A stretch of DNA of 61,668 nt, filler included, from Dimargaris cristalligena (taxonomy: Eukaryota), in NCBI GenBank assembly GCA_003614675.1. It is 4 parts of 4 records of this genome, joined end to end, with 100 filler letters (N's around TTAATTAATTAA, not from the genome) between each part and the next. Parts side by side here need not be neighbours in the genome. Positions count along the whole stretch, not along the records: positions 15,484 to 30,852 come from ML002894.1; 3 more parts are not named here. One strand, 5' to 3'. A model generated the notes under the pieces. The model was not told the DNA's origin. It saw only the letters and a list, made by a program, of their open reading frames with translations, and did not search any database. This document shows, in pieces, positions 1-61,668 of the stretch (within the stretch, counting starts at the first letter, position 1; every line of letters begins with the position of its first letter). A program made the position numbers and the translations under genes.

Positions 1-727
1 CTTGGCTGAATATTTCCCCTTCTACTACCCCCTTTTCATCGACCCGCTCTCGCCTGGGACCTTCCATATACGAGTCCCGGCCGAGACCTCCATCTATTAT
101 GTAACCGGAGGTCGATGTTTCCCCCTATTATTATTGCTCTTTCTACTCTTTCTGCCCACTGTTAAGTTGCCGCATTGGTTTTTTTCGATTTCTGAAACTT
201 AGTATTCGTTCAATTAAATAATTATATTTTTCCCCAGTAATGACATTCAATCTCTCATGCAGACTTTATCCTGGTAGGCGCAATCCGTTAAACCGCTAAG
301 GAGTAGGAGCTGATTTACAGCTAATAACTGCCGGCAGGTGGTTCAGGTTTGAAGACGGGCAATGACACGCTTGGAGGGGTAATATGGCCTCGGACCACTG
401 GTATCGAATTAGGAGCTAATGTGGATATTGAGTCGCTCCGACGTGGTCCTGGCCTATAGCTTACATACACGAGCACAATGACCATTAGAATTTATTAGGA
501 TATAAAAATCTGGAGTGACCAAGATGGCCGATGGGTAGGAAAATGAAGTCCAGTGAAGTAAGTATGAGTTGGCAGAACAATGTATAGCGTAGCAAGAGAC
601 TAAAAAGTCGCGATACGAAGTCGGCGGTCCAGTCCAGCCAGGGGCAGTGTGAGGTTCGCTTGGACGTAGAGAAAGAGACGCTTGAACACCAGGGACACAG
701 GGGCTATGAGGATCCAGCGAGGAGGGC

Positions 728-919
728 TTAGCAGACCATCCACCAGCCTTTGCGCCAGCAGGAGCTCCAGCCTGGACCGGTACCGGACCCATTGTCGTCC
801 GGACCACCCGACATTTGGCGCCTGGCCACGGCGGTCTCTTGGTGATGGACGGGATGGGCCTGGACAACCACAGGGGCAACAGCGAGCACGGCTACAATTG
901 TGAAGCGAAGGGAGACCAT
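728..919 (-). CDS. Small secreted prepropeptide (63 aa): signal peptide, His-rich pro-region, dibasic RR site, Trp/Cys-rich mature peptide
   Basis: ATG at 919 gives MVSLRFTIVAVLAVAPVVVQA-HPVHHQETAVARR-QMSGGPDDNGSGTGPGWSSCWRKGWWMVC*. It has a hydrophobic h-region and a V-Q-A cleavage motif. TATATAA lies ~145 nt upstream on the minus strand. Confidence 0.7.
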   Translation of the reverse strand: MVSLRFTIVAVLAVAPVVVQAHPVHHQETAVARRQMSGGPDDNGSGTGPGWSSCWRKGWWMVC

Positions 920-1062
920 GATAACGAGGGGTAGTATGGTTGAACACGGGGTCTTTGAGTGTAGAGAATGGCATGGAGGGCGAGCTTTGTTAAGGCAGCA
1001 GGAGACGGCCGAATAATAGATAATTGCGAATAACTGAAGGTAGTAGGCGGCCGGGGAGGGGC

Positions 1063-1069
1063 TTATATA
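1063..1069 (-). promoter_or_regulatory. TATA box of the secreted peptide gene
   Basis: + strand ttatata reads TATATAA on the minus strand, upstream of ATG 919. Confidence 0.5.
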
Positions 1070-2857
1070 CGCCCGCTCATGGTATACGTGCGTACCCTGG
1101 AATAAAGCAGTACGACGAGTTCTCCTAATTTGCCACCGCTCCACACCGCTGCTCGTGAGTCTCGAATTACAATCCTAGGGTGGGGGTGCGTTAATTGGGT
1201 TAATACGGGGTGATTGGCCACTGGGGAGCACAATACACGATACAGTACCAATCAGGGCCACACACTCCGGCCAATTTGCCCTGTGACAAGTCCCTTTAAA
1301 AGTCAACGTTCTTAGCACTCGCGTAACCTGAAACAGTGCTAGGCATCCCTGACGAACATCTTGAAGAGGGAGGGGAGTGACAATCAACCCAGTGTCAATC
1401 CGTTGGCCCGTCCTACTGCGCGTTCGATGACAGAGGATAGACAACTTGAGCGCATAGTGGTGGCGAATATCTCGCCGGAAAAGGTTCGACAGCGGGCAAT
1501 CCCGCCACTAAATCCAAGTTGCGTGAGTATCAATCGGACGACGTTAATGCTATATAGATCAGCGAAGCCTAGACCATCCCCTAATGGCAGCGCATTTCCT
1601 GCTCCACTAGCTCACTCCCCCCCCACTTGTGGTGACACTTTGCCCAAGGCAAAATATTCACGGTTAATGGTCATCATTTCTAATCAGCCATGTTAACTGA
1701 GGCGGATAGATAACCAGTGATGGACCAGTTAGTTAGTTTGGAGACAATAGGCGGTGCCGACAATTTAGGTGACAAAGTAATGATTATCTCAGGTCCTGTG
1801 GGCGAAACCAGGAGGGGCATTAGCCCGTGAGCTCAATCAACTTTTTCTCGGGGCTTTGTGACCCTAATCCCCAACCAAAAGGGCCGCGTATTACCCAGCC
1901 CCTGGCCTTAATGGATCATTTATATTTTGGAGGTACAAAGACACTCTGGTCTAGCTATGCAAATAGTAGGTATGTCGAATGGCTAATAAGATATGGATAG
2001 TCGGAAGATTCACTATCTTGGACCAGGTCGACTGGCTTAGTGCATGAGTAATATTCATAAAGTGGCTAACGACTGAAAACCTAGTAGAATTAGGAAAATT
2101 TAAGCCAACCATGTACATGGCCTACAAAGACTGGTTAGAGAGATTGCAAACATCACTGAGACTAGAATGCAGCCAACGAAATCACACACCTCCCCCCTCA
2201 CTGAAGGGTCACGCTGGACTACCCTAAAAGGATAAAGACACCAGGACTTAGAACGTTAGACATGTTTGAAAGCAGTTACCGTTTATGCCCAAATAAGTGT
2301 ACATTTTGCTCTTCTAGGCCTTTTTCCTCACCCCTAACACAATCTCCCAGGTCTACTAATGTAGGTCAGATACTTCAAAGCTGCAGTGGAGGTCAGTGAT
2401 GGGGTGGTTGGTAAATCATGCATCCCTGATAATCAACTATAGCTCTCCGTGCTATCAACTATGGTAATGAAGACACACCCTTTAGCGAATAGACCAAAAG
2501 TCGCCTTTCAACGATGAGCAGCATCGCGGTCCTAACCGTATGTAAAATAGATACTATACTATCGTCAAGAAGGTAAAGTTTCCTTAATTGGTTAGGAAGG
2601 GGTAGCTATGATTGAGATAAACAGGAGGGGGGGTTGTTGGTCAATTCAACAAAAGAGACCGCATAAAATAACTTTTCTCGATGACCATGGGGACAGCCGT
2701 AGGACTGGTCCGTTATTTCCGGCGGGATTATTAAAGAAATCGGCCTTGATGGGTTTAATACGACTATATTAAAATCCAACCGTGTAAGCCACCCACTTGA
2801 AAAATAAAATGCGGCCGGGTTACGTCTATTACAATATTACGCGATTTTTGAATCGCT

Positions 2858-3904
2858 CTAAGTTAGGCGCCAAAGACTTGAATAGGAGCCTAGCACACCA
2901 ACTTTTTCGCAGACCGATTGAAGGGCAGCTACCACGGCCTTTACTCTAGCTTGCGAGTAATGGCCGTCGCACTCCACCATGAAATAAAAATGCCAAGGTT
3001 GTAGATGGCTGGGCCGGGTGTCGATTTTGGATAGATTGAGGTGACCCACTCGGAAGGCATCGAGTGCTTGGCACAAAGAGCCGGGTTTGCTGTGATCTAA
3101 AGTAAAATACAGATAGGTTCGATCTTCGGCCGTTGGTCGGCCTGGACTTTGATGGAGGACAAAGAAACGGGTTACGTTATCTGGTTATACGAACGGAGGC
3201 AAGAGGCGGAGAGTTCAAATGGATATATGGGTTGATTAATTGAACGTAATTCCAAGGATAAGGGGGGTATAATCGGACCAGGGTAGAGTTGGCCAACCTA
3301 GGATAACTCTAAAGGAAATGGGTTGGGAATGACGGGTTATAACTATACCTGACTGATCTTCAATGTTGGGCAGCCACACGCGAACTTTATAGAGCTGGGT
3401 AGTCGCCTGGCTGCCAATAGCCACGGTGCCCGGATTAAGCGCGGCCAACTCGGCGGCCTTCGACGTAGATGTCACCTCGACTCGTTCCGCGTGGGGCAAA
3501 TGTTGCAGTAGCCACTGACTGCACTGACTGAAACCCATAGGATGTGAGTACACCTGTGTAACGTCAGCCAAAGTTAGCAAGTCGTCGCGAGCCAACAGGC
3601 ACTGATGAATGGGTAAGTAATACTGATCGATGATGTGGATTCGACCCGGGAAGGTGCGGGCCGACAACAGCAGGCGGTCCAGGGTCGGTTGGACGGACCC
3701 CGCCGACGAATTTTCAAAAGGGACTACCCCAAAGGTAGTTGTCCCCTGCTCCACGGCCGTTACCACGGCTTCAATGGTTGTTTCGGCCACTAGCTCGTGG
3801 GCACTTGGGTTGGCGAAGTAATTCAGGGCGGCCTTATGGGTGAACGAGCCCGGAGGACCGAGGAAGGCCACGGTGGGGGGTTTGGCGGTAGGTTCGTCGG
3901 CCAT
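2858..3904 (-). CDS. PHA2: Prephenate dehydratase, 2 exons: complement(join(2858..3180,3349..3904))
   Basis: Motifs AFLGPPGSFTH, GVVPFENSSAG, VYSHPMGFSQC and STSKAA. Removing the GT..AG intron 3181-3348 restores IEDQSDNVTRFFVL, followed by the ACT domain (KPGSLCQAL, NLSKIDTRPS). Confidence 0.95.
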
Positions 3905-4627
3905 GGTCGCTGAAGTACAATAAATCGCGATAAATAGTAAGGTTAATGGGGCGAATTTCCAAAGTAAGTGGGTAGGATGGGGGCGGTAGTTCATTGGGCG
4001 AAGGAAAGGTCTGAAACGAAAAGTAGCGGAAGGCATGGAGGCCCTGGACCAAGTAGTACTGGGCAAGGGTGTTTGTATGTGGGTGAACGGTTGGGTGTGC
4101 TAGTGAGGTCAATACAGAGAGAACGGTTTAAACCGTATCCGAGCAACTTTGGGGTAAAGGAGGAGAAAATGGTGAGTCATATGGCGGGTAGACAGACAGT
4201 GACTATGCTTATTTGATATTCTGGTATTATATGGTATCTGTGAGTCAGGTTAAGTTAAAGACACGCCTAAAAGAATTCACCCCGTTGCCTGGCCGTGAAT
4301 ATAGGGGGCCACATATACTTAATGATGTCACCAAACCACATTGGTTTAGACTGGTAAATGCCCCACCAACGCCACTATTTTTGCGACTTGAGGGCAATTT
4401 AGCTGCTCCCCTTCCTTTTAGCCAAATTGGATATCACGAAGAATCAGCTAAGAACAAGTAGAATATAGCTACTATTTTTAATTGGGTTATGGTAGACCCC
4501 ATAATCTAAGAGTCGGTCGTCTGTCTGATAATTCCAGCAGCTAGAACTAAGAGAGTATAGAAGAGAATGGTAGGCAGCATTGGCTAAATCTTGGTAGTAA
4601 GTCTTTTCGCTTGCAGTTCGCGCATAT

Positions 4628-4771
4628 ATATGGGTGAAATTCAGCCCAGCTATATAAGGGTTTACATTATATGTGTATGGGAGAATATATGGGAAATTTA
4701 TTTTTAACTAGTAATATTGGCCGAATCTAATGGATTTTTCGTTATACAGCTTGGATGAACTTCTCCCATAT
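4628..4771 (+). mobile_element. MITE copy 1 (136-bp core, ~30-bp imperfect TIRs, ATAT flanks)
   Basis: Left end atatgggtgaaattcagcccagctatataa; reverse complement of the right end atatgggagaagttcatccaagctgtataa. Four dispersed copies occur in the window. Confidence 0.8.
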
Positions 4772-4867
4772 GGTGGTGGTGGTATAGCCCTGCTGCATGG
4801 GAGGAAGTGTACGGTATGGGAAATATTCTACCAATCACACAAATTTCCCGGATTTTTTTTTCCGTCT

Positions 4868-5003
4868 GGGTGAAATTCAAGTCAGCTGTATACCATTTTA
4901 CATGATTTGTGTATGGGAGAGTATGTAGGAGTAACCATTTTAACCAGTAATGTTGGCCCCATCTAATGGATTTTTCGTTATACAGCTTGGATGAACTTCT
5001 CCC
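4868..5003 (+). mobile_element. MITE copy 2
   Basis: Same 136-bp element (gggtgaaattca...atctaatggatttttcgttatacagcttggatgaacttctccc), 100 bp downstream of copy 1. Confidence 0.8.
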
Positions 5004-5165
5004 ATCTGCATCACCATCAGTGTAATTGGCAGTTGGGTACTAATTTAACTGCCCGATTTCTATTTCATTTTTTTCCGGTATTGTTTCCCACAACCTCTAC
5101 CAAGGACTCCTTTGTCCCCACCCTCCCCCATAAAAAGAGGGAGTCCCGCCGCCTCCATGAATAGC

Positions 5166-5413
5166 ATCGACTGTACTTTACAGGATCATGTTAATAGTTT
5201 CTACAACTAAGCTGCTCCATTATTAATTTACAGCCGTTGACTAAAGTTGGTTGAGGAATGACAACCTGCCGTTCGTAAAGGGAGGTTTGTGGGTTTCGGT
5301 TTCACGACCGGGGCTCATTCGATGATCTTACCGGCCTTGATTCGCTGCTCCTTTGAAGAAGCAATTGATATTGGGGTTCGGTGAGGACGGCTAGGTATTC
5401 TGACAACTTTAGC
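5166..5413 (+). ncRNA. U3: U3 snoRNA (box C/D, intronless)
   Basis: 5' ATCGACTGTACTTTACAGGATCAT contains the GAC box, box A' and box A, complementary to the 18S 5' end. Also present: box C' GGTTGAGGA, box C CGATGATCT, box D TCTGA, and a terminal stem ctaaagttg (5251-5259) / caactttag (5404-5412). An AT-rich cataaaaa element lies ~30 nt upstream. Confidence 0.88.
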
Positions 5414-5757
5414 CACATCCCCCTCTCTATTTTTAACAAAACAACACAAACATTACTTTCATATTATTAACTAGTAAATTCAACTAGTGTTTTTCTTTAC
5501 TACTGGTTTGGTCGGCTACGATTGAACCCCTCGCTCCCTGCAGCTCTAATTCCAGGCTTGTTGTCTACGCCAACTATTACTAGATTGTGTTTATTCTTAG
5601 CTGTCGTCTACGCTCTCGCTGTACCACAGTTCCCTCCTAAACGCAACCAGAATCACTCTCGATTCTCTCGACCTTCTAATGACACTCCTTGCGCCCATTT
5701 AATTGATTATTGGGTTTTTATTATCCTATTATTATTATTATTATTTTACGTTCTGAC

Positions 5758-6345
5758 ATGCTAGGAGATTCTGCTTACAAGCTGGCCCTGGAGACCAAGC
5801 GCACCCAGACCCATTTGCCGTCCTACAATGAAGCCCTTGTTCACCATCTCTGTCGTGAAGCGCGCCATGCCCTAAACCGCATCGAAGAAAGCCTGGTGGC
5901 CTTGGAAACCCTGCCCCTGTCCGGACAGCAGGACACCCGTGCACTGGCCGCCCAGCTCGCCGTTCTGCATGCCTCGGTCAAGCGTACCAAACGGTCCTTA
6001 CTAGCTTACCATGTCCAGCGCCTGCGATTCCTCAAGGAGATCTTCTGGACCGTGGGTACCATTCCCGAGGAGATTAAGCCCCGCCTATCGCCCGCGGAAC
6101 TTGACTTCTTTAGCCACTACGCCATTGCCATCAACCGCTACCGGGCCCCGTTTATCGATGTGGACCTGACGGCGTTGGAGGTACCGCCCAAGGATCTGTA
6201 CATTGAGATACGCGTACTACAGGATTGCGGCGAAATTCAGCTGGAGAACGGCTCCCTGTTGCTGTCCAAGAACAGCCAGCACCATGTTAAACGCTCCGAC
6301 GTGGAACACCTGATTGCTCAGGGTTTACTCCAACACCTTGCGTAG
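5758..6345 (+). CDS. PSF1: GINS complex subunit Psf1 (195 aa)
   Basis: MLGDSAYKLALE, LPSYNEALV, KRTKRSLLAYHVQRL, LSPAELDFF, DLTALEVPPKDLYIEIRVLQDCGEI, KNSQHHVKRSDVEHLIAQGLLQHL. Confidence 0.95.
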   Translation: MLGDSAYKLALETKRTQTHLPSYNEALVHHLCREARHALNRIEESLVALETLPLSGQQDTRALAAQLAVLHASVKRTKRSLLAYHVQRLRFLKEIFWTVGTIPEEIKPRLSPAELDFFSHYAIAINRYRAPFIDVDLTALEVPPKDLYIEIRVLQDCGEIQLENGSLLLSKNSQHHVKRSDVEHLIAQGLLQHLA

Positions 6346-8051
6346 TTGGAGCAAGAGAAAAAATATCACCACCTCCCCTCCCATCAGTCCAATGTGCACC
6401 CCTTGGCTATTTAGTTATTTAGTGGCGGTGGACACTGATCATCCCCTGTACTTTTGTTTATAATTCATCTGATCAATGGAGTAATATTAAATATACGGTG
6501 TGTCTTTGCTATGAACCTAGTTGGCCGTCGGTCTAATGGCATTTCCAAGTGTTTGACGAGATTCTCTCTTTTATTGATTTTAATGAGTGGGTGGGGGGGC
6601 ATAAATCAATGACCAGCCAAACCTCTTGGGGCGAGGTGATTTTAAATTCCAGCCTTTAGGCCTCAATCCGGAAACTTCTTTATTAAGCGAGATTATATTT
6701 TTTTGACGTGGACTATAGTTCGCCGAAAACGGCTATTGGATAATCTTTCCAGGGAATCTAGGTGCACCATTCCTTTTATATCACCCAACCCCGACGCACC
6801 GGTCATGGAATTTAGGCATGTTGAATGATGCAGGGTAAAATTGGCGCAAGACTTCGCTAATTCCCCAATAATTGTGCACTATATATTTATTTTGTGGGCG
6901 GATATTCCCAAATATGTTGGGAAAATTTGAAAATGGCTGCTTCATGCTGGTAATTTGGTTGTTCAAGTGGGCGGCGCGACACGTGAGGAGGTATTGGTGG
7001 GAATTAGATTCACATAGCTATGGGTGGGATGGAATGCCCCCCTCTTCAGTGTAAGTCTGTGGAGAAGGGTTCGCTTTAGCCGAACAATGGGGCAATGAGG
7101 GTGTCAAGTCAGAAGATGATGATGATTCAGACAGGGGTTACGGACTGAGAGGTATCTAGACGGTCGGTCGATTAGGGGTGCCATGCCACTAAAAGGAAGA
7201 GCCTGGTTTGCCCAATGAAATTATCCTATATTTAAATCATGTCAACCCAGATATGATTATTATTATTAATTAACAGCGGCCTGCGTAGCCACTGCAGGAT
7301 GAGGGGGGTTAAGGAAATGGTATGTTGTTCTCTTTCTAATATTGCTGTGGGGGTCTGTCTTGGTGCTATTGGTACAGGCCAATGTTTGTAGCAGGGCTGT
7401 TCAATGGGATATAGGATCGCCTCAGGCCCCATGGCAATTGGGGTTAATTATAATAAGGTAGATGACATCTGGACATATTGGCGAGCCGACCTATGGGCAA
7501 AGATGTTCGACACCCATGGGGAACCAACCACTGTCAAGGGTGAAAAGGGGGGACCTCAACTGCAGAGTGAATGGTGTATATCCGCCAGCTAATCCATTGT
7601 TGCGCGCGATTGCTTGCTATTGGTGCGTGGATGACTAGGCCCGACGCGCCTGGAAACCCTGCCAACTCCGCACTATTCTCAACCGACGCACCCCAAGCCG
7701 TTCTGGGTTTCTCCCTCTTCTTTCTCTCCCTTGGCCGTTCGTTTGTTAGTTCGCCCCTTTGCCGACATTCCGTTTCTTCTTTCCAGCCGCGTTCTTTAGC
7801 CCTCTTATCAACCTCACCACACGGGCTTGGGTTACACACCTGCACTTTCCTCTCGTTAAACCATATCGTTCTACTGTTATTTAGCCGCGTGTACCACTTG
7901 ACCACCGATACCTTTTTTATATTCGTGAACTCTGTCGCGTACGCCAGTCACCTGGCAGTCCATACCCGCCCACCTCTTCTTCGGTACCCCGCCTATTACC
8001 GATACGACAGCCCCCAATACTCCGATCCCCCCTTGTTTGCCCAGCTCCACC

Positions 8052-11000
8052 ATGGAGGACTCCCAGCAGCAAGCCGCTAACAAATCAATATTTACTGTCT
8101 TGACTTTTCTAGGCAAGGCTCGTCGACGGGAGCGACTCCGCAGGGAGAATAGTTTCCCCAAGGCCCCCAAGTTTGATATTTTTGCCCCATTACCCCCCGA
8201 AGCCTACCGTCCTCCGCCCACACAGCCGCTGACCCCGACGGTCACGGTAACACCGGCGCAAGCGCCGACACCAACTGCTAGCCCAGATCGGTATCTGGGC
8301 CGCGCCACCTCCGAAGCTGGCCCGTCCTCCCAACCCGCGCGTCCCTCTTTCGCCACCCGCCGGACTCTGCAGCCGTCGGCCAGCGCCCGGTCCCATGTGC
8401 CTAACCCCGTCGACACCCGCTACATACCGCGTCCCCAATCGACTATCACTGCTGAATATGTCGGCCCTTTCCATCCAGCAGCCCCCCGCCCCCCACCGGC
8501 GGCGGTGGCTGCCTCCTCCATGGAACCCGATCGGCGGTCCGTGTCGTCGGCGTCCACCTGGGATTCCCAAACCAGTGCGGTAAGCCACTTCGGGTCCCGG
8601 CGGCCGCGGTTGTTCGGCAAGCCCCTCTTCCCCATGCTGCGGAAACGATCCAAGCACTGGCGACCCACCCGGACCACCGCCATCCAGACCCACTCCCGGT
8701 CCACCCTATTCTCCCAGCCCCACAATTCCAGTCGGTCCCGCGTCCCGCGAACCCCGCGGAACGGGTCGCGAACCCAGTTTTCCCCCCGGACTTCCCGGAA
8801 AAAGCGGCACGGTGGGGGGGTCACTTCAACGGGAGTGGGAACCACCACCGAGATGGGTACGGATCCATTAGACGTCGATGACCACCCCGTGCCCCCCTAT
8901 CATCCCCAGTCTACACCCGGTCCTTCGGCTCCGGCCCGACGAATCACCGTCGCCGAGGGCGTGAATCAGCGGGGTTCGGGAAAAGAAGCAGCGGAACGGC
9001 TGCGCGCTGCTTTGCGACCCTCCCATACCGTGCCCCAGCATAATCCCCAAATGTACCCCCATCCACCGGGCTATGATGTCCCCGGTGAACCCACTCAGCA
9101 CGACGAATGGGTGGATACGGGTCCCTCGCACGATCCCGCGACGGCTTGGCGTATGCGACGCCGTAAAAAGGAGCGTGCGCGGCTCAATGTGAAAACCTCT
9201 CCGCGGGCCCGCTCTCCCTTGGCCGAGCAACTGGGGCCATCCGAACTCGAGCCGGTGCCGGAACTCGAACCTGACCCCGAGCTCGAACCAGAGATGGAGG
9301 TGGACCCGTCATCGGTCAACCCCAAAGACTTACCGCGACGCACTTCATCCATGGCTCTGCATGCCCAGTTCCAGGAAAAACCCCATACAGTGGTTCGGAC
9401 GGTTAAACGTACCCAGACCCGAACCTCTATTCGGCCTCAGCCCTCCCACCACTCGGGGGTCTCCTCCGCCCACCCCCATAGCGGCGGTCCACTCTCCGAG
9501 GAAACGGATTACGGTAAACCCATTCGGTCAACCACCATCACCCGAACTACCGCCCGGCTATCTCCCCCTGGTCGCGCCCAAACCATGTATGTCCCAGCCG
9601 GCCAGCCCCACCCCAATATTGACGAGGATCCCGAACCGATGAGCTACCCCGCCGGTAGTCTAGGCCGCAAGTCGTCCCTACAGGAACGGACTCGGGGTCG
9701 GGATAGTGCCTATGGCGACCTAACAACCGCCACCCACGTTATGAAAGCCTACCAGCCCTCTTCGGCCTTTACCCCCTACCATTCGCAAGTCCCCACGCGG
9801 CCGGCCCCGTCCCAGGCCTCCGCCTCCCAATCGGCCAATATCTATGCCCCTGTCTTGACGTCCCGCCCCCAGGAGTGGTTCCCAATGAGCAGTGCTGGCG
9901 CCCCGCAATACCCCACGACTATCATGATGCCTCCCTTGGCCAACCTGGTCCTGCCGGCCCCGATTTCCCTCTCCTCTCCCCCCGAGCGGGAGGCACCGTT
10001 ACACCACAAAGGTAGCGATAACTCGCCTCGGGTCCGGAGCGGCAAACCCCCTCCCCCATCAGCTGGGGGCCATTCGAGCGACTCGGAACATTCTCCCTCG
10101 TCCGAGCGGACAGTTGAGGCTATTCATCGCCAAACCTCCCGCCTCCAAGTGATTGGTGGCGGCCCCTTTTCCGCCCTGCCACCTCTGGGCACCTTGCCCT
10201 CTCTACCCTCCACCGTTCATTTGCAGCAGGCCCTAAACCTTGAGCCATTAACTTTGGATGTGAATCCGTCAACCACCCAAGTTATACCCAGTGCAGCGAC
10301 AGTAGCCGTGGGCCGAGCTCCCGAGCCCGAGTCTAAACTTGAACCGATGGCTGATTCCGATCGCGAGTCCCCCAAAGTATCGGACGATCCCCCGTATCTT
10401 TCCCTGCGATTCCTGAAAAGTAATACCCCCGAGGCCTATCGACTGGCGCCTTCCCTGTTCGACCAGCCCTTTGAAGAGTTCCTGACGAAGCAGGAGCGTA
10501 AACTCAATCGGCAGGTGTCCACCGCTTCGTATCACGCGGCCCAGGGTCCCATCACCACGACTATAAAACCCCAATTTGCCGCCACTTCGCCCCGGGGCCG
10601 GCCCCCGAGTTACACCCCACGGGCGACTACTGCCGCTATTTTACCGGACTTGAACATGTTTTCCCGGGCCGAAATCAACCAGGCTAGCGACGGCGAGACC
10701 AATTTAGTGCAATTGGCCGAAGATTGTATGACCGGGCCGGAACTAACCGAAGAACAGCAGGCTTTAGCTAATGCCCCAATCCCTGACGTCATTCCCGACG
10801 GCTGTATCCGGGACCTCCTGGACATGCCGGACTCGACGGGCCTGGCATCACCCTTTGAAATCGCCGCGGACCTGGATTCTGCCTTCGAAGACCACGACTA
10901 CCACCAAGATCAAGATCAAGCCCACGGCCATGATCGAGACCCCCGCTCGTATCGCACTCACGAGCATGATCGTAATTATGCGACTGAGGAATTACAGTAC

Positions 11001-14000
11001 CGCCAGGCCCAAACCCAGGCCTGGGCCAATTCCATCCCTTCCACCAGCCCGCATATCGACCCCTTATCCGAAGACCAAAGCGACCTGTCGCAACTCTTAC
11101 GGCGGGCGGCCCCCGAGTTTCCATCCCCGCGCTCTTACCACCCGGCCTACCCCGAATCCTCCATGGAAGCCGCGGTCGATGACGAAGTCATGTCCATGCC
11201 CGACGAAGGGAACGAATTTAATACCGACAGTCTGGTCGAATCGCGGCCGACCGCCTTGTTTCTCCAATCCACCGGGCCATTATTGGGGGGCGGCGCCGGT
11301 GGTGGTGGTGATCATACCTCCACGTCGACGACGTCCTTCCCCCCGCGGCAGCAGCCCACTTCGACGACATACCCCACGGAAACGAGCCCACCCGACCGAA
11401 GAAAAGCACGGGCCGCCGCACGGATGTCGGTTACGCAGTCCCCACCAACTCGTTCTACGGGTTCAGGAGAGGCCCGTTCACTGGCTCTTAGTTTGTCCCC
11501 TCGCACCCTACCCACCACCGGACCATCCGATAAGCTTCGCCACCGCGGGTCAATTTTCGACGGGGTGGCGGACCGACCCGGTACCGAACGTACCATTAGT
11601 CGGAAAGTTTATCACGATGGGCCGTACCAAGTTGTGGAGGAAATCGAGGAAGTCGTGGAGATTGTCACGGACACGGAGGAGGCGCGGGATAAGCACCCCG
11701 CATTAGACACTGCCGAGGGGAGGGACCAATACACCCAGCCCTATGAATCTGAAACCGGCGCGGTTCCATCGGAATCAGAGCTAGAGTCGGAGCCAGCCAC
11801 GGAATCCCACCGTGCCATGAAATCCCATCATTCGGATCCTCTAACCCCGTCCGCGTTTCACGATCTATCTCTGGCCACGGACGAGAGTTTGCCACCGTTG
11901 ACCTCGGAATTACCCTCTCTACCGTCTTCCTTTGACAATGCCTTGGGTGGTGGGTCCGGTAGTACGGGGTTACCATCCGACCAGGCTTTCCCTACCGCTC
12001 GTGGAGGAGCCCCGTATTCCCAACCCGAGCCTCGCCTCCTGTCACCGCCGCTTGCACCCCGGTCCGAAAAAGCCCGGGGTAAACAACCGGCGGCTGGTAG
12101 TCAAAGTGGCTCCTATCATCTGCCGCTCTCTTTCACGCCTCCGTCATCGTCCTTACCGTTACCCGCTCCACCGGTTGCCCGACCGCAGTCTCCGCCCCGC
12201 CCTAAATTGTGGGAACAATACGCCCGGACTATTCATGGCGGAGGTCACACCCCGAGATCTGTCTCGGACGTCTCCGATCCTCTAACCCATCCTGGTGCCG
12301 GTGCCGGTCCTGGATACCCCCAGACCTACTCCCCCCCGCAACTCCATCAGCGAACGGCCCTACCAGACTTCACCCCCGCCACTGACGCTGCCACCAATTC
12401 GTCCACCGAATACAATATCGCCACCCCCATCCGAGTACCCTACCTCGACGGACAATCCGTGTCCCTAAGCGCCGAATTCAAACGCGGTCTCCTCCAGGAT
12501 TTATCGGGTACCCAGCCGAATGTTCCAACCCGGTACTATCGCTATGATCCCTCGGCCAATACTAAAGTTGAACCGTCCCCCCCGGCGGTCCCGGCCACGG
12601 ATATGGCTACAACGGCCCCGGAATCTGATTCGTCCCATTTGGTGTCGACTATGGACCATGTCAAGTTCAGGTTGTCCATGTTGGAAAATCAGCTACAGGG
12701 TAAACAATCCATGAAAAGTTTCTATGAAGCTCGGCCTCCTACCGGACCGCAGCCCGCTGTTCCAACGACCGGGTATACCCGCTCTGCTGCTCCGAAGTCT
12801 GATGGACGTAACCTTGGATCCAAGTCTACTACTAAGATGGTTAATCAGGGAAGTCGACCGAAATCAGTGGGTGCTTCTGCAGGCGGAGGAGGAGGAGGTG
12901 GTGGACCAGGTGTTACTTGGAACCCTACCAATAATCTCAGTCCTCCTCAACCAGGTCTTTTGAAGCCATCCGTATCTACTTTGGAAGGGGACCAAGAGGA
13001 ACTATATAGTCGCCGGGAATTCGATCCTTCTTCGGTTGGCGCCGATGGTCACTCAACGTCGTTGCCGCCCTTATCCGAATATCCACCCCCACCCCTACTT
13101 CCACTCCCGCCCCCACCCGTTAAGCAGCCGCAAGCCACCGGCCCTTCGCCGAAAATTGCCCTACCACCACGGAGGAGACCATCCCAGTCTACGGCAGCGA
13201 ACCATGCTAATCCTATTGCTGCTAAATACCAGTCGCCCATTCATTTGCCCGTGCCACAAATTGATACTACGGCTCCCACTCCCCCCGAAAGTCAAAAAGA
13301 GTTGGCGGCCGTCTCGGTGCATGTCTATTCACGCCCACCATCCCATCCGGTCAACAGAGCAATCGCCAGTAGCCCACGTACCTCGGAAGATTGGGGTAGT
13401 CCGGGTCGTTCGAACACCACCACCACCAATAGTACCCTATCTACCGGCAATGCCACAGCCGGGTCGGCGGGGGTGGCCGTTCAGCGCCGGGTCAGCTGGC
13501 TCCCGAGCCACCGGCCCACATCACCCATTCCCGTGTCGGAACACTTGCCCCGTACCCCTGTATCACCGACCCGTCCGAACGCCATGTTCCTAGACTCCCC
13601 TCCCTCGGCGAGCGTGCGCACCAAGAGTCCCCTTAATGTGAAGTTCTGGTATCATTTGGACGATCCCGGTCATCCGCTGAGTACGGATGCACGTCGGGAG
13701 GCCCGGCGACTCAGTCAGGGATTGGGGGTCAATGTAGACCTCCAGAACGACCCGACAGCGGCGGCGGATACCCAGGCGGGAATGCAACGGCGGCGGAGTT
13801 CACAGTCGGCTCGATTTAAGCCCCCACCCTCGCCCTCTCCACCACCGGCGGGGGAGGATGTCTCCGAAGAACTGTCCGCCCGTAGCTCCTCATCTCTGCA
13901 AAATGAATCTGGGGTACTATACCCCCACCCCAAGTCCCCCCGTCCCCACCTCCCCCCCTTCGACTAAACCGCGTTCCGCGGATGACGAGGGCCAACTGAC

Positions 14001-15383
14001 GGACCTCGAAACTCACGTCAAAATTGCCCTCTTGGAAGCCATGGCCCTGTCTAATAATCGGGAGGAGTTACGTCATAATAATAGTCTGGGCGGAGGGGGT
14101 GATCGCTCTCACCGGCCAAGGAGTTCCCGGCGTTCGCGTGCAAAAACGGTGACGGCCCGGCAGGCGTCAGCCAGGCCCCACCATAATATTGCTAACCCAA
14201 CTCTAAAGGCGACCTCAACACCCAGTTCGCCTGTTGTAGTACCCCCGGGGAACCGTGGAACCACTGTAGGAAGAGAAGGGGACCGAGGGGCTGCTTTACT
14301 ACCCATGTCCCATCCCCCTGTCACCACCGTGACTATGCTGGCCTCACCCCCAAATCAGGATCACCATAGTAGCGGTTATTATAATGCCAACAACCGGAAC
14401 AACAACAATGATAATAATAATACGATGAGTGCTAACGCGGACCGGCCTAGCCTGCGCGACCGGTGGCAGCATTTGACCTCATGGCAGAAGTCGTCCCGGC
14501 CACCCAAACACGTCAATATGGCGGACATCATGGCCCAACACACCGATATAGAAGCTGCCCCTACTCCGGCAGCCCTGCCCGTTCATTCGACCCCCGCGGC
14601 CCATAATAGCCGGATGGCCGACGTACGCCGCACTACCTCCTCGTCCGCGCGCCCCAGCCGCCGCCCCTCGCGTAGCCAGACACCGAATCCCACCACCAAA
14701 CTGCCTACGCCCGACGTGGCTTTCGATAAGGCCTTCACACCCCGGTCGTCCGAGAGTCAACTGAACGACAGTCGGATCCAGTACATCACCCCGAATCCTG
14801 ATCCACCGGCGGAACTAGCTCCCGTTCCGCTCCCTGCTACCGCGTGGTCCCAGCGCTTGCCAATACCCAAGAAAAACCGCCCCACCCACTTCCGAAGTGG
14901 AGCCACCCCCTCGGACCCAACGCGCCACCCCTCACCCACTACTACACCGGGTAATTCTCGACCCCATTCGATAGCTGTTGCCACAATGAGTACCACCAAG
15001 GACCAACCCCAAAACCCGCCTTCGGCTATCCCGACCGGTCCCGCAGGGGGAGTAGGTAGACGGGGGACCATTAGTGGTGGTAGTGGTTCTGGTGCAGGTA
15101 CGGGTAAACCGCCAGGGGTACAGTTTTTTTTGCCGGCCGGCCTGCCTTCCGCTCACCAACAATCCACCCGTTCAGCGGTTGTCCCCCTTTCCCGTCTCGC
15201 CGGGTCCAGTTCGGTCAATTATTACACCTCTTTAACTGCCCCCTCGAATACTTCCCACTCCCATTCCTACACCAACGATCCTTCCCAGCAGCCGCACCGT
15301 TCGTCCCTCATTCACTACGAGCTGCAGTCCCCTGGGGAAGCGAATTCGACTAATTATCCCATTGATCGGGTCCTGGTCAAACC
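8052..15383 (+). CDS. Very large Pro/Ser/Thr-rich, probably disordered protein of unknown function; frame break near 13911; 3' end truncated by the contig edge
   Basis: Uninterrupted ORF from ATG 8052 to 13967, overlapped by a second ORF (13858 to contig end) of the same composition. No recognisable domain. Confidence 0.7.
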
Positions 15384-15483
15384 NNNNNNNNNNNNNNNNN
15401 NNNNNNNNNNNNNNNNNNNNNNNNNNNTTAATTAATTAANNNNNNNNNNNNNNNNNNNNNNNNNNNNNNNNNNNNNNNNNNNN
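15384..15483. other. Artificial contig spacer (N44-TTAATTAATTAA-N44)
   Basis: 100-nt linker with stops in all six frames, repeated three times in the window. Confidence 0.97.
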
Positions 15484-15753
15484 CCCCAAACCCAGCAAAG
15501 CCCAACGTTCCGCACTATATGACGAAATACGGCGAGCCGTCTAGCGGAAAGAAACCGGAGGTTCCCCCTCCTGCCAACTCTCCCAAAGGCACGCCAGCGG
15601 AGTCCCTCAAATCGTTGGCAACACATAGGTCAACTGGTGGCGAATTGAGGTGGACTTTGGACACTTATCTCAACAAGGCAAAGCCAGGAGCGGACTCGAT
15701 GGGATTTGGATATATTTAAGCATGGGTACAATTAAACGGTCTGGTTCCGGGTA

Positions 15754-16158
15754 TTAAAAGATCCTAAATAAAAAACCGGGTGAACTAATTACTCCATTGA
15801 CTACAGGCGAATGTACATATTTAATTTTCTGAAGGTCGGCTTCTTTGTCTGAACTGACATCTTTATGATGGAGCTGTTCCGGAAGGGGCACTGGAGACGG
15901 AGCGCGTCTAAACAGGTGGCCAGATTGGTCAGAGTCGATTAGTGGAACTGGATGGCGGTGATATTCGTGGGAGTGACTGGGTTGCTTTCGGCGACTTAGT
16001 GGAACCTGCGATGTGGCTAAATCGCCGGGATGGAAGGTGACGGGTGCACGTTTGACCAGTTCAGCGTGATTTTGGGGAACTTCAGGGGCCACTGGTGCGG
16101 CTGACCCAAGGGTAGGGGCTAGGATAGTGATGATGAAAAAGGACAGGTTGAACTTCAT
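15754..16158 (-). CDS. Small secreted protein (134 aa) with several dibasic (Kex2-type) sites
   Basis: Signal peptide MKFNLSFFIITILAPTLGSA; sites LVKR/AP, LSRR/K and LFRR/AP; TATATAA upstream at ~16344-16350. Confidence 0.8.
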   Translation of the reverse strand: MKFNLSFFIITILAPTLGSAAPVAPEVPQNHAELVKRAPVTFHPGDLATSQVPLSRRKQPSHSHEYHRHPVPLIDSDQSGHLFRRAPSPVPLPEQLHHKDVSSDKEADLQKIKYVHSPVVNGVISSPGFLFRIF

Positions 16159-18463
16159 GATTAAAAAGAGACTATGGCCTTGAAAGAAAGACTGGAATGA
16201 GAATACCAGAGTGGTCGTTAATTAAATTATGGCCGAAGTGAATAGTATGGTCGGGAGAGGGGGGGAGTGAGGGACAAGGGAGCGCTGGAATGATAGGTGT
16301 ACCACTGGATGCGATGTAACTAAACAGAGGAGGACAGGCCTGGTTATATACCCCCCAAATAACCTATTGTGGCCTGCTGTTGAGTCTTGGAGTATCGGAA
16401 TTTAGGGATGTGCAATAGGTATGAAAGCCGGGATTACCCTAGTTAATCGCCCAGTCCTATCCCCAATATGAAAATCGTTTCCTGCATGACTTACGTAGGG
16501 CATCCATAGTCACTCCCTAGTTTTGGCACCCATCTCGGTACCCTCGATTTTAACCTGGCTACATCTCACTAAAGCCATGTAAACAGTTTAGTTGTGGGTG
16601 GGGTAGATCTCAGTTACTTTGTTGACTGACGGTCCAGTTAGTACTACAGACAGTTACCCCCAACTTCAATAAATTATAGGATCCACTTGGGCGATTAAAA
16701 ATCCTGGATTGGCCAGATCATCCCCCTAGCCGGAAGAGCCAGTGGCAGGTCCAAGGGGTTAGCCAAATGAGGTAATATAAGCCAAGGGTCCTTCTTTTTA
16801 CGTGATATCCGCCTATCTGACTTTCGAAAAGGAGCAAATACGCCAACCTAGTTGAGGGGGTTTCCCATTCCACTAATCCTACCCCGATTGCTTCTCTGCC
16901 CGACCATCCGATCGGCTGTTAGTCTACACCCATACGGATTTGTCGTCCGTTGATGAGCTACCTGTTCTTCAAAACAAGCCAATTCCAGGCTTCAAGGGGC
17001 AAACAGCCGTTTCAATGGGCAATCTCTATCTATTATTATCGCTTCTCATCATGGTTAATCACCCCAATGCCGTATCAGAGTCCACAGGCCATGCCGGCGG
17101 TCTAACGCAGTCGCAGGGGTCGCATCGACTTGGGCTTTATCAAAAGGGATCACGAGAGGGGAGACACCAATATATGGGCGTTTAGGTCTGGGGTTCTGTT
17201 TGGGGGGCAAATGTGTAGAAGTATATCATGGTAGATTAGATAGATAAAAGTAAAGGTGTCAATAGGATTGCAACCATTGGGGGGTGGTTTAACGAAACTA
17301 CGGAACTGGTGTTTCTGGAATAAAAGATTGGAGGAAAATGCAGGCCTTAAGTTAACAAACATAATATTTTATGGAAAACTGCGAGAGTTATATAGACTAC
17401 GCCGTGCCTTGCGTTTTGTTAAGCGTGACTCAACTATGAGAAGGATTTAACAATAGGAGTGTATATTTAAAGGGGCCTTTATTGGGTAAAAAAGTTACTA
17501 GAGGCGAGAGTTGCCATTCCAACAACGCCGGTTCTGTGTAAAGTAGCTGGTAGAGGATTGGCCGACATGCTATAATTGTATACCCCGTCACTGCCATTGG
17601 ATGGGAGGAGGCCAGGTAGTCCAACTGCTCATGGTGCACTATACAGTTCTTCTCCATAGAGAGGCATTATCCGATTGGTGTTAGTGAAGGTGAGTGATGC
17701 TTAAAACTTATGCCCTAGGACCCACCTTCTTCCACGTACGGTTTGCCCAACTTCCCGATCAAAGTTGATATTTTTAGGACATGGGTCGATGCATCGTCAA
17801 CAATCCCAACTATTGGGATAAACGGCCTCTAGGTCAATTTGCTGCAGTTCTGGCCAATATGCGGTACCCAGCCCCGTCCCCTTCCCACTTTTCCTATATA
17901 ACCCTACCTCACAATTCCGATATCGTGTTCATCTTCGTCCTTCAATATCGCACTCATCGCATTTCCCAAGGGCTTCAAACTCGCTCGATTGGAGAAGAAA
18001 TCCCTGGTGCTTACATCTACCTAAATGCGAATAACCTCACTGAAAGACACATTTGAATTAGTTATGAAGCCTACATTAAACTTGTAGAAGTCGACGGCCC
18101 ATCATCATCCCTGGCCTTCCGTGGTCCTGAAGTTCACGGACCCGCCTTTTCTACCAGGTTATGAATACTTTACCTGGCTTTATAATGGGTCACCCGTGCT
18201 GCCTTCCGCCTGGGTGTGTTTCCCGCCATTATAGCCCCCCATCACCCCTAATCCATTTACGTGCTCTGTTTATTTATATATATCTATTATTTCTCGCCCA
18301 ATTTATCACATAGCATCAATTATTGTTACATCTGTACAGCTACAAATCAACTTAACCTTAGGGCCGCTTAACTTTTTATCCGTAGCACCGATCTCGCTCT
18401 CGCTATCTCTTGCTCACCAACCCCCGCGTCCCCACTACATCCTCGTCGCCTAGTTAAGCCACC

Positions 18464-19267
18464 ATGGCCTGCCCCAAATACGATGACAATGCTGAAAGGT
18501 GTGCTCCCGAAAGCGATTTCCTCCCTGCGACGACCTACAATGTCGTTTATTGGCCCTCCGCCAACCCTTTTAGCCTTGAACAGGCCTTTCTAGCTACACA
18601 GGCCCTTATCTGGAACTACCTGGCCGAAACCCACGGCCCGGAGGCGGGAACGGAAAAAGGGACCAAAGTTCCGAGCCGTCTCCGGCCCGTCGTTACGGCT
18701 ACCAATGGTAAAGGCATTACACAACTCCGGTACCACCGTAATGACCGGGTCGTGTTACTCTACTTGACCGGAGCGGGGTACCATCGGCAGCCTACCCGCC
18801 GTCGCCCATACCGACACGTCCCCCTCGACGACCACGAAGATGGCGAAGACAGTGATGAAGACGATGATGAGGAGAAGGAGGAGGACACTGCCTACAACTA
18901 CGACAACCCCAACCATAACCTCCACCCCCACCAAGACCAACTAGCCCCGAGGTATAGTACCCCCCCGCCCCCGACTATGGCCGTCGAATTGGTGGACTTG
19001 ACGGTCGATACCGAATACCCCCTGGGTTTAGGCAAGGGCATGAAAAAACTCGCCTCCATGGCGCACCACTACACCCACATCTACGCTATTCACTGCTCGT
19101 TCCCTGAATCGGCAGAAGAAAGCCAATCGGAGGAACAAGATAGTAGGTTTAGTGACCATATACACTTGATGTTTGAGGAAGGAATACTGGCCAATACTAT
19201 ATTATGGTACATTAACATAGGCAGAGTAAATGTGGTGGATTCGGAAAGTCTCTTTTATATCTATTGA
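18464..19267 (+). CDS. Hypothetical protein (267 aa) with a central acidic tract
   Basis: Long ORF with a good start context (gccaccATGG), C-ending codon bias and a TATA-like tract at ~18274. No family recognised. Confidence 0.7.
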   Translation: MACPKYDDNAERCAPESDFLPATTYNVVYWPSANPFSLEQAFLATQALIWNYLAETHGPEAGTEKGTKVPSRLRPVVTATNGKGITQLRYHRNDRVVLLYLTGAGYHRQPTRRRPYRHVPLDDHEDGEDSDEDDDEEKEEDTAYNYDNPNHNLHPHQDQLAPRYSTPPPPTMAVELVDLTVDTEYPLGLGKGMKKLASMAHHYTHIYAIHCSFPESAEESQSEEQDSRFSDHIHLMFEEGILANTILWYINIGRVNVVDSESLFYIY

Positions 19268-20440
19268 TTGGTGACTAGGTTAGTAACAACTATATTTGCC
19301 TATACTAAGCCAGTAAATTCGCGGGGTTCTTTTTTTATATATAGCCAATATTTCTAATCCTTGAATCCTAATAACAGGTGAGTGTTTACACCATCTTGGA
19401 TAAGCATCGCTGTGGCAGCACAGCATTCGATTAATTTCCCTCTTATGGTCCGACAGACCCCATTATACCTTTCTGTTATTTGCTAATAACACGATTACCC
19501 TACGGCCAAATAAACACATTCCATTAGCCGGTGGTGCACTTAACCGCAGATAATACAGTGCCTAGACATTCTCGCATCGCGCCACCCAATCAGATAATAA
19601 TACTACAAATGTGGTAGATGAATGTTCATTTTTTCAGCTAGATAGGGGCGCCATAATTAAAAACGTCACAATAACTCGAAATTAAACTGATGGGAGAAAT
19701 GGGTGAGGAGTGGATGAGAGGGAGGGGGGCAAATTAGTTAACAAACCAATACTATACTATTAATTAATAAATAATAGTACGATAATAATATATAAGGGGG
19801 AGGAGGGCTGCTTAAAAGAGGGAAAGGCATAGATAAAACGAACCAAAAGCGAAATAGAAAATGGAGCAAGAGTCATAAGGTAATAGACCAACGCCATGGA
19901 CAGCCAAATCCATCCGAAGTTCCATAAGGAATTCAAGAGAGACCGAAAAGAAACGGCAGCCCGATATCTTTCAAAGATACCAGGTAGTCAGAATAAAGCG
20001 AAAAGGCAAATAAAGGGGAGGGCTTCTGGAAGGTACCAAAATAAAAAAAGTAAAAATAGGCCGCATGGGCAAATAAAGCAAACAAATCAATGTGCACTAT
20101 GTCAATAAAGTAACAGTTGTTTGAGTATAATGGCTGGTGAGTGGGGTGGAAAGGGGTATGAAAGAATAGGGGGACAAGCCAAGAAAATGAGCAGAGATAT
20201 TAATCAACATGAGGGAAGGAAGGGGATTACCCAAAGGCACGGGTGAAATTGAGTAGATGGTACTGGAAGGGGACGGAGTAGTCGATTAATAGCATGTGTT
20301 TAAAGGGAACGAATTGAAATAAATACTATAAAATAAAATTAAAAAGAGAGGACAAACCCTTCCAACCATAGGCAACCCCAGCAGCACCAGGCATTCATAT
20401 AACAATAAGTAGTTTAAGGAAGGTCACGTGCCATGCTGCA

Positions 20441-23400
20441 TCAAGCATCACGGTTGGCCTGTTCCCGGGCCCGGCGGATCAAGGGAGCCAAGCTCCGAAG
20501 AGGCTCGGCCTTTTGAATGAACTGATGGGTGAGCAGCTGAGTGGCATTCGGGCGACGGTCGGGGGATACTTCCAGGGCCTTCTCCAAGAAATCCCGGAAC
20601 ACTAATGACAAACTCTCGGGATTCTGGAGCGTGGGCGTGCCATTGGTAGCAATGAGGTACAGGGCTCGTAGCGGGTTTTCATTAAGATATGGCGGCTCAC
20701 CTTCCACCATTTCAATGGCCATGATACCAAGTGACCAAATGTCAACCTTGGGACCGTATTCCTTTCGCTTGACCACTTCAGGGGACATCCAGTAAGGGGT
20801 GCCCACCATCGTAGTGCGTTTGGAGTTGGAGTCGTTCAATTGAGCGCAGAAACCGAAATCAGTGAGTTTGATCTCCCCCGTCAGTGAGAGAAGCACATTG
20901 TCACTCTTGATATCACGATGGATGACCCCCTTGGAGTGAAGGTGCTTAAGACCTTCCAGGGTTTCGCGGCATACGGCGGCGATTTGCCCCTCTGTCATGA
21001 GGTTGTTGGTCACCACTTCAGTCAAGCTACCACCTTCCATATACTCCATAACGACCCACAGGTCGCCCCGGTACAGGAAACTATCAATATAATTTACAAT
21101 ATTGGGGTGGACGCTCTCCCGCATAACCAGAATCTCGTTGATAATCAGGTCCTTCTTGGGCTGTTTCTCCAGGTTCATTTGCTTGATGGCGACGCAGTGA
21201 TTCGAGGTGGTCTGGGTAGCCGTATATACACCACCAGAGGCACCCTGCCCAATCTTCACACGGTTGGTGTAAAGCTGGGTGGGGTCGGCTGGGTTACAAA
21301 TGGCGCGCAGGCGCTCCACCACATCCTCATTATCCTGACGGTTGGGAGGACGAGTCCGCGGGATCGGGCCAGTGCCGGGGGTGGTGCGAGGGGGAGCGGC
21401 CAGACTACTGGGCTGTGATGGGGTACCGGACGATGGGGCAGGAGGGTGCTCGCGGCGTGGGGTGGAGCTTCCTTGGGCGTGATGGTGATTGGCGGATGGG
21501 GCCGACTTTTGTGGGTAGTGGTTACTGACCCCGGACGCAGCAGCCGCGGCCATAACCGCATTGGTGTGGACAATTGGGGGCATTGGCGGACCGGTACTCC
21601 GGCCGGAATCGTTGTCCCGGCGATGTGACTGGGACTTGGAATAGTGCAGGGCGTGTTGGCTGTGATGACCCTGGCCAGGATTGGTGTCTGAATATCGATG
21701 GATGAAATGGGGAACGGGATATAGGGAAATATTGGCGGGAAAATAGTGACGGAAATGGTTAGACTTGGAAGTAACCAAGGTGATATGGGGATGGAAAGCA
21801 GACAACATCCCTTAACTAACAATAATAATAGCATAAGTTTAGAGTGGGGCACTTACGTGAGCGGGTCAGCGCTGGCGTGTGCTGTTGAGCCTTTGGAAGT
21901 AAACGGGGCAGTAGGACAAGCCAAAGATGAGGCATAGTGTAAGAGATATTGAAAATAAAAATGAAAAATATGAGATGACTGGTGTTCAATTGACTAACCG
22001 CGAATGGTTTAAAACATTCCAGTAACAATCAAGGAACCCAGGCGAGTAGTAGTGTAGGGTTATGTAACTTACCACATCGTCAGCACTTTGGGCCTTGGCT
22101 GGGACGTTGTGGGGGGCGGGCTGTTTTATACGGGGCTTTTCTGAAGCTGGTGGAGGAGGAGGAGCACGCTATATCACATGGACCAAAAGGCCGGGGAGGT
22201 GCCAATAATGCAAGTAGGGGATATCCAAAGTATACATGTAATAATAATTGTACAATGTCGAGTGAGCAAAGGGGTCTAAAATTGAATTGGGCAATAAATA
22301 ATACTCGTTATATTATTGGTATAAAGCACAACGATGGATCTGTATATCCTTAGGTGACCTGGGTGGAAAGGACTGTGAGATCAGGCAAATTAATGACCAC
22401 AGCGACACCGATACCGGCAATGCAGGGAGGCTTTTATACTAGACTGGCCGGGTAAGAATGGCTTCATAGGAGCAGCCAGACAATCTGCATCATTATTCAT
22501 AACGATGCAAAAATATTTGCGGACACTGCCTCAATCGACGGGTTATAACTAAACACACGCCTATGTTTTTATATAAACTTACCGGGTTCTCGAACGCGCC
22601 ACCCATATTGGGATGGGGTGGACCCCGATTGGAGGGCGGAGGGGGCGGGGGTCGATTTGGCACTCGATTAGTGCCCGTACCAGGCATAGCCATCTTGGCC
22701 CAAACCGCGTCACCCTTGGCGTGTGTGCTCTCTTGGTAAAAATTGACGACATCGATGACAGCCTAGTAGTAGATGTTGGTGAGGAATCGAGGCGATTGGG
22801 AGAGAACAGGATAGATGCAAAACAAAACAAAAAGAGGGGGAGAGAAGGAACAAGGTCGATAAGTATGATCAAAAGCGCTGCGCAGGACTCGACAGGCATA
22901 GTGCAAAAGGGGGGTTTGGGGGAGCAAATATAGAACCGGCCCTTAACAAGAAAGAGGGGAACGGAAGAGTAGGGGCCGGGGTAGGACATCAACTGATGCG
23001 GTAGTACAGCAGGGGCGCGCTGCTGGTGACTAAGGTGGATACCAGGCCCCTTGATGCGGGGTAGAGGGTATACATGTAGGCACACGGAAGCACTAGGAGT
23101 AGCGGTGACGGATGACTTACTTGAGGGTTGGCCTGCTGCTCTTGCTTTGATATACCGGCCTCTCGAAGCATGACCGACCATTCGCGGGGAAGGCCCTGGA
23201 AGAAGTATTAACGGAGACAAGTGGGGTGCGGGTCAAGGACACCGGAATTAGTAAGATGGTCATAATATTATTTTTGAACCGATACGTAGTTTTGGCGTTA
23301 AAAGGGACATATATGCTAGTTCCCGGTGTGTATAAGCAGAAACTAGATTTGGGCCTAATCGCTGCTGCAATTTACTAGTAAAGGAACTGTCCGGGTCCAC

Positions 23401-24230
23401 TGCAATTCACGCTTAAATGAAGCCTGATCCGGGTGAGTGGCCCGCGTGGAAATAAACCCAGAAAGGCAAATTAGACCATGGAAAAATTATAGTATACTTA
23501 CGGTAAATTCGCCGGTCTCGGAATTGAAACCCACGTGTGTAATGTGAATAGGGTTATAAGGCGAGCTGATTTCGGCCTTCTTTTCCCCGGATAGCAGTTC
23601 TGAGAAGGAACTCATCAAATTGCCAAAAACGCCCTTGACGCCCTTGCCGTTGGGACTATCCACGGGGGTAATAGGTTCGAGGGTACCGTGGTAGGCCTCA
23701 CTGAGAGGTTTGGCAGACGGGTCGCCGTTATTGGCGTAGCGCTGGGCATTCAGATCCTCAGGGGAGGTAACAGACCGGTGCAGTGGGGGGCCGGCGGGTA
23801 AACGGGGATTGGGATTGGGTTCGCCCTGGCGCTGGGCACTTTTACGGGGGGGCGGTGGGGGCGTACGATGCGGGGTTAGACTAGGGGTTGAACCGCCGCT
23901 AGAAGAAGGGGGGTAGTAACCCGAGCTGGAGGCACTGACGGCAGCAGGGGGTATCGCAGAGTAGTGGATCTGAGGGTTGCTGGGCTGATGATGAAGGGAC
24001 ATGTTGGGGTGGGTACCCGGGGGTATTTGGGTGCGCATATTGGTCATGGAGAGGGATTTAGAGACGGATGAGGCACCCGGTGGGGGTGGGGGACTCCGGT
24101 GGGGCATGAAGGAATCGGGATCGGCCAGAAGATGATGGCTGGGAGTGCTACTGTGGTCCGGTTCGGGGGGGCGGTACGAAGACTGCGAAGCCGACGGCTT
24201 GCGGTGGAGATTGGGGCCCGGAGCGGCCAT
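20441..24230 (-). CDS. STE20: Ste20/PAK kinase, 6 exons: complement(join(20441..21687,21857..21890,22073..22168,22583..22762,23121..23195,23502..24230)), ~786 aa
   Basis: CRIB motif [16 protein letters not shown]; spliced GEFT/GLPREW and [12 protein letters not shown]; kinase motifs [17 protein letters not shown] and [12 protein letters not shown]-terminal G-beta-binding-like motif [10 protein letters not shown]; no PH domain, unlike Cla4. All donors are GTAAGT and the phases are consistent. The exon 5 acceptor is slightly uncertain. Confidence 0.92.
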
Positions 24231-26477
24231 CCTACAGGGGGCAGAGCGGAGCGAAGGAGGCTAAAGGAGAGGGGCCAGAAAGCTGGGTCGGATAGATGGC
24301 GACGGGTGGGGACCAAGGACTAGCTAGAGAAAGGATAGCAAGCCGATAATAATAACAATAATAGGAATAGTGAGAGTAGGAATAATGATAATATAAAAGG
24401 GGAGCTAATAGCACCTAGGTACAGCGGTTACAAGGATATAAACTAAGTAACCGACAATAAGCATCCAGAGAAAGCAAACTGAGGCAGTAGATGAAGAAGG
24501 AAGGAGATTGAAGAGGAGTATAAGCTGGGCCAAAAGACCAGGTGTAAACAGAACACATGCGCATATAGCATACAGAGGGATCCAACAACACAGCGTCTTG
24601 GTAACCTTCGCCAGGGGAGAAGGGCTGCTCTGGCTGTTAATAACCACTACTACTACTTATGTTATACTATTATATTACCACGCGTGCCTGAAGGGGGGGA
24701 AGGGGAGAGGAGAGAAGAGAAGAGAAGGGAGGAGAGAAGAGGAGAGGAGAGGGAGCTGCTGTCTCTCGGGTGGAATTTCCTCCCCTACCCAAGTAAAGTA
24801 GACCTTCCGGTATGCCCAACTCCACTAACTACCTACCTAGTCGTACATGGCTCTAACAAACGGCGATAATCACCCAGCGAAATTCAGTGATTCTATCTTC
24901 CACGTCCCCCAAACATAGTGCCTACTTGCCCCATAGGTTTAGCACTACCGCTCTTGACCATTTTACTGTAAATGGCGCGCTTGGCAAGACCATGTTTTTC
25001 TGGAACTATACATTCAAGAAGCCCATAATAAACATGATGTAGTCCATGTTAATTCGGCTGCTTAACCAGAGCCTTGGGAGTGCATTTGGCGGTCGCACGG
25101 CCATTACACTTCCCGCTGGGCCACTGATACCCAAGATCACATGACTGTACCCCTTTCTCCTATCCTCCCTTAGTCTCGCTCGAGTTAGCCTAGGCCGATG
25201 CCGTCTCTCTGCACTCCCCCCACGGGACAAATCAGTCCGTTGTCGAAGGTATGCCAGGGGAGATCAGTAGTGCCACGCCATACATCGACCACCGCATATC
25301 CGCTCGATGGCTGGGAGGGGGGGAAGGTGGCATAAGAGACCGCGGCTGACCCACACCCCTGGGGCTGTACTTCAAGCGACGACCGGTTAGGGTTAGTTAG
25401 TAAGACAGGTAGGTAGGTGTAGGAAGAAGGGGTGGTAGAGGAAACATTGAAAAGTGATTTATTCGACTGGACAGGACAGGATCCAAGGGGCTTGGGCTCA
25501 ATATTGGCCGCGCCTATAATGCGGAATGAGATTGACCGGTGTTTCTCCTCAACAACGGCTGGGGGTGGCACATAGCTGCCATTCCCATCTTAATGAAAAA
25601 ATATATATATCCAAATCAACACCTTAACAGTGAACCCCAAGCCATAATTGTCATGATTGCCGCTTGGTTTATGAATTTCATGAGTGTGTCAACTCAGGGA
25701 TGAAACCCCCATTTTTGCCTACCAGATCCTATTTTATATACGGATTTTGTGATTATATGTCTATCCGATTGCCCTGGAGGGCTATATTTAACTTCGATCC
25801 TTTAGGGATATTCCTATGCCCAAAAAGAATAAGACGGTCTATTATATATACGCGAGGTGCAATCACGCCCCTAGTGTCAACAAGGGATTATCTACTTTTA
25901 CCTACCTCTGCGTACGTCAAATATGATATGCACATATTTAGGGACTACTCCCAAGTGCAGCTGATTAAATTTGACGTATGTGAGAGGCCCTCTCCTCCTC
26001 CCTCGCTTTCCCAGCCTTCCAAAGAGAGATGCAGACACCCCCAATCACCGCCCCCCGCGGTATCATAAGCAATAGGCCTGTCTTGGTGACCAATGACAAC
26101 CAGTTGCCATGGAAGTGCTTTCGTGGTTATATTGGATATTAGTATTACTTAAGTGAGGAGACCAGGCACATGTTGAAGAAGAAGAGAGAAAAAAAGTGCC
26201 ATAATGTGTATATATAAAAAAAAAAAGCCGTCAGAAAAAAATCCACCGGATTCGTGCGCTGTCGCACTTGTTATCGAGTATAGATGGAAAGTACATTGGG
26301 CCACGCCCCAACCGTACATGTTGCCACTGTGAGTCCACCCACCCACTCATTCCCTCACTCGCAGGCCTTTGCAATAGATCGTTTAATAAATAAAAAAGAA
26401 ATCCGATTTTATTCATAGTGCATATGTGTGGATTCATAGCATTTCCACCGCCATTGGGCGTCTACTCTACGCAGTCG

Positions 26478-27212
26478 TTAATTTCCGGGGGTTTGGTTTC
26501 CCACTAGAGGCATTATGTTGGACGCAGGTCTTGGCATAGAGGGCGCCGCCCCATTCACTTTTCCGGTGCAGCCGTGCTGGTGGGCTGTTTGTTCGCATTT
26601 CTTAGAAAATGCTGCGGGACACCGCCGGCAACGGTAGGGCGGCGTCGTTTTAGCTGGCTGCCAATGCGCTGTCAACCGGCACTTGTGTTTATAGCTTTTG
26701 GTACATACATCACAGCGAAACTGGTAATGGGTACAGTCCAATTGCAAATGCTGGTCATATCGCTTCCGGCTAGCGAATATTTGCCGGCAAGTGGCACATT
26801 TAAGGAGCTGCGCGCACTCACCCGACTCCCGGTGACCCGCCAGACTATGGCCGTTACCAAATACTTTTTGGCAGTCGGGGCAGGGTTCCGAAACATGTTG
26901 CCAATAGAGGTGGCCCTGTAACAACTCGGCATGGGTGAAAAGGGCCCCACAATCCGGGCATGGTAAGTCGGCCTCGCCAGGCATGCTGGAGCTTTCCCTA
27001 GACAGCTTGGTCGTTACACTGCAATCTTCAGTGGGTGCGTTCACTGGGCCTCGAGTTTCGCCCAGAGCATGGCTAATAGAGGGCGGCGATAGAGAACTGA
27101 GCTCCTGATCGGCCACCAGATTTGGCAATGTCGGTTGGGCATGAGCATTGTGATAATTGGTTACTAATGATATAATAAAAAGAGATGCGAGTCTAAAGGG
27201 TCGATTCATCAT
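26478..27212 (-). CDS. Signal-peptide protein with five tandem C2H2/C2HC-type zinc fingers (244 aa)
   Basis: N-terminus MMNRPFR-LASLFIISLV-TNYHNAHA/QPT. Five CX2CX12H units (CPDC, CPDC, CATC, CDVC, CRRC), each with F/Y at the canonical position. Confidence 0.85.
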   Translation of the reverse strand: MMNRPFRLASLFIISLVTNYHNAHAQPTLPNLVADQELSSLSPPSISHALGETRGPVNAPTEDCSVTTKLSRESSSMPGEADLPCPDCGALFTHAELLQGHLYWQHVSEPCPDCQKVFGNGHSLAGHRESGECAQLLKCATCRQIFASRKRYDQHLQLDCTHYQFRCDVCTKSYKHKCRLTAHWQPAKTTPPYRCRRCPAAFSKKCEQTAHQHGCTGKVNGAAPSMPRPASNIMPLVGNQTPGN

Positions 27213-28524
27213 GATTATGGTGACCTATTTCCGTAGTCTGTACAATCTAGAAGCAGTTGGATGGAAAACGATAGTAGAAAAAAAATAAATGAAGTGCCTA
27301 CAGGCGGTATATGAGGGTATGCTTAGGACTGGTATTATTGGTATGGTGCCTAAGCGGGTAGAGGCTGTGTGGTCTTCGAGAGGATAACTAGATACGGTTC
27401 CTCAAGGCGGGGAGTAGCAATGTTTAAATACAAAATGAAGATGCTGCCCTGGGCTAATGCCTCACTTGTAATTTATTGATTTATGGTGGGGAGGCAGGTC
27501 CACATCTCTTTTTAAAACACCATTAAGCCCTATTCGATGCAAAGGGATGGTGTCGCCTCTGGTTTACCTCCAGTGCTACGTTAAATAATGACCATGGACT
27601 GAGAGGGCGGAATCTGCCGTAGGACACGGGCTGAGCGTGTAACGCCCTAACGTACGAGGCAGAGCAAATGGTTTTTGGCGGCGGGCCCAGTCAGTATAAG
27701 TAGCGAGTATTAAGGCCAGGCTGCTTTTAGGCGTGTTGGGCTAAATGGACTTATGGCGCAAATCGCGGAATATCCACTATGCCTCCTTGCCCGAGTACCA
27801 TTTATTCAGAGATCTTGAGCAAGGAGTGTTGAAACAAAACGAGTGGTGGTCTATAATAGAAAAATATCAGATACCCACTGTGGATTGCCTCATATAATTA
27901 TAAGGACATGCCTGTCATACTATATATGGCTTATCCAAGAAGGCTGGCAGTTCCCAATACATTAACTAAAAGGCTATGTCCAATTTTCCCCCATTGGGTA
28001 AATTAGCCAAATATCTTAAAGCTGGTGGCGCCCCCCCCCCTCGCTAATAGCCAATGCCCACCACCAGTGTGGGGGGTATTTCGTATACTTCGGCTAGCCC
28101 ATTATTGCACCCAAGTGGGCTGCCTGGTTCTTGTCATACCCCTGTTTCCCCTTATACACTCCTACCGGCTTGGTTTATAGTCCATGCTAAGCCAGTTGTG
28201 GACCGATGCCACCCGCTCACTCTTTCGGAGCCCCCGATTTGGTAGCTCAGTGGGGAGTTGCTGAAGGGTCATTTTGCATTGAGTAGAGGAATATTCTCCG
28301 AATACAAACCCCGCCTATTCATAGATAGTTTCTTACCATAGATTGGTTGTACTCGATTTATCTGATTCTATGGTGCCTCCTATTATAGAAGCACCCGGCA
28401 TATTTTTACATCATCCGCTTTTCGCTGCAACGGGGGCCAGGAGGTGCTAAGTAACTGGGAAATTTCAAGGGGGTGGGATTTCAGGCTCAATGGTGGTTAG
28501 CAGCTGGGAAACGATATTAGTTAC

Positions 28525-28670
28525 ATATGGGAGAAATTCATTCAGGCTGTATAATGAAGAATCCATTGGATGAGGCCAATATTATTGGTTAAAAGGTATT
28601 CTCACATATATATTCACCCATACATGTATTATGTAAAACCTTATACAGCTAGTTTGAATTTCACCCATAT
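28525..28670 (-). mobile_element. MITE copy 3 (inverted), ATAT at both ends
   Basis: atatgggagaaattca...tgaatttcacccatat, the reverse-complement homolog of 4628-4771. Confidence 0.8.
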
Positions 28671-29046
28671 CCTTTAGGCAGTCCATCTCCACAGGATACG
28701 AATTGATTTCCACTGCTAAAAGAGTAAATTTATTGACAACCCGTAAAGAAATATAAAATTAGACAGTATACTGAATCAAAGAGTAAAAGGCGATATCCTA
28801 TATCGGTTTAGAACAAATCAGCTAAAAGACCAGGGGATCCCTGTCTGAGTGACTGTGTCTCCGGGATACGAATGGGTGACCAGGGGGAAGCAGTCAAGTG
28901 GCTTAACAAGTCGGTTGAGCCGAACAAACCCATATTTCAGTAGCGGACGGTGTGACCAATGTCATTGTAAAAAGCTGCTAACCGATGCTGCCAACTTGGG
29001 ACATACAGGGGGTTGAGAGGGTTCGAAGTGCAGGAATCCATTAAAA

Positions 29047-30852
29047 CTAATTGGCCATAGCCCGGAGCGTAGTGTTCGTGATAGGCGATTGAAGGATACT
29101 TGAGTGATAATGCGCGGCCATAAGCCACTGGTCCATTAGCTCGTTGCTTAAACCTTGATCTAAGAAAGCCGAGTCGGGAAGAGGGGGATTTTGGGGCAGG
29201 ATGGAACGGAGGGTGAGAAAGGAAACGGATGTTTTCAATTGACCATCTTCGCCCACGGTTCTATTAATAAATAATTGAGGGTTCAAACTCCATTTATCAT
29301 CGCAGACATCTTCTTTGCAAAATATCATGGTAGTTTCACTCTGGCACTCTCTCTCTAAAGTTTCGACAGCCTTTTTGAAGCCCAGAGCTCGGGCACAGTT
29401 GTATAACTTCTTTTTATCCCCGGAGGTATAAAGGTATTCAGGTAAGATTCGCTCTTTGCTTTTGGCCCAGGGTGATTCTAAATATCCCAACTCCATGGCC
29501 ACTAAATCAAGGAACGTACACATATAACTACTAAATCTCCATTTAACATTGAGTTCGGCGATATAGTCTTGTAGTAAATGGCTTCCTTGTTGGACCAATG
29601 CTCCGATGATTAGAGAAATTGAGTATATAGTGGTCATTTGACGCATAGCATACTGTTCCATTTCACGCCCGTCTCCGGGGGCCAGTCAGGATTGAAGATA
29701 AGCTGCCAAATGGAACCATGGTCGAGAGATTGTCCGTTAGTGATGTAATTTCCATAATCATGTCATTAAGATTTCGGAGTTGTTTAGCATCACTGTGGAG
29801 GGCTATCTTGACTAATGGGAACAAATCCATCAGTTGCGCCGAGTTCAACTCGTCGAGGCGCACGTAGCACCATTCGGAATAAACCCGTTCCAATTCGGTC
29901 TTGAACTCTGGATTACTCAAAAGTCCTATTTCGGGAGCCAGATCATTGTCCCAGCGTACTTCGAGTTCCTGTTCATCGTCCCAGTGTAGGTCGTTAGTAT
30001 AATGTGCCGCCTCAACTTCCGTAAATTGGGTACTATTGACGACAATATATCTTTCCAAATCGTTATCAAAAGCGTATTTTTCTCCTGTTGGTGAGATACT
30101 GATTTCATGGAGGTAGCCATACGCCAAATAGAATAAGGCAGAGGTCAGTTCGACCCTTAGAAGCTTCTTTATATGATCGGCACTCCATTCTAACTTGGAG
30201 TATGGCTGAAATTTGTCTAGTTGATCCATAATCTCTTTGTATTTCTAGGTAGGCGAGACAGGCGTTGGGGAAAAAATATAACTAAGTTAGAGATAATCTG
30301 TATTGTCGATATGTGAAGGTCATATGATTGGCCTAATGTAATGAACACGATATGGCAATATGCCGAGAAGTGTTGCTCTTAGTGTTGTCGAAGGAGCCTA
30401 GGGAGCGTATTCCTGAAAACTTTCGGCCCAATTAAGATTAGATTGGCTAGGTCACTTACATTGGCTAGTCTTCTATATTCTGGTTTGGAGTTGACCAGTG
30501 CCTGATTATATTTAGATGTTTGGGCTAATTGACCCAAGCCACGCGCAGGTAGGTAGTTGGTTACAATCCCAAGAATTTCCGGGGGGAAATCTATAGTCTT
30601 CCTCCCTGTTCTTTCCTTAGGTTGGGTATGGTCGTCAGTGGTGGTTTCCTGTTCACCGAACGCTGTATTTTGCTGAAACCGGGTGTTGTCGCCCATTAAG
30701 ACCGCATCCATCATCTCGTCGGGCTGGGACGGAGACATCGATGACCACTCGTTCGAGGCTTGCGAAGCATAATTGGCATGGCCAGGGGCGCTAGGGTGAC
30801 CGGAAACCATGGCACAGTGGGCCAAAAGCATACCCACCAAGGTAACGGAGTA
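29047..30852 (-). CDS. Signal-peptide + F-box-like protein; 5' end cut by the contig edge; intron 30245..30459; frame break near 29677-29681 (possible pseudogene)
   Basis: Partial signal peptide ...YSVTLVGMLLAHCAMVSG/HP and F-box-like IDFPPEILGIVTNYLPARGLGQLAQTSKYNQALV. A GTAAGT..CTAG intron joins RRLAN to KYKEIMDQ in frame. The downstream ORF 29047-29661 starts immediately after the TGA in a shifted frame. Confidence 0.7.
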
Positions 30853-30952
30853 NNNNNNNNNNNNNNNNNNNNNNNNNNNNNNNNNNNNNNNNNNNNTTAA
30901 TTAATTAANNNNNNNNNNNNNNNNNNNNNNNNNNNNNNNNNNNNNNNNNNNN
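30853..30952. other. Artificial contig spacer
   Basis: N44-TTAATTAATTAA-N44. Confidence 0.97.
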
Positions 30953-31635
30953 TGACTAGGATGGGGAGGGTGAAAATAAGAGGGAACAGCTGGACGAATA
31001 GGGTGCAGGAAACCTGGGCGGTTAACTGTAGAACAATTATTTTTGGGGCCTTTATGGGTAGTTTTAGACCAAGCGCCAGTGCAAGTCGCAAACCCTATAT
31101 GAATGGCGACGCTACAGGAGGGCTACTAAACAGCAGTTCATTAAGCTATCGGGTATGCCACTTCTACTATTGATTGTGGCTATGCCTACTCTATTTTATA
31201 CATCCCAAGTGCTTCTTCGGGGATAGGTGCGCGGGCTATGACATTCGCCAGACTAACATTGGCTGGCCTTTACCGATGTACCGACGTTACCACTTTTGAC
31301 CGAAATCCCCATCGACTCCAGTATTTTAGCATCGTGACAATAAAAGAGGTACGGCTTAAATACTATTAGAATAACCTTATAAGCCAACTTTTTCTAACGG
31401 AAAAAGTTAGCGAGGGAAACCTTGCTATCCGCAATTCCTTCAAATTTTAATGGCGGCTTAATGAGGCCAGTATACCTCTACTTCCCCTCTGACGTAGCCC
31501 GCTGTTTCCTTACTTGCATAGCTCCGTAGATTGAGCAGATGTCCACTAAAGCTTTGTGTATTGGGTAATCGCAGCTACCGGGGCACCCCTTTGTTCACTG
31601 GCATATTGGAGACTCCGGCTTATGAATTTTCCACA

Positions 31636-31756
31636 TATATAAGGGTTTGCACTATATGTGTATGGGAGAATATATGGGAAATGTATTTTTAACTAGTAAT
31701 AGTGGCCGAATCTAATGGGTTTTTCGTTATACAGCTTGGATGAACTTCTCCCATAT
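31636..31756 (+). mobile_element. MITE copy 4 (left TIR mostly missing)
   Basis: tatataagggtttgcactatatgtgtatgggagaatatatggg...ttatacagcttggatgaacttctcccatat, nearly identical to copy 1. Confidence 0.8.
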
Positions 31757-32575
31757 TTCATTGAACTTACCATTGTTGTTGTTTTTTTGGATATTTTGGA
31801 ATACCCTTTCAAAAGTTTTAAACACCCAGTTTTCCAAGTATGATTTATACGACAAGAATCCTATTGTGGCGCTAAATGATTACCGATTACTGGTCACATC
31901 TCAAACGAGTATCCAGTCAATAGTACCGCCATCATGTACATTATCTCAATAGCCTACAGGCGAATACTATCCTGGTCTCCAGTATAATGCACCTGCATTG
32001 GACTACTAAGTTAGGGCTGGGCGAAACTCCGCTATAATGTCGCCCCCCCTGTACAAAGGTCAGCTAGGGGGAGGGGGGGTTGGATGATGAGCAATCGCCT
32101 CGAACGGCAAAATTATCAAAAAATTGGCCAATCTCCCGGAGCTGTCCGTTACATCCATGGACCTCGGCTCTCTCTGGGAACCCCTCGGGCCAATGGGCTG
32201 CTTCAAGCTCCCTTCCCCTCAGTCTAAAAATGGATGCCGGTGAAAACTATTCGACCGTTAATCGAGTGCCCCGTCCCTGCTATCTGGGCCCCCAGTGCAC
32301 TTAAGTTTTGCCGACTCGAGTACCCCCACAGGTGAATATATTACCCCGCTGCAGGTTGAAACCCACGACACACACACATACCTTACTTGACGTATATTAA
32401 AAATGCCGCAGGGTAGGGAAATGTATGTATCTCTCTATAAATATGCGCATACCCATCCTTGCTTATCAACAAACCCATGCTCCACCTATCGCCCAGTCGT
32501 TCATATATAGATTTTGCCTCGCGATATACTTTTTTGACCTTACCTCGTACTTAGCAACTCGGCCTCCCGTCAACT

Positions 32576-34541
32576 ATGCGCGCCGCTTTAATTTGGGTAA
32601 GTGGGCTATCCAGTGTCTTGAATAATCAAGCTGGGGGGTTCAGTTTGCCATATTTCATCCGCAACTGCGACTCCCCACACATCATATCAGTGAGGATAAA
32701 ATATGCTGCACGGCCATAAGGCTTTATTGTCAAACACTAGGTATCTGACCCCGAATGCCCATGATATTATATACTGTATTTTGTAAATTACCCCAGTCCA
32801 CGGCCACGGTTTTAGCCAGTGGATGGGCTGTCGAAGTCAATACGCTGCCCTATTCCCCCAATGAAACCCAGGCACAATCAAGTTGGTTCTCTAAGCCATT
32901 TTTTTCTTGGGGGGAAAACGCACCATCCCCTGCCAGTGAAAACCAGTTTAGTAGGGAGGTTGAAGCTAGTGTGACATTGGATGAACAGTATAATGACGGG
33001 GCCACCTGCGATCTCACCAAATTTGCGAAGGAGTGGGCCAAGCGTGAAGATGTCCCGGCCAAAGAAGTTGAACACTACAAACTTCTTCGCAAGTAAGTTG
33101 TCCTGTACATATTTCCATGATTCGATATCTATCGGCTAGCTCAGTCAGATTTTATTTTACCAGGGCACGCCGATTGGCGGTGTCTTCCTTATACTGTCTA
33201 TTACCACCTCTCCCAAATAGGGAAGCCAATATGACCGTATGTACCAGTTTGTAATAGAATGGCAACCTATCCAACCGCTGTAACATTGGTCATTTCCAAT
33301 ACATTTTTTTGATTGCCTTGATATGTTTTGCCCTCACACGTTAGTTACGCATTTGCTGCCTACCAATCCCTAAGCACCATGGCCGAGGAAGTTGAGAAGG
33401 ACCACTTTATAAAGACCGACTCCGTGAATATATTTGAAAGCCTTTCAACGGCTGCTTGTCACGGGTTCGTTGCTGAAGACAGTACGGGCGAAAATATTTA
33501 TGTTTCATTCCGCGGTTCCACCCCCGAAGCCAAGGTTACGTTTTTTTACGATGCCATGGGCTGGTCAACTGCTTGGCCGGGCTACGAATATATTTCGGTT
33601 CACAAGGGGTTTCTCTCGGTCTACAGTCAGTGTATCGAATCCTATACTGCGGCTCTCGACAAGGCAATGGCGAACTCCAAAGCAAAAACCATTTACTTTT
33701 TAGGGCATTCCCTCGGCGGTGGTAAGTGATTATGATTGTCGCTATTCAATTAATTTCCAAACGCCATAAATTCTCGAGCCTCTCTACCCCCCCCCCCATG
33801 TCTGGTCCCAGTATACAAGTGGCCACATCCACGACTTAAAATGCATTATATTGGCGAATTTAGGGTGAATATAGCACTCTCCATGTTTAGTAATACATCT
33901 CCTCCCTGGCCATGTCTAATCATTAACCCTATTTATTTATTTTTGGAAATTTGCACGACTCTTTTGTTTTTACTGTCACAGCCGTCGCTAATCTGGCTGC
34001 CTTTGACTACGCGTCCGTATACAAAGGCAAGAAAACCCTGCCTCCTCGTCTGGTAACCTTTGGAAGCCCACCGGTCGGTAACAGGGAATTTGTGAAACAG
34101 TACAATAGTCGACTAATTCCAAGTACCCTAGTGACCTCTGGGTTCGACCTGGTTCCGAATGTCCACCTAATGGGCACCTATTTCCACGTTAAAAAGGAAA
34201 TCTACATTCTTCCAGGTGGGAAACGCACCATCCAGTGCATTTATGACGACGTACTGTTCGCCAACGATCCGAATTGCTCTCCTGACCTGTCCATGATGAA
34301 TTGTAGCATCGCGGACCACAGCAACTATTGGGGATTGATTGATTTTACTCCCACCATCCTTAAAATATCCGAGAGCTCAGACCCTAGATTGAAGGGCACT
34401 CTGGTTAAGCAACCCACAGATGCCCAGTTAGAAGTTCTAGAGTCGATAGGCAATGTCGTGGAGCTCAATGATAAAACTCTGGAATCGGTAGTTGGTGTTC
34501 CTGAGGAGTCGTCCGACATCGAGTACTACGTGACAAGTTAG
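32576..34541 (+). CDS. Class 3 triacylglycerol lipase, probably secreted, ~5 exons (32576-32596, 32797-33092, 33164-~33236/33250, ~33345-33721, 33982-34541)
   Basis: YVSFRGS, VHKGF, spliced nucleophile motif GHSLGG/AVANLAA, VTFGSPPVGN, DLVP and DHSNY; N-terminus MRAALIW/STATVLASGWA. The exon 3/4 junction is uncertain. Confidence 0.88.
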
Positions 34542-36190
34542 ATGGACACGAGTGTCGGGAATTTGTCCTCAGTAATACGGAGATGTCATTTACAACAAGT
34601 CAGCCCACGATAGTTTAGGCCGACATAGCTCATTAAGGTATACTAGTGGTTTATGAGTGGTTTATTAGAAATTAGTAAATAAATTAATGATTAGATTTTA
34701 GTTGCGCATTTATTGTGACTTGCAGCCGACGGTCTTGCAATGGGGTAATTGAATTATTGTACTAATACCAACCACAGCAATACCAATGCCATATGTGTGG
34801 TATCAAGACTTAGGGGGGGGGGAAGGAAGAATCCGGAATTTTACTTGCGGGTTGGAGAAAATCCGGTTTCGGCAGGGAGTTTGGTCCAAGTAACCATTCA
34901 ATAAGATATTACCGTCGACGTAAAATGTGCGCCTGGCGGTGAGTCAAACTTTGGACTAACAAATCAAAACATGTCAATTAATTTGAAATGGGCATCTATT
35001 TGTTTATAAAAAAAACTCAATTAGATCTTTCGATTCGAGTGTATTATGAACTAGGATTTAAGATGTCAGGCTTGACTAAATCGTCGTCGTCATTGAAAAT
35101 ATACTGTAAATATAGTAAAATGTAAGCAATCTTAAAAACAATCACCGATGCCACTCCAATAAGATACATCAATAAATGGCTACAAACGAGGGAAAATGAT
35201 ATATAAATTTATATCATTGTTAATACAGTGAGGATTCTTTAATTGGGAGACGGGATATAGACACGGGTGCAATGCGATGATAATCGATAGGTGTGCCCCT
35301 TATTCGGTGAAGTATATAAGTGTAGGACCCCCCATATACTCCGACAGTAAGTGTTCTAGTAAATGACCGGGCAGCAATAGAGATCCTCCATTCACAACCC
35401 CATCATGGAGTACACTTAATGACCCACCAATGTGGCAAGTAGAAGCCCGAGGTTAAATTAACGAACCCATCTCTAGCCGACATCCACTAGTGGATAGCAG
35501 CTCTTATTATAGCACACGTAGGCCACAGGGACCTGCGGGGATAGGTCGAACTTGATTAAGTCCGAAAAAAATGGAAATTACAGTCTGCTTCACCGCGCCC
35601 GCATTTCAGCCAGGGAATACCGTTGGTGCAGGATACGGTAGGGTCGGAACCCAGGCCGTCTATGCCCATATTATGTTCACTAAAAGCATACTTAAACTAC
35701 AGGGTGATGTCGCTGGGCCAGTGGTTACAACAGGTAAATATAGACATTCGGGACATAGCGCAACCGCTTAATTTGAAATGGCTGTGTGCTTCGAGTATAT
35801 ACGAGACAGACAGTCCCTAACAGTCTAATGTATAGGTAGTCAGACTGGGCTGACGATGCATTTTTAATAAACAAGTCCCGTTCTGCAATTTTATAATAAT
35901 CGCACACCATAGAAGATATAGTTATTCGCTTCCCGCTTCAATATTCTTCGAACCCGTTATTTACCGGGCATATATTGTCTAACATAGTCAAAGCTGTCTA
36001 CTTGAAAAGGCAGAATCAGTCCTAATCATTTCAATAATCCATTGCTTTGGAATAGACATAGTTCGTCAAGAAAATAGAGTGTCAATTTATTGAGCTTCAC
36101 CCCTCCTCACCCCACCAATCATGTTCGTTATTATATAATGGGGGTACTTTTTTTTTAAAAAAAAGGCGAAACTAGTGCCAAAGGCCGTAT

Positions 36191-37545
36191 TCACATCATT
36201 GAACAGTTATCCATACCCGGTAACTTGGGCATACCGTCGCTGCCCGTATCCATATCGGGGGCGATATCCTTGAGTATTTCCTTGGGGGGTTGGCCGCAGT
36301 CCTGCATATCTTTCATAAGGGCAACGATGCGACCTTGGCCCGCCTCGGACTGGGACTGGGCCTCGTAATCCGGGGCATTGTAAAAGGCCACGATTTCTTT
36401 GACGTAGGCGTATTGCTTGGCATATTGCTCGTACTCGGCGGCCGGTAGCGTCTCGCGGTGGGACTCCAGCCAGGCGGGATACCGTTCGGCGAGCTCCTTC
36501 ATGGGCTCGAAGAGGACGTCTTTGGTCATGATTTGTTCGAGAATTCCCTCCATCATCTTCTCGAAATCATCGCCGTCAACGAGGCCCTCCATCTGCTGCA
36601 TCATTTCGCTGATTAGGGAGTCGGGATTCTGGTCATCGGACATATCGGTCTAATAGTGGGTAGAATGGGTAATGTGTATAGTCAAGGTGGTGAGTAATAG
36701 CGACCGGTTTGAAGGACCCAATTCCGAAATAGGGTGGATTTTGAGGAGGGCTACCCCAGCTTGGTTATGCACAATGGTTCCACAGACAGAAAGGAGGGCA
36801 CTATCACTTCTCAATAGAGGACGTGGGAACATTCCCGTAGCTGCAGACCACAATTTTTTAAATAATCAGGGGCGCAGTGCAAGAGGTAGCAGAAGACCCA
36901 GGGCCAGGCGTAACGCAGCCAGGGATGACCCAGGTGACTGCAGAAGTGGTGTATTGTATCGATAGCGAGCCTTACCTGGGCTTGTTCGGAACTGGTGTCC
37001 AATTTATTGAGGGTCTGTACGATGCGCTCTTGGAAGGTCTGGGATTTCGACGCAGAAGCGGGTCCCTTCGTAGTGGAAGTGGAGGTGGCAGGGTTCGCAA
37101 TAGAAGCAGCAGCAGTAGGGGTGGAGTCCGTTGGGACCGACCGATCCGAGGCACTTTGACTGGCAACTGGCGAAGCCATGAGGTCATTGAGGTCGGCACC
37201 CTGTAGGGACTGGAGGAGGTTCTCCATGGTTGATTTCAAGGCAGGGGCTTCGTCAACCTGGCCCATCATTTGGCTCATTTCTTCCATCAGTTGGCGGGCG
37301 AATTCGTCCTCAAAGTCCTGACTGAAGTGGCCCACCGACTTCGACTCGGGTGGGGGCATGCGCTTGGTTGACGCCGTCGTTGCCGTTGTCGTTACCGAGG
37401 GAGGGCCGGCTGAACTCGTAGGCGGAGCGGGGGGCTGGGTCTGGGGTGGGTTGAAGTCGTCTAGAATGTCATCGAGGAACTCGTCCAGGTCGTCGTCAGC
37501 GACGGCTGCCTCGGCGGACACTTTCGGGGGTGGGGGACCGGACAT
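36191..37545 (-). CDS. PEX19: Peroxisomal membrane protein import receptor Pex19, 2 exons: complement(join(36191..36649,36976..37545))
   Basis: N-terminal DDDLDEFLDDILDDF; FQERIVQTLNKL; MTKDVLFEPMKELAERYPAWL; MQDCGQPPKEI; CaaX box CSMM; in-frame GTAAGG..TTAG intron. Confidence 0.93.
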
Positions 37546-39265
37546 GGTGTGGGTAAATTAACAGAGTGGGGGGAATAATAGAGTTCGGAATGCGGAGAAT
37601 AATGAGCACAGAAGAGAGGAGCGTGAAGTCACAAGAGTAGAGCCCACCTCCACGTTAGATACTGGGAAGAAGGGGGCAAGAGCGTGTGTAGTAGGGAAAA
37701 AATGTACAGTGGATAATGGACGCTGAAGCTCGAGAGAATAAGAATAACCAAGGGTATGGGGAAGATGGTGATGCTGGGGAGAGCAGAGTGTACAACAATA
37801 CAACCTGAATTTCAGTATGGGGAGGAGTCACACTGCCCGTCTCAGTCATACTACTTACTCCTCCATGGTAAAATGCGCACTTCTCCATATTCCTTTATTG
37901 CCAACTGGCCGATATAGTAAAATAATGGCGGGCTCACCAGACAAATTAATAAATCCAAAAAAAAGGGTGCGGCCCTTCCTTGGCTTTGCCATGTGAAAAG
38001 AAGTAGTTCCCCAGCTCTCTTGCGCAAGGATATTAAATCCCTTTCCTTTATTATACACACCCTGATTATTCTTATAAGATTCCAGCATGGTATAGCATTG
38101 GCTGAGTGAAATAAGCACGTGACTTCCCTACCCCCCCCTCCATTCCTGTTGGTTCACGACGGCCGATTGACTACTATCTACTACCAAAACCCTTGATTTT
38201 AACATAGGAGAGATAATATAATTACTGGACTATATTATCCGGAGGCCAGTTCGTTTATCAAAAAATATTATCCCGAAAATCATGGAACAATCCGTCTTTT
38301 ATTACCACCATGTTGAGTTTGGGAGTGCCCACAACTTACGAGTCACCGAAGTATGTCAATCATTTATATATCCATAACCCACACTTTCAAACACACAGTC
38401 TGCGAACGATGGGCACCAAAATACCCTTCGGATAGCAGTTAGTGGGAACCTAGTATGGTACACCATCATAATTGTCTTACCTCTCTCTCTCAGTAGCTGC
38501 GCGGCTATATCTAGCCCAGATTCTCCGAATCGTCGTGACACTATACGCCCAGGTTCCATACATCAATTGGCCTGGACCTACCCAAAGGTGATGTGATTCG
38601 GCCAGTTCCCATCTACTCGAAAACTTTCTCGTCTACTGGCTCGCGATCTAAATTCGCACACCGAAGCAACTTCGCCTGTTAGTCACATCGATAAACACCG
38701 CCGATACTGCTAGCGAGAATTCCGCGCCAACGACGGACCCACAATCGTAATGCTAAAGCACCGCTTCATTCGCGAACGAGCCGGTAATAACGTACATGAC
38801 CGCTGATTTCATTGTAATGCCCGGCTTTATCTGATATTGAAAACTGGAAGAGGGGGCTGTAAAACGACGCTAGACGGACAAAGAAAGGAAGTCACACATG
38901 CAAGTTTCCGCGTAGTACGTTGTATGCGCTACAATATACCTTTTGCCGACGCCAAAAAGAGACCCTAACGACCCCTCCCGTGAAAAACCCTCGAAATTGC
39001 CGACGCGTTAAACAAACTTAACAAATAACGGGCTAACTTCCGTCGCATTAGGAACCTAGCGGAGGTGCGCTAATAAGCGTCTATTTAATCGAACCCTGAA
39101 CAAATAGGCGCATCGAAAAACATAACAACAATCCGGGCATTGGGCTAAGTGGCCATATCAATAAGACCGTAAAACAAAAACTCATAAATTTACTAATATA
39201 CGAGACTGGACGAAAGCAGGGGGAGGGGATATCAACGAGGGATATCCCGGTTTCCGCACCTCCGG

Positions 39266-40495
39266 TTAATTTTCGGGTTTGCGGGACTCTTGACGACGTG
39301 GAGAACGAGAGCGAGTCCGGGAACGGCGACGCTCGTTGCGGGGTGGCGAGCGAGTGGAGGGAGAGCGACGACGGGGGGAAGGGGAACGACGACGAGGGGA
39401 GGGAGAGCGGCGACGGGGTTCCCGTTCTTTACGGACATGATCACGGCTGACAGAGCGCTCGCGGCGGCGACGACGATCGGGGCTACGGCTACGGGAACGG
39501 CGGCGAGGCTCGCGGTCACGTCCCCGATCACGACGCGGGCTACGGCTGCGGCCCCGACGGCTGGAGTAGTCGGAACGACCGTCGTAGTAGTCTGAGCGTC
39601 TGCCATCCCGGGAACCACCGCTGCCGCAGTCACGGGCAAAATGGCCCGGCCGGTTGCAACGGAAGCAGGTAGATTCGGTACGGGCTCCGCCGGGGCGTCC
39701 ACGACGAGCGAACTCGACCTTCAGGCGGCGACCCTGCACTTCCTGGCCGTCGGTTTGGCTTTGGGCTTCCTCGGCATCACTGCGCTCTTTGTATTCAACG
39801 AAGGCGAAGTCTGTATGGCAGGGGTAATGGGAAGTTAAATGGGGTGTGATTAGGGTTTTAGGGTTAGCTGCCGTATTTAAAAAGACATTTAAGTCAGATA
39901 GTGCAGCATTGCTACGCCCACACTCAGACCCAAATACCGTATACCCTGATAATCCGCTGGGCGGGCGGTCCTAAAAATTAATGAGGTAATACTTACCTCT
40001 CTGTGGGAAGAAGGTTAGGGCCGAAATATATGATTTGGGGGTCAAGGTGGTGGTGGTCAGAGAGGGCGATAACATATTAGTGATGGCACAGGCCGATAAG
40101 GCCAATTGTATGCGGGGCTGTGTGACCAGAGGGTAGTGTGGTGTTTGACCCCCCAATGCCAGACCGGAAGAAGAAACGAAAAAGAGGGCTATTGGTCCTG
40201 TACAGCCGACCTTATGTTCTACGCCAGTTCTTATAGCCAGAACAACGCGTTGGCCCGCAAGCCGGAAATAAAGATACTGGCGACGTGGGCGTGGGGGGTT
40301 AGCTATTACGCGCTCGACAAGGTAAGCTTTTCCGCACGAGAATTTCTAAGTAGGGCTTGAGGATCCACGAATACGGCACGTCGGCCTTACCTTGATGTCG
40401 TAACGAACGATTTCACCGAAGGGCTTGAAGATGCCTTCCAGCTCGGTATCGGAAAGAGCTTCCAGCAGATTACCAATGAATAGAGTGGCGGACAT
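39266..40495 (-). CDS. SR splicing factor (RRM + CCHC zinc knuckle + RS domain; SRSF7/RSZ-like architecture), 3 exons: complement(join(39266..39810,39997..40000,40391..40495)), 217 aa
   Basis: RNP2 LFIGNL; RNP1 rebuilt as YDIK/R-D/FAFVEY through a 4-nt exon; knuckle CFRCNRPGHFARDC; RS/RRSPSP tail. Confidence 0.9.
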
Positions 40496-41074
40496 GTTGG
40501 CAGTTAAAAGAGGTAGTAAAGTGGAAAACAGGTAAGAGAAACAATGCAAATCCAAAGCACTGGAAAGTTGAATAAAACAATGTCAAGGTCCATGGGTCTT
40601 GACGCCTAGTAAACGCCCGCTTAATAGGATTTTAGCCGGCCTAACCACTCCCCTCAGTGAAAAAAAAAAATGGATTTTTTTTATAGGAAAGCGATGCCCA
40701 ACAGCTAAGCCATTTGTGGTCGGAGAAAGGCCCAGGGGGGATAATGGATGCGACGACCAATCAAACAACCCAGTCACCCGGCTACTGGTCTGCTGTGTTC
40801 AGGGAATAAGCCGGCGCGGCTCTTCCCGTTATCTTTTGCGCAGACTGGAAGTAATGGACTTCATGGTGTTGTCTGTAGTGCTTATTATACCTCCAGTAGG
40901 AGAGGAATTCGCAACAACCCTTCCTATACACTTTAGCCAAGTCGCCCTGCTACAGCGTTTCCATTACTAGGGCCACCGCCATTTAATGGAATTTTATTTA
41001 TTTATCTCCCAACCGTCGTCTGGCCGGTGTTCTCCACCCACACATCGCTCGAAATACAGTCTTAACCGGCAAGT

Positions 41075-41899
41075 ATGCTTCGCCAGCACCCAGCCGCACC
41101 AGGGACCATACGACCCACCTTACACCTGGCTTCCCATGGCAGGCCCCTTTTCCCTCGCACAACTCCTTATAGCGCATTCAAGCTTGGGCACGGTCAGCGG
41201 ACCTCTGCGCAGCTACACCAGCGGACTTCCCCCCGGTCGCCCTACGAGGTGTTCGACTTACCCCTAACCGCCACCCCAGCCGAAATCAAAGAACGCTACC
41301 GGGAGCTCTGTTTACAATGGCATCCGGATAGGGTAGCCGCCCGGCCTCCGCAAAAATTGGGAACCACCGCCTCTCCCACTCCTTCTCCAGCAACCCAATC
41401 GTCTGCCAGGTCCTCCGACACCGTGCTAGCCCAGGAGCGCTTCGTGGAAATCAACGACGCCTACCAAACCCTTTGCAACCCGGCCCTACGCCTGAAATAC
41501 CAGCGCGTTTCGCAGCACCGCAAGTCGGCAGCCTCCTTCTACCGCGGCGACGATTTCATCTACAACGACCCCCGGTGGCAACACATGTACGCCACCACTG
41601 GCCCCGCAGCGGCCGGCGGGAAACCGGGGGAGGCGGAGGAAGGCCCCACGTCCGCCCAGCGGGCCTTGAACGCCGTCATTGCCATGTGCTGTCTCTTTGG
41701 CATCGGCCATTTCCTCCACGTCATGTCCATTTCGACCAATGTCAGCGAACAGTTCCACCACGACGCGTGGCTCTCGTACCGGGATGCTAAAGCAAACGCC
41801 CAGACCGCCGGGTCCCACGAGAAATCCATCGAGAGCTTTTTGGCCCGCAAGGCCGCCGCGGACGAGCAACGGGAATTGCTGGCCAAGCGAGGCTATTGA
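41075..41899 (+). CDS. J-domain (DnaJ/Hsp40-type) protein, probably mitochondrial, with one C-terminal transmembrane segment
   Basis: SPYEVFDL, EIKERYRELCLQWHPD and ERFVEINDAYQTL; Arg-rich, acid-free N-terminus; hydrophobic ALNAVIAMCCLFGIGHFLHVM. Confidence 0.88.
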   Translation: MLRQHPAAPGTIRPTLHLASHGRPLFPRTTPYSAFKLGHGQRTSAQLHQRTSPRSPYEVFDLPLTATPAEIKERYRELCLQWHPDRVAARPPQKLGTTASPTPSPATQSSARSSDTVLAQERFVEINDAYQTLCNPALRLKYQRVSQHRKSAASFYRGDDFIYNDPRWQHMYATTGPAAAGGKPGEAEEGPTSAQRALNAVIAMCCLFGIGHFLHVMSISTNVSEQFHHDAWLSYRDAKANAQTAGSHEKSIESFLARKAAADEQRELLAKRGY

Positions 41900-42352
41900 G
41901 ACGGAAGATGGTTCACCTAAGCGACAAGGGGTCTCGGCCACTGCCATCGTCAAAGCAAACCCCTCCTACTTCAACCATGACCACCGTCGCTGACTACGTA
42001 CCACAACACCTTTTAGACATTGATCCCACCACCGGGTTAGTTAGATCTATGGGCTCCTATTTAATATATAATGTACTTTATTACTGCGAATAACATTGTC
42101 CTATTAAAGGGAACTCACCCCCCTTTTCTAAAACCATACTAATCAATACTGTGAAACGGAAAAAGCCACACCCCTTCCATTCCCGCGAGAGCGGCCAAAA
42201 TACCAAAAAAATAGTAATAGGGGCGTGGGTGTGTGGGGATGGGGGGATGGGGGGCGCGTATAATCCACTACTCTATGCCATGCAAGATTTTTTCTATATA
42301 AAAAAAGAAACAGCTAAAAAAACACTGATTGACCCCGTCTACCTAATACCCA

Positions 42353-43360
42353 CTAACGAACGGTATTTATCCACATGCAAGAAAACTGCGGGTTTTCAGT
42401 GGATAGAGTTTTGCATCGCTGAGATACTGTGTCACGAACGACGGACAATTCGGCAAATAATGGCACCATCAAAAGCTCAACTTGTCCGGATGCCCTCTTC
42501 AGAGCGGCGATGAGTTCCTTACACTGGTGGCCCTGGTCATCCGTGAAAACCTGGGCGGTCATTCCCCCGGTCGACTGCGACTGGTCGAGCAACACCAGCA
42601 TGTAGCGCTGAAGGGGGGTGTTGGTCATTTTTTTCAGAAGTTGCAAAAGCGGAAGCACGTTAGCCAAACCATTCGTCGGAAATCTCTCGGGACCCATGGA
42701 CCGGGCGTACGCGGCAAAGATATCCAGATCAACGAATGATGCATCGACACATTGGTGCTGGGAACCGAAGATGAAGGGTAATTTCGAAATCATGTCACCC
42801 AGTTTGTAAATTTCCCCGACTAGTACATCCTGCTTGTCGTTCACCGCCTCGACTGGATTATCCAGTTTGCTGTTCACCACCTTGATGAGATCAATCGACG
42901 CTTGGCGTAGCTCCTCCGCGATCTCGATAAAGGCGTCGTTCTGAGGGGTCGAACCCATAATGGAATAATAGGAAGTGGAACTCCGGTGCTCAGGCGACTC
43001 GGATAGTTCAACGGTGGTCTGCCGATGGTCGGGAATCTCATGGCCGTTGCGGTCCCACTGGTGGCTCCGATCCGCCGAATTATCGACGTGGAGGTTCGGG
43101 AACATCCCGGAACTGCCTTCTAAATCAGGGAAAAGGGCAGGCGATGCATCCCCGGCCAAGGGATCGTCTAAATAGTGGTACAGATCCGTATCATCAAAGT
43201 CACTCGACGCAAAGTTCGAACGATCAAATTCGGGGGACCTGGGTGTGGCCGGGGCGGCCCAGCCGCTGGGTTGGTGATGTAGAAACGATGCCGCGCTGGT
43301 CGATGCGAATACAAAGATACTCAATACCACTGTGAATGAGGTCATGATTGATGCTGGCAT
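42353..43360 (-). CDS. Secreted protein of unknown function (~330 aa)
   Basis: Signal peptide MTSFTVVLSIFVFASTSAA, acidic low-complexity linker and helical-looking C-terminal domain; intronless; TATA-like tracts upstream. Confidence 0.75.
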   Translation of the reverse strand: MPASIMTSFTVVLSIFVFASTSAASFLHHQPSGWAAPATPRSPEFDRSNFASSDFDDTDLYHYLDDPLAGDASPALFPDLEGSSGMFPNLHVDNSADRSHQWDRNGHEIPDHRQTTVELSESPEHRSSTSYYSIMGSTPQNDAFIEIAEELRQASIDLIKVVNSKLDNPVEAVNDKQDVLVGEIYKLGDMISKLPFIFGSQHQCVDASFVDLDIFAAYARSMGPERFPTNGLANVLPLLQLLKKMTNTPLQRYMLVLLDQSQSTGGMTAQVFTDDQGHQCKELIAALKRASGQVELLMVPLFAELSVVRDTVSQRCKTLSTENPQFSCMWINTVR

Positions 43361-46011
43361 ACTTAATAAAGTGGCGTTCGATAAATCAATCCGTCTTCAG
43401 GATATATATATATAGATAAAAAACAACGGGGATAGTCAATACGCCCAGCAAGATGCAATAATCTTCGAAAATACGATAAAAGTGGAAATACAAAACGAAT
43501 AATCCTAAAAGCCAGACGGGTAAGGGCGATTATATATAAATATAGATTCAACGATGGCCAACTTTATCGAGTCATTTTTTTTATAACCGGAACTTGAAAC
43601 GCGCGGCATTCTGGTTAAAAAATAGGGCCAGCGGGTCCAGGGATGTTTTATTGGACGCTTCCGATTGGGAGGTACTTGAGCGACCACAGACGCCCGCACC
43701 TTAAAGGCTAAATGGTGGACTATTTTTGTGCCGCCAAAGCACCGCCGTGTCAATGCCACGAACCCGCCAGTGTACCACCCCAATGGTGCGGCATAGGGAT
43801 TGTGTAGAGAGTTGAGAGCCCGTTTGCCCAACGGAAAATTATCGAATCCTTTTGATTGGTCATCAGTGCCACCATCGGCTGCGAAAAAATAGCCCAGAGC
43901 TCCTTTCCGTAGTTACTATAGACAGTACTAATCGATGCGAGGGTCTAAAAACGAACCCCCCCCTCCCCACAAAAACAAAACAAATGCAAGACCATAGGGA
44001 CGATAGGTGTAACCTTCCTACGTACCCTGTTGACTCGACAACCATTGTATAATGGACCTAATTGGTGTAGTGGCCGGCTAGAGGGGGAAAGGGGGAAGAG
44101 CACTGTGGTGCGAATAGCCACCACAACAGAGTCATATATTTTCCTTATATCAGTATAGCGTAACCCCCCAAAAATATTTTTTTGCCACATACATCTGGGC
44201 GTGGAACTTACCCCAACCCTTTTCTTAGGCCTATGGATATCCGATCCTCATTTATCCTTCCAAATATGGGAACTAAAATCAGCCAAATACCATATGTAGT
44301 GTTGCAGTGCTTCCCCGTAGACGTAACTTAGGCAAAACTGTGATATTACCCTATGGTGGTAGTGAATGGTACCTACGTGTACCCTGTCCAGATTAACAGC
44401 TGGAAGAAGATAAACCATTGAATCCATACGCCAAGTGGCTAACGAATGGACGGGGATAAACCGCATCGATGGATATGGAGTTCGGAATATATTCTTAAAT
44501 ATATGTTTACTTTATTCGCCGGCATTTCAAGAACAGTGGTCATTAAATGAGACGGACTTCCCTTGCCACTCGGAAATTTACCAGCGAACAACTATTTATT
44601 TACGATATTTGATATTGTGACATTGTTGCACTGATTACTCAATTAAAGAAAATACTTATGGCATACTACCTCTCTATAATTTGAGATATATAGAAAAAGT
44701 GGCAATAATAAGCTAAAGTAGTTACAATGGAAGTGGTAATCTATTATCTAATCGAAAAGTGCGGCTTGTGAATAGTATTCAACAGTTATATTTACATATA
44801 AACGAGTCTAACCCTGAAAATAAAGTAGTGGAAAAGTGGGGAAGTTCATTACCTGCTCTTTTATGCAATTCCCAACTGCGGCCATATACAATGATATTAG
44901 CAGCGTCTGAATGAGTAAAGTACAATCGGGATGCAAAACTGACAGTCCATTTGATGAGCACGATACAACAAGCCAAATAAAAATGCCCCACCTAGTGTTC
45001 CAAATACGTATAATATGAAATTGTGTAAAGTCATGTATGATTTCACTCAATACCTTGTATTTATAACCACAATTTACCCCTCTACATCCAAAGTCTTCGG
45101 TGTGATTCTAACTAAGTGAAAAATAAAATATCTAATGTTAATATGTGATTTTAAGTTGATTAATAGCAATGTATACAACTATATAATAAAACGTAAGACA
45201 TGTACTATAAATAATGTGCATAAACACAGAAATATGGCGAGAGATACCAACGCCATAGCATTGTCATACAATGGGCCACATAATACTCTTCTCAATAGCC
45301 GAGGACGCCTTTAATAGGTGGTTTAGTAGTGACCAATATTCCCTACCGACCAGTTTTAATTGCAATTCAAACATTAAAACTATCCTAATCTAGACTGAAT
45401 GTACAATATAAAAAGGCCAATATCCCTCGGGAATATTTGTAAATTATCCAAAGATAATAATTTAAACTGACATAAGAATGTACTAACCAGCTAAAATCAC
45501 TTGCTGATTAGTAAGGAGAAGTCCCAGGAATGTTTATTCCCTGGGAAAGTTTTCGCCATAAGGTGGCCAGTGAATAATAGGTGCCCCTGGCCACCAGGTG
45601 TCATAGTCCTGATATAATTCCATATCGGGATGGGTAATGCCATCTGGACAGGGATGGCTAGGTTGGTTTAGGCTCTGCAATATTGCAGAGGCACTGCCAC
45701 TTGGTTTATTATGGTAGGCAAGGTGTGGGTCTTGAATGGTGGTTAAATGGCGCAGGATAGTCATGGATGAGCTTAAGTAAATAATTGTTGATATTTATCA
45801 CTTACAAGATAGACTATCAAGTGTTGGAAGTATGTTGGTTCTGAACTTTGGAGGGGTGGTGTCCATGCCTTTATATACTCATAATCCCAGGCTTAATTTT
45901 TCTGTAAGAGATAGGATAGTAGTGACCTATATCAGAAAGGTAATAACTATTTCTGAATTATCCATGCCCCTTATTGACCCTTCTAATCCATCTTAATCTA
46001 GGTGTAGTGAT

Positions 46012-46180
46012 TGTCTGTCCCAACTGGGCCATATAGTGCCATATGTAACTTCCCATAGTCTCCCCCTGGTACTATGGGATCCTTCTATATAATATAACCC
46101 TTCTTTTTCCAGACTCCATTCCTCACACCAATCACTCAATTAGGTGATCCAAAGTCTCTTCCAGTTATGAGTAGAGTCTT
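46012..46180 (+). mobile_element. LTR family A, 5' part, interrupted by family B
   Basis: Starts TGTCTG; homologous to the reverse complement of ~57950-58104. Confidence 0.65.
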
Positions 46181-46261
46181 TGTAAAGAACTGAAATCAAA
46201 TCCTTAAAAACTGAACTTTATTTGAAAAGATAGATAATAAAAGGGAAAGGTGATGATAGAC
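46181..46261 (-). mobile_element. LTR family B end, running into the contig edge
   Basis: tgtaaagaactgaaatcaaatcctt.aaaactgaactttatttgaaaagatag is shared with 61616-61668 (one mismatch). The minus strand ends ...AATAAA...TTTACA. Confidence 0.65.
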
Positions 46262-46361
46262 NNNNNNNNNNNNNNNNNNNNNNNNNNNNNNNNNNNNNNN
46301 NNNNNTTAATTAATTAANNNNNNNNNNNNNNNNNNNNNNNNNNNNNNNNNNNNNNNNNNNN
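46262..46361. other. Artificial contig spacer
   Basis: N44-TTAATTAATTAA-N44. Confidence 0.97.
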
Positions 46362-46374
46362 TGGGACTGGTTCA

Positions 46375-46620
46375 GCTCCTTAGCTTATTCCTCACCCCCA
46401 TAGTTTACCTCAATAAACTCCCTATATGCTCACCCATTGTATTAGCCAGTAAGTGTGCCCACTGCACAACCCTTACATTAGCTTGTACCCATCCTTATTT
46501 AGTTAATACTGACCCCTCCCTAATGCTAGCAGCCTGCTTGGCCAAGTCTAAGCCCTGCCTACCATTAGAAGCCTATCCCTGGGACTCTTGATGGACTAAG
46601 AGTGGTAAACCCGGGCAACA
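46375..46620 (+). mobile_element. LTR family A, 3' part
   Basis: Ends ...ggactaagagtggtaaacccgggCAACA; homologous to the reverse complement of 57635-57880 and 61511-61615. Confidence 0.7.
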
Positions 46621-47915
46621 CATTCACTATGAGAGTTCAAAGGGGCTAAACAAGTTGTTCATATATTCTAACAACACATATTAAGGTGTCTAAATCTACC
46701 AGATTCTCTTGAAGGTAAACAGTGTTGGAAATATTAAAGGTGTGTTAATTCACCTGTGTGGAAGGGAAAAGGACAATTGAAGGATGATAGGTGCCTCTAG
46801 GTGGATAGTTTTATTAAATAGTATAGTCAATTAGGTGCATCTTAAGCAGTATAAACTAGAAGGTATAGTGAAGCAATATATTAACATAATTGGATAGATA
46901 TATTAAATAATTATAGACCCATTGGGACAGATTGTTCAATATATGAATGTTTAATTTATGTAACATCCTCCAAGTGATGTGACTACACTGGGGAGCCATC
47001 AAGTATAAAATCAAGCCTGGGTTTAATTAGGTGGGGATTTTGCATGCAGTACAGTTAATAGGCTGGGTTTCAAGCCAGAATATGGGGCTAGGGTTGTGTC
47101 AGTCATTTTAAGGCCATGTCACTTGAATAACCCAGTCCTCCCCTACGGATTTTATCTGATACAGTTAGTTGGGATTAAGCATCTCCCACAAGAACTACTG
47201 GAAACCCAATAGATTATTTTACATACGATGAATTGACTATGTCTTGGTCTGACCTCTTGATTAGCTTGCATTTATCAAAGCTATCCTCACCACAATGAAA
47301 AGAAAAACTGGGCCATACTAAAGCACTACAGACCGACGAGGTGAACATTGCCTCCTTGGCATATTGCTTGGATTTTGAACCGGCGAACCAGCTATTATGA
47401 GGTACTTTGTCGGGTTATCCATGGTTACCTTTACACTCGCGCTTTAAACAAGGGGGGTGGTTAATAGCCAGTATCTCGAGGTTTGTTGAATGGGGGAATA
47501 TTGTGTGGAGCAAGGGCCAAGACCTGCCCCCCACAGTAATTCAATTTGAAGCCCAACAACTACTACTACTTTGCCAGGTTGACTCAGGCGACGCTGCTTT
47601 GGCTTTGCTGACCATTGGGAGTCCAATTCGGTTTTAAATTGCTCATTTTCCCAGGTTCTCTTCTCTCTTTTTTTCGGTTTGCATCTTCCAGCCTATTGAA
47701 ATGTGCTATATACGCAGTTGGTTTGCTCAATAGAATTCACTATAGTCCACCTCATTGCCCGTTTTTCTTATTCCCTCCCAAATCCCGCTCTTTGGTTATT
47801 CGCCATCTCCCTGCACGACCCCATCAACCTAACAACAGCTTTGTTATTCCCATTTCCAGCACCCTCCTGACTCTTTCATTGGCACTCTCTCCCCGTACCT
47901 CTGCCGCCTCCCCCA

Positions 47916-50900
47916 ATGGAGTACCAGAACAATGCCCAGTTCAAAGACTTCTCGTACTGCTTAACCCGGGAAGTGGACCAGTTTGTGGCCGTCAAACTGT
48001 AAGTTAAACTGAATGGCTAAAGCGCCCCAACACAACTACCAAGAGCGCTCATTGGCCTCCGGTTGACCCGAATTGCAACATCGCTAAGCGATGTCAACCG
48101 TATTCCTAACGGCCCAAGTTATGAAGTGCCGGTTTCTAACTCCAGTTAGAATATATTTATTGGTGTATGTTATTGCGGCGCATTGTCGTTACAGGGTATC
48201 ACTAGAGGGAAATTTGAAGCGGTTTCCCGATGCTGTATCACGGGAGATTAACGAAACGATTGAAAGACTGGGACTTGGCGATGTCCCTTCTAACGTAGAG
48301 TAGGTTGACGTAATATCTATATAGATGGCATTATATAGGGATACTGGTTGAATAGCTGCGCGAGTGACTATAGAAAGGCATGGCCACCAAACCCATGCCT
48401 AATATTCCTAGATATTATTGTTTAAATGCCTACACTCCCATACAGTCCCGCCAACTCCATATTCGCCACCGTCGAGATATACGCCGACGGGTATCCATTA
48501 GGGATTCCCTACCGAACCTCATACCGCCCTACCAAGCACAACATGTAAGTTTTTATGGTAGACACATATGTCGCTCACTTCAATACGTGGTGTTTCATTA
48601 CCATGGTGCCGGACTATTTCAATAACCATTTGCATCCTATACACTCAAATTATGACTTATCAAATTACACCTATCAATTATCGTTTGGTTATTTAGTTGG
48701 AACGAATGGATCACCCTACCAGTCAAATACTGCGACATTCCTCTGACTGCTCAACTTCTGTTCAATTTCTGGTGCCTGGAAGCCCCCCGGGAAATTCAAA
48801 TTGTCGGGGGTTGTACACTATCCCTTTTTACCTGTAACCAGTAAGTGCACTATTCCATACTTCTCCGAAATATTCCCTATACCCCCCCCCAGTAAGCACT
48901 GCTATTTAACCCGGCGTCCTCGCGCCTAAACTGGTAAATTAGGCACCCAGTCAACTAATCATCATAATGCCCTGTCCTGCCATTTGTTAAATATTATTCA
49001 ATTTAGTAAACTACGCCAAGGGCGCCAGAAACTGACCCTGTGGGATGGCCAATTAGCCGACCCCCTGAGTCCCACCCAAACCCCGGGAAAAACGGGCACT
49101 AAAACCGAAATGGATCGCCTGGAAAAACTAATAAAGAAGCACGAAAACGGCGACCTGGCGCGCCTGGACTGGCTGGATAAACTGGCCTTCCGGGAGATTG
49201 AAAAAATCCACCAAATAGAAGCCCGGCGTACCGTTGCCACGTTTTTGTACATTGAATTGCCCAAATTCGATTTCCCCCTCATTTACAGCGAAACCGAAAG
49301 CGCCGATCCCTATTTAGTCACCCCTTTATTCCCCCGCATTGCATTCGTCCACGACCCCGAATTGCACCGGGAGAATCTGGCCGAAGCCAAACACCGGCGC
49401 CTGCTCCGGAGCCAACGCCACGGCCCCCTGGACCGGGAACTCAAACCCAACGCCAAACTGCGGGACGAATTAAACACTATTCTCCAGTACCCCCCCACAA
49501 AGGAACTCAATACCGAAGAAAAGGACCTGCTGTGGAAATTTCGCTTCTACCTGGCGCGCGACCGCAAGGCCCTGACGAAATTCCTGCGCTGCGTGGCTTG
49601 GTCGGATCCGGTGGAGAGTCACCAGGCCGTTGATCTACTGACCCAGTGGGCCGATATTGATGTGGACGATGCCTTAGAATTACTCGGACCGGCCTTTACG
49701 AACCAACAGGTGCGGGCCTATGCGGTGGTGCGACTGCAGCGTGCCGACGATGACGAGCTGCGCTTGTATTTGCTGCAGTTGGTACAGGCCCTACGGTTTG
49801 AAGCCATGGGCCAGCGGCTGAGCCATCCGATGGCCGGTGATGCCATTGTGATGCCGACGGCGACTTCAGGGGTGCCCACCGTAACGGCTACCACCACCAC
49901 TACGACGACAACGAATAATGTGCATCTGGCGAACTCTACACACGCCCATTTTGGGTCACCTGCACCACCGGCAAAGTCGTTGACCGGGTTGGCATCATCT
50001 GTACCTGGTCCATCGACCTCTGAATCGGGCTTACTGACGACTGCTGATCCCGCCCTCTCCCACGCCTCAGCCAACGAAGGTGCCACCTCCGCCGCCGCCG
50101 CCACCACCAGTACGAGTACCAGCACCACCTCCACATCCAACTTGGCAGAATTCTTAATCACCCGGGCGGTACAAAGTCCCATCTTGGGCAATTACTTCTT
50201 TTGGTACCTGCGGGTCGAATGCGAGGACAAGGTTGTAGGGCCCATGTACACCCAGATAGCCCTACAATACGAACAGACCATGGGCCGGTTACCCGGCGGA
50301 GCGGAACGACTTGATATTTTGGCCCGCCAAACCGCCCTCATGACCAAACTCTCACGTCTATCCCTCCACCTACGGCAAATGAAAGAGGCCCGCCCCCAAA
50401 AGATTGCCTACCTCCAAAACTACTTGGCCAACCCCAAGAACCAACTGCAACGCTTCCCAGCACCTCTGCCCCTCCCTCTTGACCCCACGGTGGAGGTGGT
50501 GGGTATCATACCCGAAAAATCGACGGTATTCAAGAGTAGTATGCTGCCGCTGTCGTTGACTTTTGCCCGACGGAGACCCCCGAGCCGACGTAGACCACGC
50601 GACGGCCAGATGGCCGGAAGTGGGGCTGGGGGTGGGGAGAGCGACGAAGATGATGGAGTTGGGTATTCGGACGAAGAAGAGGAAGAGGTAGGGAAAGAGA
50701 GTGAAGCGGAATACCGACTCATGTTCAAGACGGGCGACGACCTGCGCCAGGACCAGCTGGTGATCCAGATTTTTACACTCATGGACCGTCTACTCCGCCA
50801 GGAGAAATTGGACCTCCGACTCACTCCGTATAAGGTGCTGGCGACGGGGGCTGACCAGGGTCTGATCCAATTTATACCATCCAGCGCCCTGGCGCAGGTG

Positions 50901-51494
50901 CTAACGGAGCACAATGACAGCGTCCTGGCCTACCTGCGCCTGCACAATCCCGACCCGCGCCCGACGGTACCCTACGGCGTGACGGCGGGGGCCATGGACA
51001 CATACATCAAGAGTTGCGCCGGTTACTGTGTCATCACGTACCTTCTAGGGGTCGGCGACCGCCACCTGGACAACCTTCTCATGACCCGCGACGGACGGCT
51101 CTTCCACATTGATTTTGGGTACTTCCTCGGCCGCGACCCTAAACCCTTCCCACCCCCCATGAAACTGTGCAAGGAAATGGTCGAAGGCATGGGGGGCGCC
51201 TTCAGCGTCCAGTACCAACGGTTCCAGGCCTACTGCTTCGTGGCCTTTAGCGTGCTTCGTAAATCAGCCAACCTGATTCTGAATCTTTTGGCGTTGATGG
51301 TGGAAGCGAACATCCCGGATATCGCCATTGAACCCGACCAGGCGGTGGCTAAAGTGCAGGAGAAATTCCGCCTGGATCTGTCAGAAGAGGAGGCGACCCA
51401 GTACTTCCAGTCGCTGATTAATGAGTCGGTGAGTGCGCTGTTCCCCCAGGTGATTGAAACGATTCACCGGTGGGCCATGTACTGGAAACAGTAG
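47916..51494 (+). CDS. VPS34: Class III phosphatidylinositol 3-kinase, 5 exons: join(47916..47998,48195..48299,48446..48544,48697..48840,49007..51494), ~972 aa
   Basis: C2 domain (WNEWITLPVKYCDIP), helical domain (EEKDLLWKFRFYL, LYLLQLVQALRFE), kinase motifs FKTGDDLRQDQL, GVGDRHLDN and HIDFG, and C-terminal IHRWAMYWKQ. All introns are GT-AG with consistent phase. Confidence 0.96.
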
Positions 51495-52835
51495 GTAGAT
51501 AAGTCTCAATGGGTGTGGCAAACTGATGAAAGAGGCGGTGGTTTGCTGCGTCTTCACGAATAATAAATTCAAGGATTCTTTGAATGGTTTATTGAGAATT
51601 GGCCTGTGGTCGGTGGTAATAAGTAAAATGCCATCAGCCCATTAGAGCGAGCTATTACTGATTTAGACGTAAGCAAGGTGAGAGGGGGGGGGTTAATATG
51701 GGCCGAGATATTATATTAGGCCAGATTCAGAGCTCAACTGTACACCGAAGGATGCATTTGCCGGGTTAGGCGGTTACATGTAAAGCGAAAGTTCTCACCC
51801 ACCTTTTTCCAGTGCATGCCCCTTAAAGTGTCCACACAGAGGGCACTAAGCCTCTTATAATTTATGGAAGCGTAATCATTTACCCTTCACCAGAGAATAC
51901 CGTCAGTATATACATTCCCCCCATAATGAATATGGGCATAATCTCAACTGAAACCGGCCGCTCGTTCTACTCTTAAACATTTTCGGGTCTTCAGTAGATT
52001 GGGAAGAGTGACTGTGGTGTGGGATTCAGGAAGAAGGGTAGTCCAACCAGGGGCATGTAATATAAGGCCAGTAACCTGAAACAGGTGTAAAAATGTCTGG
52101 GACTAGACCGAACGGGACCAACGGGAAGATCGGGAGAATGGTGGCACAAGGGTAGCTTACAGTGGTGACTGACTGACCAAATCATTGTCGGAGTGGCTGA
52201 GATATACCACTAACTACGCCTGACCCCCCACCCACATTCTGTCTTCCCTTCTGCTTGCTACGCTGCTGAACATGGGTAAAGAAGGTCGTAGAAGCGGCCC
52301 GGTGGTTCAAGGCTGGTGTGGATTATAATTTAGTCCCTACCGCTGGTTGATTTATTCGTTTCAAAAGCCGGTGGGCATTTTAGCAAACGAGCGCACCGCG
52401 GCTACCACCACTCCTAAGTCAATCTAAGAATGCCCAATTGGAGGGGAGGATATAACACTTACTCTTTTATTCCTTGGCTGCAATCAAATCAGCCCATTCA
52501 AGATTGATAAACCAGCGTAGCTTGTGAAGATGGGAGGAGAAAGAAGAGAGGAGGGCGAGGTGCTTGTCCCGTGACACTCCCACCACTACCCATGGGGGTG
52601 AGTCCCCCTCCCCTCTCTCCCACACCATCCGCTCACCTATTGGATGGAGGGGAGGACTATTACCGTGTCCATACTTAAACCCGGACTCACACCCTCCAAC
52701 TCTAATTGACAGTTTAACCTTTTACTATCAGCATTTTTAATCCCGATATATCACCACCCCACTTGTACATTTCCCGGTCTCGTTCACCCGCTCTCGCCCA
52801 ACCCTGCCTCTATCCACCACCACTACTTCGTCACT

Positions 52836-53114
52836 ATGCCTGAAGCCCCCGCCACCGGAAACGCCGCCTTCGACGCTGCCGCCGCCCAAACCGATACCTT
52901 CACCAGCAAGCCCACCAACGACGAACTGCTGAAGCTCTACGGTCTGTTCAAGCAGGGTACCGTGGGGGATGTCAACACTGAGCGACCCGGTATGATGGAC
53001 TTCAAGGGTAAGGCCAAGTGGGACGCCTGGAAGGCCAAGGAAGGTACCTCCAAGGAGGACGCCCAGGCCCAGTACATTGCCCTGGTTGCGGAGCTCAAGC
53101 CCAAATACACTTAA
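52836..53114 (+). CDS. ACB1: Acyl-CoA-binding protein
   Basis: [40 protein letters not shown]. Confidence 0.96.
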
Positions 53115-53672
53115 TTTGCCCTCCGCTCCCCCACCTATTGTGAGATCGCCAATGCCGGCGCAGTGCTGCTCAACCCCCACCAAGCTTCCGAACCACAACC
53201 CCCTTTGCTTTACAATGTGGGAGAGTGCGTATCCCAAGCACCGGTTCGACTCTTGTATCAACCGCTATACTTTCATCACCCCATCCCGCACTTTTACCCT
53301 GCTAAGATTATTTTGGGCAGGTCTAATAAACCAACTGTTGATTTTCTATATAACAATGATGGCCATCGGTAATGGTGAAATATGTAATTGGCAGAGGCAT
53401 GGCTGTGGTTTTATGTTTATTTTTCTATCAATGGACTAATCCATGGATAAGATGGATAGAACGAGAGAGATAATCGGAACAATACTAGCTGCCAAGATTG
53501 GAAGTTAAAAAGGAGGTGAAATGGTGGTACAGATACTAATCAATAGGAAGGGAACGGGGGGCCGACTTTCCTGGGCAAATGGTGCAAATGTACTGAAGGA
53601 GCTACTACGAAATGCCTTACGATGAGGAGAGAGAGAGAGAGAAAGGGAAGGGGGAAGACAGTGAGGACTTCC

Positions 53673-54200
53673 TTATTTATTCATCTGAACCTTGGCCTCG
53701 CCCTGGGCCCGGTCCGCTTTACCGGAAAGCTCGCGTACATTGTCACCGGTCAGTTTACCGGCGTATTCGTTGGCGACCCCCTTGGTCTTATCAACCATAC
53801 CCTCCGCAACCGCCTGAGCCTTGGCCGCCTCGTACTCGACGTTACCCTCGGCCCGCTGCCGGCTGCCGGCTTGGGCCAATTTGGGGTTACCCACGGCGTG
53901 ACCCACAGTTTCCTTGACGGTGCCCGTGGCGCACTTGACGTTACCCGATAGCTGGGAAGGGCCACTGCTGCTACTTTTATCGGTGGCGGACTGCTTCGCT
54001 GAGTCGGCGGTTTCGCCCACCTTGTCCGAGGCGGAGTGGACCTGGGATTCGATCTGGGCCTTTTCGTAGGCGACGTTGGCTTCGGCCTGGATGCGCTGGC
54101 CCTCGGCGACTAGGTTCTCGTTACCCAAAAGACTGCCGGTCCTTTCAGTGACCACGCCCTGGGCAGACTTGAGGTTGGCGGAGACGGTATCCATGTTCAT
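53673..54200 (-). CDS. CsbD/LEA-like hydrophilic stress protein with repeated units
   Basis: Repeated units GNVKCATGTVKETVGHAVGNPKLAQAG, GVVTERTGSLLGNENLVAEG and GKLTGDNVRELSGKADRAQGEA; TATATAA upstream at ~54359-54365. Confidence 0.8.
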   Translation of the reverse strand: MNMDTVSANLKSAQGVVTERTGSLLGNENLVAEGQRIQAEANVAYEKAQIESQVHSASDKVGETADSAKQSATDKSSSSGPSQLSGNVKCATGTVKETVGHAVGNPKLAQAGSRQRAEGNVEYEAAKAQAVAEGMVDKTKGVANEYAGKLTGDNVRELSGKADRAQGEAKVQMNK

Positions 54201-56442
54201 GGTGAATAGATAGAGAAGTAAGAGTGAATGGGGAGGGGGAGAAAGATGGGTGTAGTGGTGGGGGGGGGAGATTCGAAATATGGAGAGAAGTAGTTGTTGG
54301 TTAAGGGTGGTGATTGAAGTAGTTGTAATGAAGAATTAGAAGACGGCATTGGGCTGGGTTTATATAGGGCCGACGATAGCGATGGTAATTCCGCGGGGCT
54401 GCCTTTTGATATCTATGACCCGTTCATAATGGCCCAGTTGCTGATAGTAGCACTCAAAAACTTTACTCTAGAGGTCTTTTACATCAGGGTGACGTCGTGC
54501 TTTATTCCCCCATGGCAATAGTTCACCCTCCCCGCGCGACCCCTTTCCATGTACTTGCCATCTCCCACACTGGTAAATATTACGACTTTCTCGCGTAACA
54601 CATACTGTATAGGCTCGGGAAACCACTTAATAGAAAGGTGTGTAAACTCCGGGGTAAACACGGCCTTGTGACGTCGATTGCTAAAGGGACTACCTCATTC
54701 ACTGCTTTACACAATCCCCCGATCATTGACGGTATTATGACATCATATACTTCTCCATCGTCCATTTGTAAGTTGGCCCCTTCATTCCAGCCTATTGGTC
54801 CTACGCTCCACACCATTCACGCCCCTTTTAAAAATTTAATATGGGCGAAGTGGCTGTTAATACGCCAATGTAAACAGGGCCATTCGCTCCCAATAGGAAA
54901 CGAGCTAGTTGACTACGACTGCTGAGAGGAATGTTATTATACAGCCCTTGGATTTCAATGACCATGTTCCAAGAAGCGTAGGCCAGTTAATGACGAAATG
55001 TAAAATATATTACTAGGCGCTAAGGGTTAATCCGATGCCACTGTTGATAATACAACTATAAGACGTCAGGTGAAATTAAATTGCTAGTATTGTGCTTGGC
55101 ACAGGGGTGTGTCGTATCTAATGATAGGAGTAGCACGGTATTCAGTGACAGAGGTGGATTTGAGAAGCGGATACTGGTCAAATAAGGGGAGGGGGTGGTT
55201 TCCTAGGCATCGACGATATCTGCACCCAGACAGTCGAATTTACGACTCGGTTAATCGACCAAGTCGCCAGGGGTGGGAAAAGGTGGGAATTCGTACAGAA
55301 GTTGACACTGCAAACCATCGAGAAAAGATGGCTAGCTGGGCCACCACAATTGACGCCTACCCCTGGTAAAGCTGCGGCATACCTCGCCCTTCCCTTCTCC
55401 AGCACTAAATCGCTAGTATTAGTGGTATTAGAGTGGCAGAGGGGGGGGTTCTTACTAGTATAAAACCAATATGGAAGGTTTGAACCCACACTTCGATTAC
55501 TTTAGCGCCAAGAAAATTGGCATAGGCAAAAAATATAACCGGATAAATTAGTGGATTGCTGACGGCCATTAGATTTCCAGCTGCACTTGTCTATATCGGC
55601 TGGGCTTCCCTCTAATTCGATCTGGCTCACCTGTAGTCAACACACAGCGGTTGAGACCAATCTCCTCCTCCTGATTTCATACATGCCACTGTATCCTCCC
55701 GTATCACAGGGTCTAATATCGTGTATAAAAGGATACGTGTGTGAGTGAAAAGCAGTTTTACTTTGCTAAATAATGACGGGGTCCCCATTTTTAGAGGGTA
55801 TCCCGCCTTTATTGATCAACAACAATAGTTTAATATAGGTAGGTACAGCTGGCCATTTCTCTTCATATGTTCTCTACTTTCGTTGGGGTTCACCGGTCCT
55901 CACCTGTTACCCCACAACTGTCCTCCTCTCCCTTTGCTGTACGCGGGTTCTCTCATTTGCCCATAGCTTAGCGACCAGGTTATTGGTCCCATCTTATTAT
56001 GTATCGAAACTAGTTACTAAATTGTTGTACAGGCAATAATGTACATTGCGATACTAAAGTAGGCATTCCAATCCAACATTTATTAGTGAGTCAAATAATG
56101 AGTTAGTTTAGCGAGAACAGGCAGAAGATGCTGGATTTATTGGGCCATCACATAAGAAATGTCAAATCAGGTAGGGTGAAATATACATGGAGTAAACAAG
56201 GTGGCCGGTCAATGGGGCTAGGCGGTGGATAGTGTAAGATAATATCACCAGTAGATGGCATTTGAGGGGGAGTGGTAGTACACTAGGCCGATGGATGCAG
56301 TTGCCCAGGTGTGATGTACCGGAGTTAGCTAGTTCCAAACACATGACTGCTTGGACATTGTCTATTTGGGCATTGTAGGGGTGTCGTTTTAATTAGTCGG
56401 CACTATTTTCACGGCATCTTTGGTTTATTTACTTTGAGTTTG

Positions 56443-56704
56443 TCACTGGCATTTTGTCGTTTGGGGGGGGGGGGCAAAGCTTCGGTCGGTTTTTTTACTA
56501 CTGGTCACTCCCTTGATTTCCGATTTTCCTTGCTTATCGTTTTTTGGGGCTGCTTGACCCTGTCCCCCGGATGTGTTGCCCTTTTGGGGTACGTGACGCA
56601 CAAGATGCTGGCTAAGGGGAGTGCGGTGAGTATGGCTACCAAACGAGTGGGCAGCCTGACGAAACCGTGGCCAGTGTGGCGAGAGTGAGAATGGCGAAAC
56701 GCAC
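56443..56704 (-). pseudogene. Possible decayed small secreted protein gene
   Basis: GTG-CGT-TTC... reads (V)RFAILTLATLATVS, like a signal peptide lacking its ATG. It then continues in another frame as QAAHSFGSHTHRTPLSQHLVRH...; a TATA tract lies at ~56897. Confidence 0.3.
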
Positions 56705-57634
56705 GTTGATGGAGCTAGGGGTGGGTGGGAGAGGAGGGGGGCTACAGTGCTGGAATTTGCAAGGATATCGGTGATTTTTACACTCTGTAGGAATAAAATG
56801 GGAAAGTTGGGTAAAAATATAGGAAACAAAATGTGGTAATGGAAATGATGGCAGTGGTTAATAGTATAAAATTGGTAATGCGAAAGTCCATGGTATTTAT
56901 ATAAACTCAATGAGTAGTCTGGATTCTATGCTGTCACCTTATATCCCAGCAATTTCAACGTACCTTTGGCGTGATTATGGTACTGCTACGCCTCTCCCCC
57001 TATGTCTTTACGGTACATCCTACACCAAATATATGTTGGACTGCATCTCCCTCCAAGTGCCATTTACTGTATCGGGTATTTCGAGCGATCCTATTGGTCG
57101 AAACTATACTCAATAAATACCACTGCGATGAGCTTAATTCTCATCTTGTGGTTCTTTCCTACTTCTATCTATCTTAAAATAAACTTCATCTCCAGTCTAT
57201 CTCGGATTATAATTGAGAGAATCTGCGGTGACTCCAACAATATGTACACATCTCAAACTGGCTGATAGCTGACACAGTGCTTCCAATGGTGGGCACTACA
57301 TGCCCTACATACCCTCAAATAACCTCAGTCTTAATATATGGCTATTAGAATCATACCTCACAATAGGTTGGTTTGGCAATCTTAATTAGTGCCATTATGT
57401 TAACCACTTTCAATTAGGGTTAACAAAGAAACCTGTGTTGATCCCACTATCAAAGTATTCAAATTGGATCCACCCCCCCCCCCTCTCCATTGCACACCTA
57501 AAGGAAGGGTCAATTAAGCAATGTAGGCAGTAGTTGGGTAGTAGGGGGGGAGGAAAGGGAAAAGAGAGAGGGAGAGAGGGGGGTAATCAGAACTATCAAC
57601 TATATGGCATTATATTACTGACAATCAATCTACT

Positions 57635-58104
57635 TATTACCCAAGTTAACCACTCTTAGTCTGTTAAGAGTCTCAGGGATAGGCTTCTAATAGTAGGTGG
57701 GGCTTAGACTTGGCCAAGCAGGCTACTAGTATCAGGTATAGGCATAGTACTAACTAATAAAGGCTTAGGTAATTGGGTATGCAAGGGAAATGCAGCAGGC
57801 ACACTTACTGGTTAGTATAAGGGGGTAAGTTTATATAAAGTTTATTAAGGTAAATTAGGGGGTAAGAATAAGCTAAGGATACTACTAAGACTATAGGATA
57901 GGTAAATAAGTAAACCAGATAGTCACAGGTATCTGGAAAACTCTGATGGTAACTGGAAGAGCCTTTGGATTAGTACTTGAGTGATTAGTATAAAGAGGTA
58001 GAGTCTAGAAGGGGAAGGGTTATATGATATAGGATGATCCCATAGTACTGGGGGTGACTATGGGAAGGTTAATATGGTACTATAGGGCCTCATATGGTCA
58101 GACA
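57635..58104 (-). mobile_element. Complete solo LTR, family A (~470 bp)
   Basis: Minus strand runs TGTCTG...GGGTAATA, a C>T-decayed form of GGGCAACA. Flanks ctact/ttgct are compatible with a transition-decayed 5-bp TSD. Three partial homologs occur elsewhere in the window. Confidence 0.65.
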
Positions 58105-59992
58105 TTGCTATTAATAAGATTGAGCAAGTGCAGGATTATTCAGGAGGATAGCTTTATTGTAATTAGCAGCCCCAATAGGGTATGAAGATTAATCTAGCAA
58201 TTGTAGGAAATGAAAGAAAATGTATGGGAGTAATAGTCATCTGAGGACCTGTCTTTGGGTTAGCCAACTGTTCCTTTTTATAATGGCATAACTCAAGAAC
58301 CATTTATGCACATATAGCCTTCAGGATGCATCAGGGGTAATGGATGAGAAGATATCATCAGAGGTCCAGTTGGATGCCTGGCAATATGCACTGTCTGTTT
58401 ATTACCAGGTACATTTGGCACCACATTATTAACAGCATCTAGGCCAACCAGATTAATGTAGATTAGATAGTCTGACGCTAATAATAGAGTGGGTGTATAA
58501 GGCCTTAATAGATCAGTACAGTATTCCAGGCAATTGTTGGAATGTACTCAGTTATTTAGCAGTATACTTAACAATATTCAGTGTATACTATACCTGGCTA
58601 ATGGGAACTACAGATTGGATCAATGGGATTTCGGGACTGGAGGCCTGGGGTCACATCTACTTTAACCACTACTCCCCTCAACGGACCTTGATGCCTCCCC
58701 TTTTGTTTTATTTACTATTTATCTGGCCAATATATACTATATCATTGAATAAGGTTAAGCGGATGTGAAATATAAGCTAAGGGGAAAGCAAAGTAAAACC
58801 CACAGCAATTTACATTCATACATAGATAAGGCCTAGAGGCTGTCCGGAAGGCAGCTTCAGAGATATTGGTCAGAGGATGCAGGCACCCAGAGGGTTCTGA
58901 TGAAAATCGAAGTGATATTGGATCAACATGTAAGTGATGTTGCACCTGCATCTTGTGCAATGGTTTAAAGGACGATACCCTTGTGTCCCTTATCATGGGT
59001 ATAGCATTAAAATTACAAAACATATGGTACAATCAGCTAATTGACGGAGGCTGGTTAATATTGTCCCTGTCTAAACAAACCGCATATTTCGCAAGCTCTA
59101 TTTTTCTGGAGTTCCCTTGTTGACCCATTGGGTCATGCGCTTAAGAATATTTATAGATAATCTTATGTTTGCTATACTCACCTTTTAAACCAACCATTAG
59201 ATGGTGTTCAAAACTTGATTTATTAACACACTGCATTACCCGATACCCTGCGTGCATATCCAAATTCATCTACTGCCATAAAAACGACTAATGTATAGTA
59301 CATTCGGGTCTCCCTTCACACCAGACTTCCCAGCAATTTCGCATAGTATGGTTTTAACAGACTAGAGTGTTTCCCTGACGAACATTGTTTACACTACGTT
59401 CCGGCCGCATACCCCCTGATAAACTGCGGCTGGTGGTATGTGTATCGTTGGAAAAGCTCGAATCGGGGTGTGCCAATTTTTAAAACTGATTAATGTCGAA
59501 CAATTTATCACAGTTACCAGTGCCTACTGACTAAATGTACCCATTTGAAAATCAAGGGGTTATACTTTCCTGGATGGTGGCGTGGTTGACCACTAGACAA
59601 CAACAGTGACCGCATCACACCCATTCCAATTACACACATTCGTATGATATAACTTGAAAATGAGCTGTCCTTTGATGCTGTTCCTTTAAGATTGAACTGA
59701 TATAACTATTTCATGGTTTACTCTTTAGTACCGTACATAGGTTGTTAGCCCATACGGCCAGTCTAGCTTGGACTACCAAGTCTCGGCCATTAGTATATAA
59801 CCGCTACCACCGCCCTGCAGAAAAATGTATATTATAAACTTAGGATTTACCATCCACCACTTCGACAAGGACATCCTCTTGAGTCGCTTCAGCTGAATCT
59901 TTCAGATTCATCCAATAGTACATAATCTCATCCAGCAGCCGCTCACCGCACACCACTCACCAGCCATACGCGTGACCGTATCACCAAGACCT

Positions 59993-60467
59993 ATGCATCT
60001 TGAGCACTTTGACGGCGACTGGGAGCCCATATCTCTTAACCGTAAGGCAGTAAATTTGTATTTTGTTTCTACCATTTTACGATTCCATTAGAATTTATAG
60101 GCAGTCTGGCGTCAACTTAATCTAGTCCTCCCCGGATGACTTCGCCGTCTTGTATATGTACGCACTATACGCGACTGAGCTGGCTTAGCATTGAGAGATA
60201 ACTGAGTATATTAATATCATTTGAACAGCTGCTATGCATGCACGTTTACATCACTCATTATATTATGGCCTGAATCTTGGATTTTTTCCTGGATGTCTAG
60301 GTTGGATCGATATTACATACCATGATAACCCCAGGGAATCAATTATAGGCGAGGTCACAGAGATAAACGAAAAGAACCGTACGTTTACCGTGACCACTCC
60401 AGAAGGAGAGGACATTATTGTAAATCCCATTGATATATTTTTTTCCTATGTTTCAGAGCTAATATAA
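59993..60467 (+). CDS. Small 2-exon gene join(59993..60041,60229..60467), 95 aa, with a YolD/SH3-like beta-barrel pattern
   Basis: A GTAAGG..ACAG intron joins MHLEHFDGDWEPISLN in frame to PAMHARLHHSLYYG...IDITYHDNPRESIIGEVTEINEKNRTFTVTTPEGEDIIVNPIDI. TATA-like tracts occur at ~59794 and ~59828. Confidence 0.5.
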
Positions 60468-61510
60468 GAAAATAAGCAACGCCGGAAACCGCATTGCCTC
60501 TCTCCATAACCCTTCGCACACATTGGCACTCATTACAAAGGACAGGTTAGCCTGCTGAGCTAGCATAATTCATGAAACCGGAGGACGACTTTCGGATATT
60601 GAGCCCCCCCCCCGTCGCTTTGCAACTGGGCATGTATCCCCTGTATCTCCAATTTCGTCCCGCTTACTGACTGATTCCATAGTACCAAAATAAAACAGCT
60701 ATCCGATTGCATTTATAGCAATATGTCCATTGGATAAAACTCCCGAACCCTCTTACACGATCGGGTTGGAGGAAATCTGGGTGGATTGGGCCCACATTTA
60801 TATTAACAGCTAGGTATTTGTGACAGCTTCTGACCTTTAGGCGCTACATTCCACACATCTGGAAATGACTTTTAACCAACCAAGAGAGAGAAAAAACACT
60901 TATCGACTGTTTACTCCCCCCTCATTCATTAAATACCCTCTGAATAATAGTACGGGGGTGTCGCCCTCTGTCCCTTACCAAATATCTACACTGGCTATTT
61001 TAAACACGCCCCCCTCCTAGCTCTGAATACCATCCTACCGTGAATCCAACGGACATCCAGGGACAAATAGGTTATTAAATATTTCAGGTGCCATAGATAT
61101 AGATACTTTCACACACATATATATATATGTATAATCCATCCAAGTCCGCTAATGTAGGTGGTCTGCATTAAATACATTTCTCTTGAATAAGAGTTCTAAA
61201 TTTAGTTTCCAAATATTGTTAGTCGCCCCCTCTCCTCCAGCTACAGGGCATATTCAGCTCCCCTTTTACAATGTTTCGTTTTCATATGCACTCAAAAGTA
61301 ATCACTGGTATTTTCTTCAGAATAGAAATAATGGACTCAAGCAGCACCAATGCCCTTGTGTCATTTGGTATTATCATTTTTATACAATTCATCACATAAC
61401 TAGAATTGACTGAACCATTGGTCTTACACTCCATTGTGTGGCTACATGACTGGGAATAATGGGGAAAGAATGGTCTTCATCATTTCCAAGTTTTGACACA
61501 ATTTCTTGGG

Positions 61511-61615
61511 TATTACCCAGGTTAACCACTCTTAGTCCATCAAGAGTCCCAAGGATAGGCTTCTAATGGTAGTCTGGGCTTAGACTTAGCCAAGTGGGTC
61601 CTAGAATTAGGTAGG
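61511..61615 (-). mobile_element. LTR family A, 3' part, interrupted by family B
   Basis: tattacccaggttaaccactcttagtccatcaagagtccc... matches 57635 onward. Confidence 0.7.
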
Positions 61616-61668
61616 TGTAAAGAACTGAAATCAAATCCTTGAAAACTGAACTTTATTTGAAAAGATAG
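61616..61668 (-). mobile_element. LTR family B end at the contig/window edge
   Basis: Matches 46181-46233. Confidence 0.65.

Follow-up and report, generated by a model that had tools for sequence, protein, structure and literature searches.

An intact open reading frame of 244 codons was found on the minus strand of a 61,668-nt stretch of Dimargaris cristalligena DNA (filler included; referred to here as the window), at positions 26478..27212 with the stop codon included. The frame, P0001, is a single exon in the model that we favor, and encodes a signal-peptide-like start, a linker and five zinc fingers. These sequence features are real, and the architecture is as the original prediction had described it; an effector role stands as a plausible candidate for such a protein. 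It is quite possible, if short of probable, that P0001 is a secreted effector candidate of this mycoparasite, comparable to the MoHTR proteins of Magnaporthe oryzae. D. cristalligena is counted among the biotrophic mycoparasites that Ahrendt et al. sequenced (PMC6784888), and because it lives as a parasite of other fungi, the host-fungus setting proposed earlier for the protein is apt.

The length of the frame and its cluster of fingers are far beyond chance. No ATG-initiated ORF of at least 244 aa was present in any of 40 Markov-2 random windows of equal size, the longest random one reaching 203. Across the six frames of the window, the motif C-X2-C-X12-H occurred seven times, and five of the seven were located in P0001, in one frame and 26-28 codons apart; the same six-frame search yielded no finger remnants in the other frames or flanks of P0001. 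The mature part of the protein is basic, with a mass of ~24 kDa and a pI of 8.5. A possible poly(A) signal, AATAAA, recognized by sequence only, is located on the minus strand at 26408..26413, ~65 nt past the stop codon.

Genomic setting and zinc-finger array

Separate contigs make up the window, joined by N...TTAATTAATTAA...N spacers at 15384-15483, 30853-30952 and 46262-46361, and P0001 lies on the segment 15484-30852. A PAK kinase on the same segment demonstrated 77-83% identity to proteins of Kickxellomycotina versus 73-74% to those of Mucorales, in a search limited to proteins of 798-2275 aa, with no Dimargaris protein among the matches listed. A dispersed repeat of ~120-147 nt was common to three segments, that of P0001 included. 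The segment is taken, on its sequence, to come from the parasite and not from the host, an assignment that the PAK identities fit without being proof of it.

The surroundings of P0001 were gene-poor, and a copy of the dispersed repeat was located 1.3 kb upstream. The tRNA scan returned none, and U3 was the sole Rfam match. A 23-nt imperfect inverted repeat (27165-27187 / 27503-27525) was considered as the trace of a MITE in the leader and was attributed to chance (blastn E 0.87, no further copy in the window). On a different segment, the Vps34 ORF (48984-51494) was 100% identical to a D. cristalligena NCBI protein (BLASTP, 99% query coverage), and 73%, 72% and 65% identical to the proteins of Dispira simplex, Tieghemiomyces parasiticus and Dimargaris verticillata, respectively. 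A second D. cristalligena model, P0154, matched the window exactly over one exon block.

The five C-X2-C-X12-H motifs of P0001 begin at C85, C111, C139, C167 and C195, and all are encoded on the minus strand. Finger 1 (C85-H106; 26895..26960) is CCHH with an H-X4-H tail, as judged by its ligand motif, the alignment and the AlphaFold2 model. Finger 2 (C111-C133; 26814..26882) is CCHC with an H-X5-C tail and has Gly at the canonical second-His position; finger 3 (C139-C160; 26733..26798) is also CCHC, with an H-X4-C tail, and by alignment has Asp at that position. In these two fingers the Cys is located one or two residues past the canonical second-His position. Finger 4 (C167-H183; 26664..26714), which is followed by the KTTPPY linker, has three ligands, Ala at the canonical position and no H or C within the next 8 residues, and its beta-beta-alpha fold is still predicted. 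Finger 5 (C195-C215; 26568..26630) is CCHC with an H-X3-C tail, the Cys occupying the canonical second-His position. The motif positions thus confirm one C2H2 finger, three C2HC fingers and one without a fourth ligand, as stated in the original prediction. The likeness that it saw between KTTPPYRC and the TGEKPY linker also held, the segment aligning with HTGEKPY-C of solved fingers, and the basic patch SRKR that it noted lies in finger 3.

Both Pfam profiles scored above their cut-offs in the zf-C2H2 scan that had been suggested for this protein: zf-C2H2 (PF00096) with 38.3 bits versus 25.2 (E 1.4e-9) and zf-C2H2_4 (PF13894) with 39.4 bits versus 27 (E 6e-10), each over four stretches. The core aromatic residue was kept in five of five fingers, and three of the four non-canonical fingers have Cys in place of the last His within X3-X5. 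Because Cys is rare, the swaps point to selection on zinc binding and not to decay, and together with the kept core aromatic they argue at the sequence level for such selection. An internal intron starting at GTGAGT (26821) was rejected; it would delete the Cys pair of finger 3, and its 52-nt length breaks the frame.

AlphaFold2 was run with an alignment of 26 rows, consisting of P0001 and 25 of the shorter HMMER matches. Five strand-strand-helix units were obtained (mean pLDDT of 76-95 in blocks of 10 residues between positions 81 and 220), along with a low-confidence helix at residues 8-23; the run on the P0001 sequence alone was useless (pLDDT 35.7). The finger region is predicted from this model to form five beta-beta-alpha units. 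The sequence matches of the array in the PDB were in register and DNA-bound, with Aart first (fingers 2-5 over 109 residues, E 4.8e-13), followed by ZNF568, CTCF and PRDM9. Foldseek returned the same DNA-bound arrays (CTCF ZnF3-11, E 1.5e-8), with TM-scores that were low, as expected for flexible arrays.

The N-terminal segment

The first 25 codons (27138..27212, minus strand) encode a signal-peptide-like segment with an n-region MMNRPFR, an h-region LASLFIISLV and a c-region TNYHNAHA, followed by Q. This segment was examined with a crude form of the classical rule, which was home-made and is not SignalP: a non-negative n-region charge, an uncharged 9-residue window averaging a KD of 2.2 or more, small residues at -3/-1 and a length of 15-32. 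The n/h/c start described in the original prediction passed this crude rule with an h-window KD of 2.64, a charge of +2 and cleavage after AHA, and so did the starts of two other ORFs of the window (335 aa and 134 aa), which are likely to be genuine signal peptides. The rule was also passed by 25 of 1879 random ORFs, by 66 of 2081 ATG-led frames generated from an AT-rich intergenic Markov model, by 74 of 3240 such frames from a whole-window model, and by one of 34 real intergenic ATG-led open frames. Among 383 intracellular N-termini there were two passes (2/147 poly-finger, 0/118 Vps34 and 0/118 PAK). False-positive rates were therefore 0.5% (intracellular proteins) and 1.3-3.2% (random), and these rule statistics are weakened by a selection effect, P0001 having been picked for its oddity when the sequence was first read. 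A hydrophobic core of 10 residues, as seen here, is not long enough for a membrane anchor. If M1 is used, P0001 would probably enter the secretory pathway, judging from these features.

Codons 26-83 (26964..27137, minus strand) encode the S/P/T-rich linker. Its 58 residues include 10 S, 7 P, 7 L and 5 T, a moderately S/P-rich composition that agrees with the ~60-aa S/P-rich linker described earlier, and residues 24-76 were predicted by AlphaFold2 to be disordered (pLDDT <50).

The codon-usage log-odds of P0001 was ~0 versus +0.19 to +0.49 in six reference exons. The first 25 codons had a GC content of 0.35 and a GC3 of 0.28, compared to a GC3 of 0.56 in the rest of the ORF (binomial P 0.0044). 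In three other signal-peptide-like ORFs of the window, the GC3 of the first 25 codons was 0.56-0.64, and the first 75 nt of eight other starts had a GC content of 0.48-0.71. Because of their low GC and GC3 relative to other starts, codons 1-25 of P0001 look like a non-coding leader or intron. The low GC3 and the weak codon bias of the sequence speak against an old, selected signal peptide, and the AT-rich signal-peptide codons suggest that the N-terminal extension arose recently in evolution by recruitment of leader sequence.

Such a start could be fortuitous, arising from a T-rich leader. P0001 would then be an ordinary intracellular, nuclear regulator made from M1, with secretion absent or inefficient, and several observations agree with this. 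Classical finger arrays are overwhelmingly intracellular, every structural match of P0001 was a nuclear DNA-binding protein, and in composition the signal-peptide codons resemble non-coding DNA. Random T-rich leaders yield starts that look like signal peptides at the rate of 3.2% (66/2081) noted above, and the ORF was chosen for its odd look. However, the two Arg, the 10-residue uncharged core and AHA-Q obey the rules in the manner of the window's likely genuine signal peptides, and the crude rule was passed by only two of the 383 real intracellular proteins. We regard a regulator made from M1 as somewhat unlikely. An ordinary intracellular finger protein of either form, started at M1 or at the internal Met77 considered below, is possible but doubtful.

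Relatives and start codon

A HMMER scan of 1.84 billion representatives with P0001 yielded 17,617 matches. The best 150 of these 17,617 were proteins of 513-5427 aa with 5-19 finger stretches and 24-33% identity, 33% being the highest value in the scan, and eight of the 10 best matches looked up were animal poly-finger proteins (frog, killifish, beetle, fly, lizard, aphid and tick). Neither a self match nor an ortholog was found among the 1.84 billion representatives, D. cristalligena proteomes included, and no relative was found in the Dimargaris verticillata, Dispira and Tieghemiomyces proteomes of the same collection. A word-indexed homolog search returned 67 candidates, none of which scored, and none of 44 pattern matches in metagenome contigs was confirmed by tblastn. 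The ESM Atlas gave only generic C2H2 clusters, with a recognition value below the usual threshold, and no second copy of P0001 was present within the window. In an exact look-up, which had low power (only one of 10 window ORFs tried was exactly present), both P0001 and its Met77 form were absent. At the level of sequence comparison, P0001 is an orphan without a detectable ortholog that is uncalled by public annotations, and it is lineage-restricted, with nothing beyond generic finger similarity in the collections searched.

The orphan status raises the reading that P0001 is not a functioning gene, being either an unexpressed or decaying zinc-finger relic or a very young proto-gene that is still open by chance. 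Consistent with this, the public D. cristalligena proteomes lack P0001, no ortholog turned up in four annotated proteomes of related fungi, the codon bias of P0001 is ~0, four of its five fingers deviate from CCHH with one ligand lost, and it lies in a gene-poor stretch with the repeat copy upstream. On the other side, the frame is intact over 244 codons, including 84 before and 29 after the fingers, the Cys-for-His swaps and the kept core residues look selected, and the ATG-free leader resembles that of real genes; remnants of fingers in other frames or flanks, or a second copy in the window, were not found. The absence from annotations can also arise in another way. One Dimargaritales genome set is described as annotated ab initio with Funannotate (PMC9866270), and ab initio annotation can miss a gene like P0001 because it is small and has poor codon bias. 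Taken as a whole, we consider it unlikely that P0001 is a relic or a proto-gene.

The leader before the first ATG is free of ATG over 27213..27502 on the minus strand; the nearest upstream same-strand ATG, at 27505, precedes the start codon by 293 nt. ATG-to-ATG gaps as long as 293 nt made up 29 of 1950 in the window. The ATG-free stretch measured 212-426 nt before six comparison starts, among them one with an exact annotation and one established by the Vps34 protein. An in-frame stop is located four codons before M1. The alternative in-frame start, Met77 (26982..26984, minus strand), is separated from M1 by three out-of-frame ATGs (27148, 27142 and 27070), and the 76 codons ahead of it contain no in-frame stop, which occurred by chance in 81 of 2631 cases at the window composition. 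The search for a coding exon further upstream gave no model that has a donor-like site within 700 nt; 37 models with any GT...AG were rejected, all of them needing introns 326-973 nt long and a first coding exon of 3-107 nt. The Vps34 introns in the window are ~100-180 nt long with GTAAGT donors.

A pyrimidine-rich stretch ending in TCATTAG (27164..27186, minus strand) lies within the signal-peptide codons and is like the 3' splice sites of this genome. The GC content rises from 0.17-0.43 to at least 0.53 exactly at TCATTAG, and the sole donor-like site at a typical distance, GTAGGC at 27301, would give a 5'-UTR intron of 138 nt. It is highly improbable that this intron (GTAGGC 27301 to TCATTAG 27164) removes M1 and leaves a 168-residue, finger-only protein started at Met77: its length is typical for the genome, its acceptor has a pyrimidine tract with the GC jump exactly there, and it would account for the AT-rich 'signal-peptide' codons, but the GTAGGC donor is weak versus GTAAGT at the Vps34 introns, the spliced leader holds a 35-codon upstream ORF starting from the ATGs at 27148 and 27142, the 60 codons between acceptor and Met77 would be open by chance only (roughly 5% by our own estimate, (61/64)^60), and frame 0 in this interval scores +0.08 versus -0.19 and -0.18 in the other frames.

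Translation from the first ATG (27212) is thus most likely on the present sequence. The original prediction had named a start at the internal Met (SSSMPGEAD) as the outcome that would speak against it, and such a start is disfavored by the ATG-free leader, the out-of-frame ATGs and the open frame. Use of M1, with an N-terminal extension that would be young and unshaped by the codon usage of the genome, fits all observations best.

Proposed action and known systems

For P0001 as a secreted, MoHTR-like effector, we infer expression, a functional signal peptide, host uptake and nuclear action. Translation from the first ATG at 27212 would yield the hydrophobic N-terminus, and this would route P0001 to the secretory pathway. 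The mature form, basic and of ~24 kDa, would be a 'nuclear effector' like the MoHTRs, small and secreted; released where parasite and host meet, it would be taken up by the host hypha, where it may bind host nucleic acid or, given its CCHC fingers, host proteins. Against an effector stand the absence of P0001 from the public proteomes, its codon log-odds of ~0 and the composition of its first 25 codons; in addition, one finger is without a fourth ligand, and finger 1 is the only canonical CCHH finger. No clear nuclear localization signal was seen by eye in P0001, which has the short basic patches SRKR, KHKCR and RCRRC.

A more specific form of this proposal, in which the five-finger, CCHC-rich protein is exported into Mucorales host hyphae and binds host chromatin or transcription factors there, with a signal peptide recently recruited from an AT-rich leader, is improbable. 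If true, it would be the first fungus-to-fungus transcription-factor-mimic effector, from a haustorial mycoparasite of early-diverging fungi. Among the papers listed by literature searches, none was on a nuclear or C2H2 effector of a mycoparasite, as judged by title and abstract opening. If secreted, P0001 would offer a small, concrete and testable candidate, and its AT-rich codons would exemplify how a leader can give rise to a secretion signal. If not secreted, it would be one more lineage-specific zinc-finger ORF, and even then it would show that the public annotations of the species lack small genes whose codon bias is poor.

The fingers of P0001 resemble those of polydactyl arrays (CTCF, ZNF568/ZFP568, PRDM9 and Aart) in their 28-residue period, in one TGEKP-like linker, KTTPPY, and in the register of fingers 2-5 with Aart. 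Unlike these arrays, P0001 has three of four linkers that are not TGEKP-like and a signal-peptide-like segment at its N-terminus, and its last His is changed to Cys in three fingers and missing in one. Because the identity is 24-33% and the best named matches are animal proteins, this similarity is generic and does not represent orthology.

FOG-type CCHC fingers bind proteins, among them GATA-1. In ligand pattern only, the modeled CCHC fingers of P0001 can be likened to these and to ZNF750, the last ligand being Cys within a classical beta-beta-alpha unit. The finger of ZNF750, formerly called degenerate, is described as binding zinc via CCHC (PMC10465944).

The closest parallel in architecture comes from M. 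oryzae, in which MoHTR1, MoHTR2 and MoHTR3 are described as secreted C2H2 proteins that enter rice nuclei, and in which 20 secreted proteins with DNA-binding domains, half of them C2H2, are predicted (PMC7672089, PMC10189765). In view of these secreted C2H2 nuclear effectors, the premise of the original prediction that a secretion signal on such a protein is paradoxical is outdated. Compared by architecture only, P0001 is like MoHTR1-3 in having fewer than 300 aa and an N-terminal signal-peptide-like segment followed by C2H2-type fingers. The MoHTRs are described as species-restricted and belong to a fungus feeding on living host cells; P0001 is likewise an orphan, of a biotrophic mycoparasite. 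The MoHTRs are described as acting through one C2H2 domain with flanking basic residues, and they have a defined nuclear localization signal and a plant target, whereas P0001, known from its sequence alone, carries five fingers in tandem (three CCHC), lacks an evident nuclear localization signal and has a fungal host. If P0001 is truly secreted, the MoHTR-type 'nuclear effector' idea would extend to fungus-on-fungus parasitism in the Zoopagomycota.

Contig structure of the window

Spacers consisting of N runs around TTAATTAATTAA, a six-frame stop linker, were located at positions 15384-15483, 30853-30952 and 46262-46361 of the window. The runs recur at intervals of ~15.4 kb, so the window consists of four separate contigs, almost the same in length, that have been joined in a chain; the genes flanking a spacer are therefore not physical neighbors.

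Surroundings of the zinc-finger ORF

The nearest upstream neighbor of the zinc-finger ORF, which combines a signal-peptide-like start with five fingers, was a pair of ORFs that abut each other (29047-30244, both on the minus strand), one of 204 aa (212 codons from stop to stop) and one of 188 aa (193 codons). No Pfam family was found in either ORF, and the two probably represent a single orphan gene that is interrupted by either a frameshift or a short intron. Upstream of the zinc-finger ORF, at a distance of 1.3 kb, lay one copy of a dispersed repeat. Copies of this repeat (4628-4772, 4867-5008 and 31638-31756, and an inverted copy at 28524-28670) were ~120-147 nt long with 77-82% identity and occurred on three of the four contigs; the repeat could represent a MITE-like or SINE-like element.

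Other ORFs with signal-peptide-like starts

The same contig as that of the zinc-finger ORF carried a 134-aa ORF (15754-16158, minus strand) whose clean start, MKFNLSFFIITILAPTLGSAAP..., is signal-peptide-like and in which AP comes after several dibasic sites (VKR-AP, FRR-AP); it had no Pfam family, and its product could be a small protein that is secreted and processed by Kex2. On a different contig, a 335-aa orphan ORF (42353-43360, minus strand; signal-peptide-like start ...MTSFTVVLSIFVFASTS/AAS), also without a Pfam family, is a candidate secreted protein. A 63-aa ORF (728-919, minus strand) began with the signal-peptide-like MVSLRFTIVAVLAVAPVVVQA/HP and had no Pfam family; possibly it forms the first exon of a gene for a secreted protein.

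Low-complexity frame and U3 gene

A very long open frame, 2012 codons from stop to stop, extended over 7929-13967 on the plus strand; its sequence was of low complexity and P/S/T-rich, and the GC content of the stretch in which it lies (0.59-0.64) was far higher than that of the remaining window. A U3 small nucleolar RNA gene (5167-5408, plus strand) was identified by Rfam RF00012, which scored 47.6 bits (gathering score, 34), and was flanked by a prephenate dehydratase gene and the PSF1 gene.

Follow-up and report, generated by a model that had tools for sequence, protein, structure and literature searches.

In the RXLR and Crinkler effectors of oomycetes, the N-terminal leader or translocation module is conserved and the C-terminus is divergent. 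Secreted C2H2 zinc-finger proteins that act as nuclear effectors have been described in Magnaporthe oryzae (MoHTR1, MoHTR2 and MoHTR3; PMC7672089, PMC10189765), where MoHTR1 and MoHTR2 were seen in rice nuclei and 20 secreted proteins with DNA-binding domains, half of them C2H2, were predicted (PMC7672089). Furthermore, the Hessian fly (SSGP-71, F-box-LRR proteins) and bacteria (RipG/GALA) are described as having secreted F-box effectors, and the SSGP-71 proteins interact with host Skp proteins (PMC4617103). These form large diversifying families, for which mimicry of host F-box proteins, recruiting the host Skp1/SCF, has been proposed. An earlier note on the DNA studied here knew of no characterised system of this kind in early-diverging fungi, a statement that holds only in part. 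The two kinds of effector as such have precedents in the M. oryzae C2H2 proteins (PMC7672089) and the Hessian fly and bacterial F-box proteins (PMC4617103). For early-diverging fungi and for one fungus parasitising another, the literature searched yielded secretome surveys and candidate lists, and no characterised translocated effector.

The window, that is, the whole stretch of 61,668 nucleotides analysed here, is made up of four pieces with N spacers between them (1-15383, 15484-30852, 30953-46261 and 46362-61668). The fourth has the length (15307) recorded for the contig of a protein of this assembly, so that each piece is a whole contig and position 30852 is a contig end. The VPS34 ORF of the window is 99% identical to a Dimargaris cristalligena protein. 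D. cristalligena is an early-diverging fungus and a haustorial mycoparasite, as had been guessed from the sequence; the Dimargaritales are described as using an appressorium and a haustorium to parasitise Mucoromycota (PMC9866270, PMC10386755). As the earlier note reported, a zinc-finger gene and an F-box-like gene lie on one contig and one strand with a MITE between them; in both, a signal-like leader is followed by a low-complexity linker and then by a domain that is normally intracellular, the F-box match being below the Pfam cut-off (Table 1). Our preferred reading, which we hold tentatively, is that these are two separate D. cristalligena genes, neighbours by chance, each encoding a candidate secreted protein.

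Table 1. Positions of the genes, gene parts and repeat elements in the window
Feature	Position	Strand	Basis
Zinc-finger ORF, single exon, 244 aa	26478..27212	-	ORF listing, Pfam C2H2, codon usage
Zinc-finger gene leader, aa 1-25, signal-peptide-like	27138..27212	-	heuristic
Zinc-finger gene linker, aa 26-84, S/P/L/T-rich	26961..27137	-	composition
Zinc-finger array, aa 85-215	26568..26960	-	spacing pattern and Pfam
Intergenic region, 1834 bp, F-box-like gene stop to zinc-finger ATG	27213..29046	.	ORF listing, codon usage
MITE-like element, 147 bp, 30-nt terminal inverted repeats	28524..28670	.	inverted repeat, copies, depth
F-box-like gene, two exons, cut by contig end	29047..30852	-	frames
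F-box-like gene exon 2, helical family domain, ~400 aa	29047..30244	-	frames, coding score, family matches
Predicted intron, 215 nt, GTAAGT...TAG, phase 0	30245..30459	-	sequence and frames
F-box-like gene exon 1, open at contig end	30460..30852	-	sequence and frames
F-box-like segment, visible-frame aa 86-131	30460..30597	-	sub-threshold Pfam, 62-aa model
F-box-like gene linker, low complexity, ends in QPKERTGRK	30598..30798	-	P0121 comparison
F-box-like gene visible hydrophobic leader, last 18 aa, ending VSG	30799..30852	-	frame, P0121/P0122
Orphan ORF, 335 aa, another contig	42353..43360	-	ORF listing, heuristic, coding score
Further MITE copies in window	4628-4772, 4867-5008, 31638-31756		sequence copies

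Signal peptides were called with a home-made heuristic (charged n-region, h-region of 7-15 residues, small residues at -3/-1), not with a trained predictor. It flagged 7 of the 63 ATG-initiated ORFs of at least 80 aa in the window, and at least two of these seven were spurious (one an antisense ORF, one starting at an internal Met). By the same heuristic, a Sec-type n-region, h-region and -3/-1 pair are present in the zinc-finger ORF, in an orphan ORF on another contig and in P0121 and P0122, two relatives of the F-box-like protein. C2H2 and F-box proteins are usually located in the nucleus or the cytosol. This background and the spurious calls favour an alternative account, in which both genes encode ordinary intracellular proteins whose N-termini are not working signals or whose starts are misassigned; they would then perhaps be a transcription factor of the parasite itself, possibly made from a later Met, and its own SCF substrate adaptors. 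Lineage-specific expansion of fungal F-box families, described with no link to secretion (PMC8146833), points the same way. Nevertheless, the heuristic flagged none of 118 VPS34 homologues, which served as cytosolic controls, and together with the gene structures described below this leads us to regard the intracellular account as somewhat unlikely.

The zinc-finger ORF begins four codons after an in-frame stop. Its leader has two Arg and a 10-residue hydrophobic core at aa 8-17 (mean Kyte-Doolittle 2.76), scores 27.6 and has its predicted cut between AHA and Q, after aa 25. Three stretches of the protein match Pfam C2H2 families above the curated cut-off (zf-C2H2_4, E 6e-10, 39.4 bits vs a cut-off of 27; zf-C2H2, E 1.4e-09, 38.3 bits vs 25.2), and its feature matches in the Atlas are C2H2 clusters throughout. 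A pattern scan (C-x2-4-C-x12-13-H-x3-6-H/C) located four fingers (aa 85-106, 111-133, 139-162 and 195-215), several of which have Cys instead of His as the final ligand, and a fifth, degenerate finger was recognised by eye at aa 167-187. A second in-frame ATG, M77, lies just ahead of the first finger, which would suit a leaderless intracellular protein. However, the 80 codons upstream of M77 stay open, with a chance probability of (61/64)^80, or ~0.02, and codon usage in the leader and linker part is best in frame 0 (0.089 vs -0.51 and -0.28), as it is in the finger part. The open extension and the codon usage together favour translation from M1 and argue against an intracellular product.

The ORF may nonetheless start at M77 or belong to a non-working gene. 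Its overall codon-usage signal is weak (0.039), a word-indexed protein search and metagenome contigs gave no relatives, and the exact sequence was absent from a collection of 15 billion proteins and from the Atlas. The weak signal, and the fact that the protein collections examined contained neither the exact sequence nor a close one, would suit partly dead DNA, with this ORF unexpressed or decaying and the window copy of the F-box-like gene a pseudogene of a fast-turning-over family. On the contrary, the ORF shows no variants across four DNA runs from two studies, while the DNA flanking it varies, and its fingers keep their metal ligands.

For the F-box-like gene, the case for decay comes from exon 2, in which the window copy has a 1-base frameshift at a run of five C (29673-29677) and all four codon differences between runs are non-synonymous. 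Against it, the base at 29677 is missing in runs X2, X3 and X5 and present in X1; the frameshift, thus absent from three of the four runs, probably reflects a rare variant or a mistake in the assembly. In addition, three of the four codon differences adjoin a chimeric joint present only in X1, and the coding signal of the F-box-like exons is clear, the exon 2 scores being 0.29 and 0.20 vs -0.3 to -0.6 in the other frames. We therefore consider decay of these genes very unlikely. The leader, linker and F-box-like segment occupy one uninterrupted exon, a further point against ordinary intracellular proteins with misassigned starts.

The F-box identity of the segment should be read with its thresholds. 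Pfam F-box-like (E 0.0032, 17.6 bits vs a cut-off of 24.3) and F-box (E 0.018, 15.4 bits vs 20.5) both match residues 88-128 below their cut-offs, and the corresponding place in the paralogue P0122 has a weak match (E 0.064) to PRANC, which we take to be a member of the F-box clan. A single-sequence model of 62 aa (pLDDT 63) has short helices at 22-31, 34-41 and 45-53, in F-box order. Five of its 13 Foldseek rows at E <= 10 are F-box proteins (FBXO31, FBXL2, SKP2, FBL10 and FBX4), and the top PDB rows belong to F-box proteins complexed with Skp1, although all rows have E >= 1.3, with TM by query of 0.42-0.51 over 32-49 alignment columns. A phmmer search against PDB sequences returned no match at E <= 10. 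The fold matches of the modelled segment lean towards F-box proteins, with the Pfam call below cut-off. For the C-terminal helical domain, Foldseek gave nothing at E <= 0.001, and the best VIA Z, 7.2, does not rise above the background that helical models give; P0121 is modelled as helices plus one hairpin. In Pfam scans covering the pieces of the window and the paralogues, this domain fell into no family and LRR families did not occur.

The search for relatives of the F-box-like protein gave four matches at E <= 0.001 among 1.84 billion representative proteins, all four named D. cristalligena; the family has five loci so far. Its restriction to D. cristalligena among these representatives is new here. 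P0121 extends the window leader upstream by seven residues (MAMKSIS), and the N-termini of P0121 and P0122 both run from MAMKS through a hydrophobic core to VSG or VSS and then RP; the heuristic flags both (29.6, cut after VSG, and 25.8, respectively). The window leader and linker are 92.9% identical to P0121 over 85 aa, and the body of the protein shows identities of 35.5% (172 aa) and 44.8% (203 aa). A QPK[ED][KR] motif is aligned in four family members directly before the F-box and may be part of the F-box-like segment. At the level of sequence comparison, a species-restricted mosaic family, its leader module nearly identical and its body divergent, is an effector-like pattern; gene conversion could also generate such a mosaic, with no uptake function. 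A leader conserved in three members, more than the body, is not expected of ordinary intracellular proteins, whereas the leaderless models at two family loci (P0124/P0126 and P0125) are. The full F-box segment is absent from the annotated models of P0121, P0122 and P0125.

The hydrophobic stretch of the family is ~19 residues long, and P0121 residues 3-24 are predicted as one helix. Membrane-tethered regulators exist in eukaryotes, and both facts would fit proteins of the parasite held on an organelle by an uncleaved anchor, with an SCF adaptor or a latent transcription factor facing its own cytoplasm. We find this quite unlikely. The stretch is rich in polar residues (S, Y, T, H, C, G), with an additional Arg in P0122, and would be a weak membrane span; the small residues at -3/-1 (VSG, VSS, AHA) resemble a cleavage site; and the positive charge on the N-terminal side would imply, by the positive-inside rule, a C-terminal domain facing the lumen and not the cytosol.

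The earlier note had gone further, proposing that the genes around the MITE form one putative effector system directed against transcription and proteolysis in the host, with linkers that may carry an uptake signal. The adjacency, common orientation and similar layouts of the two genes, the parasitic lifestyle and the strong conservation of the linker within the F-box-like family all agree with such a system. The orphan ORF also has the reported signal-like leader and linker, the latter acidic, followed by a C-terminal part that belongs to no known family; by the heuristic its N-terminus is the most signal-like of all (34.5), and its coding score is strong (0.345). It has no Pfam match, and its Atlas copy, which begins at residue 6, has no look-alike there. 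Nevertheless, no motif was shared among the linkers of the zinc-finger, F-box, orphan and fourth signal-like ORFs, the best pairwise E being 0.43, and a common uptake signal is consequently unsupported.

The MITE-like element does not connect the genes either. It is short, non-coding (147 bp being too short for a protein) and present in many copies, with inverted ends that are 83% complementary; the flanks of its three full copies show no clear target-site duplication. Around it, no minus-strand ORF of at least 50 aa occurs in 27213-28936, and codon-usage scores are negative in all six frames over 27300-28499. The window holds four copies in 61.7 kb, the element also occurs in the interval separating the housekeeping genes PDT and PSF1, and the orphan ORF is 10 kb from the nearest copy. 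Summed depth on the element is 600-900 times that of its flanks. In all four runs, loose ends fall at 28522-28525 and 28670, where contigs break at the MITE borders; hundreds of contigs per run end at such borders, and 386-568 records per run match here, nearly all on the MITE, with borders continuing into varied flanks. Because the element is so abundant and also neighbours housekeeping genes, a location around a MITE carries no meaning, and the copy between the two genes is incidental, with no special link to them. Adjacency alone ties the zinc-finger and F-box-like genes together, and a single adjacency is indistinguishable from chance. These results make a coordinated system extremely unlikely, and two independent effector candidates, side by side by chance, are the best reading.

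Taken as independent candidates, both proteins are plausible, yet unproven, for delivery into the host fungus. We infer cleavage, secretion, host uptake, Skp1 binding and DNA binding as the steps of their action. The leader would route each protein into the secretory pathway of the parasite and be removed after AHA (zinc-finger) or VSG (F-box-like), and the mature protein would exit at the haustorium and enter the host hypha (Mucorales). There, the zinc-finger protein might bind to the host's DNA in the manner of the MoHTR effectors of rice blast. On the model of the Hessian-fly SSGP-71 and bacterial F-box effectors, the F-box-like protein might dock on host Skp1, its helical C-terminal domain passing host proteins to the SCF ubiquitin ligase. 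Since the secretory pathway and the outside of cells have no ubiquitin system, an F-box protein with a cleaved leader would be active only in the cytoplasm of another cell.

It is important to consider how far these likenesses extend. The zinc-finger candidate resembles the MoHTRs in having a signal-like leader followed by C2H2 fingers in a biotrophically feeding fungus. The likeness is one of layout; the D. cristalligena candidate has about five fingers where the MoHTRs have one, shows only short basic patches (RKR, RCRR) in which no clear nuclear localisation signal was recognised, and belongs to a parasite in the Kickxellomycota whose putative host is another fungus. The F-box-like protein resembles SSGP-71 and RipG/GALA in its putative secretion or delivery signal, a candidate N-terminal F-box (a sub-threshold match) and a variable, putatively protein-binding C-terminal domain. 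In contrast to them, it comes from a fungus and a family of five loci, and its C-terminal domain is helical, with neither a Pfam family nor a clear fold match. Membership in the F-box-LRR type is ruled out by the absence of LRRs from the Pfam scans and by the helical model of P0121; by analogy, the protein may still work like those effectors. The near-identical leader and linker ahead of a body with 35-45% identity recall the RXLR and Crinkler effectors, with the difference that the conserved motif adjoins the F-box and may belong to it. On these comparisons, the zinc-finger candidate is best read as a putative variant of the MoHTR-type secreted zinc fingers and the F-box-like one as a putative variant of the secreted F-box mimics.

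The fullest version of this proposal, a species-specific secreted F-box-like family, with a hardly varying leader and linker and divergent helical domains for binding targets, injected through the haustorium into Mucorales to hijack SCF, with secreted zinc-finger proteins reprogramming host transcription, is unlikely in our judgement. If the candidates prove not to be effectors, they would stand as a warning that calls of a signal peptide plus an intracellular domain are easily over-read in fragmentary genomes. Were the fullest version true, it would provide the first fungal F-box effectors and also the first host-translocated effectors in fungus-on-fungus parasitism of early-diverging lineages. 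A leader-bearing F-box-like family confined to one mycoparasite species, with a conserved putative delivery module and divergent bodies, offers a concrete entry point to the very poorly known means by which haustorial mycoparasites among the early-diverging fungi control their hosts.

The window carries ordinary eukaryotic genes, encoding prephenate dehydratase, PSF1, a PAK-type kinase, Pex19, a DnaJ protein, VPS34 and a CsbD-like protein. Its VPS34 frame shares 99% identity with a Dimargaris cristalligena protein, and the next-best matches are all from Dimargaritales (Dispira simplex, 73%; Tieghemiomyces parasiticus, 72%; Dimargaris verticillata, 65%). The species is placed in Kickxellomycota, Dimargaritales (NCBI taxonomy), an order that, according to two papers, parasitises Mucoromycota and some Ascomycota by means of an appressorium and a haustorium of biotrophic type (PMC9866270; PMC10386755). 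The VPS34 matches and this published lifestyle show that the earlier note was right to see here an early-diverging fungus living on fungi. Some of the other frames deserve mention in their own right. VPS34 contains T/S-rich and acidic low-complexity inserts, which are kept in a public model (P0001, 972 aa), whereas they are spliced out as introns in the model of this assembly (P0002, 773 aa). The CsbD-like frame, on a fungal contig, holds three CsbD-like stretches (E 6e-23); this family is known mainly from bacterial stress proteins. An open frame of 2012 codons is without a Pfam family and very rich in P, S, T and A (P occurs 286 times and S 241 times in its 2013 residues), a composition that probably reflects a giant disordered protein, and a second open frame reaches the contig end at 15383.

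Coordinates of the contigs (N spacers between them) and of the features discussed
Feature	Position	Strand	Description
First contig	1-15383		
Second contig	15484-30852		
Third contig	30953-46261		
Fourth contig	46362-61668		
MITE copy	4628-4772		between prephenate dehydratase and PSF1
MITE copy	4867-5008		same interval, ~95 bp from the preceding copy
First open frame	7929-13967	+	2012 codons, GC ~60%
Second open frame	13738-15435		565 codons
Small ORF	15754-16158	-	134 aa
Zinc-finger ORF	26478-27212	-	244 codons; in-frame stop four codons 5' of ATG
MITE-like element	28524-28670		147 bp, 30-nt inverted ends, within 1834-bp spacer
F-box-like exon 2	30244-29047 (stop)	-	read from sequence and frames
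F-box-like intron	30459-30245	-	215 nt, phase 0, TAG acceptor
F-box-like exon 1 end	30460	-	GTAAGT donor
MITE copy, truncated	31638-31756		third contig
Orphan ORF	42353-43360	-	335 aa
VPS34	48930-51494	+	
CsbD-like frame	53673-54335	-	

The layout described for the gene pair, with signal-peptide-like leaders and low-complexity linkers ahead of the domains, was confirmed. A listed protein of this assembly is located on a contig of 15,307 bases, which is the length of the fourth piece; the joined pieces are therefore whole contigs, and the pair stops at a contig end. In the zinc-finger ORF, two Pfam C2H2 models score above their cut-offs (39.4 bits versus 27 and 38.3 bits versus 25.2), and residues 85 to 215 hold four fingers by spacing pattern, with a fifth, degenerate one between them. 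Residues 1 to 25 contain two Arg, a core ten residues long whose hydropathy averages 2.76, and the tripeptide AHA in front of a Gln; the linker that comes next is rich in S, P, L and T and about 60 residues long. A competing explanation, which we rate somewhat below the effector reading, is that both products are ordinary intracellular proteins whose leaders or starts were misread. The next in-frame ATG is found at codon 77; the 80 open codons upstream of it have a chance probability of about 0.02 by our own arithmetic, and the codon-usage score of leader and linker, trained on 3,232 codons from the conserved genes of the window, is best in frame 0 (0.089 versus -0.51 and -0.28). Over the whole frame the codon signal is weak (0.039).

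The five sequencing runs listed include no RNA run. Among the four DNA runs compared with the window (X1, X2, X3 and X5), the zinc-finger ORF is without differences while its flanks are variable. No relatives were recovered by a word-indexed protein search (67 candidates of 134 to 427 aa), and none of 44 pattern matches in metagenome contigs was confirmed. The exact sequence is absent from the 15-billion collection and from the Atlas, where a look-up returned only generic C2H2 clusters. Given this lack of matches in the public collections searched, annotation of the ORF may be missing; the ORF may also not be a working gene.

The F-box-like gene has a frame open to the contig end, in which 18 hydrophobic residues ending in VSG precede about 67 low-complexity residues and a segment fitting the F-box pattern FPPEIL...L...L..L...SK....LV. 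Codon usage clearly marks all three of its coding pieces, with scores between 0.20 and 0.29 in the reading frame and between -0.3 and -0.6 in the others. Gene decay, to which we give a smaller share of the probability, would be consistent with the frameshift found inside the gene, where a run of five C (29673-29677) is one base too long in the window. Base 29677 is missing in X2, X3 and X5 (three of the four runs, two studies), which restores a single long frame, and X1 alone agrees with the window. As the frame is intact in three of four runs, the break is probably either an error of assembly or an uncommon variant. Nearby, X2, X3 and X5 differ by C>A at a cluster of three positions (30011, 30013 and 30016), and an "opposite strands" joint between 30020 and 30852 occurs in X1 only; both observations suggest a local chimera or assembly artefact common to the window and X1. 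None of five ORF pieces was found by exact look-up in the 15-billion collection, and proteins of 339 to 2000 aa include no relatives of exon 2a; a short annotated model of the gene may exist outside this length range.

We named the segment F-box-like, as the call is weak at the level of both profile and model. Two Pfam families match below their cut-offs (F-box-like, E 0.0032; F-box, E 0.018), and exon 1 has no phmmer match among PDB sequences at E <= 10. The segment and its surroundings, 62 residues in all, were modeled with AlphaFold from a single sequence (pLDDT 63), and the model has short helices in F-box order. Foldseek returned 13 rows for it at E <= 10, five of them Skp1-bound F-box proteins (FBXO31, FBXL2, SKP2, FBL10 and FBX4) and another three chains from mouse cytoplasmic-lattice entries, with a best E of 1.3 over all rows. 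The family domain, modeled from the paralogue P0121, is predicted to be helical with one hairpin (mean pLDDT 53.7; 70-85 within the domain). Foldseek gave no row for this fold at E <= 0.001, and its best VIA-wide Z, 7.2 (Pex8, designed helical repeats and eIF3), lies within the helical-model background.

When the C-terminal 209 residues of the gene were searched exhaustively with HMMER against 1.84 billion representatives (E <= 0.001), four matches were obtained, all from D. cristalligena by source name: P0121 (474 aa, E 3e-31), P0122 (372 aa, E 8e-13), P0123 (114 aa, E 8.5e-06; cluster mate P0125, 229 aa) and P0124 (289 aa, E 3.3e-05; cluster mate P0126, 295 aa). With the window gene, the family totals five loci. 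The N-termini of P0121 and P0122 consist of MAMKS, the hydrophobic core of the window gene, VSG or VSS and then RP; judged against them, the window gene would be without only about seven codons. Our home-made signal-peptide heuristic is positive for P0122 and for P0121, which it cuts after VSG, and it flagged none of 118 VPS34 homologues taken as cytosolic controls. P0124, P0125 and P0126 are unflagged, and their models begin further in. Membrane tethering by such hydrophobic N-termini, as opposed to cleavage, takes another smaller share of the probability.

Conservation within the family is mosaic. Leader and linker of the window gene share 92.9% identity with P0121 (85 residues) and 35.8% with P0122 (81 residues), and identity of the body to P0121 is 35.5% (172 residues) and 44.8% (203 residues). 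A QPK[ED][KR] motif directly before the F-box start is aligned in four family members. At 30502-30772, X3 and X5 hold second, divergent contigs at similar depth, which differ at 8 of 139 positions and at 14 of 148. Their substitutions are those of P0121 up to the F-box, and the alignment then continues ungapped across the F-box, where most changes are conservative (7 synonymous and 12 non-synonymous codon changes over the whole stretch). Non-haploidy is considered possible for D. cristalligena in the literature (PMC9866270; PMC10386755), but an origin of these contigs as alleles was set aside: a paralogue is preferred on account of the P0121-type substitutions and of a P0121 body only 35-45% identical to the window. 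By the same comparison, the DNA of P0121 would encode an F-box that its annotated model removes as an intron. As read from these sequences, the evolutionary pattern of the F-box-like family is effector-like.

The element in the spacer is a real, very abundant MITE-like element. The four runs gave 386 to 568 records each, almost all on the MITE to judge by the peak in depth and by those records that were listed; summed depth there is 600-900x that of the flanks, and contig ends fall on its borders with varied flanks. The proposed tie between effector genes and the MITE was not borne out, as the element also adjoins housekeeping genes and its nearest copy lies 10 kb from the orphan, a third gene with a leader. 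Our heuristic ranks the leader of the orphan highest, at 34.5, and the coding signal of this ORF is strong, with no Pfam family by profile scan and no look-alike in the Atlas, whose entry for it starts at the second ATG. A fourth, signal-like leader is found in the small ORF on the contig of the gene pair, a possible small secreted protein with no Pfam family. An uptake signal common to the linkers is likewise without support, since the four N-terminal regions are dissimilar (pairwise BLAST at chance level only; best E 0.43). The coordinated system of paired effectors keeps a smaller share of the probability; nothing was found that makes the pair a system.

Known effectors offer partial precedents. 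SSGP-71 proteins carry a signal peptide. In these Hessian fly effectors, an N-terminal F-box is typically followed by LRRs and host Skp proteins are the partners, and a review table lists the bacterial RipG/GALA effectors with them (PMC4617103). A study of Magnaporthe oryzae reports 20 predicted secreted proteins with DNA-binding domains, half of them C2H2; MoHTR1 and MoHTR2 are secreted and were observed in rice nuclei (PMC7672089), and MoHTR3 is a further effector of this type (PMC10189765). Literature searches and term look-ups found no secreted F-box effector in fungi. A comparative paper states that supporting material is lacking for a role of F-box domains in eukaryotic pathogenicity (PMC8146833). 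The terms "F-box", "zinc finger" and "Dimargaris" are absent from the main text of a paper on zygomycete secretomes (PMC9391592), and "F-box", "zinc finger" and "translocat" from a paper of 2026 that deals with candidate effectors in mycoparasites (PMC13188720).

The effector interpretation thus stands in part: it retains plausible secretion candidates and a family of effector-like character, but not the pair as one system. That the zinc-finger and F-box-like proteins are independent effector candidates is a tentative reading, to which we give somewhat less than an even chance. Both proteins are plausible candidates for secretion by a haustorial mycoparasite.

Follow-up and report, generated by a model that had tools for sequence, protein, structure and literature searches.

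A candidate secreted F-box-like protein family in the mycoparasite Dimargaris cristalligena, possibly directed at the SCF ligase of its fungal hosts

Introduction

Several described systems resemble the protein family analyzed here. SSGP-71 of the Hessian fly, like the Dimargaris family, belongs to a eukaryotic parasite, is a multigene family, and combines a classical N-terminal signal peptide, which in Dimargaris is a predicted one, with a following F-box; in both families, the C-terminal domain is presumed to choose the targets (PMC4617103, PMC7330099). The SSGP-71 proteins, as well as RipG7 of Ralstonia, interact with host Skp proteins (PMC4617103), which bears out the precedent on which the original prediction of an F-box effector drew; for the Dimargaris proteins, such an interaction is a prediction. 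The host of SSGP-71 is a plant; given that Dimargaritales parasitize other fungi, to which they attach and feed by means of an appressorium and a haustorium (PMC9866270), the “host” of a Dimargaris effector would be a fungus. Furthermore, SSGP-71 carries LRR, in contrast to the C-terminal domain of the Dimargaris proteins, and the Dimargaris family, in which at least six distinct members were counted, is small.

Legionella AnkB and Ralstonia RipG/GALA are F-box proteins that are delivered into the host cell, where they use Skp1/SCF. Their delivery depends on type III/IV secretion and their targets are bound by ankyrin or LRR repeats, whereas the Dimargaris proteins, which might be delivered in another manner, have a predicted ER signal peptide. 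Agrobacterium VirF is reportedly another translocated F-box effector. Canonical cytosolic F-box proteins of fungi, such as those of the Cdc4 and Fbw7 type, share the three-helix F-box fold with the model of the Dimargaris segment but lack a signal peptide. Their substrate domains are of the WD40 or LRR kind, and they are conserved widely, unlike the restricted Dimargaris family.

In fungi, NLS_30765 of Rhizophagus clarus is predicted to be secreted, matches PF12937 at 2.8e-07 and has been proposed to be an effector that interferes with host signaling (PMC4746824). In Mortierellomycotina, most of which are not parasites, the predicted secretomes include two F-box-like indicator orthogroups (OG0000176 and OG0000338, with PF12937), along with other domains of the cytoplasmic type, for example, RhoGAP, Hsp70 and AAA (PMC9391592). 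All these proteins, which come from plant-associated or saprotrophic fungi, match PF12937 clearly, unlike the Dimargaris proteins, and the family searches described below detected no homology between the two sets. Because of the predicted-secreted F-box-like proteins of Mortierellomycotina, the combination of a signal peptide with an F-box is not alone diagnostic of an effector: it occurs, or is mispredicted, outside parasitism.

To our knowledge, almost nothing is known about the ways in which biotrophic mycoparasites manipulate their fungal hosts. A literature search for secreted F-box effectors of fungi or mycoparasites yielded only the R. clarus candidate, and no paper naming both “Dimargaris cristalligena” and “F-box” was found; the parts of the D. 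cristalligena genome paper that were searched, in the main text and supplements, contain no mention of effectors, secreted proteins, F-box or ubiquitin (PMC6784888). Here we describe a gene of this organism that was originally predicted to encode a secreted F-box-like, SCF-hijacking effector.

Results

Locus and gene structure

The window, that is, the whole stretch of 61,668 nucleotides that was analyzed, is made up of four pieces joined by N44-TTAATTAATTAA-N44 linkers, and the gene occupies positions 29047-30852 on the minus strand, within the D. cristalligena piece 15484-30852 (15369 bases). The truncation of the gene at its 5′ end is the end of the contig and does not reflect a true gap. 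A tblastn search with five relatives produced matches solely at 29053-30852 and accordingly no further gene copies in the window; no tRNAs were detected across the window, no Skp1 gene among its 21 long ORFs, and no tandem repeats at 26000-30852.

The features of the gene are listed in Table 1. Intron 1 separates the exon encoding the signal peptide, linker and F-box from the C-terminal domain. The ends of this intron coincide exactly with the exon junctions of the public model P0006 (BJ085DRAFT_35254, D. cristalligena), which is 100% identical to the window in exon 1, and without splicing the frame would end in a stop at 30379-30381. Taken together with the second frame of exon 2, the most likely product, as predicted from the sequence and the models, is a precursor of ~536 residues. 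It would begin with a cleavable signal peptide and a disordered acidic linker, continue with a divergent F-box, and end with an alpha/beta domain (~400 residues).

A different gene structure is implied by P0007 and P0004, both gene models of a second assembly, in which the F-box-coding segment is spliced out; the donor that P0007 implies is GTAACC at 30559-30564. This F-box-less form appears less likely because the skipped segment is open and conserved in six relatives, and because the GTAAGT donor of intron 1 is canonical; it might represent an isoform. The absence of the F-box segment from these two models nevertheless counts against the effector reading of the gene.

Table 1. Features of the F-box-like gene in the window
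Feature	Position	Strand	Evidence or details
Signal peptide, last 18 codons	30799-30852	-	Translation; first ~7 codons beyond the contig end
Acidic, low-complexity linker, predicted disordered	30592-30798	-	Translation; pLDDT 24-34 at the equivalent residues of a paralog model
Divergent F-box domain, predicted (F-P-P-E start, three short helices and a fourth)	~30463-30591	-	Sub-threshold Pfam matches, AlphaFold, Foldseek, Atlas
Intron 1, phase 0, 215 bases	30245-30459	-	GTAAGT donor 30454-30459, CTAAC 30276-30280, TAG acceptor 30245-30247
Exon 2 in its first frame, encoding the N-terminal half of the C-terminal domain (W-C-Y-V-R-L-D motif)	29682-30244	-	Translation
C5 run, one-base frame break	29677-29681	-	Translations of frames A and B
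Exon 2 in its second frame, encoding the C-terminal half of this domain (motifs S-V-S-F-L-T-L-R-S and L-P-x-S-A-F)	29050-29676	-	
Stop codon TAG	29047-29049	-	

The N-terminal segment and the linker

The original prediction identified a partial signal peptide and proposed that the missing 5′ end be recovered from reads. The partial signal peptide is present in the sequence, and P0007 supplies the seven missing codons, so that the full N-terminus reads M-A-M-K-S-I-S followed by the residues encoded in the window. The completed segment opens with a basic n-region and continues through ~14-17 residues of hydrophobic core to small residues at positions -3 and -1 and then a Pro. By inspection and hydropathy, the layout of a signal peptide is present in all six relatives with complete N-termini, and in each of these the segment ends in an A-x-A or V-S-G type sequence, with Pro next.

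The classical hydropathy threshold for transmembrane segments is 1.6, and the 19-residue Kyte-Doolittle means of the N-terminal segment in the six relatives (1.45-1.81) are close to this value, so that a membrane anchor is possible. Furthermore, no part of the family is better conserved than the signal peptide (identity 45-100%), in which polar residues (Y, S, T, H, and C) are fixed; such strict conservation of polar positions within a hydrophobic stretch might indicate a role distinct from export. The protein might, then, be an endogenous, membrane-tethered SCF substrate receptor in which the N-terminal helix is an uncleaved anchor or an organelle-targeting signal, whereas the F-box and the C-terminal domain face the cytosol of the parasite and take part in its own protein turnover. 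We consider this alternative unlikely but serious. The borderline hydropathy and the conservation pattern, which is odd for a mere export signal, fit it, as does the fact that F-box proteins usually act in the cytosol of the very cell that produces them. Moreover, the predicted secretomes of zygomycetes often contain domains of the cytoplasmic type, a sign that misprediction may be frequent (PMC9391592). However, the A-x-A and V-S-G type ends followed by Pro resemble signal-peptidase sites, and there is no second hydrophobic segment of similar score upstream of the F-box. In addition, the sole charge ahead of the core is positive (one Lys and the amino terminus), and the 20 residues after the core are neutral or acidic in two of the six relatives and balanced in the other four; under the positive-inside rule, this pattern favors placement of the C-terminal part in the ER lumen rather than in the cytosol.

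The linker that follows is acidic, as originally described, with 11 D/E against 5 K/R. Between distant relatives, it is the least conserved region (11-40% identity; 11-88% across the family), with a single invariant Gln located ~12 residues upstream of the F-box.

The F-box segment

The next segment was described in the original prediction as an F-box-like motif, and this identification is supported by the predicted fold and by profile matches that are consistent, though below threshold. In exon 1, it is matched below the curated cut-offs by PF12937 (F-box-like; E 0.0032, 17.6 bits, cut-off 24.3) and by PF00646 (F-box; E 0.018, 15.4 bits, cut-off 20.5). The curated Pfam F-box cut-off is reached by none of the nine family proteins, the best score being that of P0013 (23.6 vs. 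24.3), but matches to the Pfam F-box clan at E<=1 are found at the same aligned position in six of the nine; the three proteins with no such match are P0011, the fragment P0008, and P0004, in the model of which the segment is spliced out. When the family profile was compared with PDB sequences, four of the five matches at E<=10 were F-box proteins, all aligned at profile positions 84-144 with non-significant E-values of 0.088-2, and the sole other match was a reaction-centre subunit (E 3.2). FBXW8, AnkB and FBXW7 align in register with the F-box segment of the family (HMMER). Among the language-model neighbors in the Atlas, the feature match to an F-box cluster scores 0.95, and the ten best family-bearing matches are all F-box; in the Atlas structure comparison, nine of the ten rows belong to F-box families (TM by query 0.53-0.62), and the tenth, with no common family, has a value of 0.65.

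The AlphaFold model of positions 30460-30660 has a pLDDT of ~82 over helices spanning residues 27-34, 39-46, 50-57, and 60-66, whereas in the full-length model of a paralog the F-box region reaches only 33-36. The best Foldseek match of the F-box model is AnkB bound to human Skp1 (5k35_A; prob 0.93, rmsd 2.2 Å, 45 columns), which is also the second-best PDB sequence match, although the likeness is confined to ~45 residues with ~31% identity and a non-significant E-value. F-box chains of Skp1/SCF complexes account for 24 of the 32 Foldseek rows listed (rmsd 0.9-3.2 Å), including the Cdc4-Skp1 (3v7d_D) and Fbw7-Skp1 entries; 23 of the 24 were assigned by entry title and one (D3) is presumably an F-box chain as well. 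No match was obtained at E<=0.001 and every E-value was at least 0.7, as can be attributed to the small size of the F-box domain. The comparison with F-box profiles and structures proposed along with the original prediction thus gave a divided result, with a modeled fold that superposes on Skp1-bound F-box chains but with every Pfam score below its cut-off.

In F-box proteins, the positions of the L-P-x-E core contact Skp1. In the alignments of four and of six sequences, the Pro and Glu of the L-P-x-E...L core and one downstream Leu are invariant, whereas the first residue of the motif is F, L or S. It is conceivable, though rather improbable, that the proteins form a secreted or cell-surface family in which the F-box-like helices are a remnant, or serve other binding, such that Skp1 binding has been lost and no link to ubiquitination exists. 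The position of all profile matches under the curated cut-offs, the weak structure and sequence E-values against the PDB, the Phe or Ser in place of Leu as the first motif residue in three of the six relatives, and P0011, in which Pfam detects no F-box at E<=1, are all compatible with such a loss. Conversely, the invariance of Pro, Glu and Leu and the retention of the helix pattern at only 22-46% identity of the segment across relatives imply selection on the F-box itself, and the nearest solved structures are nearly all F-box chains in Skp1 complexes. Judging from sequence conservation and the models, the segment is predicted to be a divergent but genuine F-box.

The gene family

At least six distinct relatives have the same architecture. 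Although the Pfam match (E 0.0032) is weak by itself, the recurrence of the architecture in these relatives puts it beyond chance. A phmmer search of 1.84 billion representatives gave six matches at E<=0.001, all of them members of the family, and the named matches of the family are all from D. cristalligena; P0010 was matched by eye to the D. cristalligena protein P0012. Compared with its closest paralog, the window gene is 80-100% identical in the N-terminal exon but only 38% identical in the C-terminal domain. On the sequence comparisons, the family appears to be small, with a conserved putative signal peptide and a varying C-terminal domain, and our searches detected it in no other place.

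The C-terminal domain and the frame break

Beyond the F-box-like motif, ~400 codons extend to the TAG stop, in more than one open frame. The original prediction of ~400 amino acids of unrecognized sequence holds in that no relative of the region was detected in Pfam, the PDB or the Atlas; the region is broken into two frames at the C5 run. The two C-terminal pieces match no Pfam family at E<=10; Foldseek with the paralog model produced no match for this domain at E<=0.001 (best TM by query 0.19), and the Atlas gave no usable feature match and TM values of 0.32 at most. No LRR or ankyrin repeat domain was found after the F-box by Pfam, Foldseek or Atlas. Attempts to assign a function to the domain through Pfam, the PDB profile, Foldseek and the Atlas all ended without a lead. 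Within the family, the identity of the domain is 18-52%. The ~400-residue C-terminal domain is novel, without a Pfam, PDB or Atlas relative.

At the frame break, frame A terminates in a TGA at 29663-29665, and frame B is open for 209 more codons; the translation of this second frame is 45% identical to the paralogs P0004 and P0005 over 92% of the query (E 1e-30). A reading of the break as an intron of ~64 bases (GTTCCA...ACAG) was rejected because the paralog alignment is colinear over the C5 run and P0007, which represents the same locus in the other D. cristalligena assembly, is in frame through the site. The break reflects either an assembly error at the homopolymer or a lesion that is allelic or particular to the strain; most of the fungi in the genome study are non-haploid, so that the break could affect one allele (PMC6784888). 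That the sequenced strain has a pseudogene at this locus, with a real frameshift and a truncated product of ~324 residues or none, even if the family at large may function, is improbable: one extra base in the C run does create the stop at which P0006, the public model of this assembly (317 aa), ends, but the downstream frame is open and paralog-like over its whole length, P0007 is intact at this site, and a homopolymer is a typical site of consensus error, here in an assembly for which one cell or a few cells were amplified (PMC6784888). The frame break in the window copy, with P0006 ending at the resulting stop, is nonetheless a point against the effector reading.

Discussion

The combination of a predicted secretion signal, an F-box and an unknown fold suggests that the family is a candidate for an SCF-hijacking effector. 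Tentatively, and aware that the case is far from made, we favor the view that the gene encodes a precursor with a signal peptide, an F-box and a novel domain that acts as an effector of the mycoparasite by hijacking the SCF of the host. The haustorial, mycoparasitic lifestyle of Dimargaritales is in keeping with this view. Under this scenario, the protein would enter the secretory pathway, would be released at the haustorial interface and would then reach the cytoplasm of the host fungus; there, the F-box would dock on the conserved Skp1 of the host, and the variable C-terminal domain would recruit proteins of the host, which the SCF ligase would then ubiquitinate. We infer these steps, namely, secretion, translocation, Skp1 binding and substrate recruitment, from the predicted architecture. 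A more specific version, in which the members of the family are lineage-specific effectors with a conserved exon for the signal peptide, linker and F-box placed before a fast-diversifying new fold, and in which haustorial delivery leads to reprogramming of the host SCF, is doubtful and is offered with greater reserve.

Skp1 is highly conserved across fungi, and hence an export signal would be all that an F-box protein of a fungal parasite required in order to function inside another fungus. The addition of an export signal to an F-box protein would accordingly be a simple and testable route to the evolution of an effector. If the candidate effector indeed acts in this manner, SCF hijacking, which is known from bacteria, viruses and one insect, would extend to parasitism of fungi on fungi, the family would include the first ubiquitin-ligase-hijacking effector directed from a fungus to a fungus, and its C-terminal domain would represent a new substrate-recognition fold for F-box proteins. 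Should the N-terminus be an anchor instead, the proteins would define an unusual family of membrane-tethered F-box proteins. In the case of an effector, Skp1 binding and the host targets would provide a concrete entry into the biology of mycoparasites.

Gene model and genomic context

Three linkers of the form N44-TTAATTAATTAA-N44 (15384-15483, 30853-30952 and 46262-46361) divide the window, which therefore consists of four separate pieces of ~15.3-15.4 kb joined end to end; because the joining is artificial, genes on either side of a linker are not genomic neighbors. The N run directly upstream of the gene under study is such a linker rather than an ordinary gap, and the gene, carried by the piece 15484-30852 (15369 bases), lies at the end of a Dimargaris cristalligena contig, where its first codons are lost. 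The seven missing N-terminal residues were obtained from P0007 (H4R33_007035), a partial model of the same locus in a second D. cristalligena assembly.

Features of the gene under study and Pfam-identified genes in the window
Feature	Position	Strand	Remarks
Exon 1	30852-30460	-	open frame, 131 codons
Intron, phase 0	30459-30245	-	donor GTAAGT, CTAAC at 30276-30280, acceptor TAG
Exon 2 start	30244	-	frame A, 189 codons, until C run
Frame break by one base	29677-29681	-	run of five C
Frame A stop (TGA)	29663-29665	-	stop-to-stop frames
Frame B	to TAG 29047-29049	-	open for 209 codons
PAK-type kinase	PBD 23490-24260, kinase 20444-21811	-	Pfam; same contig as the gene
C2H2 zinc-finger ORF	26481-27224	-	Pfam; same contig as the gene
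Pex19, two ORF pieces	36194-37557	-	Pfam
Vps34-type PI3-kinase	48930-51491	+	Pfam
Prephenate dehydratase	3239-4099	-	Pfam
GINS Psf1	5707-6342	+	Pfam

Stop-to-stop frames and the sequence itself yield three minus-strand open pieces (30379-30900, 29663-30244 and 29047-29685). Without splicing, the exon 1 frame runs into a stop at 30379-30381; the first-assembly public model P0006 (BJ085DRAFT_35254), whose sequence agrees with window exon 1 at 100% identity, has its exon junctions at the same points. The conceptual precursor comprises ~536 residues (7+131+189+209 codons, manual count). The frame break that ends frame A prematurely could mean that the sequenced strain carries a defective copy, a question independent of the functional readings discussed below; however, P0007 is in frame across the C run and the alignment to the paralog stays colinear through it, so that the break can be ascribed to a homopolymer consensus error or to a strain or allelic lesion, and a genuinely broken copy appears improbable. 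For the sequenced assembly, single or few cells were amplified, and the genome paper reports non-haploidy in most of the fungi it covers (PMC6784888).

P0007 and P0006 are identical at 276 of 278 aligned residues, the mismatch being two adjacent residues (V-E vs. F-Y, coded near 30000-30020) that point to variation between strains or else to a local error. Both second-assembly models, P0007 and P0004 (the latter for the closest paralog), splice out the F-box-coding segment (from a donor at 30559-30564 in the window gene) that the first-assembly models retain; this is an annotation conflict or possibly an F-box-less isoform.

The gene is the sole family copy found in the window; no tandem repeats were detected at 26000-30852 and no tRNAs across the window, and every plus-strand frame overlying the gene is shorter than 75 codons. 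The Pfam-identified genes in the table are, by their domains, ordinary fungal housekeeping genes. A 2012-codon open frame at 7929-13964 (+), with a GC content of 0.59-0.64 vs. ~0.45-0.5 elsewhere, has a low-complexity, Pro/Ser/Thr-rich product that matches no Pfam family at E<=0.001 and is probably a long disordered protein. The ORF at 53676-54335 (-) encodes three CsbD-like repeats (PF05532, E 6e-23), a family of mainly bacterial stress proteins.

Family and domain architecture

Searched with phmmer against 1.84 billion representatives, the first exon-2 piece retrieved only 6 proteins at E<=0.001; word-index searches retrieved 4 proteins with exon 1 (168 candidates) and 2 with the last exon piece (728 candidates), and a four-sequence profile 6 (8000 candidates scored). 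Every match carrying an organism name belongs to D. cristalligena. The family includes the window gene (models P0006/P0007), its close paralog (P0005/P0004), P0012 (P0010 being another model of the same), P0013, P0009, P0011 and the fragment P0008. Pairwise identity is highest in the signal peptide (45-100%), compared with 11-88% in the linker, 22-80% in the F-box and 18-52% in the C-terminal domain. Between the window gene and its closest paralog, the values are 100%, 88%, 80% and only 38%, respectively, and since the drop coincides with the intron, the pattern suggests a conserved N-terminal exon module joined to C-terminal exons that diverge, for which gene conversion, exon shuffling and unequal selection are candidate causes.

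With the residues from P0007, the partial signal peptide of the original prediction becomes a complete putative one, as judged by hydropathy and end type: a single Lys among residues 1-8, then a hydrophobic core (best 19-residue Kyte-Doolittle mean 1.60; 1.45-1.81 across six relatives) and, ahead of a Pro, a terminus of type V-S-G, V-S-S or A-x-A. A comparable segment is present in all six relatives with complete N-termini, and cleavage of the predicted signal peptide and export of the protein are likely, although the hydropathy is borderline for a membrane anchor. Within the linker, which varies strongly elsewhere, an x-Q-P-K-like motif with an invariant Gln (~30619-30630) is conserved ~12 residues ahead of the F-box; it might serve in processing or uptake.

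The F-box-like segment matches PF12937 (E 0.0032, 17.6 bits; cut-off 24.3) and PF00646 (E 0.018, 15.4 bits; cut-off 20.5) in exon 1, and the Pfam F-box cut-off is reached by none of the 9 family proteins scanned. Nevertheless, 6 of these 9 give F-box-clan matches (E<=1) that coincide in the alignment; the three exceptions are P0011, a fragment that lacks this stretch and a model from which it is spliced out. At E<=10, a six-member family profile matched five PDB sequences; the four F-box proteins among them, all aligned in register, are FBXW8 (0.088), Legionella AnkB (0.48), FBXW7 (0.53) and FBXO31 (2). The language-model neighbors of residues 72-135 are F-box clusters (top score 0.95, which shuffled proteins attain about once in 100 according to the search tool), as are all of the best ten family-bearing matches; F-box families are also assigned to 9 of the 10 Atlas structure rows. 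A structure model of 67 residues (30460-30660), built with five relatives, has a pLDDT of ~82 over helices 27-34, 39-46, 50-57 and 60-66. Foldseek against PDB gave 35 matches at E<=10, of which none passed E<=0.001; AnkB-Skp1 heads them (5k35_A, probability 0.93, rmsd 2.2 A, 45 columns, 31% identity). The 32 listed comprise 24 F-box chains from Skp1/SCF entries, 5 mouse cytoplasmic-lattice chains of unstated identity, a PRC1.1 entry and 2 unrelated matches. The pLDDT of only 33-36 for this region in the full-length paralog model counts against an F-box. Weighing these independent lines together, we conclude that the segment has a divergent yet genuine F-box fold, with putative Skp1 docking.

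The C-terminal region proved as unrecognizable as first described. No Pfam family matched either exon-2 piece at E<=10, and no catalytic motif is evident by eye. In the model that AlphaFold gave for the full-length paralog P0005 (11-row alignment; mean pLDDT 56.7, C-domain cores 70-87), helices make up most of the domain, and the conserved C-Y-V-R-L and S-V-S-F-L-T-L-R-S stretches form a small sheet. With this model, Foldseek gave no match at E<=0.001 (TM by query <=0.19); Atlas gave no usable feature match (TM <=0.32). Judged from other F-box proteins, the domain would most simply be the putative target-binding part.

A candidate delivered effector

Delivered effectors would be expected to show what is seen here: a predicted signal peptide conserved throughout a family that is restricted to one lineage and diversifies at its C-terminus. 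For the F-box, no function is known in the secretory lumen or extracellularly. We tentatively regard the product as a candidate delivered F-box effector, with delivery and Skp1 docking both putative. An endogenous F-box protein tethered to the membrane, for which the N-terminal hydropathy is borderline, seems rather unlikely; a secreted protein with a non-SCF role is slightly less likely still.

Dimargaritales parasitize other fungi via an appressorium and haustorium (PMC9866270). The closest analogue of the family is the Hessian fly SSGP-71 family, with RipG7 and AnkB as bacterial analogues (SSGP-71 and RipG7: PMC4617103). Two considerations temper the effector reading. First, a parasite whose host is also a fungus would not have to adapt specially for docking on Skp1. 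Second, predicted secreted F-box-like proteins are already tabulated for Rhizophagus clarus (PMC4746824) and, beside many other cytoplasmic-type domains, for Mortierellomycotina secretomes (PMC9391592 supplement 9), so that the combination of signal peptide and F-box is not unique and can reflect misprediction.

Public databases already list the gene product, labelled either hypothetical or "F-box domain-containing". A literature search found no paper combining "Dimargaris cristalligena" and "F-box"; the main text of the genome paper (PMC6784888) contains no effector, secreted, F-box or ubiquitin, the 11 of its supplements examined no F-box, signal peptide or "secret", and the main text of a zygomycete secretome paper mentions neither F-box nor Dimargaris. 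The product stands as a candidate for a secreted F-box effector of a eukaryote, novel in its putative target-binding domain and in its biological context.
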